This document shows, in pieces, positions 1-39,986 of a DNA stretch of 39,986 bases (within the stretch, counting starts at the first letter, position 1; the number at the start of each line of letters is the position of its first letter). The stretch covers positions 1 to 39,986 of the forward strand of contig JBBDXP010000009.1 of assembly GCA_040902285.1 (NCBI GenBank), in the 5' to 3' direction. The notes below the pieces were generated by a model. It made no database searches, was not told where the DNA came from, and saw nothing but the letters and a program-made list of their open reading frames with translations. Position numbers and translations under genes: made by a program. Source of the DNA: Candidatus Spechtbacterales bacterium (GTDB lineage Bacteria > Patescibacteriota > Minisyncoccia > Spechtbacterales > 2-12-FULL-38-22).

Positions 1-123
1 ACAAATTCCGTCGGCGCAAAACGCGAGGGTGCGGCGGAAGGGGGGCGTGGGGGGAATTCCGCCGCGCCCGAGCGAATAGAAAAAGAGGCCAGCCCCGCCG
101 CCCTGCTCGGTCAGAGCAGAACA

Positions 124-205
124 CCACAAAAAAGTTTTCTTTTCCTTTTAGAAGAAAAAATCGGGCGCGCGCACATCAGGAAAAGCAGAGAAAACTTTTT
201 TGTGG
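124..205. repeat. 17-bp perfect inverted repeat hairpin inside a GC-rich non-coding block (1-260)
   Basis: ccacaaaaaagttttct (124-140) pairs with agaaaacttttttgtgg (189-205), and the stem extends through cttttcc/ggaaaag. The flanks are GC-rich and partly complementary (agccccgccgcc / ggcggcggggcggct). Confidence 0.7.
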
Positions 206-290
206 GGTGGCGAGCGTCAGTTCGCGGCGGCGGGGCGGCTTCCTTAGTTCCGTTCAAAAAAGGTTCGCGCAAAGTGTATAATTACAGCAC

Positions 291-995
291 ATGCAGCCGG
301 AGGTTATATATGAATCCGAAGATTTGGTTGTGATTAACAAGCCGGCAGGCATGTTGACTCACAAAACTCCAACCAGCAACGAACGCACGCTGGTTGATTT
401 TATTTTGGAAAAATATCCGGAGATAAAAGGTGTTGGAGAAGATACAAATCGTCCCGGAATTGTGCATCGCTTAGACAGAGATACCTCCGGATTGATCGTT
501 GTTGCTAAAACGCAAGGGGCATATAAAAAACTGAAACAACTTTTTCATGACAGAAAAATAGAAAAAAGCTACTGGGCGCTTGTTTGGGGCATTATCAAAG
601 AAAATAATGGTATTATTGAAAAAGAAATCAAAACGATCGCGGGCAAAAAATATACAAAAGAACAGTTTAGTCAAAAAGAATCAGGCAAAAGCAGGCCGGC
701 TGTAACCTACTGGGAGACGAAAAAAAGATTTAACGATACGACATTTTTAAGCGTAAGCCCAAAAACAGGTAGAACACATCAAATAAGGGTGCATTTGGCC
801 TCAATCGGCCATCCGATAGTATGCGACAAGCTGTATGCGGGCAAAAAAGAATGTCCTGATGCGCTTGGCAGAATGTTTTTACACTCGTATTTTTTAAAAA
901 TTCCTCTAAATCAAGGCACTGTACTGGAATTTGAAATAGAATTGCCAGGGGAGTTGAAAAAATTTTTAGAAAGCGTTAAGATTGCCAAGCAATAG
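291..995 (+). CDS. RluA-family pseudouridine synthase
   Basis: The 234-aa ORF carries the HRLDRDTSG catalytic motif of the RluA/RsuA pseudouridine synthase family. A TATAAT box at 277-282 lies only ~8 nt before the ATG, so the mRNA may be leaderless. Confidence 0.85.
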
Positions 996-1017
996 GTTTT
1001 ATGATAAAATAACCCGC

Positions 1018-1680
1018 ATGGATACCAAGATTTTGTTAAAAAGCCAATTAAAAAATAACATCCCCGATATAAGGCCGGGACAGGTTATTCGCGTACATGA
1101 AAAAATACAAGAAGGAGACAAGTCCAGAACACAGGTTTTTGAGGGCCTAGTAATAGCCACAAAGCATGGCAGAGGGTTGGACGGCACATTTACCGTAAGA
1201 AAAATAGGCGCCGGAGGTGTAGGCGTAGAGAGAACATTTCCTATTCATATGCCGGCACTTGAAAAAATAGAAGTTTTAAGGAAAGAAAATGTAAGGCGTG
1301 CTAAACTATATTATGTAAGGGAGCAAATCGGCAAAAAGACAAAGAAGCGAAAGACAAAACTACAGGAACTGGTGTTTGATATGGGAGGAACCCAAGAAGA
1401 GATAAGCGACGAGCAACAAGAGACAGGCGACAAGGCGGAGGAGCAGACCACAGAGGAAAGCACAACCGAAACTAATGAAAGCGCGGCTGAGAAAGAATCC
1501 GCGGAGGCCGATAAGGAAATAAAAGAAGAAAGTTCTAAAACAAAAGAACCGGTTTCGTCCGAGGATAGCCAAGGTGAAATCAAGGTGGAAACAAAAGAAG
1601 AAGAGAAAAGTTTTAAAGAAAAAACAGAAGAATCTGTTGTGCCTGATGACAACCAGGGCGAACTCAAAAAAGGGGGATAA
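1018..1680 (+). CDS. rplS: 50S ribosomal protein L19 with ~105-aa acidic/Lys-rich C-terminal extension
   Basis: Starting at MDTKIL the sequence aligns to L19 ([12 protein letters not shown]..., [21 protein letters not shown]). It is followed by a low-complexity E/K/T-rich tail that ends in ...ELKKGG. The six-frame track begins the ORF at a TTG at 982; the ATG at 1018 fits the L19 N-terminus. Confidence 0.85.
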
Positions 1681-1711
1681 AAAATAAACTTTTTATTTTT
1701 GACAAATATAT

Positions 1712-1796
1712 GCCGCGGTGGTGGAATTGGTTTACACAGCTGACTTAAAATCAGTGCCCGAAAGGGTTGAGGGTTCGAGTCCCTCCCGCGGCACCA
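1712..1796 (+). tRNA. tRNA-Leu(TAA), type II with long variable arm, CCA encoded
   Basis: Manual cloverleaf: acceptor gccgcgg/ccgcggc, anticodon loop cttaaaa (anticodon TAA), long variable arm, T-loop ttcgagt, 3' gcacca. Confidence 0.85.
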
Positions 1797-1984
1797 CGAT
1801 CACGCTTGTGCGTGGTCGAAATTGAACGAAGTGAAATTTTGTGACGGGGGAAGCAAAGCAATCTGTTTTGCTTTGCGCGGGACTCGAAAGGCGGACTGAC
1901 CCCGCCGCAGACGGGGGAGGGAGCCCGGGCAGGAAGTGCTTAGCGATGACGAGCGAAGCGAGGCAGAGCTTAGCAACTTGACGC

Positions 1985-2007
1985 CGAGTCCCTCCCGCGG
2001 CACCACG
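1985..2007 (+). repeat. 23-nt direct repeat of the tRNA-Leu(TAA) 3' end, followed by a GC hairpin
   Basis: cgagtccctcccgcggcaccacg at 1776-1798 is repeated exactly at 1985-2007. Both copies are followed by a short GC-rich hairpin (cacgcttgtgcgtg / cggccacgcctgggcgtggccg). Confidence 0.8.
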
Positions 2008-2033
2008 GCCACGCCTGGGCGTGGCCGAATCAT

Positions 2034-2072
2034 GCGCTCGTAGCTCAACTGGTTAGAGCACACGGCTTATAC
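2034..2072 (+). pseudogene. 5' half (acceptor to anticodon loop) of a tRNA with a cttatac anticodon loop, truncated
   Basis: gcgctcg-ta-gctcaactggttagagc-a-cacgg-cttatac forms a perfect acceptor 5' strand, D-arm, anticodon 5' stem and loop. The sequence then departs from any tRNA 3' half. Confidence 0.6.
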
Positions 2073-2177
2073 ACGAGGATAGTGAGCGAAAAGAAAGGTT
2101 TACTTTCTTTTCCGAACGACGCAGTGTATATAAAATATAAATGGCAGCGAGGAAGAAATAGGAGTGTGCGCGTATAT

Positions 2178-2251
2178 GCGCGTGTAGCTCAGTTGGTTAG
2201 AGCACGGAGCTTATACCTCCGCGGTCCTTGGTTCGAGTCCAAGCACGCGCA
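2178..2251 (+). tRNA. tRNA-Ile(TAT)
   Basis: Manual cloverleaf: gcgcgtg/cacgcgc acceptor, D-loop agttggtta, anticodon stem cggag/ctccg with loop cttatac (anticodon TAT), T-loop ttcgagt. The tRNA is flanked by a 12-nt complementary leader and trailer (ggagtgtgcgcg ... cgcgcacactcc). Confidence 0.75.
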
Positions 2252-2292
2252 CACTCCTATTTCGACCGAGTGAACCATTTATATAAAATATA

Positions 2293-2328
2293 TCCGTGCG
2301 GTTCCAGGTTCAAGTCCTGGCGGGCGCA
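2293..2328 (+). pseudogene. 3' half of a tRNA that can pair with the 5' half at 2034-2072
   Basis: ccgtg-cggtt-ccagg-ttcaagt-cctgg-cgggcgc-a. The ccgtg segment pairs with cacgg of the 5' half, and cgggcgc pairs with gcgctcg through one G-U wobble. Confidence 0.55.
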
Positions 2329-2348
2329 CAGTAATATAATTACCATAT

Positions 2349-2423
2349 GCCTGGGTAGCTCAGTGGTAGAGCAGTGGCCTGAAGAGCCTCGTGTCGGGTG
2401 TTCAATTCACCCCCCAGGCACCA
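2349..2423 (+). tRNA. tRNA-Phe(GAA), CCA encoded
   Basis: gcctggg/cccaggc acceptor, anticodon loop ctgaaga, T-loop ttcaatt, 3' a-cca. Confidence 0.85.
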
Positions 2424-2428
2424 CACAT

Positions 2429-2502
2429 GGGCGCTTAGCTCAGTTGGCTAGAGCGACTCGTTTACACCGAGTAGGTCGGGGGTTCGAGCCCCTCAGCGCC
2501 CA
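2429..2502 (+). tRNA. tRNA-Val(TAC)
   Basis: gggcgct/agcgccc acceptor, anticodon stem actcg/cgagt with loop tttacac, T-loop ttcgagc. Confidence 0.85.
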
Positions 2503-2705
2503 CAAATCACATAGTGATTTTGGGCGTGGGGGCGAGAACCCAAGAAAGGGGTCGGGAAAACATTTGTTTTCCCGCCTGCGTGGCCGAAGCCACTTCGTCG
2601 AGGCGAAGGCCCGTGGCGGAACAATTAAAACCGAGGGGCTTCGGCCGTGAGCTCAGCCGAACGGTTTTAAGGAGCGAAGCGACGGGTTCTACGAACGCAG
2701 TGAGG

Positions 2706-2724
2706 GAGCCCCTCAGCGCCCACA
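2706..2724 (+). repeat. 19-nt direct repeat of the tRNA-Val 3' end
   Basis: gagcccctcagcgcccaca at 2486-2504 is repeated at 2706-2724, ~220 bp downstream. The intervening sequence is GC-rich with several UUCG/GAAG-type tetraloop hairpins. Confidence 0.8.
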
Positions 2725-2732
2725 GCAAAATC

Positions 2733-2803
2733 GCGGGTGTAGTATAGTGGTAATACACCACCTTGCCATGGTGGAGCCGAGGGTTCGATTCCCTTCACCC
2801 GCT
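2733..2803 (+). tRNA. tRNA-Gly(GCC)
   Basis: gcgggtg/cacccgc acceptor, anticodon stem ccacc/ggtgg with loop ttgccat, T-loop ttcgatt. The 3' end cccgctcaaa recurs at ~2851-2860 within a pair of small hairpins. Confidence 0.85.
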
Positions 2804-2921
2804 CAAAATTATGAAATAATTTTGAGCGAGGCTCGCTCATCTTCGATGAGCGGCCCGCTCAAATTGCAAAATAGCACATTGTGTGCTATTTTATTATTAG
2901 CACATTCAAAGGAGTAAATAG

Positions 2922-3113
2922 GTGGAAGAAAAAGCAAAAGACGGCTGCTCGCATGCATGTACTTGCGAATGTCACAAGAACGATAGTGGAGCCAAACATA
3001 TAGTTTCGTGTTGCTTTGAATGTGAAAGATGTCACCAGCAGATATCTGAAATGTCTGCTAGCAAACACTTTGCCCTTTGCCACCGTTTGTTCTTTGTTTT
3101 TCCACCGTACTAG
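2922..3113 (+). CDS. Hypothetical small Cys/His-rich protein (63 aa, GTG start)
   Basis: A GGAG RBS lies 8 nt upstream of the GTG. The product has 11 Cys and 6 His in 63 aa, arranged in CxC, CxxC and CC motifs. A palindrome (aatagcacattgtgtgctatt) plus a direct half-site repeat sit just upstream. Confidence 0.35.
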   Translation: MEEKAKDGCSHACTCECHKNDSGAKHIVSCCFECERCHQQISEMSASKHFALCHRLFFVFPPY

Positions 3114-3150
3114 AAAGGAGGAGCCGTGGATAATACGCAGCTAAAACAAA

Positions 3151-3176
3151 AAGCCGGATAAAACCGGCTTTTATCG
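3151..3176 (+). terminator. Rho-independent terminator
   Basis: aagccgg-ataaaa-ccggctt followed by tttat. Confidence 0.6.
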
Positions 3177-3241
3177 TATCTTGATTTTATTGTGTTGTTG
3201 GGATATTATTATGCTCAGTTATTTTGTTGCGGGAGAGGTAA

Positions 3242-3418
3242 ATGACAAAGGAAGAATTGGACCAAATTGTAAAAAGGGATATGCCCGGATGGTCTTTGGC
3301 GGAAGATTTTCAGCTTAACCACAGGACCATAGGAGATGATTATATATTCATTGTGCGGAAAGGGTCAGATAGAAAGGTTGCCACCATTTCTAATGGTGCA
3401 ATTAAAAAAGCCGGATAA
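3242..3418 (+). CDS. Hypothetical small protein (58 aa)
   Basis: Read manually from the sequence: a GGAGAGG RBS precedes an ATG at 3242, giving MTKEELDQIVKRDMPGWSLAEDFQLNHRTIGDDYIFIVRKGSDRKVATISNGAIKKAG*. The ORF is below the 60-aa cut-off of the six-frame track and is followed by a terminator. Confidence 0.35.
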   Translation: MTKEELDQIVKRDMPGWSLAEDFQLNHRTIGDDYIFIVRKGSDRKVATISNGAIKKAG

Positions 3419-3425
3419 AACATCT

Positions 3426-4474
<1,049 letters not shown>

Positions 4475-4546
4475 AAATTACATTGACACAAAACATAAAA
4501 TATGATATAAACAACAGGTCTTCTTTGCGGAAGACTTTTTGTTTAT

Positions 4547-5221
4547 ATGGTTAGCAAACTCGGCCCTCTTCTTGTAAAGAAGGGGGTAAATACAATTAAA
4601 AAGATAAAAACCAGAAGCGTAAAAATACGCTTTGTTATCGGTTTAAGAAAATTTAAAACCTTGCGTATTTTGCCCAAGGTTTTGGTTGTTTTGGCCGGTA
4701 TGGCCTTTATACTTTCTGCCCAGTATTCTTTGGCTTATTACAATATTAATGCACTAGATTTAATATACGGCAGGTCTGTGTTTGTGAATGTTCCGGATTT
4801 TTCCGAAAATAGTGTGGATACGGCCATACAAAAACCAAGTCCGGCTTCTTATCTTGTCGGCGGAAACGCTTTTCTTGCGATATCTCCGCCTCCTATTGTA
4901 GTGCTTGAACCCACATATTCGGTCGAGAGAACCGTACTTATACCCATTACCGCTTATTCATCTACTACGGACCAAACAGACGCAAATCCGTTCATTACGG
5001 CTTCGGGAAGTCATGTGCGGGACGGCATAGTGGCTGCAAATTTTTTGCCCATTGGGACTAAAGTAAAAATACCGGAATTATATGGAGATAAAGTGTTTGT
5101 GGTGGAGGATAGGATGAATAAACGCTATTGGAACAAAATGGATATTTGGATGTCCACTAGGGCAGAGGCAAAAGCATTCGGGTTAAAGTATGTAAATGTG
5201 GATGTGATTCAGGAAGTGTAA
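4547..5221 (+). CDS. Membrane-anchored 3D-domain (MltA/YuiC-like) cell-wall protein
   Basis: An N-terminal TM helix is followed by a C-terminal 3D-domain signature: TASG...DGIVAANF...PIGTKVKIPELYGDKVFVVEDRMNKRYWNKMDIW. The start codon is uncertain. Confidence 0.65.
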   Translation: MVSKLGPLLVKKGVNTIKKIKTRSVKIRFVIGLRKFKTLRILPKVLVVLAGMAFILSAQYSLAYYNINALDLIYGRSVFVNVPDFSENSVDTAIQKPSPASYLVGGNAFLAISPPPIVVLEPTYSVERTVLIPITAYSSTTDQTDANPFITASGSHVRDGIVAANFLPIGTKVKIPELYGDKVFVVEDRMNKRYWNKMDIWMSTRAEAKAFGLKYVNVDVIQEV

Positions 5222-5242
5222 CGCGGATTTATATAGATAAAC

Positions 5243-5280
5243 AAAGAGCCAGATCCCATAAGGATCTGGCTCTTTGTTTT
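5243..5280. terminator. Bidirectional Rho-independent terminator between convergent genes
   Basis: aaagagccagatcc-cata-aggatctggctcttt is flanked by A and T runs. The 3D-domain gene (+) and ftsH (-) converge here. Confidence 0.7.
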
Positions 5281-5319
5281 AATCAGTATTAATCCAATAA
5301 AATCCGTATCTATCAAAGT

Positions 5320-7143
5320 TTACGCCGAGGCCATTAATTTTTCAAACTCCTTTTTTTCTATGGTTTCTTTTTCCATAAGGTGCTTTGCCAGTTTCTCTAA
5401 CTTGCTTCTATTTTTTTGAATGGTAACTTTTGCTATTCTTTGGGCTTCTTTTATGAATTTAGATACTTCCTTATCTATGGTGTAGGCAATTTCTTCCGAA
5501 TAGTTTCTTTGTCCGGCCAATTCTTTTCCCAAAAATACCATTTCTTCGGTGTCGCCAAACACAACAGGGCCTAGCTTGTTGCTCATTCCATATTTGGATA
5601 CAAGGCGCCTTGCCAAGTCAGATGCTCTTTTTAAATCATCCGATGCGCCGGTTGATATGTCATTCAACACCATTTTTTCGGAAATATATCCTCCCAAAAG
5701 TACCGCAAGTTCGGCTTCAAACTGCGCCTTGGTTCTGAAGCTTCTTTCTTCCGTGGGAACTTTTAACGTATAACCCCCGGCCTGTCCGCGGGATATTATG
5801 GACACTTTGTGTACAGGGTCGCTTTCGGGCAGGGCGTTTGCAACAACTGCGTGTCCCGCTTCATGGTACGCGGCGGTTTCTTTATCTCTTTGCGTGTAAA
5901 CCCTGCTCTTTTTCTCCGGTCCAAGCATAACTTTTTCTATTGAATCAAGAAGGTCAACTTGTTCTACACTTTTTTTATTTCTCCGTGTGGCGTATATAGC
6001 CGCTTCATTCATTAAGTTTTCCAAATCAGCCCCGGAAAAACCGGGAGTTCTTGCCGCTATTTCTTTTATATCCGTGTTTCTGGCAAGCGGTTTTCCTTTT
6101 GCGTGCAGTTTAAGTATGGCCTCTCTCGCTCTAAGATCCGGCAGGCCTATTATCACGCGGCGGTCAAACCGGCCTGGGCGCAAAAGCGCTGGATCCAGCA
6201 CATCGGGACGATTTGTGGCCGCCATAACTATTATGCTTGCTCCTTGCTCGAAACCGTCCATTTCGTTGAGTATCTGGTTGAGAGTTTGTTCGCGTTCATC
6301 ATTTCCTCCGCCCATACCCGCGCCCCGGAGCCGTCCGACGGCGTCAATTTCATCTATAAATACAATGGCGGGGGAGTTTTTCTTGGCGGTTTCAAAAAGG
6401 TCTCGCACACGGCTCGCTCCAACGCCCACGAACATTTCTACGAATTCTGACCCGCTTATGGAATAAAAGGGAACACCCGCTTCTCCCGATATAGCCCTTG
6501 CCAAAAGTGTTTTTCCGGTTCCCGGGGGGCCCATAAGCATAAGCCCTTTTGGTATGCGCGCGCCCATTTTAAGAAATTTGCGGGGAGTTTTTAAAAATTC
6601 TACTATCTCTTTTAGTTCTTCTTTTTCTTCATCTTCTCCTGCCACATCTTTAAAGGTTATCCCTTGTTTTTTACCTTGCGCCCCTCCGAATAATTTTGCT
6701 TTGGCCTTGCCGAATGTGAATGCCTGCGAAGCGCCTCTTTGCATTCCGCCAAGCATAAACCAAAGAAAAAGTCCTATTATTATAAATGGAATTAATATGG
6801 GTATTGCTATACCGATCCAGAAAAGTAATCCGCTCTCACCTTTTAATTCAAGATTAACTTGCGCTAAATTGTCCTCTCGTACGCCGTAATTTCGCAATGT
6901 TTCGGTAAGCGACGCTTCAGCTTCTTTTTGTGATTTTTGTTTTTCGCCATTTTTAAGGGTTATTTCCAGTTCAGAGCCGGATACAACGATACTTTCCACT
7001 TCTCCTTCGTTTATTTTGGTGGCCAAAGTGTTTAAAGAAATTTTTTCGGCTTCTTGTCCGGGAGAATAAAAAAACGTGGCGAAACTGATAATTGCTATAA
7101 AAACCAATGCAACTATCATTATGTTTTTTGTTAGAGATTTCAT
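5320..7143 (-). CDS. ftsH: ATP-dependent zinc metalloprotease FtsH
   Basis: N-terminal TM helices, Walker A GPPGTGKT, Walker B/second region of homology, and the HEAGH zinc-binding motif. Length is 607 aa. Confidence 0.95.
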
Positions 7144-7221
7144 GCGATATTAAAATTTTACTTTTATTTATTGTAGCACAGGGGAATTTTATATCACATA
7201 CCCAACAAAAATTCAATAAAA

Positions 7222-7259
7222 TAAAAAAGTGCCCCGCTCGCGTTAAGCGAACGGGGCAC
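7222..7259 (-). terminator. Rho-independent terminator of the GC-rich gene
   Basis: Read on the minus strand: gtgccccg-ttcgcttaacgcgag-cggggcac followed by ttttttatt. Confidence 0.65.
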
Positions 7260-7271
7260 ACGGGGCCCGGA

Positions 7272-8033
7272 CTAGCTGTCCGAACTCTCCTCTGAGACCT
7301 CGGCGGCCTCAGTTGTCTCCGGAGCGGTCTCCGCCGAGGCCTCCGAAGAGGTCTCATTGGCATGCCGCGCCTGTCGGAGAAGGCGCTTCTCGTCGCGGAC
7401 GCTGAAGTACTCCATGAGCACTCGGGCGCCCTTCACTCGGCCCTCATTCCGCATCTGCTCGGCAGCTGCGGAAACGAGGTCGTTTCCGAGGTTGACGTGC
7501 AGCCACTCCTTGCCGTTCTCGGACTTCGGCACGATGATCTTGCGATCCTCGGTGCCGTAGTTGGCAAGAGCGGTGTGGTTCAGCCCTTCGACCTCCAGCG
7601 CTTGCCGGAGCTTGGCGGACTTGAAGCCCACATCGAGGAGGTTCTGTCCGGATGTCCGGGCGGCCGCGAACAGCGACTGCACCGGAACTCGTCCGCTCAG
7701 AACTGGAACCACGAGACGGAAGACCACCTGCGCGCGGGACTGCTCGTTGAGCTGGTCCATGCGGTTCTGGAGATCCTCGAACTCCTCCGGCTGCTCTTCG
7801 TGCGGACGGCGCGTCGTGATGCGCTTTGCCGCGTTCAGGGCAGCGAAGAAGGGATTCTCGGAACCCTGTCCCGAAGGAGCACGGTTGCCGATGCTGGCGC
7901 GCGGGGCCCTGGCTGGTGCCTTGGCCTCGCTCTCGCTCGAACCAGAGATCTGGTTCTCCTGCATCTGCGTCTGCAGGTTCTCGATCTGCTCCGGAGTGAT
8001 CTCCTTGGGGGAGACACTTCTCTTGCTAGCCAT
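7272..8033 (-). CDS. Hypothetical protein encoded in a GC-rich (~60%) island, probable horizontally acquired gene
   Basis: A GAAGGAGG RBS lies 7 nt before the ATG (MASKRSVSPKE...). The ORF has strong GC3 codon bias unlike its neighbours, an acidic S/E/T-rich C-terminus, and no family I can recognise. The long plus-strand ORFs over the same region are typical GC-rich antisense artefacts. Confidence 0.6.
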   Translation of the reverse strand: MASKRSVSPKEITPEQIENLQTQMQENQISGSSESEAKAPARAPRASIGNRAPSGQGSENPFFAALNAAKRITTRRPHEEQPEEFEDLQNRMDQLNEQSRAQVVFRLVVPVLSGRVPVQSLFAAARTSGQNLLDVGFKSAKLRQALEVEGLNHTALANYGTEDRKIIVPKSENGKEWLHVNLGNDLVSAAAEQMRNEGRVKGARVLMEYFSVRDEKRLLRQARHANETSSEASAETAPETTEAAEVSEESSDS

Positions 8034-8108
8034 AATTACCTCCTTCAAGGTTGGCTATCTGACCGATGTCGGCGCTTTTGCGCCTTAAGTTCACTGGGAA
8101 CTGCAGTA

Positions 8109-8137
8109 ATATTAGCATATTTACTAAAAAATGTCAA
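8109..8137 (-). promoter_or_regulatory. Sigma70-type promoter for the GC-rich gene (TTGACA-17-TAATAT)
   Basis: On the minus strand: TTGACA (8137-8132), the 17-nt spacer ttttttagtaaatatgc, then TAATAT (8114-8109). Confidence 0.6.
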
Positions 8138-8155
8138 CATTAGTTGACATTTTTT
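8126..8155. promoter_or_regulatory. Perfect palindrome AAAAATGTCAAC-atta-GTTGACATTTTT: rpsA terminator overlapping the -35, candidate operator
   Basis: The 12-bp arms are perfectly inverted around a 4-bp spacer. With the minus-strand T-run the palindrome works as a terminator for rpsA, and one arm contains the TTGACA -35 of the downstream gene. Confidence 0.55.
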
Positions 8156-8176
8156 AAAGTTCTCAATTCTATTTTT

Positions 8177-9295
8177 TTATGAAGCCAGTTTTAAAGAAAT
8201 TTTGTATTCCTCTGTGTCTATCGAAAGTATTTCAAACTCGTATTCTTTTCCTTCTTCTAATTTGCTTCTCATAATTTCTTCGTTTTCTTCGGCAGAGACG
8301 GATTCATCTTTAGCGGAAAATTCTGACACATGAACAAGGCCCTGTATTTTGTCTTCTATGCGGACCAGTGCGCCGTAAGGGTTTATGGTGGCTACAATAC
8401 CTTTTAGTTTATCACCAACTTTATATTTTTTATCAATTCCTTCCCATGGGTTTTCTTTAAGCGCTTTTAGGGAAAGCGAAACTTTATTTTCGGATATGTC
8501 AACTATTTTTGCCTTGACTTTGTCCCCGACCTTAATCATGTCCTTGGGGTCGCCAACCAAACTCCAATCAAGCTCGGAAATATGAATAAGACCCTCCAAT
8601 ATCTCGTCAAATTTTATAAACGCGCCAAAATCGACAACTCCGGTGATTTCTCCTTCAACCACATCTCCAACTTTGTATTTTTTGAGCGCTTTTTCAATAG
8701 CTTCGCCCTCGGCGGCTTTTTGAGAGAATATCAACTTTTCTTCCTCCGGATTAACATCCAGTACCTGCACTTCCATTGTTTCGTCAATGAATTTTCTTAA
8801 TTCATCCAATATCTTGTTTTTATCTCCACCTTCAACCCGCGGATAATTCGCTGGCGCCAGCTGTGATACGGGAAGAAATCCGGTAAGATTTCCTATTTTT
8901 CCCAAAAGTCCGCCCTTGTTCGCGTCAATTATTTTTATCTCTACGATTTCCTGGTTTTTCTTTTTTTCTTCCAGGTACTGCCAGCTTTTTTCCTCCTCCG
9001 CTTTTTTAAGGGAAAGTTCTCTGTATCCGTCTTCGTTTTCAAGTTCAACCAATTTAGCCGAGATTTTATCTCCGAGTTTAAGGTTTTTTATTATATCCTG
9101 TGCTCTGAAGTATTCCACTCCGTAAACAACGCCGGTTCCGATCATTCCCAAATCAATAAAAAGCATTCCTCTTTCTCTTCCCAATACTTCTCCTTCTACT
9201 ATGTCTCCTCGTTTTGGGAGTTGAAAATAGGATTTTTGCGCCTGAAGTACCTCTTTTGTAAGAGGTGTTTCGTTTGTTTTTGTTGTCGCTGTCAT
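8177..9295 (-). CDS. rpsA: 30S ribosomal protein S1 (four S1 domains, short form)
   Basis: Repeated S1/OB-fold motifs (GDIVEGEV..., VGDKVKAKIVDI..., GDKLKGIV...). At 372 aa this is the short S1 typical of small-genome bacteria. Confidence 0.8.
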   Translation of the reverse strand: MTATTKTNETPLTKEVLQAQKSYFQLPKRGDIVEGEVLGRERGMLFIDLGMIGTGVVYGVEYFRAQDIIKNLKLGDKISAKLVELENEDGYRELSLKKAEEEKSWQYLEEKKKNQEIVEIKIIDANKGGLLGKIGNLTGFLPVSQLAPANYPRVEGGDKNKILDELRKFIDETMEVQVLDVNPEEEKLIFSQKAAEGEAIEKALKKYKVGDVVEGEITGVVDFGAFIKFDEILEGLIHISELDWSLVGDPKDMIKVGDKVKAKIVDISENKVSLSLKALKENPWEGIDKKYKVGDKLKGIVATINPYGALVRIEDKIQGLVHVSEFSAKDESVSAEENEEIMRSKLEEGKEYEFEILSIDTEEYKISLKLAS

Positions 9296-9393
9296 ACGAA
9301 ATATAATCTATCACAAGGTCTTAAATTGAGCAAGTTTTAGCGTTGCTTGAAGCGTTATAAAGTGTTAAAATGAATTACGCTGGGTGTTGTTGT

Positions 9394-9430
9394 ATCTACT
9401 ATCTACTATCTACTAGCCTACTATCTACTA
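9394..9430 (+). repeat. Heptamer tandem repeat (ATCTACT)x5, one variant copy
   Basis: atctact atctact atctact agcctact atctact lies immediately 5' of the MBL hydrolase ATG (9436). Confidence 0.8.
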
Positions 9431-9435
9431 AATTT

Positions 9436-10074
9436 ATGGTAATTACTTGGTATGGACAATCTTGTTTCAGGGTACAAAGCGGCGCAGCCGTTTTAGTTTT
9501 CGACCCTTTTGAAAAGACAATAGGGCTTTCGCCACCCATGGGAGAATCCCAAATTGTTCTTATATCTCACGCCCATTCCGATCATAATAATATAAAAAGC
9601 TTGAAAGGAGACCCCTTTATTGTTGACAGTCCCGGGGAGTATGAATATCAAGGTATCCGTATTCGCGGAGCACGCTCGTTTCACGATTCCGAAAAGGGCA
9701 AAAAAGAGGGTCTGAATACAATGTACTCTGTGGTGTTGGAGGGGATAAATTTAGTTCATCTAGGAGATTTGGGACAGAAGGGATTAACGGATAAGCAGAT
9801 AGACGCTCTGGGTGGAGTCGATATTTTGCTTGTGCCTGTCGGCGGAAAAACAACGCTTGATGCCAAAGGGGCGGTTGAGGTGATAAATCAGATAGAACCT
9901 AAAATAACCATACCCATGCATTACGCTATAAAGGGGCTTAAGTCCAAAATTGAGAAAGTAGAACCTTTTTTGAACGAAATAGGCCAAAAAGAGGTCAAGC
10001 CCCAGGAAAAGCTTGTGATAAAACAAAAGGATTTGCCCCAAGAAAGAATGGAAGTTTTTGTTCTGAAAGTGTAA
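9436..10074 (+). CDS. MBL-fold metal-dependent hydrolase (UPF0173/YtkL-like)
   Basis: The HAHSDH (HxHxDH) motif is present, and the MVITWYGQSCFRV N-terminus is typical of UPF0173. The track ORF extends upstream through the heptamer repeats; the ATG at 9436 is preferred. Confidence 0.8.
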   Translation: MVITWYGQSCFRVQSGAAVLVFDPFEKTIGLSPPMGESQIVLISHAHSDHNNIKSLKGDPFIVDSPGEYEYQGIRIRGARSFHDSEKGKKEGLNTMYSVVLEGINLVHLGDLGQKGLTDKQIDALGGVDILLVPVGGKTTLDAKGAVEVINQIEPKITIPMHYAIKGLKSKIEKVEPFLNEIGQKEVKPQEKLVIKQKDLPQERMEVFVLKV

Positions 10075-10089
10075 ATTTATCGAAGAAAA

Positions 10090-10248
10090 ATGTCTTATCA
10101 AAAAAGATTAATGATTTTTTTGGCGATAATTTCTCTTACCCTTCTGGGTATGCTGGTGTATTTTTTCTCTAGCGTGCGCAACGCTGTAAACGATCTTGAG
10201 GGCAACGATGTTGAATTTATTCCCGAAAATATAATAGAACAAAAATAA
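10090..10248 (+). CDS. Hypothetical small membrane protein (52 aa)
   Basis: Manual ORF MSYQKRLMIFLAIISLTLLGMLVYFFSSVRNAVNDLEGNDVEFIPENIIEQK* with one predicted TM helix. The RBS is weak and the ORF is below the track cut-off. Confidence 0.3.
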   Translation: MSYQKRLMIFLAIISLTLLGMLVYFFSSVRNAVNDLEGNDVEFIPENIIEQK

Positions 10249-10254
10249 TATTTT

Positions 10255-12780
10255 ATGGCTGAACCAAATAAGCCCGACCAAAACATAAAAGAGAGGATGC
10301 TTACCACAGAAATGAAGGAATCCTATCTGGATTACGCGATGAGCGTGATTGTTTCACGCGCTTTGCCGGATGTGCGCGACGGTTTGAAGCCGGTCCACAG
10401 GAGAATTTTACACACCATGAATGAAATGGGACTTAGTTCATCCTCCAGATTCAGAAAATCCGCGGCAATAGTGGGTGAAGTTTTGGGAAAATATCATCCC
10501 CACGGAGACGCGGCTGTTTACGAATCAATGGCGCGCTTGGCGCAGGATTTCAGCGTGCGTTACATGCTTGTGGACGGGCAGGGAAACTTTGGCTCCATAG
10601 ACGGAGATTCTCCGGCGGCCATGCGTTACACGGAAGCGAAAATGACAAAACTTGCCGGAGCAATGCTGGCCGATATAGAAAAAGACACGGTTGACTGGCG
10701 CGACAACTATGACGGAACCCGGCAGGAGCCGATTGTTCTGCCGGCCGCGGCGCCCCAGCTTCTTTTGAATGGAACTCTGGGTATTGCTGTTGGTATGGCC
10801 ACCAATATACCCCCGCACAATCTTGGGGAGGTTATAGACGCGTCGGTGCATCTTATAGGGAATAAAAAAGCCACCGTCGAAGACCTTGTGGAATTCATAA
10901 AGGGTCCGGATTTTCCTACCGGAGGAATAATTTACAGCAAAAGGGCGATAATAGAGGCCTACGGACAGGGAAGAGGTCCAATCGTTGCGCGCGGAAAAGC
11001 GGAAATAAAAGAAGGGACAAAAAAAGACCATATAAAAGGCGAGTATATAGAGATTTCCGAGATTCCGTTCCAGGTTAATAAATCAGCCCTTATAGAGCGC
11101 ATGGCCGCACTTGTGCAGGATGGCAAACTGGACGGCATAAAAGATATCCGCGATGAAAGCGACAGGACAGGCATGCGTATTATTATAGAACTAAAAAGGG
11201 ATGCTCAGGGCAAAAAAATATTGAACAAGCTTTACAAATATACTGATTTGCAAAAAACATTCCACCTAAACATGGTTGCCTTGGTGGATGGAATACAGCC
11301 AAGAGTGCTTAATTTAAAAGAGGTTCTTGAAAAACATCTGGAGCATAGGCACGAGGTGGTAACCCGCCGTACAAAATACGATTTACGTCAGGCAAAGGAC
11401 AGAGCGCACATTCTGGAAGGACTTAAAAAAGCGCTGGATATTATAGACAAAATAATAGCAACGATTAAAAAATCAAAAGACAGACAAGATGCTCATAAAA
11501 ATCTTAGAGCTAAATTCAAGTTTACCGACAGGCAGACAACGGCTATTTTGGACATGCGGCTGCACAATCTTGCCAATCTTGAACGCAAAAAAATAGAAGA
11601 AGAACTAAAGGAGCTTAAAAAATTAATAAAACAATACGAAGAACTCCTAAAAAGCCCCGCCAAAATGTGGAAAAAAATTAAGGAAGAGCTTTTAGAGGTA
11701 AAAGCCAAATTTGCCGACGAGCGCAGAACTAAAGTAAATGTAACTTCGGCCGGACAGTTTAGCGAAGAAGACCTTATTCCCAAAGAAGAAACAATAATTT
11801 CTATGACCAAGGATGGCTATATAAAGCGCGTTCTGCCCTCCTTATACAAAGTCCAGCACAGGGGAGGAAAGGGCATAATAGGCATGGAAACAAGGGGAGA
11901 GGATCTGGTCGCACACTTTTTATCCGCTTCAACGCACGACCGCTTATTATTTTTTACAAATCAGGGCAGGGTTTTTCAAACTTTGGCCTACGAAATACCA
12001 TCGTCAACAAGAACAGGCAGAGGCAAGGCGCTTGCGAACTTTTTGGATTTGCAAAAAGAGGAATTTGTAACAGTTGTCATTCCTCTTACGCGCGGAGGCG
12101 AAAACAAGGCGAAAGAAGGCCTGCCTGCCGTAGCCTCTGCCCGCGAGTCGGTGCAGGCAGGAAAGTTTTTGGCTATGGTCACAAAAAACGGTATAATAAA
12201 AAAGACAGAAGCGAAAGATTTTGAAAATGTCCGAAGGAGCGGTTTATTGGCCATACGGCTTAAAAAAGGAGACACGCTTGGCTGGCTGGGAGTTTCCGGA
12301 GGAGATGACGATATAATGATAGCTACAAAGAATGGCCAGGCCATAAGGTTTTCTGAAAAAGACGCGCGCCCCATGGGAAGAAGCGCCTCGGGTGTAAAGG
12401 CGATAAACCTTAAGGACGGGGATGAGGTTGTGGGAATAGGAATAATGCAAAAAGCGGATGTGAAAAGGGATCTCCTTGTTGTAATGGCGAACGGACACGG
12501 CAAAAGAACTTCACTGGAATTGTTCAAAAGGCAAAAAAGGGGAGGCGCGGGAGTAAAAGCCGCCAACATCAGCAAAAAAACGGGAGATATAGTAAGTATA
12601 AGAGTTTTGAGGGAAGAAGAGGAGTTGATAGTAATATCAGCCAGGGGGCAGGTAATCCGTACCAAAATAGATAAAATATCCAGATTGGGCAGAGCCACGC
12701 AGGGTGTCAAAATAATGTCTCTAAAGCGGGGCGATCAAGTTGCTTCCGTAGCGGTTCAAACTAAAAATGAATATTACTAA
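10255..12780 (+). CDS. gyrA: DNA gyrase subunit A
   Basis: 841 aa with the [10 protein letters not shown] active-site tyrosine region, a QRD-region-like segment, and C-terminal beta-pinwheel repeats. Confidence 0.95.
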
Positions 12781-13312
12781 AGAAAACAATCAGGCCTTAT
12801 TTTTAAATCCGTATGCGGTTGTTGGTGAGCTTGATATAAAAGACGGAATGAGCGTTGCCGAATTCGGTAGCGGGGCGGGGCATTTTGCGCTTTCGTTAGC
12901 TAGCAGAGTTAGCAAAAGCGGAAGAGTTTACGCCATTGATCTTCGCCAAAGCGTGTTGGAAGTTTTGGAAGGCCACATAAAGCTTAAGGGGCTTTTGCAA
13001 ATCAGGCCCATAAAGTCCGATTTAGAGGAGGCGAACGGCTCAACCCTTAAAGAAGGTTCGCAGGATATGGTTTTGTGCGCGAATATATTGCACCAGGTAG
13101 ACCATCCTTTCAATCTTATAAAAGAAGCGGGGCGTATTTTAAGGGAGGCAGGACGGCTTGTCGTTATCGACTGGCTTGAGGGTTCTGTGCTTGGTCCTCC
13201 CGACAGAATACCCAAAAAGAAGGTGGAAGAACTGGCCTTAGAAGCCGGATTTAAAAAAGACAAGGAGTTTGAAACGGGAAATCAGCATTATGGATTAATT
13301 TTTAAAAAGTAA
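12767..13312 (+). CDS. Class I SAM-dependent methyltransferase
   Basis: Motif [12 protein letters not shown] is present. The ORF overlaps the gyrA stop by 14 nt. Confidence 0.7.
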
Positions 13313-13448
13313 AGCAGTTGCTTGGCGAATAGAGCGACTGACAAAGTCGGACGCTCTAAGAGCTTAGAAACGCTTTATCCTGCACCTTGGTGCCAAGGTG
13401 CAGGATGCTCAATTTTCTATATAAAATTAAAATTTTAACAAAATCGGC

Positions 13449-14840
13449 ATGTCATTTTTTTCTGATTTTTCATACAACTGGCAGGTAATGCCGCCTTACA
13501 AGAAAAACCGAATTATTGTTGGCATAGTTGTGGCTATGGTATTGGCTGTTGTCGTTTTCGGAGTTTTGTCCGGATTTTTTAAACAAAAGGTAAGTGAATC
13601 TCAGCCCGTAACAATTGAGTTTTGGGATAGTTTTGACACCGGCGATGATTATCTTGAGGTATTCTCCAGATTTACCGATGAAAACCCAAATGTCTCAGTG
13701 CAATACAGAAAAATACCGCCCGAATTGTACCGACAGACCGTTACGGATGCATTGGCCGAAGGAGAAGGCCCTGACGTTTACGTTATACACAACACATGGC
13801 TTACTCAGGGGATAAGGCGTCTGGCTCCGATGAATGAATTTGTGGAAACAAATCCGGCGCTTATCTTGAATGAATTTCCCGATGTTGTTAGGTTTGATTT
13901 TACACGCGAGGGTTCAGCCGCTGTGCCTTTTATTTACGCACTGCCCATTTCCATAGATACGTTGGCGCTTTATTATAATGCAGATTATCTCAATAGCGAG
14001 GGCATCGTTGAGCCACCCGCGACGCTCGAACAGCTTGTCGAATATTCAAACCGCCTGCGAAAAATAGATGAAGCGGGCAACATACAGTTAGCCGGCTTAG
14101 CCGTGGGCGCTGCGGACAATGTTGACCATGCGACGGATATTCTATCTCTTTTGATGTTGCAGGGAGGGGCGCAAATGAATTCAACCTTCGATGAGTCGGT
14201 GACTTTTGACCAGCCGATTAAAGTAGGAGAGGACATTTTTTTCCCGGCCAGAGACGCAATGAACTTTTACACTTCTTTTTCGGACCCCGCCGCCGAAAAT
14301 TATACCTGGAGCCCCGCTTCGGAAAATTCTCTAGAGGCGTTTATAAAAGGAAAGGTGGCGATGATGATAAATTATTCGGATGCAGAAAATATTATACGTA
14401 GAGAGAATCCGGCTTTGAATTTTAAAGTCGCGCCGATGCCTCAGCCGGCCGGCCGTTTTGATAAAATAACTTATGCTAATTATTGGGGCCTTGCAGTGGC
14501 AAAAAACTCTAAAAACGCGCAATTGGCATGGGAACTTATCCACTATTTGACCCAGCCGGAGAATGCTACACTGTATTTGAGGGCTTCAGGGAGGCCTCCG
14601 GCGTTAAAATCGTTGATAGGCGAACCGATGTTTGACGAAGAGGGAGGGGAAATATTGGATCCTGATTATGACATGTTTTCCACCCAGATATTGACTGCCC
14701 GGTCGTGGATACAGCCGGATCCGGTCCGAGTGGATAGTATTCTCAAAAATGCTATAAACTATGTTCTAAACGGCGAAAAAAGCGCGGCTTTGGCAATAGG
14801 TGATGCCGTTCAACAGATAAATTCAATAATTAATTTTTAA
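13449..14840 (+). CDS. ABC transporter extracellular solute-binding protein (family 1, sugar-type), membrane anchored
   Basis: An N-terminal TM anchor is followed by an SBP_bac_1-like fold (e.g. ...VYVIHNTW..., ...YANYWGLAVAKNSKN...). Confidence 0.75.
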   Translation: MSFFSDFSYNWQVMPPYKKNRIIVGIVVAMVLAVVVFGVLSGFFKQKVSESQPVTIEFWDSFDTGDDYLEVFSRFTDENPNVSVQYRKIPPELYRQTVTDALAEGEGPDVYVIHNTWLTQGIRRLAPMNEFVETNPALILNEFPDVVRFDFTREGSAAVPFIYALPISIDTLALYYNADYLNSEGIVEPPATLEQLVEYSNRLRKIDEAGNIQLAGLAVGAADNVDHATDILSLLMLQGGAQMNSTFDESVTFDQPIKVGEDIFFPARDAMNFYTSFSDPAAENYTWSPASENSLEAFIKGKVAMMINYSDAENIIRRENPALNFKVAPMPQPAGRFDKITYANYWGLAVAKNSKNAQLAWELIHYLTQPENATLYLRASGRPPALKSLIGEPMFDEEGGEILDPDYDMFSTQILTARSWIQPDPVRVDSILKNAINYVLNGEKSAALAIGDAVQQINSIINF

Positions 14841-14841
14841 T

Positions 14842-15213
14842 ATGCTGAACATAAAAAATTTATTTTATACAGTTCTGTTGCTTGTTTTAGTTGTTTCGGC
14901 CAATTCCGCGGATGCCGTTGTAGAAATGAACGGCGGAGGAGGAGGATCGGGGGGAACCACAATAAGATTGCCCAATCCTCTTAAGGCCTCTAATTTTAAC
15001 CAGCTTTTGGAGTCGGTGCTGAACCTGCTTTTGGTTTTTGCCATTCCTCTGTATGCCCTTATGGTGGTTATAGCGGGCTATTATTTTCTTTTCGGGGGGC
15101 AAAATCCGGCAAACAGAGTCAAATCATTGACTATATTTAAATATGCGACCATAGGCCTTGTATTTTTGCTTTTTTCCAGAGCTATTGTTGCACTTATACA
15201 AGGTTCGTTATAA
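14842..15213 (+). CDS. TrbC/VirB2-like pilin-family small membrane protein
   Basis: A signal peptide, a Gly-rich stretch and two C-terminal TM helices with FLFGGQNPANRVK, which is shared with the three downstream paralogs. Confidence 0.55.
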   Translation: MLNIKNLFYTVLLLVLVVSANSADAVVEMNGGGGGSGGTTIRLPNPLKASNFNQLLESVLNLLLVFAIPLYALMVVIAGYYFLFGGQNPANRVKSLTIFKYATIGLVFLLFSRAIVALIQGSL

Positions 15214-15300
15214 AATAAGATTAGGAGATGGGGGTGTGAGATACAAACATCCCTAATTTAAAAAGGTCGTTTTTATTCAAAAAATAAAAACAAAATATTT

Positions 15301-15789
15301 ATGAAAACAAAAACATTAACCAATGTATCAAGAATAGCGACGGTTGCATTTTTGTTGGCAGCGTTTTCCTTAATGCTTGCCGGAAATGTGTTGGCGCACG
15401 GAAACCACAGCGCCACAACAGACAAGTGTTCCTTAAGGGCGACTGTAAGCGCAACCGAGGCGAATGATTTGACCGGAAAGACCGTGGGAACGCACGCACC
15501 AAGCACAACGGGAGGCCTTGACCTCGTGGACCCGAATGTTGCCGGGGATCATGCCCTTATTTGCACATACGGACTTATTAAGTTCGTTACAAATGTTTTG
15601 CTTGTAACGGTGCTTGTGGTTGCGACATTGCTTATCGCTTACGCCGCATTTCTGTTTGTTACAGCGGGCCAGAGCCCGGAAAAAAGAGGCAAAGCACGAG
15701 ATTTTCTTATCTTTGCCATTGTCGGTTTGGTTATAGCAGCGGTAGCAAGCTTGATACCCACCATAGTTCGTGGAATTATCGGAGTGTAA
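15301..15789 (+). CDS. TrbC/VirB2-like pilin-family protein, paralog 1
   Basis: Signal peptide (…LAHG), a ~70-aa exposed region with two Cys, then two TM helices (AAFLFVTAGQSPEKRGKARDF). A terminator hairpin follows. Confidence 0.6.
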   Translation: MKTKTLTNVSRIATVAFLLAAFSLMLAGNVLAHGNHSATTDKCSLRATVSATEANDLTGKTVGTHAPSTTGGLDLVDPNVAGDHALICTYGLIKFVTNVLLVTVLVVATLLIAYAAFLFVTAGQSPEKRGKARDFLIFAIVGLVIAAVASLIPTIVRGIIGV

Positions 15790-15813
15790 TTGCTTTAAGC
15801 GATTCAATCCCAA

Positions 15814-15842
15814 AAACACCCCTTAGCGGGGTGTTTTTGTTA
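15814..15842 (+). terminator. Rho-independent terminator
   Basis: aaacacccc-ttagc-ggggtgttt followed by ttgtt. Confidence 0.7.
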
Positions 15843-15939
15843 TAGGGGTGAAAACGGGGTTGTATTGCAATCAATATTTGTGTAAAATAAAATTATCATT
15901 GATTTTATCGATTTTAAAATACTTATAAGTAAAATAATT

Positions 15940-16425
15940 ATGATAAAAATATTAAAAGCGCCAAAAGCCATTATTGTAACATTTGTTTTAGCGGGAATAC
16001 TTTTTGGTACGGTTCCCGGTGTGTTGGCTCATGGAACACACACAACGTCGTTAGCAGGCAGCGGGTATTGTCTGTTAAGAGTTACCGTTTCTGCCGGTGA
16101 CGCGCAACAACTTACGGGCAGATCTGTGGGTACGCACCCCGCCGGTTACAGGCTTAGTTTAACTGAGCCAACCATAGGTGGAGAACACGCGCTGATATGC
16201 GCCTACGGCCTTATCGGATTTATAACAAATGTGCTCCTTATATTTATACTTGTGGTTGCTGCGGCGTTTATCGCTTATGCCGCGTTTCTGTTTGTTACAG
16301 CGGGCGCCAATCCGGCCACCCGGACGAAAGCCAGGGACTTTTTCCTGTATGCCGTTATAGGTTTGATTGTGGCTCTTTTGGCAAGCCAGATCCCCACCCT
16401 TGTCAGGGGAATTCTCGGAGTATAA
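15940..16425 (+). CDS. TrbC/VirB2-like pilin-family protein, paralog 2 (divergent exposed region)
   Basis: Same architecture as paralog 1. The TM region is conserved and the exposed region has diverged (YCLLRVTVSAGDAQQLTGRSVGTHPAGYRLSL...). Confidence 0.6.
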   Translation: MIKILKAPKAIIVTFVLAGILFGTVPGVLAHGTHTTSLAGSGYCLLRVTVSAGDAQQLTGRSVGTHPAGYRLSLTEPTIGGEHALICAYGLIGFITNVLLIFILVVAAAFIAYAAFLFVTAGANPATRTKARDFFLYAVIGLIVALLASQIPTLVRGILGV

Positions 16426-16451
16426 AAATTAATTATTAAATAAAAATTAAC

Positions 16452-16928
16452 ATGACAAAAATTACGAAAATATCAAGAATTGTCATTGTTGCCTTCGCAC
16501 TTGCCGGTCTTCTTGTGGCACCAAGCGTGTTGGCGCACGGAAGCCACACCGCTACAACAAACAAGTGTTCCTTAAGGGCGACTGTAAGCGCAACCGAGGC
16601 GAATGATTTGACCGGAAAGACCGTGGGAACGCACGCACCAAGCACAACGGGAGGCCTTGACCTCGTGGATCCGAATGTTGCCGGGGATCATGCCCTTATT
16701 TGCACATACGGATTTATTAAGTTCGTTACAAATGTTTTGCTTGTAGTTATTCTTGTTGTGGCATCTCTGCTTATCGCTTATGCCGCATTTCTGTTTGTTA
16801 CAGCCGGCGGGAATCCGGCCAATAGAGAGAAAGCGCGTTCCTATCTTATATTTGCGGTTATAGGCCTTGTTGTTGCTGTTGTGGCAGCGCTTATTCCAAC
16901 CATTGTCAGAGGAATCATCGGGGTATAA
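16452..16928 (+). CDS. TrbC/VirB2-like pilin-family protein, paralog 3
   Basis: Carries a ~190-bp tract nearly identical to paralog 1 (16558-16745 versus 15421-15608). Confidence 0.6.
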   Translation: MTKITKISRIVIVAFALAGLLVAPSVLAHGSHTATTNKCSLRATVSATEANDLTGKTVGTHAPSTTGGLDLVDPNVAGDHALICTYGFIKFVTNVLLVVILVVASLLIAYAAFLFVTAGGNPANREKARSYLIFAVIGLVVAVVAALIPTIVRGIIGV

Positions 16929-16950
16929 GTTTTTGCGTTCACAAATGATA

Positions 16951-16983
16951 AAAATCCCCCGCGCTAAGCAGGGGATTTTTATA
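16951..16983 (+). terminator. Rho-independent terminator of the pilin array
   Basis: aaaaatcccc-cgcgctaagca-ggggattttt. Confidence 0.7.
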
Positions 16984-17008
16984 AAAAAGCCCCGCATTAT
17001 GCGGGGCA
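16982..17008 (-). terminator. Rho-independent terminator of the minus-strand operon
   Basis: On the minus strand: gccccgc-ataa-tgcggggc followed by ttttttat. Confidence 0.65.
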
Positions 17009-17017
17009 GAGTTTGTA

Positions 17018-17473
17018 CTATCGAAGCAACCTTACGGTTATTGTAATGGTAGTATTTTCTCCATTGAGAGAGCGCACGCGGAAAATTCCTGTGCTTTCTC
17101 CAAGCCAAACAGGTGCGCGATTTGTGTTATCCACAATCTCAGTTCCGTCAATGAACTGAATTTTAATGATAGAGCCCTTTTCGGCAAATATCCAAAATTG
17201 GTCCGTTGTGACAGGAACGGTTATCCATCCGCTCCAGCATCCGGGCCTTGCGGTTACAACCATTCTGCGCTGGTCATCGTCCATTTGGGTATGTCTGTAT
17301 CCGTGACACCAGATATTCGCTTCTGCTTGCGAAGAATTTCCCGTTAAACTGTCTAAACCGCCGTTATCGGCTATTTCCTGGCGCCCCAGCGCGAGGAACA
17401 CAATAACGGCTCCCGTGAGCAGATACCACCAAAACTTGCCTATTCCGTTGCCGTTAGCTTTCATCAGGCGCAT
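17018..17473 (-). CDS. Membrane-anchored small protein, possibly an NfeD-like partner of the SPFH protein
   Basis: An N-terminal TM helix is followed by a beta-rich C-terminal domain. The ORF overlaps the upstream SPFH gene by 20 nt, which argues for an operon. The NfeD assignment is tentative. Confidence 0.45.
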   Translation of the reverse strand: MRLMKANGNGIGKFWWYLLTGAVIVFLALGRQEIADNGGLDSLTGNSSQAEANIWCHGYRHTQMDDDQRRMVVTARPGCWSGWITVPVTTDQFWIFAEKGSIIKIQFIDGTEIVDNTNRAPVWLGESTGIFRVRSLNGENTTITITVRLLR

Positions 17474-18638
17474 CTTTCTTTAGCATGTGGACAACCGCTT
17501 CCGCCAGCTCCAGAAGAACGCTCCTGGTTTTAGGTTCTATGCCAAAGCTGCTCTCGTTCCTGTTGACTTCCTTTTTGATTTTTCCGGCTTCCACTTGGGT
17601 AGCTTCCAGAGCTGCCTCTCCAGAAATTCCAAGTTGTTCCTGCATTTCCTTAGAGAGTTGGGTGCGCGTTCTGGTTTCGGTCCTCTCTGAACTGCGCTGG
17701 AGTTTTTCGATAGCGTTTTTCTTGTCCGCTTCGAATATTCTGTCTATAACTTCGGCTGTTTTGCCGATTGCCTGTATTCCTCCAATGTTAAGGAAGGTAA
17801 GCACAATACCAAGTTCCCTGTGGGCTCTTGTGCCTTTTCCTCGTTTCAATTCGCGGATTATTTCGCGCCTGCATTCCACAGATTCTCTGAGAGCGTCCAT
17901 TTCATCTTGGGTGGGCTGTTCCTGCTTGAGAATACTCTCAACTTTGGTCCAGTCCCTGCCCCAATTTTTTATCTGCGGCTTAGCGGGAGGTTTGCCTTCA
18001 AAATATCGCAGAAGTACCGGTGTCGGCACTGATGACGGAATATGGTCCATTTCGGAGCCAAGGATGCTTTTTGCCAAAACGGCAACAGCTTCATCGGATG
18101 CCATCATGCCTTCCTGCACGGTTCTCGGTTCATGTTCGTCGGAGAAAGCCCAGGTACGCAAAGATTGGTGGACTATGTTTTGCAGAATATCTTTGACACC
18201 CTTTTCCCCGCCACTGTTCAGGTAGTTTATGATATATTTGCGCGAAGGGTGGAACACTATACCGACCGGAATTTCCAGTTCTCCGAAATCGGGAGTTCGG
18301 ACTTTTTGATGCGGAAGGTCAAAATCAATACGCGTAATTTCAACCGCAATATACCCGTAAAAATAAGGATAAAGCGGGAAAAATCTCCAACCCTCCTCTT
18401 TTGTGTCCCCGGTTCTCTGTCCCAAAATAGTTACCGCGGCCACATGCGGGGGATCGGCTTCTATCCGCCTCATACCGCTAAAGATATACCATCCCATTAC
18501 CAGCATAAAAACAGCTATCCCGATATTATTGTTGGTAAGATCGGCAACAGTGAGCGCCGCGAAAGCGGACGCCGCAAGCATATATAGGGTAATGGATATT
18601 TCACTGAGAAATACCTTTCGCAGTGCTTTAAGAGCCAT
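17454..18638 (-). CDS. SPFH/band-7 (stomatin/flotillin-like) domain membrane protein
   Basis: N-terminal TM helices, an SPFH-like core (…PPHVAAVTILGQRTGDTKEEGWRFFPLYP…FDLPHQKVRTPDFGELEIPVGIVF…), and a C-terminal coiled-coil E/K/R-rich region. Confidence 0.6.
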   Translation of the reverse strand: MALKALRKVFLSEISITLYMLAASAFAALTVADLTNNNIGIAVFMLVMGWYIFSGMRRIEADPPHVAAVTILGQRTGDTKEEGWRFFPLYPYFYGYIAVEITRIDFDLPHQKVRTPDFGELEIPVGIVFHPSRKYIINYLNSGGEKGVKDILQNIVHQSLRTWAFSDEHEPRTVQEGMMASDEAVAVLAKSILGSEMDHIPSSVPTPVLLRYFEGKPPAKPQIKNWGRDWTKVESILKQEQPTQDEMDALRESVECRREIIRELKRGKGTRAHRELGIVLTFLNIGGIQAIGKTAEVIDRIFEADKKNAIEKLQRSSERTETRTRTQLSKEMQEQLGISGEAALEATQVEAGKIKKEVNRNESSFGIEPKTRSVLLELAEAVVHMLKKDAPDES

Positions 18639-18745
18639 TCGACTCTCCTTTCTTTGTAAGAGTACTGGACTGATTATACTTTTTATTGTATACTAAGTCA
18701 ACAGGAGTATCAGATTCTGTTCGTATCTCACACCCCTACTAACAT

Positions 18746-18830
18746 GCCCTCGTGGTGGAACTGGCAGACACGCCAGCTTTAGGAGCTGGTGCCGCAAGGT
18801 GTGCAGGTTCGAATCCTGCCGAGGGCACCA
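18746..18830 (+). tRNA. tRNA-Leu(TAG), type II, CCA encoded
   Basis: gccctcg/cgagggc acceptor, anticodon stem ccagc/gctgg with loop tttagga, long variable arm, T-loop ttcgaat, 3' a-cca. Confidence 0.85.
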
Positions 18831-18861
18831 ATAATCGCCTCATCGTTATGAGGCGATTATA

Positions 18862-18896
18862 AAAAAACGGCTCATATGCGTGAGCCGTTTTTTTGT
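18862..18896. terminator. Bidirectional Rho-independent terminator, preceded by a 13-bp perfect hairpin (18831-18859)
   Basis: aaaaaaacggctca-tatgcg-tgagccgttttttt, directly after ataatcgcctcat-cgtt-atgaggcgattat. Confidence 0.7.
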
Positions 18897-20615
18897 TTAT
18901 TCCAAGGGATTTCTGTTTACCGGATACAACGCAGGCGACTTATAGTTTGAATAAAATGTCTTATCTATCATTGTGTTTCCGTTTTTATCCAACACTGTTT
19001 GATTAAGCCAAGCTTTAACTGCGCCATTGGACTGCCTATCGTATGTGTATGGGCCATCTAAAGTCACCTGCCTGCCATCATCCTGCCCATAAATTTCGAA
19101 TATAAGTTTTGTTCCAACTATTTGGTGCTGTATAAGAATATAGCCGGGAGTATTGTTTATAAATTTAAGATCCGGATTAGGCGGGTATATTGTCGCGTCA
19201 AATCCGGGTATTCCGTAGTAAACAACAGGGTATGAGTGATTGTACCTTTCGCTAATTTTGAGTCCGCTGTAGAGTGCCGCCCTAAAAAGCGTTGTTGATA
19301 CCTGGCACAATCCGCCTCCGTATTCGGGTACAGTGCTGTTTTGTTTTATTACCAATTCCGGCAAATATCCCGTAGCCGCGTTTACCGGTCCCAAATTTTC
19401 ATTAAAAGAAAACTCTTCCCCGGGAGCTATAAGCAGACCTTGGTATTTATCCGAGCCAACACTTATATTGTGTTTTCTTGAGGAAGGCGAGCCGGCAAAA
19501 TCGCTCTCACCTCTTCCAATAAGCGTGTTTATGCCCAAATTATCGATACTATCGCTTGTTATCTGGGGAAGCGTTTCTTCAAACACAAGAACGCTTGTAA
19601 AAACACCTTTGTCTAAGTTTTCTTTTATAAGTTCCGCGCTTTTTTCCACATTAAGCGATTGTCCCGCTTTCGCCAAAGAGAATGCTTCCACTTTTTCATT
19701 TTTTAATGAAAATCTGGCGTTAACCGGCTCTGTTTGCAGTCCGGGAGCAAATTGCAAAAGATAATCTTCTATGTTTTTTATTGAAAGAAACGCCCTTAGG
19801 ATATATTTTTGTGTGACATTATCCCGTTCAGGCCTGAAACCTATCCACGAGGCAATATCGTCTTTTTCCACTTCCCATTTTTTATCAAGCGCTTCTATCA
19901 TATACGGACCGCCTTCAATAATATTTTCAGCCGAACTTTTTGCCTCAAATGCGTCTTTACTCCGGAGCAGAGGAATATCTTCGCGCTGGGACACGACAAT
20001 GTCTTTATTCGACATATTTTGAGAGCGCGAAATAACATTATTAAAAAATTCTTCCAATACCACAACTCTTCCCTCTGTGGCTTCAACTTGTTCAAACTCT
20101 TTCGTGGTAGGGTTGTATTTAAAGTTAAAATTCTGCGCGGGTCTGTGTATGGGAGATAAAGTGTTTGTGACAAAAGAGGAAAAGCGTTCTTTATCCATTT
20201 CTATATGCATGGGTTCTTTAATTCCTAAAAACAATGCCCGTGTTTGTTCGGCAAGCTTTTTCGGCAAACTTCCGCGCCTTCCGTGTTTGTAAGCATTATC
20301 TAAAGTTTTTTCTATGTTGAAGCTGATCCCCATTTGTTGTGGAGTTGTTTTTATTTCATATCCATCGGTTGTTTTTATACTTATTTCGCTGTTTTTAAAT
20401 TCTTCCACTTTTTGTTCCAGCAGGGTGAAAGCGTTTTCGTAAGGCATTTTGCCCACATCAACAGACGCTACAAAGATTCCCTGTATTGCTTTGTCTTCAC
20501 TGTTCAATAAAGCCGGCGCGGTAAATAAAACAGACCCCGCGAGAAAAACAGGAACAGATATCATTAAAAAGCGTTCCATGTTACGCGTTAAAGGTATGTG
20601 AAACTCTATATGCAT
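18897..20615 (-). CDS. VanW-family (YoaR-like) membrane-anchored protein
   Basis: The C-terminal VanW domain is present (…GGGLCQVSTTLFRAALYSGLKISERYNHSYPVVYYG…), with an N-terminal TM helix. The start could be the internal Met (MERFL, 20579). Confidence 0.75.
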   Translation of the reverse strand: MHIEFHIPLTRNMERFLMISVPVFLAGSVLFTAPALLNSEDKAIQGIFVASVDVGKMPYENAFTLLEQKVEEFKNSEISIKTTDGYEIKTTPQQMGISFNIEKTLDNAYKHGRRGSLPKKLAEQTRALFLGIKEPMHIEMDKERFSSFVTNTLSPIHRPAQNFNFKYNPTTKEFEQVEATEGRVVVLEEFFNNVISRSQNMSNKDIVVSQREDIPLLRSKDAFEAKSSAENIIEGGPYMIEALDKKWEVEKDDIASWIGFRPERDNVTQKYILRAFLSIKNIEDYLLQFAPGLQTEPVNARFSLKNEKVEAFSLAKAGQSLNVEKSAELIKENLDKGVFTSVLVFEETLPQITSDSIDNLGINTLIGRGESDFAGSPSSRKHNISVGSDKYQGLLIAPGEEFSFNENLGPVNAATGYLPELVIKQNSTVPEYGGGLCQVSTTLFRAALYSGLKISERYNHSYPVVYYGIPGFDATIYPPNPDLKFINNTPGYILIQHQIVGTKLIFEIYGQDDGRQVTLDGPYTYDRQSNGAVKAWLNQTVLDKNGNTMIDKTFYSNYKSPALYPVNRNPLE

Positions 20616-20671
20616 TGTATCGGCACTTTATTAATTAGTAAGTTCTTGGTTTGCCGGAAAATTATCTTATC

Positions 20672-21307
20672 CTACGCCGGTTTAACTTTTAGTTTTTTCT
20701 CGAAAGTTTTTGATATTTTGGGCAACCGTATTGTCAGTACCCCGTTTTTCAAAGTCGCATCAGCTTTGTCGGCATCTATTTCTGTGGGAAGTATTATTGA
20801 GCGGGCGAATGCCCCCCAGTATAATTCCTGATAAAAATAATCATCGTCAGAAACTTTTTCATCCTTGCTGCGTTCTCCTCGTATGGTTACCGAATCGGAG
20901 GTGATATTTATATCAAGGTCTTCCGGTTCTACTCCCGCAATGGTTGATTTTACGACTATTTCATCCGGGGTTTCGTGTACATCAATGGTGAGCCGGCCTT
21001 CTTCCGACTCGCTCTCCCGTTTTGAAACTCTGCTTTTGGTTTTTTGTTTTTGCGCGACTCGCGCCGAAGCCAAAGTTGTTTCAATGCCGCCCATTTCTTC
21101 TTCCTCTCCCATATTTTCCATATCTTCGTTTTCAGCATCGGAATCCATGGCTTCCTCCAGTTCTTCTGGAGTTAACCTTTCAAACCTGTCTTCGTCTTCT
21201 GTGTATTCGTCTTGGTTCATGTTTTGATTTTCCATGGGTTCGTATTGTTCGTCTTCTAATTTTAAACTTTTTCCTAATTTTTCTAAAAAAGATTTTTTGT
21301 TTTCCAT
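20672..21307 (-). CDS. Hsp20/alpha-crystallin family small heat-shock protein with acidic N-terminal extension
   Basis: The C-terminal ACD shows …VHETPDEIVVKSTIAGVEPEDLDINI…IDADKADATLKNGVLTIRLPK. The N-terminal ~100 aa are E/D-rich. Confidence 0.8.
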   Translation of the reverse strand: MENKKSFLEKLGKSLKLEDEQYEPMENQNMNQDEYTEDEDRFERLTPEELEEAMDSDAENEDMENMGEEEEMGGIETTLASARVAQKQKTKSRVSKRESESEEGRLTIDVHETPDEIVVKSTIAGVEPEDLDINITSDSVTIRGERSKDEKVSDDDYFYQELYWGAFARSIILPTEIDADKADATLKNGVLTIRLPKISKTFEKKLKVKPA

Positions 21308-21340
21308 ATTTATATTTTATTCAAGAAAACCGGCAGATAT

Positions 21341-22105
21341 TTAAACATCCTCTTTATTCGAAACGGAAAACTTGCTACTCGCCAGTTTATTCAAGCTCAC
21401 AATTACCACTATACCAGAAATTATCAAAAGAGAGGATAGTAAAAATAAATTCAAGCTGCTACCCGTTCCTTCTCCTTGTTCCACCTGCTTTACTATATCC
21501 ATTATAAAACTGTTGTAGATTCCGTGCAACAAGGTTGCAAGAGCCAGTCCTGTGAATAAAAATTTTTTTCCTTCTTTTTTGTGTTCCATAGAAAGGGCGA
21601 TAAAGTAGCCCACGGTTCCCGAAGCCGCCACATGCAGAAATGTGGCGGATATTCCGCGGAAAGCTATGGTGCTGAATAGTTCCGGAAAATTTTCAGCGAA
21701 GCGATGAGCATAAAACATATTCTCTATACCCGCGAATCCCAAAGCCGCCGCTACCATGTATATTACCGCGTCCTGGGGTTCGTCGAAAAAATATCTCTTC
21801 ATGGCCTTAAATCTTACTACCGCGTATTTTCCAAATTCCTCCACAAAAGCCACCCCTATGAAAGAAAATGCGGCAAACAGAGCTGCTGAAGCGGCGTAGT
21901 ACTCGGATAAAGTAAAATCCGCCATGCCCTCAACCAGAGCCACGGGTATGGCGATTAATATGCCCCACGCAAATATTTCCATCAGGTTTCTGAACTTTTC
22001 CCTGTGTTTTTTCTGGAACGCGAAAAAAACAAGCCATATTATGCTTGGCACAAAAGCCAGAGGTAAGCCCAACAAACATTCGCCCGTGCACATTGCGTTT
22101 AACAT
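21341..22105 (-). CDS. PrsW-family intramembrane metalloprotease
   Basis: Polytopic membrane protein with the EEFGK motif, the FAGIENMFYA motif and a conserved His, matching the PrsW signature. Confidence 0.65.
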   Translation of the reverse strand: MLNAMCTGECLLGLPLAFVPSIIWLVFFAFQKKHREKFRNLMEIFAWGILIAIPVALVEGMADFTLSEYYAASAALFAAFSFIGVAFVEEFGKYAVVRFKAMKRYFFDEPQDAVIYMVAAALGFAGIENMFYAHRFAENFPELFSTIAFRGISATFLHVAASGTVGYFIALSMEHKKEGKKFLFTGLALATLLHGIYNSFIMDIVKQVEQGEGTGSSLNLFLLSSLLIISGIVVIVSLNKLASSKFSVSNKEDV

Positions 22106-22119
22106 ATCTTTATTGATTT

Positions 22120-24297
22120 TTATTTATTCTTTTTCGCGTTACCGGACGGCCATTCTTCCACCAGAAGCAATTTTTTATTTTTTAAAGGCAGGTGTCCGTA
22201 CAACTCTTCTGTAACAAACGGAGCGAACGGATGCAGGATTTTAAGGGTTTGTCCCCACACGTGTATAAGCATGCTTAGGCGAGTTATTTTATTTTTTTCG
22301 TTTTCTCCCGTTATGACGGACTTTGAATTTTCAAGGACTTTATCGGCGAATGTATGCCATGCGTAATGGTATGCGGTTTCGGCGGCATTCCAATATTCAT
22401 ATTTTTCGATAAAATCGGTAACTTTTTTCGCGGTCTTATCAAATTCCGCGAGAATTTTTTTGTCCGTCGCATCATATTCCGGAGAAAGGGGAAGTTTATT
22501 GTCTTTTGAATTGAGCAGTAAAAATCTTGTCACATTCCAAAGTTTTGTTGAAAAATTGCGGTATCCTCTTATTTTTTCTTCGCTTATTACAGGGTCTTTT
22601 CCTATGGAGTTTCCCACTATAAGAGCCATGCGAAGCGCGTCGGCTCCGTACTCTTCAACCGTGCCCAGAGGATCTATCACATTTCCTTTCGATTTGCTCA
22701 TCTTTTGTCTGTCCTTATCTCGGACAAGCCCGTGCAGATATACTGTCTTAAAAGGTACCTTGCCGGTTTTGTATAATCCGAGCATAATTTGCCGCGCGAC
22801 CCAAAAAAACAGAATATCGTAACCCGTTTCCATTATATCTGTGGGATAAAAAGTTTTAAAATCTTTTCCCTTGGGCCAGTCCAGTGTGGCAAAAGGCCAT
22901 TGTCCCGAAGAAAACCATGTGTCAAATACATCCGGATCGCGCTCTAATTTTGTGTTCTCACACTCAGGGCATTTCTCGGGCTTTTCACCGTCTGTAATTA
23001 TCCATTTTTCATTTTCATTTGTGGAAGTACACGAAACGCATTTCCAGGCAGGTATTTCTATTCCCCACCAGTTTTGGCGGGATATGTTCCAATCCTTTAT
23101 ATTAAGCATCCAGTGCAAATAAACTTTTCTCTGGCTGGGCGGCATTATTTTTATTTTACCCTTTTTAACCGCGTCTACCGCGGGTGAGGTAAGGGGTTTT
23201 ATGTCCACAAACCATTGTTTCATTAGCATTGGCTCTATGGTATTTTCACATTTATAGCACACAGATACCGCGTGCTTGTATGCTTCGGTTTTTTTGAGCA
23301 ATCCTCGTTTTTGCAGGTCATATGCCACGGCCTCGCGAGCTTCCAATATTTTCATTCCCTTATACTTCCCGGTTTTTTCGTTAAGCCGTCCGTCTTTACC
23401 TATTGTTTGTATGGGGGCGCCGATATCCTTTTTATGGCGCAACCACATTTCATAGTCGGCGGCGTCATGCGCGGGAGTTATTTTTAGCGCCCCCGTTCCG
23501 AATTTGGGATCTACTTCTTTGTCCGCCACAACCCTCAGTTTGCGTTTTTCTATGATAAGATCTGCTTCTATTTCTTTTCCTATGTATTTTTTATATCTTT
23601 TGTCGTTTGGATTTACGGCAACTGCCGTATCTCCGAAGATGGTTTCCGGCCTTACCGTGGCTACTTCTACGGGCCCGTATTTTATAAAATACAGCGTATC
23701 GTCTTGTTCTTTATGTTTTATTTCCAATTCGCTAAAGGCCGTCTGATGTTTTACGCAATAATTTATTAGCCGCTCATCGCGGTATATAAGCCCTGCGCCG
23801 TGCATGTCTTTAAAGGTCTTATAGACGGTTTTTATTATCTTGGCGTCAAGGGTAAAAGTTTCTCGGCTCCAGTCGCAACTGGAGCCAAGCTTTTTAAGTT
23901 GATTTCTGACGGTATCCCGGTTTTTTTGAGTATAATCCCAAACTTCTTTGTAAAATTCTTCTCTGGACATTTCCAGACGGCTGCGCCCCTGCTTTTGCAA
24001 TTTTTTTTCATACACAATCTGTGTTTCAAATCCCGCATGGTCCATTCCGGGTAGCCATAGCGCTTTTTTTCCGCGCATGCGGGCATAGCGCGTCATTGTG
24101 TCTTCCAAAGACACAAACAAGGCATGTCCTATATGTAGAGGGTCATTCGCGTTTGGCGGAGGCATTAGTATGCAAAACGGCTCTTTGTGGCGCGCGGGCA
24201 GTTTGTCGGGGTTAAAATATCCGCTTTTTTCCCATTCTTTATAAATTAGAGGTTCTAATTTTTTGTGGTCAAATCTTTTGGGAAGCTCTTTTTGCAT
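22120..24297 (-). CDS. valS: Valine--tRNA ligase (short form, 725 aa, lacks C-terminal coiled-coil)
   Basis: PPPNANDPLHIGHA (HIGH) and KMSKSKGNVIDP motifs. The WFSSGQWPFATLDWP block matches ValRS. A CxxC…CxxC zinc knuckle is present. Confidence 0.8.
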   Translation of the reverse strand: MQKELPKRFDHKKLEPLIYKEWEKSGYFNPDKLPARHKEPFCILMPPPNANDPLHIGHALFVSLEDTMTRYARMRGKKALWLPGMDHAGFETQIVYEKKLQKQGRSRLEMSREEFYKEVWDYTQKNRDTVRNQLKKLGSSCDWSRETFTLDAKIIKTVYKTFKDMHGAGLIYRDERLINYCVKHQTAFSELEIKHKEQDDTLYFIKYGPVEVATVRPETIFGDTAVAVNPNDKRYKKYIGKEIEADLIIEKRKLRVVADKEVDPKFGTGALKITPAHDAADYEMWLRHKKDIGAPIQTIGKDGRLNEKTGKYKGMKILEAREAVAYDLQKRGLLKKTEAYKHAVSVCYKCENTIEPMLMKQWFVDIKPLTSPAVDAVKKGKIKIMPPSQRKVYLHWMLNIKDWNISRQNWWGIEIPAWKCVSCTSTNENEKWIITDGEKPEKCPECENTKLERDPDVFDTWFSSGQWPFATLDWPKGKDFKTFYPTDIMETGYDILFFWVARQIMLGLYKTGKVPFKTVYLHGLVRDKDRQKMSKSKGNVIDPLGTVEEYGADALRMALIVGNSIGKDPVISEEKIRGYRNFSTKLWNVTRFLLLNSKDNKLPLSPEYDATDKKILAEFDKTAKKVTDFIEKYEYWNAAETAYHYAWHTFADKVLENSKSVITGENEKNKITRLSMLIHVWGQTLKILHPFAPFVTEELYGHLPLKNKKLLLVEEWPSGNAKKNK

Positions 24298-24326
24298 TAG
24301 TTTTATTATACACCAGGAGTTTGGTT

Positions 24327-25571
24327 CTAAAAATTTTCCGTTATTAATTTTCCACTTTCGGCTTCCATGTTTTTCCAGTCGGATTTTTCTCCCGCCAAGT
24401 GGCGCAAATATCCTGCGGCGGCTATCATAACCGCATTATCCGTAGACAATTTAATTCCCGGGAAAATGACGGATGTTCCGGGAACCTTTATAGGTATTTC
24501 TTTTTCAAAATTTTCTCTCAAAGTTTTGTTAGCGGCAACTCCGCCCGCCAATATAACTGTTTTTGCCTTATGGTCCTGAGCCGCTTTGGCTGTTTTGGAT
24601 ACAACAGAATCTATTACGGCTTTTTGGAAAGAGGCTGCTATATTTGCCGTTTGCTTAGTTTTTTCGTCTTCAGTCATTTTTTCAACAGTATATCGCACCG
24701 CGGTTTTTAATCCCGAAAAGCTGAAATTGTAATCTTTTGAATTAATCATTGGCCGTGGGAATTTGAAGGCCTCCGCATTGCCTTTTTGTGCCAATTTTTC
24801 TATTTCAGGTCCGCCCGGGAATCCAAGCCCCAGCAGGCGGGCCACTTTGTCAAATGCTTCTCCCGCGGCATCGTCCACCGTTTCTCCTAAAAGCTCGTAC
24901 TTTAGCCAATCCCTAACAAGTATTAATTGCGTGTGGCCTCCGGATATCGCCAGAGCAACAGCCGGAAATCGTATTTTGTTTGAAATTTGGGTTTTTGAAT
25001 TTGGGGCTTGTTTGGAAATTGAAAATTGGTCATTGGAAATTCCGTTATTCTCTGAAAGGAGAATAACGGCTATGTGTCCTTCCATGTGGTCTACGCCGAT
25101 TATTGGTATGTCCCACAGGCGCGACAGCGCGCGGGCGAAGTTTATGCCTACCCACAGCGCCGGTTCAAGCCCGGGCCCTTGCGTTACGGCTATCAAGTCG
25201 ATATCCGGCTTTTCAAGAGGAACAATCTTTTCTTTAAATTCGTTCGCTAAATCTTCATATCTTTCAAGTATTTCTTCTACATTTTGAATTTTGTCATTTG
25301 GAATTTGTTTGGAATTTGTTTCTTGGGATTTGGAATTCCCGTAATTTAATGAAAGTGTCTCGTAGAGCACTTTAACCAAATTACGGCTGTGTTCTCTTTT
25401 TGCCAGTCCGGGAACAACTCCTCCATATTCTTTATGCACGCTTAATTGCGATGAAATGACACTTTTATCTATTTTGTATTGAGGTTTTTCTAAAGACCCC
25501 GTGGCTTCAACAAGGGCAAGAGCGGTATCATCACAGGATGTTTCTATTCCCAATATTCTAATTGTTTTCAT
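24327..25571 (-). CDS. tsaD: tRNA N6-adenosine threonylcarbamoyltransferase TsaD (Kae1/YgjD) with two low-complexity insertions
   Basis: The MKTIRILGIETSCDDT N-terminus and the metal-binding His pair (DHMEGH) are present. The 414-aa length exceeds the usual ~340 because of N/S/K/Q-rich insertions encoded by the ggaatttg-type repeats at ~24950-25040 and ~25290-25340. The track ORF starts at an upstream TTG; the ATG at 25571 matches the family N-terminus. Confidence 0.8.
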   Translation of the reverse strand: MKTIRILGIETSCDDTALALVEATGSLEKPQYKIDKSVISSQLSVHKEYGGVVPGLAKREHSRNLVKVLYETLSLNYGNSKSQETNSKQIPNDKIQNVEEILERYEDLANEFKEKIVPLEKPDIDLIAVTQGPGLEPALWVGINFARALSRLWDIPIIGVDHMEGHIAVILLSENNGISNDQFSISKQAPNSKTQISNKIRFPAVALAISGGHTQLILVRDWLKYELLGETVDDAAGEAFDKVARLLGLGFPGGPEIEKLAQKGNAEAFKFPRPMINSKDYNFSFSGLKTAVRYTVEKMTEDEKTKQTANIAASFQKAVIDSVVSKTAKAAQDHKAKTVILAGGVAANKTLRENFEKEIPIKVPGTSVIFPGIKLSTDNAVMIAAAGYLRHLAGEKSDWKNMEAESGKLITENF

Positions 25572-25721
25572 TTTTTGTAGATTACTATATTGTTGTATGC
25601 TTAACAACTGAACAAAGTTGACTTATGACTATTTTTCAGTAAAATATATAGGTGGCACTGGTCCCATCGTCTTGCAGCCTGCTCTTTGTAATCCAAAATC
25701 AATTTGACGGAGCGAATTTTA

Positions 25722-25800
25722 AAAAGATTCGAGGCCTGAGGAGCGAAACGCACATATGTGCATGAGCGACGAAAACAAAGAATCTTTTTAAAATTCGCCC
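25722..25800. repeat. 19-bp perfect inverted repeat forming a long hairpin with a nested palindrome
   Basis: gcgaattttaaaaagattc (25725-25743) pairs with gaatctttttaaaattcgc (25778-25796). The loop contains gcacatatgtgc. Confidence 0.7.
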
Positions 25801-25832
25801 GCCCAACCCCAACTATGAATAATTAACTTTGC

Positions 25833-25907
25833 GGTCCCATCGTCTAGTCCGGCCTAGGACGCCAGGTTTTCATCCTGGTAACACGGGTTCGAATCCCGTT
25901 GGGACCG
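25833..25907 (+). tRNA. tRNA-Glu(TTC)
   Basis: ggtccca/tgggacc acceptor, 3-bp D stem gtc/gac with loop tagtccggcctag (the E. coli Glu-like architecture), anticodon loop ttttcat, T-loop ttcgaat. The tRNA is flanked by a perfect 15-nt complementary leader and trailer (aataattaactttgc / gcaaagttaattatt). Confidence 0.85.
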
Positions 25908-26055
25908 CAAAGTTAATTATTTGAGATTTTAGGGAAACAAAAAAGCACGCTATCTGCCGCGTTGCTCCTCCTCGAAATAGCGCTATTGCTATTATTCCTT
26001 CGTCGTTGCGCCTTGCATCTAGCATACTTTTTTGTTTTCAAATTGATTTTAGATT

Positions 26056-26131
26056 GCAAAGAGCAGGCTAAGGCCTAGGACGCCAGGTTTTCATCCTGGT
26101 AACACGGGTTCGAATCCCGTTGGCTCTGCCA
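26056..26131 (+). pseudogene. tRNA-Glu-like pseudogene: 52-nt exact copy of the tRNA-Glu 3' portion joined to a non-matching 5' side
   Basis: 26072-26123 is identical to 25850-25901 of tRNA-Glu. The acceptor 3' strand (tggctct-g-cca) does not pair with the upstream sequence. The inverted repeat caaagagcaggct (26057-26069) matches agcctgctctttg (25676-25688), which sits next to a 13-nt tRNA-Glu 5' fragment (25660-25672). Confidence 0.6.
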
Positions 26132-26145
26132 CTCATTAAGAATTT

Positions 26146-26169
26146 AAAAAGCGGCTTTTGCCGCTTTTT
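26146..26169 (+). terminator. Rho-independent terminator
   Basis: aaaaagcggc-tttt-gccgcttttt. Confidence 0.7.
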
Positions 26170-26244
26170 AAATTGACTTAAGCTACATTTTATAGCATCA
26201 TATCCTTAGAAAATTGTTCATTGACAAAAGAAAGGAGGTCAAGA

Positions 26245-27615
26245 ATGCCGCCGAAGAATTCCTTAAATTCTCAGCCGGAAGATTTTACGATTAAGCTTGC
26301 CGACGGCCTTCCTCCAAGATGGCAGAAATTTGAGGAAGAGATTAAAGGTATAGTTTTTGACCAGGAACGCCCGATACGAAAGGTAACACGCACTCTTATG
26401 GCCTTGGAAGCGGGACTGCATGATCCGCGCAGGCCTCCAGACCCATTTATATTTGCCGGTCCGCCCGGTTCAGGCAAGACATATCTTGCAGAAATCATAG
26501 CCAAGGTTTGGCTAGGCGAACCTAAGCGAGAAGGCGAGATTGGTCCTCTTATCGTTTTGTCGGGAGAAAACTTCGGCCGTGAGCATGAGGGCTCTACCCT
26601 AAAGGGCGCCCCGCCCAGCTATATCGGGTTTGGACAAAAAACTCCTTTGGAAGATACAGGTGTTTTTGACAAGATGAGGCGTTTGGAGAAATTGTGGGAA
26701 ATTGCTTTTGATTGGGAATATGAAATGGAGAAAAAAGGATTCCGTTCGTTGTCGCCGTCCGCGAGAGATGAGTTTTTTGAACGCGCCAAGAGAATGATGT
26801 ATAAAAAAGCCAAAAGTATGGGGCCGTATCGATCGGTATTGCTGGTTGATGAATTTGAAAAAATGCACATTTCGGTCCAAAAACAATTTCTTGGCATATT
26901 GTCCAGCGGCGGCTTAAAACTGCATTCCGGCAAGTTTGTTGATTTTAGGGGCACTCTTATAATATTTACCACCAACATAGGTTCCGAAGAAATCAACAAA
27001 CTGCTTGAAAACAGGGGAATCGGCTTTGTTTCCACAACTCTTAGCGGAAAATCTCAGGATCAGATAAACCAGCGCATCTATAAGACGACACGCTCAAGAA
27101 TAGAAAAAGATATAGATCCGGCACTCTTTAGCCGCATAGGACATGACGGCATAGTGGTATTCCACGCGCTTCCGAGAGAAACTCTTTCCAAGATACTGGA
27201 TTATGAGATTACCCGCGTGCAGGCAAAACTTTTGAGTGAGGATCTTGGCCCCGTTAGAATTTATGTTTCCGAAGAAGCCAAAGAATTGATATTGAATGGC
27301 GCTGATACTCCGCGCGAGGGAGCCCGGCAGATAGGGCGCCTTGTGACCAAATACATATCTGATCCGCTTGCGCGGGTAATAGAGTCAGATGAACTTAGAG
27401 GCGGGGATGAAGTGTTAATTGCCGTCGAAGGTTCTAAAATACAGCTTAGGCGGCTTCCAAGGCCTACTAGCCCGAAATTGCCACCCCTCCGGCGTCCGGC
27501 AAGAACAGGCGATATGGACACCTTGGAAAAAGAAATGTTTGATGATTTGACAAAAGAATTCAAAAATTTGCTCAAAGAAAAATACCCCATTGTAGCACCC
27601 GAAGAAGAAGATTAA
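26245..27615 (+). CDS. Single-module Clp/Hsp100 D2-type AAA+ ATPase
   Basis: An AAGGAGG RBS precedes the ATG. Walker A GPPGSGKT, KGAPPSYIGFG (matching the IGAPPGYVGY block of ClpA/B/C D2), Walker B LLVDEFEKMH, FVDFRGTLIIFTTNIGS, the VVFHALPRETLSKI sensor region and a GAR sensor-2 are all present. There is no N-domain, no D1 module and no ClpX zinc finger. Confidence 0.75.
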   Translation: MPPKNSLNSQPEDFTIKLADGLPPRWQKFEEEIKGIVFDQERPIRKVTRTLMALEAGLHDPRRPPDPFIFAGPPGSGKTYLAEIIAKVWLGEPKREGEIGPLIVLSGENFGREHEGSTLKGAPPSYIGFGQKTPLEDTGVFDKMRRLEKLWEIAFDWEYEMEKKGFRSLSPSARDEFFERAKRMMYKKAKSMGPYRSVLLVDEFEKMHISVQKQFLGILSSGGLKLHSGKFVDFRGTLIIFTTNIGSEEINKLLENRGIGFVSTTLSGKSQDQINQRIYKTTRSRIEKDIDPALFSRIGHDGIVVFHALPRETLSKILDYEITRVQAKLLSEDLGPVRIYVSEEAKELILNGADTPREGARQIGRLVTKYISDPLARVIESDELRGGDEVLIAVEGSKIQLRRLPRPTSPKLPPLRRPARTGDMDTLEKEMFDDLTKEFKNLLKEKYPIVAPEEED

Positions 27616-27623
27616 AGTTCCAC

Positions 27624-27656
27624 AATCCCGCTGATATACAAATTAGCGGGATTTTT
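27624..27656 (+). terminator. Rho-independent terminator
   Basis: aatcccgct-gatatacaaatt-agcgggatt followed by tttt. Confidence 0.7.
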
Positions 27657-27671
27657 ATTAACTCCTTCCAC

Positions 27672-27861
27672 CGAAAAGCCCCGATATTCTTCCCTCGAAC
27701 CGCGGTCCGATTTCTCCGGCGGAAATCGTCCGCTTCCTCTCAGCGCAAAATCCTTCGAAAACCGTATTTGCCTGTCAAGGTCCGTCCTTGACAGGCAAAT
27801 CTCAGGAACCAAGCTTTTGCGCTTCCGAGAGATTCGCGGATAAGAATATCGGAGCTTTTCG
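27672..27861. mobile_element. MITE-like ~190-bp non-coding element with 20-bp terminal inverted repeats (19/20 match) and a central perfect 15-bp palindrome
   Basis: TIR-L is cgaaaagccccgatattctt (27672-27691). TIR-R is aagaatatcggagcttttcg (27842-27861), whose reverse complement cgaaaagctccgatattctt matches TIR-L at 19 of 20 positions. The centre carries atttgcctgtcaagg-tccgt-ccttgacaggcaaat (27766-27800). The element is GC-rich relative to the genome. The homologous intergenic region upstream of the Lon-like gene (33231-33343) lacks it. Confidence 0.5.
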
Positions 27862-27879
27862 ACGAGCGGGGATGAGGGG

Positions 27880-27908
27880 TTGACTCTCATGCTGTGGATA
27901 TCTATAGT
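27880..27908 (+). promoter_or_regulatory. Sigma70-type promoter TTGACT-17-TATAGT, part of a ~70-bp module duplicated at 33273-33343
   Basis: ggggttgactctcatgc…gatatctatagttaacctagattgatagtaccttgaaaaaggagg is near-identical to the sequence upstream of the Lon-like gene. AGGAGG lies 5 nt before GTG 27947. Confidence 0.65.
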
Positions 27909-27946
27909 TAACCTAGATTGATAGTACCTTGAAAAAGGAGGACGAA

Positions 27947-29842
27947 GTGGCCGAAGAACCTCAAATACAAAATACTCAAAAGAATTCTAAAGAATTCGAT
28001 GTACTTATCGCAATATCCACAGAACTGCGGGAAAAAGCGAACGGTATGTTAAGTGAGGATTTTGTCCGTCATATAGACGATATAACAGAAAAAGCGGATG
28101 AACTTGAGACCGCGCGAAAACTGCAGGCGCAGGAGGCGTCGAGGGATATCCAGCAAAATAAGCTGGCCTATCTTAATAAAATAAGAGAACTTAGCATAGA
28201 ACTAAATCAACTTAGCCGAATGCTGAGCGCTCTTAAGGAACAGCCCCCGCTGATGTCTGCCAAATTTGTTAGATTTGTCCGTTATCATGAAATAGAAGAA
28301 TACGGCAAGAAGGTAAAGATTCCAGTTGTGGATATTGTAAATTCCAGCGGTTCCAACGCGCGCGTTTTTGTGCATCCGGAGCTGGATGTTTCCAATGTTA
28401 AGTATGGACAGCGCGTTCTTGTAAGCGCGGGCAACATGACTATAATGGAAATTTTGCAAGAATTCGAGGTTATAGGACAAGAAGCATATGTCGAGGCTCT
28501 CTTGGAACCCGATTTTGAAGGTAAGCGTGTTTTGGTATCGGAAGGCCAGCTGGACATGAAAATAGTGGCGCATCTGTCCTCTTCCGTGGAAGATAAAGAA
28601 ATGGAAGAAGGCACTAGGGTTCTTGTAGATACAAAGACATCTTTGGTCGTGGAAGTGCTTCCCGAGCATGAGAGCCGCCGTTACATTGTGGGCGAAATCC
28701 CAAATGTCACTTTTTCTGATATCGGAGGCCTGGACGGCATTATCGCGAGGATAGACGAGCATGTTATATGGCCTATAATCTATCCCGATGTGTGGGAAAA
28801 AATAGGATTGGATTCTCCAAAAGGATTTGTGCTTGCCGGCCCGCCGGGTGTGGGCAAAACCATGATTGCCAAGGCGTTGGTAAACTATCTTAATGAAAAA
28901 CTCGAGGAAGTTCATGGCAAACCCGTACAGGGCCGTTTCTTCCACATTGCCGGACCTGAAATTCAAAACAAATATGTGGGCGAGACCGAACGCATTATGC
29001 GCGAGATATTTGCCCAGGCGGCAAAGAATGCTTCTCCGCTAAGCCCCTCCTTGGTATTTTTTGACGAAGCGGACGCGCTTTTCCCAAGACGCGGTTCGGG
29101 AGTCTCCTCCGATGTTGAAAAGACGAATGTTACCCAATTTACAGCCCTTATGGACGGCCTTGAGACCAGGAGCAACATTATAGTTGTTTTGGCGACAAAC
29201 CGCCCCGAACTTTTGGATCCCGCGGTCATACGGCCCGGGCGCTCGGACTTCACTGTGGATGTTCCGCGGCCCAACGAAGAAGCCGCCAAAGCCATTTTTG
29301 CCAAATACATAAGGCCCGAATGGGGGCAGATAAATCCTAAATACGATCAGGAGGTTTATATTCCAAAAGACAAAAAGGGCAATACGCGCGTTGATGACTC
29401 CGGAAGTGATATAAAACTTTACTTCGGACACAAGCCGCAAGAGGTTGTGGATTATCTTATCGCTAAAGCAACAGCGCGCATGTACGATCTGGACAATCCA
29501 AGAAACAAATTTATCAAACTCAAGTTTAGGGATTATTCGGAAAAAACTCTCCGTTACGGCGATTTTGCCTCCGGCGCTATGATTAAAAATATAGTGGATC
29601 GTGCCAAGAGATTTTCCGTTCATGATCATAAGGTTGGAGGTGAAGAACTCGGGATAACTCTCGTACACCTGTACAAAGCCATTGAAGAGGTCTTTTCTGA
29701 GCTTAGGGGTCCTTCCGGAGCCGGCGATTCCAGCACCTGGCTTGAAATAGAAGGCCATGTCCGCGGAAATAACGTTACGGGAATAGAATTTCTATCCAGA
29801 GATGCGGATGATTCTGACGATGATGAAGAGCCCATTTTATAA
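27947..29842 (+). CDS. ARC/Mpa-like (proteasome-associated-ATPase family) AAA ATPase
   Basis: An N-terminal coiled-coil (…LSIELNQLSRMLSALKEQ…) is followed by a tandem OB-fold inter-domain (…NARVFVHPELDVSNVKYGQRVLVSAGNMTIMEIL…). The single AAA module has Walker A GPPGVGKT, KYVGETERIMREIF, and Walker B/arginine finger VVLATNRPELLDPAVIRPGR. The C-terminus …DDEEPIL has no GQYL/HbYX docking motif. Confidence 0.8.
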   Translation: MAEEPQIQNTQKNSKEFDVLIAISTELREKANGMLSEDFVRHIDDITEKADELETARKLQAQEASRDIQQNKLAYLNKIRELSIELNQLSRMLSALKEQPPLMSAKFVRFVRYHEIEEYGKKVKIPVVDIVNSSGSNARVFVHPELDVSNVKYGQRVLVSAGNMTIMEILQEFEVIGQEAYVEALLEPDFEGKRVLVSEGQLDMKIVAHLSSSVEDKEMEEGTRVLVDTKTSLVVEVLPEHESRRYIVGEIPNVTFSDIGGLDGIIARIDEHVIWPIIYPDVWEKIGLDSPKGFVLAGPPGVGKTMIAKALVNYLNEKLEEVHGKPVQGRFFHIAGPEIQNKYVGETERIMREIFAQAAKNASPLSPSLVFFDEADALFPRRGSGVSSDVEKTNVTQFTALMDGLETRSNIIVVLATNRPELLDPAVIRPGRSDFTVDVPRPNEEAAKAIFAKYIRPEWGQINPKYDQEVYIPKDKKGNTRVDDSGSDIKLYFGHKPQEVVDYLIAKATARMYDLDNPRNKFIKLKFRDYSEKTLRYGDFASGAMIKNIVDRAKRFSVHDHKVGGEELGITLVHLYKAIEEVFSELRGPSGAGDSSTWLEIEGHVRGNNVTGIEFLSRDADDSDDDEEPIL

Positions 29843-29859
29843 AATCGCACATTCTTTTG

Positions 29860-29887
29860 ACCCCCGACTGCAAAGCGGGGGTTTTTA
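29860..29887 (+). terminator. Rho-independent terminator
   Basis: acccccg-actgcaaa-gcgggggt followed by ttttatttt. Confidence 0.75.
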
Positions 29888-29898
29888 TTTTAATAAAA

Positions 29899-29927
29899 TT
29901 GACACACGACCGCCAAACGACTATACT
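29899..29927 (+). promoter_or_regulatory. Sigma70-type promoter TTGACA-17-TATACT upstream of the dop-like gene
   Basis: ttgaca cacgaccgccaaacgac tatact. The 5'UTR attagtaccttaaaaaggagg shares the agtacctt(g/a)aaaaaggagg motif with the ARC and Lon-like leaders. Confidence 0.6.
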
Positions 29928-29962
29928 TAGTGCAATTAGTACCTTAAAAAGGAGGCATAAGC

Positions 29963-31579
29963 ATGCCTGACAAGCCGCGCAAGATAATAATTGGCGCTGA
30001 AACCGAATATGGAATATTTGCGACAGAAAACGGCCAAATACTTGATAATGAGGCCTTAGGACTTGTGAGAGAGGCCGAAAATGTAACCAAAGATTTTTTC
30101 CTTCGCCCGCTTGAGGGCATAGAAGATACCGAAGAACATGAAAATCTTGATTCTATGACTGATGAGGATTTTTTGCGCCAACCGGAAAGTTATCAAAGTT
30201 CCGGAGAAAGGCAGAGGCGCGGCCTTACCGGTTTTGTTCTCTCAAACGGATGCAGATTCTATGTTGATATGGGTCATCCGGAGTATTCAATTCCCGAAAC
30301 AACAAATCCCATGGATGCTCTTGTCGCGCAAAAAGCGGGAGACAGGATAGTTGAGCTTTGCAGAAGATTATTTGAGGAAAGATTAAAGAACGAAAATAGG
30401 AATATTTCGATTCGTTTGGATAAAAACAATAGCGACGGTAAAGGGAACAGCTATGCCGCGCACGAAAATTATTCTCTTACCCCCGAAACCTTTACGGAAA
30501 TAACTAATCGTTATGGGTCAAGAGAGTTGGAAGATATTGTGTTGAATTTTTTCACCACGCGCCAGATAGTGACAGGGGCCGGAAAGGTTGGATACGAGAC
30601 AGGAAGACCCGTTCCATACCAAATAAGCCAGCGTGCGGATTTTATTGAAAAGGAAAAAAGCTTAAACACGGTCGAAAAGAGGGGGATAATAAATTTGCGG
30701 GACCATTCCTATGCCGGATACGATGATGTCCGCAGATTGCATGTTATATGCGGAGACGGCAACATGTCCGAATTGTCTCTGTATCTTAAATTCGGCACAA
30801 CAGCGCTTATTTTAATGATGCTTGAAAGCGGATTTATACAGAGCGAAGGAAGTTCTGTTTTGATTCGCATGCAAAATCCCGTCCGCTCGTATAAAAATGT
30901 ATCAAGAGACCTTTCCCTGGGCCACAAGATATTTTTTGAGGACGGTTCTAAAAGGACCGCTTTAGCCATACAGGAGGAATTTTATTCTCTGGCCAAAAAA
31001 TTTACCGATGGAAACGATATTGATCCTATATGGCGCGATGTCGCAGACAAGTGGGAAAAGGTTTTGCACGGTCTTGCCGGGGAAAGAAATTCTGATGAAT
31101 GGGCCGGCAATCTGGACTGGGTTAAAAAAGAAACCATACTCAAACGGCATCAGGAGAAAAAAGGAGTTTCTCCGCTTCATCACACATGCCGCGCCGTGGA
31201 TCTTCAGTACCACAACATAAATCCCGAAAAAAGCATTTATTGGCGCCTGGCTGAAAGAGGAGACATACTTTTGTTTGCCACCAAAGCCGATATAGAGAGG
31301 GCTATTAATGAGCCACCTTCGGACACAAGGGCGTGGTTCAGAGGGCAAACCGTTAAACAGTTTAGAAATGTTCTGGACGGTATCGGCTGGCAATATATTA
31401 AATTTGCCGATAAATACATTTTTATGGGCAATCCATTTTCTGGTTCAAAAGAAGCAGCAGAGAGTATTTTTGCGGGGGTTTCTTCTCCGGAAGAATTTAT
31501 TGAAAGATTGTCGAAAGCAATTGAACGGAAGGAGAGTGGATTGGAGGGCTTTAGTGTCGGAGAAGGGTGGTTGATATAA
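29963..31579 (+). CDS. dop: Pup-ligase-family protein, Dop-like (depupylase/deamidase-type)
   Basis: The N-terminal IIIGAETEYGIF strand (Dop-type E-Y-G) is followed by a ~45-aa insertion before the conserved RFYVDMGHPEYS block, consistent with a Dop loop. The carboxylate-amine-ligase fold is retained at 538 aa. The Dop versus PafA call is an inference. Confidence 0.7.
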   Translation: MPDKPRKIIIGAETEYGIFATENGQILDNEALGLVREAENVTKDFFLRPLEGIEDTEEHENLDSMTDEDFLRQPESYQSSGERQRRGLTGFVLSNGCRFYVDMGHPEYSIPETTNPMDALVAQKAGDRIVELCRRLFEERLKNENRNISIRLDKNNSDGKGNSYAAHENYSLTPETFTEITNRYGSRELEDIVLNFFTTRQIVTGAGKVGYETGRPVPYQISQRADFIEKEKSLNTVEKRGIINLRDHSYAGYDDVRRLHVICGDGNMSELSLYLKFGTTALILMMLESGFIQSEGSSVLIRMQNPVRSYKNVSRDLSLGHKIFFEDGSKRTALAIQEEFYSLAKKFTDGNDIDPIWRDVADKWEKVLHGLAGERNSDEWAGNLDWVKKETILKRHQEKKGVSPLHHTCRAVDLQYHNINPEKSIYWRLAERGDILLFATKADIERAINEPPSDTRAWFRGQTVKQFRNVLDGIGWQYIKFADKYIFMGNPFSGSKEAAESIFAGVSSPEEFIERLSKAIERKESGLEGFSVGEGWLI

Positions 31580-32976
31580 TGAAAGACAGAGCCGTTGGTA
31601 TAGAAAATGAATTTGGCGTAATGCTTAAGGATGATTTTGGCAATTTTAGTTCTCAAGAGAACGAAATGCTGGCCATTAACAGCATTCCTCGTGAAAATTT
31701 GCCTCAAGGGGGTGGAATGTCCAACGGACGTTTCTGGCTTGCCAACGGAGGCAGTGTATACATAGACCTGGGCCATCCGGAATATGCTTCTCCCGAATGT
31801 CTCAGGTTGCGTGATCTGATTGCTGTAAGCCGCGCGGGAGAGAGGATTTGTTCCCGTATGTTCCATTACGCTGTTAGTAATGGAAGGTATTGGCAGCTTT
31901 TTAAGAATAATTTGGAAATTAGCGCCGAAGGAGGAGAAGGAAATTCGTTCGGATGTCATGAAAATTATCTCATTCACGGATATAAGCCGGAAGACGAGGT
32001 CATGCATACGCATCTTCTTCCCTTTCTGATAACTCGGCAGATATTGGACGGAGCGGGATGGTGGGCTTCGGACGGCAGATTTTCATTTTCTCAAAGAGCG
32101 TTGATTTTGGGCACCGTGGCGGCAATGGGTACCACGGAGGGGATAAGCCGTCCCATCATAAATCTTAGAGACGAGCCCCATATACAGAATAGGGAAGGAA
32201 TGAGCAGGTTGCATCTCATTTTGGGCGATGCCAACATGCTGGACTGGGCCTTGTATCTTAAATTCGGTACCACCTCCCTTGTACTGGCCATGCTTGAAGA
32301 AGGCCATATATTCAGGGATACGTGCCAAAATCCCATTGAAGCCATGCGCAGAGTGGCGTTTGATAAGACCGCGCGGAAACGGCTATTGAAATTTAGCGGG
32401 CGCGGGAAAATGAGCGCGCTAGAAGTGCAGGAATTTTACCTTGCCAAAGCCGAAAAATACGTCTCTATAACTGATTTTGCAAGCTACGAAAGCAGATTGG
32501 AAGCGCTCCAAACCGTGTGCATGTGGCGCGAGGCCTTAAATGCGATAAAAAATCGCGATACCGCATGGATGCTCGGACGGCTTGATTGGGCAACAAAGCT
32601 GTATCTTGGAAACAAAGAGTGGTCGAACAAAAAAAATTCGGGCGCTAGTGAAATGGACATCAAAAAACGCGTTGATATTCTTTATCACGCCGTGACCGAC
32701 ACAAGATTGCGCGACCGAATATATGCCAAGTGGCCGAACAGGCAGCTGGTCGGCGGACAGGAAATTGAGTATATGATAAATAATCCCCCACTGGACACCC
32801 GCGCGAGAATAAGGGCGTTGTTTATTGATCTCTGCTCAAAAAAACAATTCGGCACGGATAAGGACATATCTGTGAATTGGTCCAAAATAGTATATAGAGG
32901 CAAGGCGTTTAACTTGGGATACCCTTTAGACAAGGATAATCTCGAGGTTGAGAAACTTATCAGAAATCTCTTGTAA
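31579..32976 (+). CDS. pafA: Pup-ligase-family protein, PafA-like
   Basis: VGIENEFGVM (PafA-type E-F-G) with no loop insertion; SVYIDLGHPEYASPE; 466 aa. Its ATG overlaps the dop-like stop as TAATG, which suggests translational coupling. The track ORF begins at an upstream GTG (31567). Confidence 0.7.
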   Translation: MKDRAVGIENEFGVMLKDDFGNFSSQENEMLAINSIPRENLPQGGGMSNGRFWLANGGSVYIDLGHPEYASPECLRLRDLIAVSRAGERICSRMFHYAVSNGRYWQLFKNNLEISAEGGEGNSFGCHENYLIHGYKPEDEVMHTHLLPFLITRQILDGAGWWASDGRFSFSQRALILGTVAAMGTTEGISRPIINLRDEPHIQNREGMSRLHLILGDANMLDWALYLKFGTTSLVLAMLEEGHIFRDTCQNPIEAMRRVAFDKTARKRLLKFSGRGKMSALEVQEFYLAKAEKYVSITDFASYESRLEALQTVCMWREALNAIKNRDTAWMLGRLDWATKLYLGNKEWSNKKNSGASEMDIKKRVDILYHAVTDTRLRDRIYAKWPNRQLVGGQEIEYMINNPPLDTRARIRALFIDLCSKKQFGTDKDISVNWSKIVYRGKAFNLGYPLDKDNLEVEKLIRNLL

Positions 32977-33035
32977 AATTGTAAAATAATCTGTAATAAT
33001 AAGAGCAAATGCAACCGGAAAGGAGGATTGCCGTG

Positions 33036-33230
33036 CCGCCGCAAGAGCAGATAAGGCCTAATCGCAAAAGGGACGATTCCAGCGAAGACCAGGAATATGT
33101 CCGCAAAGATAAAGATGATGAAGAAGATTCCTCCGAAGAGGAGCTAGACGATGAGGAGCTGAACATCGACGATCTTTTGGAAGAATCAGAAGAACTTACA
33201 AAGAAGTATAAGCAGAAAGGCGGAGAGTAA
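33036..33230 (+). CDS. pup: Prokaryotic ubiquitin-like protein Pup homolog, C-terminal GGE
   Basis: A GAAAGGAGG RBS lies 6 nt before GTG 33036. The 65-aa product is acidic and low-complexity, ending …DDLLEESEELTKKYKQKGGE. This resembles the actinobacterial Pup C-terminus (…DDLLDEIDDVLE…YVQKGGQ/E) that binds Mpa and is ligated by PafA. The track ORF (33009) adds 9 N-terminal residues from an ATG that has no RBS. Confidence 0.75.
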   Translation, partial: PPQEQIRPNRKRDDSSEDQEYVRKDKDDEEDSSEEELDDEELNIDDLLEESEELTKKYKQKGGE

Positions 33231-33241
33231 GCAGTACTTTT

Positions 33242-33266
33242 AGCCCCGTTTTAACGGGGCTTTTTT
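33242..33266 (+). terminator. Rho-independent terminator
   Basis: agccccg-tttta-acggggc followed by tttttt. Confidence 0.75.
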
Positions 33267-33274
33267 ATTGGGGG

Positions 33275-33303
33275 TTGACTCTCATGCCCTAGATATCTAT
33301 AGT
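33275..33303 (+). promoter_or_regulatory. Sigma70-type promoter TTGACT-17-TATAGT (second copy of the module at 27877-27947)
   Basis: ggggttgactctcatgccctagatatctatagttaacctagattgatagtaccttgaaaaaggagg. AGGAGG lies 7 nt before GTG 33344. Confidence 0.65.
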
Positions 33304-33343
33304 TAACCTAGATTGATAGTACCTTGAAAAAGGAGGTGGTATT

Positions 33344-35818
33344 GTGCCTGCCGAAGAAAGAGACGGTATACGGGAGTTAAATCCTGAAGAGCTTTGCCGG
33401 AAATGGCAGCCCGAAGAGTTTAATTCCGAAGTTGAGCCCGATACGGGATTTTCCAACGGAGTTTGGCTGGGTATCAGCCAAGATCGCTTGTTCAAAGCGC
33501 TTGATTTCGGTTTGAGCAGAGACGCACCGGACCATCATATATTTGTTTCTGGAATAACGGGCCCAACGGTTTTGGAGGCCCTTGAGAAGTTTGTTCTGGA
33601 TTTTGAAAACAAGAACACTGGAGAACTGTCCCAGTTGCGGGATTGGTGCTATGTATATAATTTTGACAATCCCCGCAACCCCGTTGCGATTCCTCTGCCC
33701 GCGGGCAGAGGAAAGGTACTGCGCTTTAAGATGAAAAAGAATCTGTCTCGTTTGCAGGATGCCATACCAAATGCTCTCAACAGCGAGAATGTCGCGCAGG
33801 AACATTTGCGGGCGACCAGTGAATTCAATGATTGGTTTTCGGCCGCGCAGGAGAGCACAAGGAAAAGAGCTGCCGAAAACCAAGAGGCGATAGTGGAGTT
33901 CGGTGATTCCGGCTTTGACGTCAACATCATTCCGTGGCGCTATAAGAGTTTGAACGAAGAAGAAAGGGAAGAGCTGGGCAGAACCCTCGCTTCCAAAGAA
34001 AAACAGCGCGACAGGAACACGATAAGCAAATACATGCCCGAGATTATAGCAATACGGAATGAATTTCTCAAAAGAGATGCAAAGTTGCGCGAGGAATTAA
34101 ACCGAATAAATCAAAGTGCCATAAAAGAAGCCATACAAGGGGTGTTTAGAAGTTTGCGCGGAAAACTCAGCGAAAACAGCAGAAGTACCGCTCTTACAAG
34201 ATATATAGACAGCGTTGAGAAATTTGCCACAGAAAATTACCCAATTTTTCTTCAAGGCAAAAATAAAACGGTACCTAGAGTGGCCAAACAGGAGCCTGAC
34301 ATCTTTATTCCCTGGGAAGTAAATGTGTTTGTCGATAACAGCAACGCCAAAGGCCCGCCCGTTGTCATAGAGCTTGATCCGACATTCGAAAACCTTGTCG
34401 GAAGGATTGAAAAAGTGGTAATGGCGGGTGGAATGGTTTCAACGGACCATACCAGAATAGCAGCCGGTTCGCTCGCGCAGGCAAACGGCGGATATCTGCT
34501 TTTGAATATTCGCGATGTTCTTGTGCGGCCGGGAGCTTACGAAGCTCTTAAGAACGCTGTAAAGAATAAAACTCTGGAAATTTCCGAACTCATGTCCGCT
34601 ATGGGTTATGGTTCAATGTCTTCTCTGGATCCGACACCCATTCCGCTTAATCTTAAGCTTGTAGTTACGGGCATTCGAGGTTTGTGGGAGTATCTTTCAC
34701 ATGCGGATCCGGAATTTTCAAGCATATTTAAGATAAAGGCGGATGTAAATCCGGATGTTGATCGCAGTCCCGACGAGGCATCGGCGTGGGCCCGGTGGAT
34801 GACTAAGCAGTATTCCGAACACGGGCTTCTGCCGCTTGAAAACGATGCCATGGGGCGGATAATTGATTACGCTTCGCGTGTTGCCGGTTCCAAAAAGCGT
34901 ATAGCCACTAATTTTGGGCTTTTGCAGGATTTGATGAGCGAATCTTCTTATGTTGCCAAAAAAGAAGGTGCTGAAAGAATAAGCGCCCAACATGTGCGTA
35001 GTGCCATAGCGGACAGAAAATTCCGACTCAGTTTGTATCAGGAACGCCGTCTTAGGAGCATACAAGAAAGCCACACGCTGATAGATGTAGAGGGTGGCGC
35101 GGTTGGTCAAATTAACGGCTTAGTTATTTTTGGGGGCAGGACTGAAGATGCTTGGTTTGGCGGTCCTAGCCGTATAACGGCGCAGGTTTCTATGGGAAAG
35201 CCGGGTTTTATCAATATTCAGCGAGAATCCAAAATGTCCGGACCTTATCTGGATATGGCCGACGCCATAGTCAACCGTTATCTTATGGGTACATATGCTA
35301 AGAAGTATCCCATTGCTTTACAGATAAGCATCGCCTTTGAGCAATCATATGGCGGGGTGGACGGAGACAGTGCCTCTCTCGCGCAGTTGTATGCCACGCT
35401 TTCGGCTGTGGCCGAAGTGCCAATACGCCAGGATGTTGCCATAACGGGTTCTCTTAACCAAAGAGGGGCCGTGCAGGTCATTGGCGGAGTTAACGATAAG
35501 ATAGAGGGATTTTTTGACGCATGCCTTGCCAAAGGCGGGCTTTCGGGAACCCAGGGAGTTATTATTCCCGAAGGCAATGTTTCTGATTTGATGCTTCGCG
35601 AAGATGTGGTTGAAGCTGTCCAAAATGGCAGGTTCCATGTTTGGGCAGTAAGCCATGTGAGCGGAGGTATCAAGATTCTACTGGGTATGCCCGCAGGAGA
35701 GCGTGATAACGAAGGCAAATTCCCCGAAGGTACATTTAACGCGATTGTGGATGAAAAACTGCAAAGTTATGCCCGCAACGCGAAAAACTTCTTTAAAGAT
35801 GAAGAAGCGGAAAAATAA
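33344..35818 (+). CDS. Lon-like (S16 family) serine protease with a degenerate AAA-like domain lacking Walker A (LonC-like)
   Basis: The C-terminal protease domain has DGDSASLAQLYATLSAV (compare the Lon PKDGPSAG catalytic Ser block) and ITGSLNQRGAVQVIGGVNDKIEGF (compare the Lon TGEITLRGRVLPIGGLKEK catalytic Lys block). No GxxxxGK[ST] motif occurs anywhere in the 824 aa. Confidence 0.7.
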   Translation: MPAEERDGIRELNPEELCRKWQPEEFNSEVEPDTGFSNGVWLGISQDRLFKALDFGLSRDAPDHHIFVSGITGPTVLEALEKFVLDFENKNTGELSQLRDWCYVYNFDNPRNPVAIPLPAGRGKVLRFKMKKNLSRLQDAIPNALNSENVAQEHLRATSEFNDWFSAAQESTRKRAAENQEAIVEFGDSGFDVNIIPWRYKSLNEEEREELGRTLASKEKQRDRNTISKYMPEIIAIRNEFLKRDAKLREELNRINQSAIKEAIQGVFRSLRGKLSENSRSTALTRYIDSVEKFATENYPIFLQGKNKTVPRVAKQEPDIFIPWEVNVFVDNSNAKGPPVVIELDPTFENLVGRIEKVVMAGGMVSTDHTRIAAGSLAQANGGYLLLNIRDVLVRPGAYEALKNAVKNKTLEISELMSAMGYGSMSSLDPTPIPLNLKLVVTGIRGLWEYLSHADPEFSSIFKIKADVNPDVDRSPDEASAWARWMTKQYSEHGLLPLENDAMGRIIDYASRVAGSKKRIATNFGLLQDLMSESSYVAKKEGAERISAQHVRSAIADRKFRLSLYQERRLRSIQESHTLIDVEGGAVGQINGLVIFGGRTEDAWFGGPSRITAQVSMGKPGFINIQRESKMSGPYLDMADAIVNRYLMGTYAKKYPIALQISIAFEQSYGGVDGDSASLAQLYATLSAVAEVPIRQDVAITGSLNQRGAVQVIGGVNDKIEGFFDACLAKGGLSGTQGVIIPEGNVSDLMLREDVVEAVQNGRFHVWAVSHVSGGIKILLGMPAGERDNEGKFPEGTFNAIVDEKLQSYARNAKNFFKDEEAEK

Positions 35819-35843
35819 ATACGGTAATAAATTTGAACATTTT

Positions 35844-35871
35844 AGGCCCGCGCAAAGCGGGCCTTTATTTT
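35844..35871 (+). terminator. Rho-independent terminator
   Basis: aggcccgc-gcaaa-gcgggcct followed by ttatttt. Confidence 0.75.
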
Positions 35872-35877
35872 CGTATA

Positions 35878-35985
35878 TGCAACTAAAGATATCCCTTTTC
35901 AAAAGCTAAAACAGATTGCGGCCCGCAAGTTATGTACCCCGCCCCATCCACCCCAAGCTTTTGAAAAGGGATATCTTTAGTTGCA
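35878..35985. repeat. 30-bp perfect inverted repeat forming a ~108-nt hairpin
   Basis: tgcaactaaagatatcccttttcaaaagct (35878-35907) pairs with agcttttgaaaagggatatctttagttgca (35956-35985). The 48-nt GC-rich loop contains the nested palindrome ttgcgg-c-ccgcaa. Confidence 0.8.
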
Positions 35986-35996
35986 CTATATAGGGG

Positions 35997-37613
35997 TTGA
36001 TTTTTGGCTTTTTACCATACATAATGGGTGGGATGGAAACTCCCGAACCAGGCCGCGAACATCTATTTGTAGGGCGGGCTTCTGATATAAAAAATAAAAA
36101 AGACAGAATTATCTACAGGTCGCTTGAGATGCTGCCCGGTTTTTTGGTTTGGATAACTTTTCCGCTCGCGCTTATTTTATCTTATTTTAAGCCGGTGTGG
36201 ATAAGCATATTTATCCTGCTCTTTGCTTTTTACTGGCTTTTAAAATCCGTTTATCTTGGGATACACACAAAAAGCGCTTATAACATCATGTTAAGACATG
36301 AAAAGATAAACTGGATAGAAAAGTTAAAAAAATTGCCAAAAGAAAAATATACGGCAAATATTCCTGACTGGAAGGACATGTGGCAATTAGTAATAGTACC
36401 GATGTATAAAGAATCGTATGAAATTATCAGCGCTACGGCAGAAGCGATAGCAGATTCGGACTGGACGAACGAAAAAATAATTTTTGTTTTGGCCACCGAA
36501 AAAAAAGCGGGGGACAAGGCGTACGAAGACGCTTTAAGGGTACAGCAAGATTATTCCGATAAATTTTTTAAGTTTTTAGTTACTCGCCATCCCGAAAATA
36601 TAGAAGGAGAGATAGCGGGTAAGGGTTCCAACGAAACCTGGGCGACCAAAAGAGCCAAAGAAGAGATAATAGACCCTCTGAATATCCCGTACGACAGAAT
36701 TCTTGTATCTTCTCTGGATGCAGACACAATAATATATCCCAGGTATTTTTCATGTCTGACATATCATTTTTTAACCACCTCGGATCCTTACCATGCCAGT
36801 TACCAGCCGATACCTCTTTTTATAAATAATATATGGCAGGCCCCCTCCATATCTCGTGTTAGCGCTTTCTCCTCGACATTTTGGCACACCCTGAGCCAAG
36901 AAAGGCCTGAAAAACAAACAACTTTTTCGTCTCACGCAATGACATTTAAAGCTCTTTTGGATGTCGGGTATTGGCAGACCAATGTGGTTTCCGAGGACTC
37001 ACGGATATTTTTTCAATGTTTTTTGCATTATGGAGGAAATTACCGCGTTATAAGCTTATACTATCCCTTGGCAATGGACGCCAATGTCGCGCACAGCTCC
37101 TGGCAAACGCTTAAAAATGTTTACAAACAGCAAAGAAGGTGGGGTTTCGGGTCCGAAAATATTCCTTATTTTTTGTACGGTTATTACAAAAGCCGCAATA
37201 TTCCTTTTTGGAAATTTTTTCGTTATGCGTTCAATCAGATAGAAAATTTTCATTCATGGGCTACTCATGCCCTGCTGCTTTTTGTTCTCGGATGGATGCC
37301 GCTAATATTGGGCGGAGACGAGTTCAACACAACACTTTTTTCGTACAATATGCTTAGAATGGTAAGAATACTTTTAACTATTGCCATGGTCGGTTTAATT
37401 TTATCCGCTTTTTTGAGTATTCAGCTTTTACCTCCGCGTCCCCCAAAATACGGAAAATGGAAATATGCGATTGTTATTTTGCAGTGGTTTTTAATTCCGG
37501 TAAATCTGATAGTGTTCGGCGCCTTTCCGGCAACAGAAGCTCAAACCCGCCTTATGCTTGGAGGAAAATTTCGGCTCGGATTTTGGGTCACGCCCAAGTT
37601 CAGAAAAGAATAA
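35997..37613 (+). CDS. Family 2 glycosyltransferase, integral membrane (cellulose-synthase-like, QxxRW)
   Basis: Multiple TM helices flank a cytoplasmic GT-A domain with DAD (LDADTIIYP) and QQRRW motifs. The track start is a TTG; an ATG at ~36024 is an alternative. Confidence 0.7.
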   Translation: MIFGFLPYIMGGMETPEPGREHLFVGRASDIKNKKDRIIYRSLEMLPGFLVWITFPLALILSYFKPVWISIFILLFAFYWLLKSVYLGIHTKSAYNIMLRHEKINWIEKLKKLPKEKYTANIPDWKDMWQLVIVPMYKESYEIISATAEAIADSDWTNEKIIFVLATEKKAGDKAYEDALRVQQDYSDKFFKFLVTRHPENIEGEIAGKGSNETWATKRAKEEIIDPLNIPYDRILVSSLDADTIIYPRYFSCLTYHFLTTSDPYHASYQPIPLFINNIWQAPSISRVSAFSSTFWHTLSQERPEKQTTFSSHAMTFKALLDVGYWQTNVVSEDSRIFFQCFLHYGGNYRVISLYYPLAMDANVAHSSWQTLKNVYKQQRRWGFGSENIPYFLYGYYKSRNIPFWKFFRYAFNQIENFHSWATHALLLFVLGWMPLILGGDEFNTTLFSYNMLRMVRILLTIAMVGLILSAFLSIQLLPPRPPKYGKWKYAIVILQWFLIPVNLIVFGAFPATEAQTRLMLGGKFRLGFWVTPKFRKE

Positions 37614-37652
37614 ATCTTTCATGCCTGAAGCTTGTAGAAAAATGCACTTTGA

Positions 37653-39749
37653 TTACTCAAAGTGCATTTTATTTTGTATTTGTTCCACTCTTTCCTTTAG
37701 CTCGGGCCATTTTTTAAGTTTGGGATCTTTTTCCAGCAACGCGTGGGCGCTTTCTCTTGCCTCTTCAATTAGCGCCACATTTGTCAGTGAGGCCATCGCA
37801 AAATCAGGCATACCGCTCTGCCGTGCGCCGTACAGTTCCCCGGCTCCTCTTATGGAAAGGTCGTATTCGGCAAGGTCAAATCCGTTCTGCGCTTTTGTAA
37901 GGGCGCGAACACGATGCAGTGTGTTTTGACTGTTCGAATCGGTCAGTAAAAAACAGTAGGATTGATGTTTATCCCGTCCCACTCTTCCTCTGAATTGGTG
38001 CAACTGTGCAAGGCCGAACCGGTCCGCTCCCTCCACCATCATTATTGTGGCGTTCGGTATATCTATTCCCACTTCCACCACGGAAGTGGAAACAAGCACC
38101 TGTATTTTGTTTTCCTTTACATCCCTCATTATTCTTTCTTTTTCTTCCGCTTTCATTTTGCCGTGAAGAAGGCCTACCGCATAGTCGGAAAAGGGACCTT
38201 TGGATAGTTTTTCGTACTCTTCCTTAGCGCTTTTTGCCTCCAGTTTTTCAGAATACTCAATAAGAGGCACAACAACGAAGGCCTGCCTGCCCTTTTTAAG
38301 TTCGTCTTTAATAAATTCATATGCTGCGGTTCTCTTTTGGGGCGGTACTATTTTTGTGATTACCTTTTTTCTGCCTCCAGGCATTTCCTTTAAAAGTGAT
38401 ATATCCAGGTCTCCATATATTGTGAGCGCCAAGCTTCTCGGTATTGGCGTTGCGGTCATGCTTAAAAAATTGGGAATCAGCTCTTTTTTGCCTGTTCTAC
38501 CTTCTTTTTTGGCAAGTGCCGCTCTTTGCTTGACACCGAATCTGTGTTGTTCATCCACCACTATAAGCCCTAATTTTTTGAATTTAACGCCGTCCTGTGC
38601 CAGGGTGTGGGTTCCTATTATAAAATCTATTTTTCCATCGGATATATGCTTTTTAATTTTTTCCTTAGACAGGTCTTCCTCTTTTCCTTTTAAAAAATAC
38701 CGGCGGTTTCCTCTGGTATAAAGCGCGATACTTATATTTGGATTAAATTCTCCAAAGATTTTCCTCAGATTTAAAAAGTGCTGTTCAGCCAGGATTTCAG
38801 TAGGCGCCATGTACGCTGTTTGGAAGCCGGTTTTAATTGTGTTGAGGGCCGCTATAGCCGCCACTATGGTTTTTCCACTACCCACATCTCCTTCTAAAAG
38901 GCGGTTCATCGGGTTTGGCTTTTCTAAATCTTTTAATATTTGCCAGGATGATTTTTTCTGAGAATCAGTAAGCTTAAAAGGGAGAGAGTTCAAGAATTTT
39001 TTTGTCAATTTAATATCAGATTTAATTTTAGGGGAAATTTCCCTTTGCATGTCCGCCTTTGCCCTAAGAGCCGCAAGCTGGATATAAAAAATTTCTTCAA
39101 ATTCAAACCTTCGCCTTGCCTCCTCGGCCTGTTTTTGATTTCCCGGAAAATGTATCTGTTGAAGAGCGTTTTTAATGGGCGGAAATTTTTTATCGCTTAT
39201 CAAGTGTTTGGGCATCGGATCTTGGACATTTTCAGCATGCGGCAAAAGCTGGTATATAGCGTTGCGTAACCAGCGGGAAGTTATACCTCTTGTTGCCGGA
39301 TATATCGGAACAACCCGCCCTGCGTGCACGGGAGCCCTGTCTGTTCTTTCGGTCTCATAAGTGGGGTTGGACATATAAAGACCCTCTTTTCCCAGAGAAA
39401 CCGTTCCGGCCAAAAGCATGTGGGAAGAATTATTCAGATAGGATTTAATATATGATTGGTTGAACCAAACAACCCGCAGGGAATCTGTCCGATCTTCTAT
39501 GTACGCTTCTACTATTCTTAAATTCTTTCTGTACACCCTTCTTTCAGAAACATGCATTATTTTGCCGCGAACGGTTACGACATCGTCTTTTTTAAGTTCG
39601 CCTATGGGCGATATTTTTGAGTAATCTTCGTATCGCGAGGGAAAATGAAAAAGAAGGTCTTTTGCTTCCTTAATACCCAACTTTTTTAGCCGTTTTGCGT
39701 ATACGGACCCTATTGTTTTTATGTTTTCTACCGGGGTAGAGAGTTCCAT
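37653..39749 (-). CDS. recG: ATP-dependent DNA helicase RecG
   Basis: A wedge/N-terminal domain (…DLLFHFPSRYEDY…) precedes helicase motifs I GDVGSGKT and II DEQHRFG, then …SMTATPIPRSLA… and QLHQFRGRVGR. The track ORF extends 47 codons upstream into a tandem-repeat region; the ATG at 39749 (MELSTPVEN) matches the RecG N-terminus. Confidence 0.85.
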   Translation of the reverse strand: MELSTPVENIKTIGSVYAKRLKKLGIKEAKDLLFHFPSRYEDYSKISPIGELKKDDVVTVRGKIMHVSERRVYRKNLRIVEAYIEDRTDSLRVVWFNQSYIKSYLNNSSHMLLAGTVSLGKEGLYMSNPTYETERTDRAPVHAGRVVPIYPATRGITSRWLRNAIYQLLPHAENVQDPMPKHLISDKKFPPIKNALQQIHFPGNQKQAEEARRRFEFEEIFYIQLAALRAKADMQREISPKIKSDIKLTKKFLNSLPFKLTDSQKKSSWQILKDLEKPNPMNRLLEGDVGSGKTIVAAIAALNTIKTGFQTAYMAPTEILAEQHFLNLRKIFGEFNPNISIALYTRGNRRYFLKGKEEDLSKEKIKKHISDGKIDFIIGTHTLAQDGVKFKKLGLIVVDEQHRFGVKQRAALAKKEGRTGKKELIPNFLSMTATPIPRSLALTIYGDLDISLLKEMPGGRKKVITKIVPPQKRTAAYEFIKDELKKGRQAFVVVPLIEYSEKLEAKSAKEEYEKLSKGPFSDYAVGLLHGKMKAEEKERIMRDVKENKIQVLVSTSVVEVGIDIPNATIMMVEGADRFGLAQLHQFRGRVGRDKHQSYCFLLTDSNSQNTLHRVRALTKAQNGFDLAEYDLSIRGAGELYGARQSGMPDFAMASLTNVALIEEARESAHALLEKDPKLKKWPELKERVEQIQNKMHFE

Positions 39750-39789
39750 TTGAGATTTGTATTGCTTTGCTCCTTTCCTTGCTGCGTAT

Positions 39790-39986
39790 TTATCCGCCTT
39801 CGCAGGCCGGGCGGACGTTATCCTCCTTCGCGAGCTGGGCGGACGTTGTCCGCCGTAGCCCGTTTTGGCGGGCGAATGTCTCCTTCGCAATCTTCTGGCG
39901 GACTGCGTCCGCCGAAGGTCGCTATGGCGACCGAATGTCTCCTTCGCAATCTTCTGGCGGACTGCGTCCGCCGAAGGTCGCTATGG
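39790..39986. repeat. Degenerate tandem direct repeats (~29-bp units grading into two exact 59-bp units) with internal palindromes, truncated by the window edge
   Basis: The unit cgaatgtctccttcgcaatcttctggcggactgcgtccgccgaaggtcgctatggcgac occurs twice back to back (39873-39931 and 39932-window end). Upstream copies are shorter and degenerate (tccttcgcgagctgggcggacgttgtccgcc…). ggcggac-tgc-gtccgcc is palindromic. Confidence 0.75.

Follow-up and report, generated by a model that had tools for sequence, protein, structure and literature searches.

Pupylation is usually viewed as the actinobacterial route to the proteasome. To our knowledge Corynebacterium is the sole well-studied exception, and it has no protease partner. 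Outside the Actinobacteria, in the Nitrospirae and others, UBact-type systems combine a Pup-like modifier with a proteasome. Here we describe a dop-pafA-pup locus in the MAG of a Candidatus Spechtbacterales bacterium, an uncultured member of the Candidate Phyla Radiation (CPR) with a small genome. The stretch of DNA that was analysed, 39,986 nucleotides in all, is called the window below, and all features reported from it are on the + strand.

The locus has the same tagging parts list as the Pup-proteasome system of Mycobacterium (Mpa, Dop, Pup, PrcB, PrcA, PafA): an ARC/Mpa-type AAA+ ATPase with OB domains, a loop-bearing Dop, a loop-less PafA and a Pup with the ending Y-x-Q-K-G-G-[EQ]. Unlike that system, it has the order arc-dop-pafA-pup with an overlap instead of dop-pup-prcBA-pafA, no prcBA in the window, an ARC without GQYL and a CPR host; moreover, both of its Pup-ligase-family proteins fall below the equivalog cut-offs, the Dop-type protein (ORF1) is without Trp47 and the PafA-type protein (ORF2) is without the alpha-loop motif. 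In Corynebacterium glutamicum the C-terminus of Pup is glutamate, as it is here, and in both cases Dop would act as a depupylase only. C. glutamicum, with ARC, Pup, PafA and Dop and no 20S, likewise has a Pup system without proteasome genes (PMC12288473). However, no protease replaces prcBA in Corynebacterium, where ARC is a disassembly machine, whereas a LonC-like gene occupies the slot here, in a layout found at nine loci.

The dop-pafA-pup locus

A sequence-only reading of this DNA had proposed the order arc-dop-pafA-pup, and domain and profile matches of the open reading frames bore this out. The contrast with the actinobacterial order that it drew also stands, since dop and pafA overlap here and are approximately 1.7-2.5 kb apart there. 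This spacing of the two Pup-ligase genes was found in 40 of the 43 actinobacterial and Nitrospira-type loci with enough flank, and it is expected from a dop-pup-prcBA-pafA order. Both ORFs are indeed members of the Pup-ligase family (Pfam Pup_ligase PF03136, 397.5 bits for ORF1 and 302.5 bits for ORF2), with 32% identity to each other over 431 aa. ORF1 (29963..31579; MEX2145019.1) starts with ATG behind an AAGGAGG Shine-Dalgarno (SD) sequence and encodes 538 aa, the length first reported; ORF2 (31579..32976; MEX2145020.1) encodes 465 aa and not 466.

The TAATG overlap between the two genes (31577..31581), also noticed in the first reading, is present in the sequence, with the stop codon TAA at 31577-31579 and the start codon ATG at 31579-31581 having one base in common. 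An SD-like AAGGGTGG (31563..31570) within the 3' end of ORF1 lies 8 nt 5' of the ORF2 ATG, and this start is backed by the N-terminus MKDRA[VM]GIENE, which is kept in a relative with 68% identity. When junctions were compared among relatives, those of the ORF1-ORF2 type overlapped in six of ten CPR loci, and the overlap is hence not universal. The overlap and the internal SD make translational coupling of ORF1 and ORF2 plausible.

ORF and profile analyses identified a Pup homologue 56 nt 3' of ORF2 (33033..33230), an acidic protein of 65 aa with a GTG start and the end DDLLEESEELTKKYKQKGGE, its C-terminus reading YKQKGGE. Pup has been described as an acidic protein of 50-90 aa ending in G-[EQ] and encoded beside a Pup-ligase gene (Iyer et al. 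2008, PMC2588565), and the homologue fits this description in its size, acidity, G-E end and gene neighbour. It scored under the TIGR03687 cut-off (16.8 versus 41.45 bits), and a profile from 40 actinobacterial-type Pups gave 25.7 bits. Small ORFs ending in G-E or G-Q were found 3' of the ligase gene in all related LonC-linked loci but L091, where the small ORF after the ligase gene ends in KKAE. In L001 and L088 the last residues of Pup are GGQ, so that a deamidase is implied for these two lineages; the Pup of the window already ends in GGE and deamidation would be unneeded.

The dop, pafA and pup genes have a single promoter-like site 5' of dop and a single terminator 3' of pup. The former (29899..29927; TTGACA, 17-nt spacer, TATACT) is intergenic and is a consensus match only, at 11 of 12 positions, and the latter is a terminator-like hairpin (33242..33261) with an 8-bp stem, including 6 GC pairs, and then a T-run. 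On this sequence evidence, ORF1, ORF2 and the small gene 3' of them, which encodes a canonical Pup, form a single dop-pafA-pup operon of a pupylation system. Directly 3' of arc we read from the sequence another hairpin with a T-run (29860..29890; ACCCCCG...CGGGGGT, TTTTATTTT), which the terminator scanner did not list because of its 9-nt loop. Further upstream, a gene with its own promoter-like site and terminator (26221..27615) encodes a single-ring ClpB-D2-like AAA+ protein of 464 aa (Pfam AAA_2 and ClpB_D2-small). This gene was found only in the close relatives L004 and L005, and its product may be accessory, outside the conserved core.

Origin and roles of the two enzymes

Judged by profiles, tree, residues and AlphaFold2 (AF2) model, ORF1 is clearly assignable as a divergent Dop-type protein, a predicted depupylase. 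The best-scoring NCBIfam model was Dop (369.6 bits, with PafA at 284.9), although this is under the equivalog cut-off of 492.3 bits for TIGR03688, and with core-only HMMs the preference for Dop was 131 bits (461 versus 330). Its database neighbours are long CPR proteins first and then classical Dop, and its AF2 model has a pLDDT of 94. Dop enzymes carry a conserved loop, the Dop-loop, of 40-65 residues inserted ahead of strand beta2, which PafA does not have (PMC8599861). The first reading had placed an insertion of about 45 aa at this location in ORF1. Alignment confirmed the position, before strand beta2 at approximately residues 41-86 (30083..30220), whereas the size was only near, at about 35-45 aa: the span from ExE to the catalytic Asp is some 35 aa longer than in ORF2 and some 41 aa longer than in C. 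glutamicum PafA. The insertion has a D-x-E-E motif aligned to the WDYEEE of classical Dop and is modelled as short helices (pLDDT 78-91). In the alignment, the conserved Trp47 of the Dop-loop is replaced in ORF1, at a position that is variable across the CPR family. Dop-specific residues have been defined as V-D-H-A-HPEY-S-x-P, Phe208 and Lys220 (Hecht et al. 2020, PMC7947786); ORF1 keeps the Val, Ser, Pro, Phe and Lys, has Met-Gly for the His-Ala next to the catalytic Asp and matches the alpha-loop partially. HPEY-S and Phe208 were present in all 43 ORF1-family members.

ORF2 is assigned, with more reservations, as a PafA-type protein and a predicted Pup ligase, and alignment agreed with the first reading that it has no Dop-loop insertion. 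NCBIfam scores favoured PafA over Dop (265 and 226 bits), under the TIGR03686 equivalog cut-off of 551.3 bits, and the core profiles gave a preference of 9 bits (333 versus 324), which leaves ORF2 near-equidistant. In pairwise comparisons it scored higher with crystallised Dop sequences than with C. glutamicum PafA, and its database neighbours are short CPR proteins followed by full-length classical 'Pup--protein ligase' entries. The residues that mark PafA near the catalytic Asp are L-D-V-G-S-HPEY-A and include one additional position (Hecht et al. 2020, PMC7947786). HPEY-A occurs in ORF2 and in 40 of 43 members of its family, whereas ORF2 does not have the extra residue, although 37 of the 43 do. 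The PafA alpha-loop motif, H-x-W-E-G-x-S-S-A-T-T-R-S, is not in ORF2, which has LILGTVAAMGTTEGIS, two residues longer and with TT and Ser alone in common. The AF2 model of ORF2 (pLDDT 93) has no alpha-loop helix and presents a strand-loop-strand there (pLDDT 74), the same pattern as in ORF1. In the locus L002 there are seven tandem ORF2-type paralogues and no Pup, ARC or Dop.

Two marks suggested in the first reading for telling the enzymes apart did not hold. The N-terminal motifs are present as it described them, GAETEYG in ORF1 and GIENEFG in ORF2, but classical PafA also has E-Y-G, so that E-Y-G and E-F-G do not separate the two types; nor does a C-terminal helix supposed to be specific to PafA, since helices end both AF2 models. 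Like classical Dop and PafA, ORF1 and ORF2 retain all columns that are invariant across the aligned sequences (60 in one alignment and 62 in the other, where ORF2 is the first sequence), and such columns are common to both by definition. ExE, the catalytic Asp, HPE, HEN and arginines are among them.

The phylogeny with PafA and Dop that the first reading had proposed was computed by neighbour-joining (NJ) from 141 sequences and 422 loop-free columns; this and the later trees used a simple distance correction and were unrooted by outgroup. The ORF1 family and classical Dop were separated from classical PafA and the ORF2 family with 100% bootstrap, and neither a recent duplication nor a swapped assignment, the two outcomes that would have told against that reading, appeared. 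The CPR clade holding ORF1 is sister to classical Dop (100% NJ bootstrap), and the grouping of the ORF2 family with PafA had 99-100% support in the unrooted trees. When 20S-linked CPR relatives were added, both paralog subtrees branched in one order, with the classical type first, the 20S-linked CPR type next and the LonC-linked CPR clade last. Support in both was 99-100% apart from two nodes: the order in which the two basal 20S-linked Dop-likes branch had 57%, and the CPR PafA-like family as a whole was monophyletic with 64%. One old duplication explains this matching order. These trees indicate that the ORF1/ORF2 pair goes back to the old duplication that also gave rise to classical Dop and PafA, and not to a recent one. 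The orthology of ORF2 with PafA is suggested mainly by the equal branching order of the two subtrees, together with HPEY-A.

Midpoint rooting put the root on the ORF2-family stem, of length 0.31, at odds with the Dop/PafA split. Perhaps, then, the ORF2 family is a third branch, older than the divergence of Dop and PafA, and any ligase role was gained independently. The nearly equal core scores of ORF2 and its missing alpha-loop motif are consistent with this, and in an unrooted tree of four groups the affinity of ORF1 for Dop could by itself yield the 100% split. However, such a history costs two duplications and two losses, versus one duplication, and the branching order mirrors that of the Dop subtree. 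The 20S-linked CPR PafA-likes also break the long stem, and the copy in L092 lies closest to classical PafA, at a distance of 1.12 versus 1.22 to Dop. With PafA the family shares HPEY-A, the extra residue and, at position 7, an aromatic residue. We consider a third branch unlikely. With the shared old duplication, which we prefer, ORF2 is a fast-evolving, divergent PafA-type protein, and the Dop copy has changed far more slowly.

The predicted activities are those of a ligase for ORF2 and a depupylase for ORF1. ORF2, with ATP, would phosphorylate the gamma-carboxylate of the C-terminal glutamate of Pup and join Pup to target lysines, and ORF1 would cleave the isopeptide bond, so that Pup is recycled and substrates are rescued. 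Alternatively, the two enzymes might have exchanged roles or share them: the type with the loop, ORF1, would be the ligase or do both jobs, and ORF2 would be a regulator or a second isopeptidase. In L088 only the ORF1-type gene adjoins pup and lonC, as such a scheme would have it, but that contig is cut 0.8 kb upstream and a PafA-type gene may sit past its end or elsewhere in the genome. The loss of Trp47 and of the His-Ala of classical Dop from ORF1, and the tandem paralogues of L002 without any tagging partner, can be read the same way, and few changes can interconvert both activities (Hecht et al., PMC7947786). Nevertheless, ORF1 retains Dop signature residues and its 131-bit preference for the Dop profile, and in a mutagenesis study the Dop loop counteracts ligase activity. 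Swapped or shared roles seem very improbable to us.

A LonC-like gene in the proteasome slot

The missing proteasome and the Lon-like protease gene 3' of pup had gone unmentioned in the sequence-only reading. The arc gene (27929..29842) encodes an ARC/Mpa-like AAA+ unfoldase of 637 aa with Pfam AAA and proteasomal-ATPase OB domains, which scored under the NCBIfam pup_AAA cut-off (368.9 versus 504.75 bits). Its C-terminus is acidic, DDSDDDEEPIL, in place of the HbYX-type 20S-docking motif GQYL. Acidic tails were found in all eight LonC-linked loci with a readable ARC C-terminus; the tails are basic or PYA-ended in two 20S-linked CPR loci, and GQYL, GHYF or GHYL in 10 of the 11 classical loci read. 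For prcB and prcA, tblastn with CPR queries matched nothing in the window (40 kb) or in the flanks of the LonC-linked loci, and there was no proteasome domain among the ORFs scanned. These searches covered contigs, each of which is part of a genome, so that 20S genes may be located elsewhere.

The gene following pup (33344..35818; MEX2145022.1) encodes a LonC-like protease of 824 aa (Pfam LonC_helical, AAA_32, LonB_AAA-LID and Lon_C). It is predicted to be a separate transcription unit, with its own terminator and an intergenic promoter-like site (33275..33303; TTGACT, 17-nt spacer, TATAGT; 10 of 12 matches). The protein agrees with the description of LonC: it has the LonC helical insertion, an AAA-like domain that is degenerate and has no Walker A, and a Lon Ser-Lys protease domain. 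The Ser676/Lys719 dyad is kept, and the P-loop is lost (SGITGPTV, with no GK[ST]). Meiothermus taiwanensis LonC is an ATP-independent Lon-like protease and the best solved relative (4fwd, 268 bits, residues 316-782), and 4FWD and related structures have the same arrangement of helical insertion, degenerate AAA-like domain, lid and Ser-Lys domain. Unlike the Meiothermus protein, which has 732 aa, the window protein has lost the P-loop remnant and falls in a clade of its own, whose members occur exclusively beside Pup genes. Pup-linked LonC-like proteins formed an exclusive clade with 100% support, in which the Ser/Lys dyad is invariant. The P-loop GxxGxG[KR] occurred in none of the eight Pup-linked proteins of the first alignment, compared with 71 of 80 elsewhere, and in none of ten once two database members of the clade were added.

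A layout of dop, with or without pafA, followed by pup and lonC was found in nine distinct CPR loci, in one of which (L088) the Dop-type gene is alone beside pup and lonC. We found no paper describing this Pup/LonC-like arrangement. Two Pup/UBact-type CPR loci, L092 and L052 (Terrybacteria), belong to the same CPR Dop-like and PafA-like clades, in a basal position, and also have arc, dop and pafA adjacent. In both, however, the slot of lonC holds prcB-prcA, and the modifier 3' of prcA ends in QSGE or QPEGE, versus QKGGE here. The flanking genes of L092 are those of the window, GT2 and RecG. These are unrelated neighbours and are syntenic as well, and shared ancestry therefore accounts for part of the conservation.

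A possible fate of tagged proteins

Gene context suggests that ARC, encoded just 5' of dop, would bind Pup and unfold the proteins that carry it, and that the neighbouring LonC-like Ser-Lys protease, which is ATPase-dead, would degrade the unfolded chain. To the overall reading, a dop-pafA-pup operon encoding a Dop/PafA pair of old duplication, with passage of tagged proteins through ARC to LonC-like degradation, we assign a probability of roughly 0.78. More tentatively, and at somewhat less than even odds, the 20S of the Pup system may have been replaced once, in one CPR lineage, by an ATPase-dead LonC-like protease. Unfolded pupylated proteins would then pass straight from the ARC hexamer, by way of its new acidic C-terminal tail, into the Lon-like hexamer, which would result in a Pup-dependent hybrid protease.

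Pupylation might instead proceed here without degradation, as in Corynebacterium, with ARC only unfolding or disassembling tagged complexes, and with lonC lying there through common descent and functionally unconnected to the Pup genes. C. glutamicum is established to pupylate without a proteasome (PMC12288473), lonC is a separate transcription unit, GT2 and RecG are syntenic without an obvious functional link, and Pup genes were found at none of the 80 other LonC-like loci. On the other hand, the Lon-like gene lies in the exact prcBA slot of L092 and L052, the linkage of pup and lonC holds down to approximately 35% protein identity across the nine loci, the P-loop remnant was lost in the linked LonC clade alone, and the C-termini of ARC vary together with the neighbouring protease. 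Pupylation without degradation is a possibility to be taken seriously, although we are doubtful of it.

Degradation through the LonC-like protease, if true, would be the first Pup degradation route without a proteasome. Given such a functional link, Pup tagging and unfolding by ARC would be compatible with another protease, LonC-type ATP-independent proteases would gain a candidate partner and a substrate-delivery route, and these loci would represent a natural experiment in which an unfoldase switched its proteolytic partner. Three changes accompany the Lon-family protease in the proteasome slot, in the ARC tail, in the loss of the protease P-loop and in a faster-evolving ligase. In addition, a Dop without Trp47 and a PafA without the alpha-loop motif provide a test of the residues that decide between ligase and hydrolase, and the complete tagging set is present in a bacterium whose genome is very small.

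The overlapping gene pair

The two ligase-family genes lie on the forward strand, ORF1 at 29963-31579 (538 aa) and ORF2 at 31579-32976 (465 aa); both start with ATG, and AAGGAGG is found 5' of the ORF1 start. Both products match Pfam Pup_ligase (PF03136; 397.5 and 302.5 bits respectively) and are 32% identical over 431 aa, in keeping with the sequence-only reading of this DNA, which had recognized two Pup-ligase-family paralogs; its length for the first was right, and that for the second (466 aa) was one residue too long. It was also correct about the 1-nt stop/start overlap: in TAATG, the last A of the ORF1 stop codon TAA (31577-31579) is the first base of the ORF2 ATG, and an SD-like AAGGGTGG is located 8 nt 5' of this ATG. 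An alternative GTG start for ORF2 at 31567 was rejected because homologues start at MKDRA. The overlap may couple the translation of ORF1 and ORF2. The dop/pafA junction overlaps in six of ten CPR loci and lies within 20 nt in two further loci, and tight coupling appears to be common among these loci, not universal.

The pair is preceded by arc (27929-29842, forward strand), encoding an ARC/Mpa-like ATPase, and followed on the same strand by pup (33033-33230), encoding a 65-aa acidic protein ending in DDLLEESEELTKKYKQKGGE, and by lonC (33344-35818), encoding an 824-aa LonC-like protease. A GT2 glycosyltransferase gene is found 3' of lonC, also on the forward strand, with recG beyond it on the strand opposite to the Pup locus. 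Four units (the AAA2 gene, arc, ORF1-ORF2-pup, and lonC) are delimited by promoter-like and terminator-like sites. The first of these, just 5' of arc (26221-27615, forward strand), encodes a single-ring ClpB-D2-like AAA+ protein (AAA_2 plus ClpB_D2-small, 464 aa, without N-domain or first ring); it has its own promoter-like site and terminator and is kept only in the 70%-identical relatives L004/L005. The remaining window carries housekeeping genes, including those for L19, FtsH, GyrA and tRNA synthetases. In 40 of 43 classical (actinobacterial or Nitrospira-type) loci with enough flanking sequence, 1.7-2.5 kb separate the two ligase-family genes, whereas here they overlap, and the gene order is indeed unlike the actinobacterial one, as had been proposed.

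Assignment of the two paralogues to Dop and PafA

Proteins of the window are identical to NCBI entries MEX2145018, MEX2145019, MEX2145020 and MEX2145022 (Candidatus Spechtbacterales MAG, CPR), in which ORF1 and ORF2 are both named 'PafA2 family protein' and the LonC-like protease 'ATP-binding protein'. With NCBIfam models, ORF1 scored 369.6 bits for Dop against 284.9 for PafA, and ORF2 scored 265 for PafA against 226 for Dop, all four scores being under the equivalog cut-offs. Core-only HMMs gave 461 (Dop) against 330 (PafA) bits for ORF1, but for ORF2 only 333 (PafA) against 324 (Dop). The nearest database neighbours of each were CPR relatives; next came classical Dop proteins (about 494 aa) for ORF1 and classical 452-aa 'Pup--protein ligase', matched over its full length, for ORF2. 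The comparison of ORF2 with solved structures presented a less clean picture, with 198.6 bits for Acidothermus Dop and only 151 bits for C. glutamicum PafA.

All Dop, and no PafA, carry the Dop loop, 40-65 conserved residues that precede strand beta2 (PMC8599861). ORF1 has an insertion at this position (about residues 41-86); between the ExE motif and the catalytic Asp it exceeds ORF2 by about 35 aa and C. glutamicum PafA by about 41 aa, close to the insertion of about 45 aa that the sequence-only reading had placed at the Dop-loop position in the first paralog only. EGIEDTEEHENLD in the ORF1 loop aligns with VKWDYEEESPLRD of classical Dop, and therefore the two share a D-x-E-E core. In Acidothermus Dop, Trp47 stacks on Arg90 (PMC8599861); this Trp is missing from the ORF1 loop, which AF2 models with short helices (pLDDT 78-91).

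Signature residues were read at the positions differing between Dop and PafA given by Hecht et al. 2020 (PMC7947786). ORF1 reads V-D-M-G-HPEY-S-I-P, with Phe208 and Lys220; HPEY-S and Phe208 are found in 43/43 members of its family. The His-Ala that follows the catalytic Asp in Dop has not been kept. ORF2 reads I-D-L-G-HPEY-A-S-P. Its family shares with PafA HPEY-A (40/43) and an aromatic position 7 (43/43), and 37/43 members also have the extra residue of PafA, which ORF2 itself lacks. The alpha-loop, described as the main ligase/hydrolase switch (PMC7947786), reads LILGTVAAMGTTEGIS in the ORF2 family and fits neither enzyme. The N-terminal motifs GAETEYG (ORF1) and GIENEFG (ORF2) are present as previously noted, but E-Y-G versus E-F-G does not split the enzyme types because classical PafA also has E-Y-G. 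Columns invariant in 60- and 62-sequence alignments, including the ExE motif, the catalytic Asp, HPE, HEN and arginines, are all common to ORF1 and ORF2.

The confident AF2 models (pLDDT 94 for ORF1 and 93 for ORF2) did not discriminate between the two types. The alpha-loop region is strand-loop-strand in both, and a Foldseek search of the PDB with the ORF2 model gave TM 0.77-0.82 for Dop (leaving out a partial 9cku chain, 0.72) and 0.77-0.81 for PafA. The R-D-E-P-H motif, widely conserved elsewhere, has become R-D-H-S-Y in ORF1 (30704-30712; residues 248-250) and in the proteins closest to it, with R-D-Y-S-Y in P0123; ORF2 retains R-D-E-P-H.

A neighbour-joining tree (200 bootstraps) was built from 141 sequences, namely 43 from each of the ORF1 and ORF2 families, 28 classical Dop sequences, among them the crystallised proteins of Acidothermus and M. 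tuberculosis, and 27 classical PafA sequences, with C. glutamicum PafA among them. Columns occupied in fewer than 80% of the sequences were dropped, and the Dop loop with them, which left 422. The unrooted tree separates ORF1 family plus Dop from PafA plus ORF2 family at 100% bootstrap, each of the four groups being monophyletic at 98.5-100%. Long-branch attraction or shared CPR composition would have joined both CPR groups, the opposite of the observed split. The phylogeny with characterised PafA and Dop thus places ORF1 with Dop and ORF2 with PafA, as the sequence-only reading had assigned them, and a recent duplication was rejected, the paralogues being only 32% identical and on opposite sides of the 100% split.

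The affinity of ORF1 for Dop alone could yield such a split in an unrooted tree, and the midpoint root falls on the long ORF2-family stem. Orthology of ORF2 was judged, in unrooted trees, by the agreement of both paralog subtrees once L092 and L052, two CPR loci linked to a 20S proteasome, were represented in them by their Dop-like and PafA-like genes. In the Dop subtree the CPR members form a clade (100%) in which those of L092 and L052 branch first and all LonC-linked members are nested as a clade at 100%. On the PafA side, the ORF2 family and PafA are joined at 99%, L092 and L052 again branch first, and the LonC-linked clade has 100%; among all groups, the L092 PafA-like copy is nearest to classical PafA (distance 1.12). 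Because a single old duplication predicts the same branching order in both halves, ORF2 is best read as a fast-evolving PafA orthologue. These second trees settle the assignment as far as this analysis allows. ORF2 would then ligate Pup-GGE to lysines, and ORF1 would remove Pup from them.

Pup and the protease beside it

Nearly every related locus has, 3' of its ligase gene, a small ORF ending in G-E or G-Q (for example KQKGGE, RQKGGQ, KQRGGQ and QTGGE); that of L091 ends in KKAE. Two of the Pups end in GGQ and would imply deamidase activity in their lineages, consistent with the ORF1 family acting as Dop. In one locus (L001, 1277-5831) two PafA-type genes (469 and 464 aa) flank the Dop-type gene, and Pup ends in GGQ rather than GGE. 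In another (L088, 822-5562) a 597-aa Dop-type gene is directly followed by a 63-aa Pup ending in FKQRGGQ and then by a LonC-like gene, with no PafA-type gene between the Dop-type gene and Pup; this contig ends 0.8 kb upstream.

Gene contexts were read from contigs encoding homologues of the locus proteins; a contig profile search with the ORF1-family alignment returned mostly Actinobacteria, and L006 and L052 as the only CPR loci. The order arc-dop-(pafA)-pup-lonC is conserved in nine distinct CPR loci (the window, L004/L005, L001, L006, L086, L087, L088, L089 and L091). In two others, L052 from Terrybacteria and L092, prcB-prcA follow pafA. The flanks of L092 are those of the window (GT2, then opposite-strand RecG), with prcB-prcA in place of pup-lonC. 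A search of the window and the LonC-linked flanks detected no proteasome homologue, and the synteny likewise covers the window and locus flanks.

One further locus (L090, 12334-14023) has arc-dop-pafA-pup followed by an rve-family transposase in place of the Lon-like gene; its called 118-aa ORF holds a normal Pup (ending HYKQKGGE) from an internal Met. Candidate modifier genes 3' of prcA in L052 (14723-14935) and L092 (about 14650-14800) end in REQSGE or FTQPEGE and are more like UBact than Pup. A PrkA/DUF444 (YhbH)/SpoVR triad adjoins the Pup locus in three of the CPR loci, on either side and in both LonC-linked and 20S-linked versions (L052 15168-19821, L091 1353-6339, L092 2994-7714). Another locus (L002, 6545-17664; GCA_030697755.1, JAUYPB010000046.1) has a tandem array of seven Pup_ligase paralogues on one strand (465-489 aa), every one loop-less like ORF2 and some with a degenerate RDEPH motif; DnaJ and DnaK adjoin, and no ARC, Dop-type, Lon-like or recognisable Pup gene was found within 10 kb.

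Among solved structures, the window protease is closest to Meiothermus LonC (268 bits). All 88 family members that were aligned have Ser676 and Lys719. Of the 80 not linked to Pup, 71 keep a P-loop remnant (GxxGxG[KR]), which every Pup-linked member lacks, and the Pup-linked proteins form an exclusive clade (100% bootstrap, 207 sequences). P0245 is an extra member of this clade, on a contig beginning 167 nt 5' of the gene. A general association of LonC-like proteases with Pup was rejected: none of 80 metagenomic loci of the family, including 43 with at least 3.5 kb upstream, has a Pup-ligase or ARC gene nearby, and therefore the link is specific to one clade.

The ARC C-termini vary together with the neighbouring protease. 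They are acidic in all eight LonC-linked loci with a readable C-terminus (DDDEEPIL in the window). In the two CPR loci with 20S genes ARC ends in RIRRPYA and KRRGRSAT, and of the 11 classical loci read, 10 have GQYL, GHYF or GHYL. ARC might pass unfolded substrates to the LonC-like protease, the least supported of the proposed steps. Against such a handover, lonC is a separate transcription unit, the unrelated GT2 and RecG genes are also syntenic, and pupylation without degradation is known in Corynebacterium (PMC12288473).

Relation to known Pup systems

The literature searched contained nothing relevant on pupylation in CPR, Patescibacteria or Parcubacteria, or on a link between Pup and Lon or LonC. 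The UBact paper reportedly names some candidate phyla. Iyer et al. 2008 (PMC2588565) describe proteasome-less Pup loci only in Plesiocystis and Rhodopirellula, where membrane proteins are linked to them, and Hecht et al. 2020 (PMC7947786) list sporadic occurrences outside Actinobacteria and Nitrospirae, none of them in CPR. Taken alone, the enzyme pair is a new, divergent representative of a known type. With the gene order, the CPR host and the protease swap added, the locus as a whole is, within the literature searched, a previously undescribed form of the Pup system.

Follow-up and report, generated by a model that had tools for sequence, protein, structure and literature searches.

The stretch of DNA analysed here (39,986 nucleotides at its full length, hereafter the window) is part of a MAG assigned to Candidatus Spechtbacterales (Minisyncoccota, CPR/Parcubacteria), and it raises the question of whether a short acidic open reading frame (ORF) at the end of a run of co-oriented genes encodes a homolog of Pup and, if so, what would become of the proteins that it tags. 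Pup is a small protein of 50-90 residues ending in G-[EQ], typically as GGQ or GGE, and its sporadic occurrence outside Actinobacteria has been known since 2008 (PMC2588565); homologs of PafA and Dop are also found sporadically in other phyla (PMC7947786). In the open-access literature that we searched, there was no paper on pupylation in connection with CPR or Patescibacteria, nor any that joined PafA or the Pup ligase with Parcubacteria. We propose, with a probability of roughly 0.85, that positions 33033-33230 hold pup as part of a complete pupylation cluster (ARC/Mpa-like, Dop-like, PafA-like and pup), which is not accompanied by proteasome genes within the window. The gene is a member, probably unannotated, of the known Pup family, in a system of a known type, and what might prove new about it is confined to two features, a conserved LonC-like neighbour and an altered ARC tail.

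The coding frame and its start codon

An open frame is present at 33009..33230 on the plus strand and encodes 73 residues when counted from its ATG. The initial annotation had given this frame, the last 20 residues of its product (DDLLEESEELTKKYKQKGGE) and an acidic product of 65 residues, and all three were found as claimed. Translated from a GTG start, the putative pup gene (33033..33230, plus strand, TAA stop) encodes a 65-residue Pup-family modifier of the PupE type that ends in YKQKGGE; 40% of its residues are Asp or Glu, its pI is 4.2, and it is probably disordered. The GG[EQ] ending is unique to this ORF among the 709 window ORFs (stop-to-stop, at least 30 residues).

A GTG start had also been proposed at the outset, with the right codon at the wrong coordinate: the in-frame GTG occupies 33033-33035 and not 33036, the codon at 33036-38 being CCG. 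A Shine-Dalgarno sequence (GGAAAGGAGG, 33017..33026, plus strand) lies upstream of this GTG with a 6-nt spacer, within the spurious extension that begins at ATG 33009, and that ATG is itself preceded by AAGAG alone at a spacing of 3 nt. In the ortholog on the related contig L002, the codon aligned to the window GTG is an ATG, with a TGA stop six codons before it, and the orthologs on L005 and L090 begin with MPQEQ and MSQKQ, respectively, at the position matching the window GTG; a Shine-Dalgarno sequence precedes the start by 5-7 nt in 4/4 loci (window, L002, L005 and L090). Furthermore, the gene call on contig L001 of an independent Logan assembly is 65 residues long and starts at the GTG. 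The upstream Shine-Dalgarno sequence, the aligned ATG of L002 and the Logan gene call thus support GTG 33033, and not ATG 33009, as the start of pup.

Beyond the coding sequence, a terminator-like hairpin with a T run (33242..33267, plus strand; 8-bp stem with 6 GC pairs; -17.6 kcal/mol, z -2.9) lies 12 nt past the pup stop, and such a hairpin and T run directly follow the stop in all four of the same loci. The suggestion that so small a gene is easily missed is borne out only in part: the gene was picked up by at least one automatic caller (Logan L001), and the 65- and 73-residue products are both absent from a collection of 15 billion proteins, in which the neighbouring NCBI proteins are present.

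Homology to actinobacterial Pup

An HMM search with the Pup model had been put forward as a check on the assignment. Pup was the top or sole family matched by the window protein in Pfam and NCBIfam, and yet both curated models fell short of acceptance: Pfam Pup (PF05639) gave 19.4 bits (E 0.0021, residues 5-65) against a gathering score of 27, and TIGR03687 gave 16.8 bits (E 0.0052) against a cutoff of 41.45. No UBact-named model was among the Pfam or NCBIfam matches of the window protein. Because the curated models saw the protein without accepting it, we built a custom HMM from 48 actinobacterial Pups, taken from reference loci matched by PafA alignment, and ran it against 2271 ORFs (stop-to-stop, at least 30 residues, six frames) from the window and five CPR loci. 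The top four of these ORFs were the small ORFs that follow a PafA-like gene, with E-values of 5.5e-9 (L005), 4.3e-6 (window, rank 2), 4e-4 (L002) and 0.66 (L090), and the runner-up ORF from the window had an E-value of 14. Against the actinobacterial Pup HMM the window protein scored 27.3 bits, a value reached by 0/6000 composition-preserving shuffles (3 x 2000, some retaining the GGE end and some confined to each half), whose maxima were 8.9-13.9 bits.

Comparison of profiles gave a similar picture. When the four CPR proteins were made into a profile and compared by hhalign with one of 12 actinobacterial Pups, the two aligned over their whole length (96.7% probability, E 3.4e-10, columns 1-57 versus 1-64), and in searches of the PDB, with either the single sequence or the CPR profile, Pup chains alone fell below an E-value of about 0.5, the CPR profile giving 7e-4 to 9e-3. 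BLASTP against Mycobacterium tuberculosis Pup found 16/31 identical residues over IDD(V/L)LEE...Y.QKGG[QE]. Here the alignment in the initial annotation has to be amended: the IDDLL of the window protein (I45-D-D-L-L49) does pair with M. tuberculosis Pup, opposite I43-D-D-V-L47, and not with the DDLL further upstream in that protein. An N-terminal MxxxEQ(I/T)(R/K) is common to the CPR proteins and the actinobacterial Pups (MAQEQTKR and MAEREQIRR, for instance), and the GGE end occurs in 17/48 of the actinobacterial reference Pups.

The window protein resembles actinobacterial PupGlu (e.g. that of Corynebacterium glutamicum; PF05639, TIGR03687) in its length (65 versus 60-70 residues), its acidity, its MxxxEQ N-terminus, its IDD(V/L)LEE helix segment, its Y.QKGGE end and the ARC, Dop and PafA homologs alongside. 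Unlike the actinobacterial proteins, it stays under the curated thresholds, does not keep 3/16 of the actinobacterial-invariant positions (L40, N50, which is deleted, and V55), is shorter by one residue between its helix segments and has a far more charged centre. The Pup homology proposed at the outset is borne out by the hhalign probability, the custom HMM E-value, the restriction of PDB matches to Pup chains and the adjoining ARC/Dop/PafA-like genes, and judged by sequence the small ORF is a genuine, conserved Pup homolog that is divergent within the family.

Two large protein searches returned no match. The 73-residue query was run by word index against 5.8 billion proteins, and the 65-residue query by exhaustive phmmer against 1.84 billion representatives, where even the protein itself was not found. 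Since look-ups of the exact products indicate that small proteins of this kind are mostly absent from the collection, both searches are uninformative.

Conservation in related CPR contigs

Related contigs were found through relatives of the PafA-like protein, and a Pup ORF was sought at the matching place. The ortholog on L002, L003, L004 and L091 has 66 residues, is 75% identical to the window protein and ends in YKQKGGE; that on L005 has 59 residues and ends in YRQKGGQ; and that on L090 has 57 residues and ends in FQQETGE. The L090 ORF ranked first of the 303 ORFs on its own contig (E 2e-4) with an HMM built without it. The endings GGE, GGQ and TGE thus coexist among the CPR orthologs, and all four proteins terminate exactly on E or Q. 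Gene order (arc-dop-pafA-pup) is common to the window, L002, L005, L090 and L091, and the neighbouring enzymes are about 36-44% identical across the lineages that bear the ORF. The initial annotation had regarded the lack of the ORF in related genomes as a sign against its reading; related contigs keep it. Where ligase paralogs occur in tandem or as orphans (L006, L088 and L130/131), a Pup ORF was sought nearby and none was found.

Between the window and L002, nucleotide differences at the three codon positions numbered 13/8/37, with a pN of 0.166, a saturated pS of 0.87 and a pN/pS of 0.19. The last 20 codons carried 11 synonymous and 2 non-synonymous changes, and the extreme C-terminus, QKGG[EQ], was the best-conserved part of the protein. 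These substitutions are consistent with purifying selection on the pup frame. An antisense frame that shares third positions had a pN/pS of 0.26 against 0.19 for the sense frame, so that pN/pS supports coding and does not by itself settle the strand; because the antisense frame also looks constrained, the strand assignment rests on homology, the Shine-Dalgarno sequence and the terminator.

The ARC-like, Dop-like and PafA-like genes

The ARC/Mpa-like, Dop-like and PafA-like genes and pup all lie on one strand, with pup last. The first of them (27929..29842, plus strand) encodes a predicted ARC/Mpa-like AAA+ unfoldase that matches TIGR03689 (pup_AAA) with an E-value of 1e-110, under the equivalog cutoff, and carries Pfam OB and AAA domains; an alternative start lies 18 nt downstream. 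Its product carries a helical region at the N-terminus, together with two OB domains, a pore loop (KYVG) and intact Walker motifs (A, GPPGVGKT; B, FFDEAD). The C-terminus reads DDDEEPIL, not GQYL; the tails of four CPR relatives read EE[PA]I[LD], and GQYL closes 33 ARC ORFs of the actinobacterial reference loci.

The two paralogs of the PafA/Dop family follow. The product of 29963..31579 (plus strand, 538 residues) scored higher with TIGR03688 (369.6 bits) than with the PafA model (284.9 bits), and TIGR03688 was its best model, yet below the equivalog cutoff of 492.3. At the position of the Dop-loop it carries some 40 inserted residues, which the second paralog lacks, and it has an HPEYS motif; it matched the Dop structure in the PDB better than that of PafA (297 versus 168 bits), and in a neighbour-joining tree it grouped with 10 actinobacterial Dop sequences in 98/100 bootstraps. 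By these measures, the paralog encoded at 29963-31579 is clearly Dop-like and a candidate depupylase.

The assignment of the second paralog (31579..32976, plus strand, 465 residues), whose ATG overlaps the dop stop (TAATG), is more indirect. TIGR03686 gave it 265 bits against 226 for the Dop model; it is without a Dop-loop, it contains GIENEFG (GhExE), YID and HPEYA motifs, and its best full-length actinobacterial matches are annotated as Pup--protein ligase. In the neighbour-joining tree it fell into a separate CPR clade and not with actinobacterial PafA, and its pairwise score against the PDB was higher for the Dop structure than for PafA. With this clade and this score counting against the assignment, the paralog at 31579-32976 is only probably the Pup ligase.

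Upstream of the ARC gene, a single-ring ClpB-D2-like AAA+ protein is encoded at 26221..27615 (plus strand; Pfam AAA_2 and ClpB_D2-small). This gene occupies the same position in L002 and L091 and is kept in the closest relatives only; its product is a possible accessory of the cluster.

A proposed route of tagging and unfolding

If these genes work together, the PafA-like carboxylate-amine ligase would phosphorylate the terminal gamma-carboxylate of Gly-Gly-Glu and would then join Pup to substrate lysines, with no prior deamidation because the Pup product ends in Glu. The Dop-like paralog would take the Pup tag off, and the ARC-like AAA+ ring would recognise Pup and unfold the tagged protein, which might then be remodelled, as in Corynebacterium, or handed to the adjacent LonC-like protease. 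How Pup would be conjugated, how the two paralogs would share the work and that ARC would bind Pup are all inferred by analogy with the characterised actinobacterial system. It is established that PupGlu needs no deamidation and that Dop then acts as a depupylase (PMC12288473; PMC8223512), and it seems reasonable to suppose that the GGE ending likewise dispenses with deamidation here and that the Dop-like protein would serve as the depupylase.

The LonC-like neighbour and the possible fate of tagged proteins

Less usual are the features that bear on what would follow tagging. No proteasome-family (prcA/prcB) ORF was found among the sizeable ORFs within the 40-kb window. The gene that follows pup (33344..35818, plus strand) encodes 824 residues with the Pfam domains LonC_helical (PF20437), AAA_32 (PF13654), LonB lid (PF20436) and Lon_C (PF05362). 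Its Walker A (SGITGPTV) and Walker B (LLLNIRD) motifs are degenerate, and its Ser (GDSAS) and Lys (GGVNDK) dyad is intact. The best match in the PDB was MtaLonC of Meiothermus taiwanensis (4FWD; 268 bits, E 1e-78, residues 316-782), which is a hexameric, ATP-independent Lon-like protease. The two are alike in the LonC helical insertion, the degenerate Walker motifs and the Ser-Lys dyad; unlike MtaLonC, the window protein is about 90 residues longer, has an N-terminal third that phmmer left unaligned and is encoded next to a pupylation operon. By domain criteria, the product of 33344-35818 is a LonC-like protease, predicted to be independent of ATP.

These features suggest a reading that goes further than the pupylation cluster itself, in which an ATPase-dead, chamber-forming LonC-like protease replaces the 20S proteasome and ARC feeds it with pupylated proteins, perhaps docking by its acidic EE[PA]IL tail. 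A LonC-like gene lies downstream of pup in every Pup-bearing CPR locus that we retrieved (the window with L002/L091, L005 and L090, that is, three independent lineages), and the outer flanks of these loci differ; the protease has lost the Walker motifs and kept its catalytic dyad, and the ARC protein has intact ATPase motifs and, in place of GQYL, a tail that is conserved among the CPR loci. Against this stands the arrangement of the DNA between the two genes, since in 4/4 loci pup and lonC are set apart by the terminator and by a separate promoter-like site, which in the window (TTGACT-17-TATAGT, 33275-33303, plus strand) falls between the pup terminator and the LonC-like gene. Moreover, a Pup ligase or ARC was absent from the flanks of 38/39 metagenomic LonC-like relatives; a Pup link of the LonC family as a whole is thereby rejected, and the association runs one way, from Pup clusters to a subset of LonC genes. 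The absence of a proteasome applies to the 40-kb window, contact between ARC and LonC is purely hypothetical, and no paper in the open-access literature searched joined LonC with pupylation. We therefore hold it to be a tentative and rather doubtful idea that the CPR ARC has traded GQYL for an acidic EE[PA]IL tail and delivers Pup-tagged substrates to an ATPase-dead LonC-like protease. The ARC-LonC route is no more likely than a non-degradative role like that in Corynebacterium or the involvement of other proteases. Were that route real, Pup tagging would lead to degradation by a Lon-type protease (a Pup-Lon pathway), a novel combination of ubiquitin-like tagging with a non-proteasomal chamber protease, and LonC would gain its first known means of receiving substrates.

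Relation to known pupylation systems

A close parallel to the proposed pupylation cluster is found in C. glutamicum, which pupylates proteins without a proteasome and uses the system in ferritin disassembly (PMC12288473; PMC8223512). The genes of that organism (ARC, Dop, Pup and PafA, without prcBA) resemble those of the window in encoding tagging and unfolding functions with no 20S genes nearby and in specifying PupGlu, and by analogy a non-degradative or alternative fate of the tagged proteins is plausible here. The two differ in that the absence of a proteasome here spans 40 kb, in the LonC-like gene that adjoins pup and in the EEPIL tail of ARC.

With the mycobacterial Pup-proteasome system, in which Mpa docks by its GQYL on the 20S PrcAB, the window shares an ATPase of the Mpa type that carries OB domains, paired Dop and PafA paralogs and the C-terminal recognition and ligation segment of Pup; it lacks prcA and prcB, none of the five CPR ARC proteins carries GQYL, and Pup as encoded here would have no need of deamidation. 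The gene order also differs, being arc-dop-pafA-pup in this CPR host versus dop-pup-prcB-prcA in M. tuberculosis. The GQYL tail of the ATPase is the proteasome-docking motif (PMC8223512; PMC12288473).

Turning to classification, the gene might instead descend from the UBact lineage and not from Pup proper. UBact proteins, reportedly described by Lehmann et al. in 2017, are said to be Pup homologs of Gram-negative and candidate phyla, Parcubacteria included; their C-terminus is of the type [ST]-G-[EQ], and UBact loci reportedly carry proteasome subunits. The host is of the CPR/Parcubacteria type, outside Actinobacteria, the small modifier is encoded beside PafA, Dop and Mpa homologs, the enzymes are deeply diverged from their actinobacterial counterparts, and the L090 ortholog ends in ETGE, which resembles the UBact ending. 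The window protein, by contrast, ends in KGGE, its QKGGE and the QKGGQ of L005 are the signature of actinobacterial Pup, Pup models are its only family matches, and the neighbouring position is taken by a LonC-like gene. We consider descent from the UBact lineage unlikely, and the matter is mostly one of naming because UBact is itself a Pup homolog.

It is still less probable that the ORF, in place of a conjugated modifier, encodes a small acidic adaptor or regulator that binds ARC or LonC, stays unconjugated and mimics the C-terminal half of Pup only. Such an adaptor would fit the failure to reach the curated Pup models, the indirect assignment of the second paralog as ligase and the TGE ending of the L090 ortholog in place of GGE or GGQ. 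It would not account for the pattern of conservation, which is strongest at QKGG[EQ], with the 11 synonymous and 2 non-synonymous changes of the last 20 codons relative to L002, nor for a stop that falls exactly after E or Q in all four CPR proteins, and Dop-like and PafA-like genes are always found upstream.

Finally, the proposal that the ORF is not a gene but a chance frame in purine-rich, low-complexity DNA, or that the real gene is antisense (32960-33166 or 32685-33044, minus strand), as might be thought from the GA-rich codons that keep antisense frames free of stops in the window as in L002 and from the pN/pS of 0.26 of one antisense frame, is effectively refuted by the shuffles, none of which attained the HMM score, by retention of the ORF across lineages with such diverged neighbouring enzymes, by the plus-strand placement of Shine-Dalgarno sequence, terminator and co-oriented genes, and by the full-length profile match to Pup.

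Implications and distribution

To our knowledge, pupylation has been characterised in Actinobacteria only. A compact and conserved pupylation cluster in ultra-small, host-dependent CPR bacteria with minimal genomes would suggest that tagged turnover or remodelling is important to them, and the very divergent Pup, Dop and PafA sequences would provide material for studies of mechanism. The LonC-like neighbour and the altered ARC tail raise the question of what replaces the proteasome. Because the window gene scores below threshold in the curated models and neither of its products is present in a large collection, the pup genes of this lineage are probably under-annotated. In public data there are about 43 clusters of CPR-type Dop-like proteins, from Spechtbacterales and Parcubacteria-group MAGs, which are named merely as 'PafA2 family'.

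Composition of the Pup-bearing loci

The ARC/Mpa-like ATPases of the candidate phyla radiation (CPR) share an acidic C-terminal tail ending in EE[PA]I[LD], which is found at positions 29800-29842 of the window and in four related contigs with the same ARC-Dop-PafA-pup gene order (L002, L005, L090 and L091). This ending replaces GQYL, the proteasome-docking motif of actinobacterial ARC. Directly upstream of the ARC gene in the window, and likewise in L002 and L091, lies a gene for a single-ring AAA+ protein (26221-27615 in the window), whose likeness to ClpB is confined to the D2 half (AAA_2 and ClpB_D2-small).

The number of ligase-family genes preceding pup differs between loci: the window has two, with a Pup ending in GGE, whereas L005 has three (1277-5831), with a Pup ending in GGQ. 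The three in L005 comprise one Dop-like gene and two members of the CPR PafA-like clade. In the 56 bp that separate pafA from pup in the window, we noted a weak promoter-like site at 32971-33000 (TTGTAA-18-AATAAT with TG, 9 of 12 matches), from which pup could additionally be transcribed on its own. The LonC-like protease encoded downstream (33344-35818) retains an intact Ser-Lys dyad, while its Walker A and B motifs are degenerate; its equivalent in L090 is divided into three separate ORFs (5661-6530, 6626-7501 and 7506-8171).

Pup_ligase-family paralogs outside Pup clusters

Tandem Pup_ligase-family paralogs were also observed in two Sungbacteria-like contigs, seven in L006 (6545-17664) and three in L088 (10001-14774), where they adjoin dnaJ-dnaK-grpE-hrcA. 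These paralogs form one CPR clade with the PafA-like gene of the window, and ARC, Dop-like and LonC genes and a Pup-like ORF were all absent within ~10 kb of them (HMM E > 4). Cell-wall and repair genes surround the single Pup_ligase-family genes of L130 (9001-10422) and L131 (7412-8833), and neither has a Pup-like ORF in its vicinity, including in the downstream 400-bp gap.

Other features of the window

A tRNA-Ile gene with anticodon TAT (2178-2252) belongs to a five-gene tRNA cluster. Elsewhere, Rfam gave a weak tRNA match of 35 bits at 26060-26128, where ARAGORN called no tRNA. Three tandem paralogs of ~160 aa each (15301-16928) gave weak matches to T4SS_pilin (PF18895). The C-terminus of ribosomal protein L19 (982-1680) is extended by ~110 residues of acidic, low-complexity sequence, with GELKKGG at the very end.

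Follow-up and report, generated by a model that had tools for sequence, protein, structure and literature searches.

A Pup operon of Candidatus Spechtbacterales bacterium encodes an unfoldase but no proteasome, and directly 3' of pup lies the gene of a Lon-family protease, LonC, which is thus the best candidate for the destruction of tagged proteins. Judged from this gene context, it is more probable than not that LonC acts as an energy-independent peptidase chamber which, behind Pup and the ATPase ARC, replaces the 20S proteasome. A wider proposal can be put forward only tentatively: Patescibacteria may possess an unrecognised tag-directed proteolysis machine, in which a P-loop-less LonC ring would substitute for the 20S particle and an AAA+ unfoldase would read Pup or, in a sister lineage, an E1-activated small protein with a GG tail. 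Such a system would be a convergent 'Lon proteasome' with interchangeable tags. The DNA analysed, hereafter the window, is a stretch of 39,986 nt (assembly GCA_040902285.1, contig JBBDXP010000009.1). Its relevant features are listed in Table 1.

Table 1. Coordinates of the LonC gene, its motifs, the Pup genes and the associated signals in the window
Feature	Position	Strand	Remarks
Single-ring ClpB-D2-like AAA+ ATPase	26245..27615	+	AAA_2 and ClpB_D2-small
ARC promoter, 5'UTR and SD; copy 1 of the 66-nt module	27876..27941	+	95% identical to copy 2
ARC/Mpa-like AAA+ unfoldase	27947..29842	+	TIGR03689 pup_AAA 4.2e-110; Pfam AAA and Prot_ATP_ID_OB_C 1.8e-9
Dop-like depupylase/deamidase	29963..31579	+	Pup_ligase 1e-118; Dop model 370 bits > PafA 285 bits
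PafA-like Pup ligase	31567..32976	+	Pup_ligase 7.5e-90; PafA model 265 bits > Dop 226 bits
Pup, 73 aa, C-terminus ...KYKQKGGE	33009..33230	+	Pfam Pup 0.0013, below cutoff
Terminator-like hairpin and T-run, 3' of pup	33242..33268	+	in the pup-LonC gap; also delimited as 33242-33261
LonC promoter (TTGACT-17-TATAGT), 5'UTR and SD; copy 2 of the 66-nt module	33271..33336	+	promoter-like site
LonC-family Lon protease gene, P-loop-less subclade	33344..35818	+	824 aa; Pfam, PDB and Foldseek matches
Degenerate Walker A position GITGPTVL (residues 70-77)	33551..33574	+	aligns to GLTGTGKT of homologues
Walker B-like stretch GGYLLLNIRD (residues 382-391), no Asp-Glu	34487..34516	+	aligns to MtaLonC GGYLILDA
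Catalytic serine motif GDSAS (residues 674-678, Ser676)	35363..35377	+	aligns to MtaLonC D581-S582
Catalytic lysine motif NDKIEG (residues 717-722, Lys719)	35492..35509	+	aligns to MtaLonC K625 in NAKVEG
LonC-specific insertion CLAKGGLSG (residues 727-735)	35522..35548	+	fits CX3GLX(G/E) consensus of PMC3391209, one Gly extra
Terminator-like hairpin, 3' of the LonC gene	35844..35864	+	

The affiliation of the window protein with the LonC family is secure. Its gene starts with a GTG codon 7 nt past an AAGGAGG Shine-Dalgarno (SD) site. The product was matched by the Pfam profiles LonC_helical (3.5e-15), AAA_32 (1.1e-39), LonB_AAA-LID (4e-19) and Lon_C (7.1e-10), and its closest solved relative in the PDB sequence search was MtaLonC of Meiothermus (4fwd, E 1.2e-78). 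The same protein (8k8v_A) was the top Foldseek match of the AF2 model (pLDDT 78), with E 2.6e-52 and a target-normalised TM-score of 0.75. In the model, residues 122-178 and 217-297 form long helices, which correspond to the helical insertion of the AAA-like domain. The sequence CX3GLX(G/E) is a LonC-specific insertion between helix alpha3 and strand beta9 (PMC3391209), and its cysteine, C727 in the window protein, is invariant in alignment A1 (15 homologues). LonB is not indicated: TIGR00764 gave 141.6 bits (cutoff 516.6), the Walker motifs and a hydrophobic segment are absent, and the maximum hydropathy in 19-residue windows was 1.17, meaning no membrane anchor. Neither is LonA, as the N-terminal LON substrate-binding domain was absent from the Pfam matches and TIGR00763 gave 26.7 bits (cutoff 608). 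A BrxL or other defence role was rejected, with 0 PADLOC families at E<=0.001. The profile searches thus assign the protein to the S16 family of Lon proteases and, within it, to LonC, and not to BrxL or another defence family, in agreement with an earlier sequence-only reading that had called it LonC-like. The N-terminal 321 aa searched alone found no significant match in the PDB; for this reason, the Walker A comparison with MtaLonC is based on the alignment of PMC3391209 and on the family alignment.

That reading had also described an S16 Ser-Lys dyad signature (GDSAS … NDKIEG), and the dyad is kept in the alignments. The motifs of Ser676 and Lys719 are invariant across the homologues of alignment A1. 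The serine motif was GDSA[STA] or GPSAS in 163 of 163 family sequences, and each variant listed for them had Lys at the dyad position.

The reported lack of a Walker A motif was borne out on re-inspection, both by the family alignment and by regular expressions run over the whole protein ([AG]x4GK[ST], GK[ST] and hhhhDE), which found nothing. Identical expressions did detect motifs in the two upstream ATPase genes, GPPGVGKT/LVFFDE for ARC and GPPGSGKT/VLLVDE for the Clp-like protein. The P-loop position reads GxxGTG(K/R)x in 117 of the 121 closest homologues and GITGPTVL in the window LonC; among the 121 sequences, the P-loop Lys/Arg was missing only from this protein, P0002 and P0003. As GITGPTVL contains neither Lys nor Arg, the window LonC is predicted not to bind nucleotide. 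According to the family alignment, a Walker B form lacking Asp-Glu is typical of the whole family, and the GGYLILDA stretch of MtaLonC was termed 'Walker B-like' (PMC3391209). The Walker motifs of the window LonC are more degenerate than those of MtaLonC. The latter has no ATPase activity, cleaves unfolded substrates only and was likened by its authors to the free 20S core particle (PMC3391209). By homology with MtaLonC, the window LonC may be expected to be ATP-independent.

The LonC gene follows Pup directly, as had been stated, with a gap of 113 nt between the end of pup and the LonC start. The Pup ortholog in locus L095 scored above the Pfam cutoff (1.3e-6). The TIGR03689 score of ARC is below the equivalog cutoff; its gene starts most likely at GTG 27947, past the SD site, and not at TTG 27929. 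The GQYL proteasome-docking motif is absent from the ARC C-terminus (...DDDEEPIL). ARC tails are EEPIL, EEAIL and EEPIL in three lineages, AEEDD in L099 and ELTIK in L105. A conserved C-terminal docking motif of ARC was rejected, since EEPIL/EEAIL is limited to three lineages. The missing GQYL and the varying tails count against coupling of ARC and LonC. Two unfoldase candidates had been noted upstream of LonC. ARC does belong to the conserved module, but the ClpB-D2-like gene (most likely start ATG 26245) adjoins it only in the window's own lineage (window, L001 and L091), being absent from L099 and L105, and is therefore not part of this module. No member of the Proteasome family turned up in the Pfam scan of window ORFs (40 kb of genome covered), and neither prcB/prcA nor this family was found in any Pup-LonC locus, L091, L095, L099 and L105 included. 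A search of genome contigs with the window PafA alone gave no match. The window also encodes Hsp20, PrsW and FtsH.

The two copies of the 66-nt module preceding the ARC and LonC genes are identical at 63 of 66 positions, and the 28-nt core of the module occurs exactly twice in the window versus 0 expected (100 shuffles). The promoter-like site of the ligase genes (29899-29927) is another one. The near-identical promoter and 5'UTR described earlier are thus real in this genome, where they favour coupling of ARC and LonC, but they are not conserved in the relatives. An orthologous module was found 5' of the ARC gene of L001, the closest relative, whose ARC and LonC upstream regions share only ~19 nt adjoining the SD site; in L099 and L105, these regions have nothing in common. 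As the module is not present 5' of LonC in L001, L099 and L105, the idea of a conserved operator or regulon common to the two genes was discarded. Speaking against coupling, LonC invariably forms a separate transcription unit that is preceded by a terminator-like hairpin; a hairpin equivalent to that 3' of the window pup was found in L095 and L099.

The loss of the P-loop is confined to one clade, 21 of the 163 family representatives in a neighbour-joining tree without support values, and all 21 apparently belong to the ultra-small Patescibacteria. A clade-shared insertion N-terminal to the conserved GxxQxR motif is present in the 3 clade members of alignment A1. Gene context was read in seven lineages of this clade. 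In five of them, LonC comes directly after a series of ARC, one or more Pup ligases and Pup; the flanks of these loci vary, 20S proteasome genes are absent from them, and the Pup C-terminus is GGE or GGQ in all five. Being related, these five lineages are not fully independent. L001 and L091-94 (LonC 70% identical) have the gene order of the window. L095 (LonC 35%) carries ARC, PafA', Dop, PafA, Pup(GGQ) and LonC, the locus being cut upstream. L099/L100, labelled Patescibacteria with a GC content of 52%, carry ARC, Dop, PafA, Pup(GGE) and LonC within entirely different flanks, and L105 carries ARC, one ligase only, Pup(GGE) and LonC.

In L106/L107, LonC is preceded by an AAA ATPase, two unknown genes, ThiF (4.8e-21) and a 95-aa protein ending in GGVL, which suggests a different tagging chemistry in the slot of the Pup module. 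A 226-aa protein of L106 contains a JAMM-like motif E...HSHx7SSxD, conserved at 40% identity. This protein and the 95-aa GG-tailed one had no Pfam and no PDB sequence match, and for the former the AF2 model (pLDDT 39) was too poor for use; the putative JAB and Ubl assignments stay at the level of motifs. Against coupling, Pup genes are lacking in another member of the clade, L103/L104, where LonC comes after PrkA-DUF444-SpoVR. The upstream context of P0003 (L002) ends at the contig end. Among 80 control LonC loci of other phyla, none had a Pup ligase or ARC within 10 kb of LonC, and nearly all kept the P-loop Lys/Arg. Also against coupling, seven other non-actinobacterial Pup loci contained ARC and ligases and lacked LonC. 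Iyer et al. (2008) reported no protease beside Pup genes except the proteasome. A literature search for LonC and pupylation found no linking paper in the library covered, and one for pupylation and CPR, Patescibacteria or Parcubacteria found nothing relevant.

The following sequence of events can be proposed. PafA would join Pup, made ligation-ready as Pup-GGE, to the lysines of target proteins, and Dop would take Pup off again. A hexamer of ARC would bind Pup and unfold the tagged protein with ATP. LonC would be a self-compartmentalising Ser-Lys peptidase with an AAA-like ring devoid of the nucleotide-binding loop; with this loop lost entirely, it should be unable to unfold substrates by itself. 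It would cut the unfolded chain either with ARC docked on the LonC ring or after capturing the released chain. We infer that ARC hands substrates over to LonC, physically or functionally, and that these substrates depend on Pup. The reliance of LonC on a separate unfoldase, which the sequence-only reading had also assumed, is likewise presumed, backed by the conservation of ARC, ligase, Pup and LonC in five lineages. Direct coupling is disfavoured by the geometry, in that the face where an unfoldase would need to dock is covered by LonC's own AAA-like ring.

LonC could instead be a stand-alone, energy-independent quality-control protease or chaperone similar to MtaLonC, its adjacency to Pup reflecting inherited synteny or a shared stress regulon. 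MtaLonC does act alone on unfolded substrates and is turned into a chaperone form by heating (PMC3391209, PMC13069640). In each lineage, a separate promoter and terminator serve the LonC gene; family members are common in the absence of Pup, which is also missing from L103/L104, and the Hsp20, PrsW and FtsH genes share the window. Such a role is nevertheless less probable, given that the pup-lonC adjacency persists despite changes in flanks, ligase number and GC content, that the alternative module in the slot again combines AAA and tagging genes, and that P-loop loss coincides with these tagging contexts. The possibility that LonC is a catalytically inactive or degenerating remnant of a Lon protease, to which the lost P-loop and fast divergence (35-40% identity inside the clade) might point, is extremely improbable: neither Ser676 and Lys719 nor the motifs around them vary, the ORF is full length in each lineage, and the fold is confident.

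Two further explanations change the partner or the substrate of LonC. The upstream ClpB-D2-like single-ring ATPase, rather than ARC, might form a two-component Clp-like protease with LonC. The gene of this ATPase lies at a distance of 5.7 kb upstream; both Walker motifs, A and B, are intact in the protein, and it contains a conserved RGIGFVS loop, which we take to lie at the position of the ClpA/ClpX peptidase-docking tripeptide. This pairing is very improbable, as IGF loops dock on ClpP and not on Lon, the gene occurs only in the window/L001/L091 lineage and is missing from L099 and L105, a terminator-like hairpin separates it from ARC, and it lacks the 66-nt promoter module. Alternatively, LonC might regulate tagging itself by degrading free Pup, the ligases or Pup remnants left after unfolding, and not the tagged substrates. 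Its gene lies immediately 3' of pup in five lineages, and Pup, being intrinsically disordered, is a natural substrate for an enzyme cutting only unfolded chains (PMC3511204, PMC3391209). Specific evidence for such regulation is lacking and the AAA-plus-E1-like context is explained no better by it than by LonC acting as the chamber behind ARC, so that it appears very improbable.

Pupylation is generally seen as an actinobacterial route into the 20S proteasome, and the fate of pupylated proteins in proteasome-less bacteria such as Corynebacterium is an open question. If LonC does degrade what Pup and ARC deliver, this question would be answered in concrete and testable terms, through the conserved ARC-ligase-Pup-LonC cassette, for a large radiation of bacteria that is poorly understood. 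The LonC family would also gain a function in the cell, the roles of such Lon-like proteases having been called unknown in the original characterisation of MtaLonC, and the cassette would represent the first case of a Lon-type chamber fed by a separate unfoldase. The sister E1-like locus suggests that the peptidase is constant while the tag is exchangeable, which bears on the evolutionary assembly of ubiquitin-like degradation systems.

Among the known systems, MtaLonC (TTC1975; MEROPS S16; 4fwd, 8k8v) equals the window LonC in its four-domain layout and fold. They have in common the Ser-Lys dyad, the CX3GLxG insertion, the helical hairpin of the AAA-like domain and a non-canonical Walker B, with ~25% identity overall. 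However, MtaLonC keeps a Walker A-like GPPSLGKHE with Lys, whereas this residue or Arg is gone from the window protein; the MtaLonC hexamer binds six nucleotides, and its closed form is driven by ATPgammaS (PMC3391209, PMC13069640). No connection of MtaLonC with a tagging system has been reported. Archaeal LonB (TonLonB, 3k1j), which ranked second among the structural matches (E 2.4e-31), has the AAA_32, LID and Lon_C domains in common with the window LonC, but its Walker motifs are functional and it is anchored in the membrane.

The actinobacterial Pup-proteasome system resembles the window in its clustered genes for ARC with OB and AAA domains, paralogous Dop/PafA and Pup-GGE. Unlike the window locus, Actinobacteria have prcB/prcA, and their ATPase ends in GQYL. 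The canonical Pup gene order was described as rigidly conserved (PMC3511204); the actinobacterial pup lies between dop and prcB, whereas the window pup comes after pafA, the slot behind it is filled by the LonC gene, and the host belongs to Patescibacteria. Corynebacterium similarly has pupylation genes and ARC without 20S genes, its ARC lacking the proteasome-interaction motif (PMC3511204), and pupylation and ARC are thought to act there without degradation, e.g., in ferritin disassembly (PMC8223512). In the lineages of the window type, by contrast, a compartmentalised peptidase is conserved beside pup. The archaeal/eukaryotic SAMP/Urm1 pathways, composed of Ubl, E1, AAA and proteasome, follow the same logic from tag to AAA unfoldase to chambered peptidase, and in L106 a LonC of the P-loop-less clade similarly stands beside a ThiF/E1-like gene and the gene of a small protein with a GG tail. 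The peptidase differs, being a Ser-Lys Lon here and a Thr proteasome in the SAMP/Urm1 pathways.

The protein encoded directly after pup (824 aa) has a counterpart of 100% identity in NCBI, a Candidatus Spechtbacterales entry annotated only as 'ATP-binding protein'. Four Pfam families exceeded their curated cutoffs: LonC_helical (3.5e-15), AAA_32 (1.1e-39), LonB_AAA-LID (4e-19) and Lon_C (7.1e-10). Its best solved relative is MtaLonC of Meiothermus (4fwd and others; E 1.2e-78 across residues 316-782), followed by archaeal LonB (3k1j, 2.4e-24). An AlphaFold model built from 15 homologues (mean pLDDT 78) retrieved MtaLonC 8k8v_A first in a fold search (E 2.6e-52, target-normalised TM 0.75) and TonLonB second. 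In the alignment, GDSAS (674-678) pairs with D581-S582 and NDKIEG (717-722) with K625 of MtaLonC, the dyad residues being invariant in 15 aligned homologues. The serine motif is GDSA[STA] or GPSAS in 163/163 family sequences, and the dyad lysine is present in every listed variant. The LonC-specific insertion CX3GLX(G/E) (Liao et al.) is found as C727-LAKGGLSG. No hydrophobic segment was detected in the protein, and it matched none of the PADLOC defence models. Judged by its sequence, it belongs to the known LonC subfamily, with every testable defining feature present.

Regular expressions run over the whole protein found no [AG]x4GK[ST], no GK[ST] and no hhhhDE; the same expressions pick up canonical motifs in both neighbouring ATPases (ARC-like and Clp-like). 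Thus, the sequence-only reading, which had proposed a Lon/LonC-family protease with an S16 Ser-Lys dyad and no Walker A motif, was upheld by each of the refutation tests proposed with it. MtaLonC retains GPPSLGKHE, binds six nucleotides per hexamer without hydrolysing them and has a Walker B-like GYLILDA devoid of Glu (PMC3391209). The corresponding stretch here, GGYLLLNIRD, is the ordinary form for the family. LonC proteins in general are not P-loop-free, and the loss is lineage-specific. Among the 121 closest sequences, GxxGTG(K/R)x occupies the homologous position in 117, and G[IL][TS]GPxVL occurs only in the query and the homologues P0002 (70% identical) and P0003 (40%). HMMER, run exhaustively against 1.84 billion cluster representatives, gave 1624 relatives at E<=1e-30. 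In a neighbour-joining tree without support values, built from the best 150 of them together with context-derived sequences (163 in total), the query falls within a 21-member clade in which canonical GxxGxGK is present in 0/21. The three clade members included in the LonC alignment have in common an insertion immediately before the conserved GxxQxR motif, which points in the same direction. The subclade with complete P-loop loss is new, and the protein is shown at the sequence level to be a LonC-fold Ser-Lys peptidase lacking nucleotide-binding and hydrolysis motifs.

Gene order around the LonC gene in the window
Feature	Coordinates	Position or remark
tRNA-Glu(UUC), complete	25833-25908	first gene of the region, 5' of the ClpB-D2-like gene
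ClpB-D2-like AAA+ ATPase	26245-27615	
Terminator-like hairpin		between ClpB-D2-like ATPase and ARC genes
ARC/Mpa-like ATPase	27947-29842	
Dop-like gene	29963-31579	
PafA-like gene	31567-32976	
Pup	33009-33230	C-terminus KQKGGE
Terminator-like hairpin	33242-33261	after pup
Promoter-like site		between this hairpin and the LonC gene
LonC gene	33344-35818	
Terminator-like hairpin		3' of the LonC gene
Family-2 glycosyltransferase		downstream of LonC and its hairpin
RecG		minus strand, beyond the glycosyltransferase

The ARC and LonC genes had also been claimed to have near-identical promoters and 5'UTRs, and the match is indeed 63/66 nt. The module comprises -35 TTGACT, a 17-nt spacer, -10 TATAGT, a ~25-nt leader and AAGGAGG; there is no further copy of its 28-nt core in the window. 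In this genome, then, unfoldase and peptidase have expression signals in common, which fits matched expression. In the relative's locus L001, ~19 nt adjoining the SD are common to both upstream regions; in L099 and L105 no sequence common to the two was found. The near-identity appears to stem from recent copying and is not conserved as a regulatory feature. A strong promoter-like site between ARC and Dop (29899-29927, TTGACA-17-TATACT, 11/12) differs from this module, so that there may be three separate transcription units, one for ARC, one for the ligase-Pup genes and one for LonC. A perfect 15-bp inverted repeat (ATTTGCCTGTCAAGG / CCTTGACAGGCAAAT, 5-nt loop, 27766-27800) is situated ~80 nt before the -35 element of ARC. 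A weak third, partial copy of the promoter core just upstream of the glycosyltransferase gene (35969-35991, 78% of 23 nt) may be due to chance.

A split or duplicated tRNA seems to be present in the segment 25653-26128: the complete tRNA-Glu gene is flanked by a tRNA-Glu-like 5' fragment and an exact repeat of the 52 nt at its 3' end (26072-26123; 35 bits in Rfam, no ARAGORN call), with complementary 12-nt segments at 25679-25690 and 26058-26069. Lying just upstream of the Clp-ARC-Pup-LonC block, it is possibly an integration scar. Elsewhere in the window, a five-gene tRNA cluster includes a tRNA-Ile with the UAU anticodon (2178-2252, ARAGORN), uncommon in bacteria, and four tandem genes after a solute-binding protein gene (14842-16928) show weak to marginal matches to T4SS pilin families (TrbC/VirB2, T4SS_pilin).

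Gene context was readable for seven lineages of the P-loop-less clade, and a Proteasome family is listed in none of its loci. The order is as in the window in L001 and L091-94. In L095 (LonC 35% identical, ARC 46%) the series runs ARC, additional PafA paralogue, Dop, PafA, Pup(GGQ), terminator-like hairpin, promoter, LonC. ARC, Dop, PafA, Pup(GGE), hairpin and LonC follow one another in L099/L100, from a MAG labelled Patescibacteria (GC 52%), between unrelated flanks (L19 and racemase upstream, a cation-efflux gene downstream). L105 carries ARC, one Dop-like ligase, Pup(GGE) and LonC; its opposite strand encodes a PrkA-DUF444-SpoVR triad (1-4704). In L106 (1418-9790) and L107, LonC-GT2 is preceded by genes for a 685-aa AAA ATPase, an unknown 622-aa protein, a 226-aa protein bearing the JAMM-like motif E...HSHx7SSxD (conserved at 40% identity), a ThiF/E1-like protein (Pfam 4.8e-21) and, directly before LonC, a 95-aa protein ending in GGVL. 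Together they make up a candidate ubiquitin-like tagging module where other loci have Pup genes. Tandem Pup_ligase paralogues of uncultured bacteria (seven in L096, 6545-17664; two in L098, 2899-6187; three in L101, 10001-14774) sit between uvrC and dnaJ/dnaK genes with neither ARC nor LonC nearby, and represent a different use of the ligase family.

PafA joins Pup-GGE to lysines, Dop removes Pup, and conjugates are bound through Pup and unfolded by ARC (PMC3511204, PMC8223512); MtaLonC cleaves only unfolded chains, without ATP (PMC3391209). Beside the LonC gene stands a complete pupylation set with intact ARC, the locus has no 20S genes, and the adjacency is conserved. LonC would take over the chains unfolded by ARC, replacing the 20S core, and we regard this coupling as somewhat the likelier reading. 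Among 80 control LonC loci (GTDB species representatives of many phyla, 10-kb flanks), Pup ligase or ARC was found in 0/80, and the P-loop Lys/Arg is kept in nearly all. A less probable, still credible reading is a stand-alone quality-control protease merely syntenic with the Pup genes; in L103/L104 LonC is preceded by PrkA-DUF444-SpoVR (L103 2908-10538) without tagging genes, and ARC and ligases occur without LonC in seven further metagenomic Pup loci. Minor alternatives together take the remaining probability.

If ARC and LonC are coupled, hand-over through solution is at least as likely as docking, since ARC lacks GQYL and its acidic ...EE[PA]IL tail, kept in three lineages, is not kept in L099 or L105. 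Only in the lineage of the window is a Clp D2-like ATPase found beside the module. This single-ring protein has an RGIGFVS loop ~55 residues past Walker B, conserved in L001, at what we take to be the site of the ClpP-docking tripeptide in ClpA and ClpX; no clpP gene was found in the window.

A full-text literature search across 8 million papers returned no paper with both LonC and pupylation and none linking pupylation to CPR or Patescibacteria; the window derives from a MAG of Candidatus Spechtbacterales, phylum Minisyncoccota/Patescibacteria. It is new that, in Patescibacteria, P-loop-less LonC repeatedly stands immediately downstream of pup or of an E1-like module. Iyer et al. (2008), who defined the neighbourhoods of Pup ligases by comparative genomics, report the proteasome as the only protease beside Pup genes. 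The actinobacterial locus is described as rigidly conserved in the order arc-dop-pup-(prcBA)-pafA (PMC3511204), whereas the order here is arc-dop-pafA-pup (27947-33230) and the last gene also differs; a pupylation locus departing from the actinobacterial canon in its order and final gene is likewise new.
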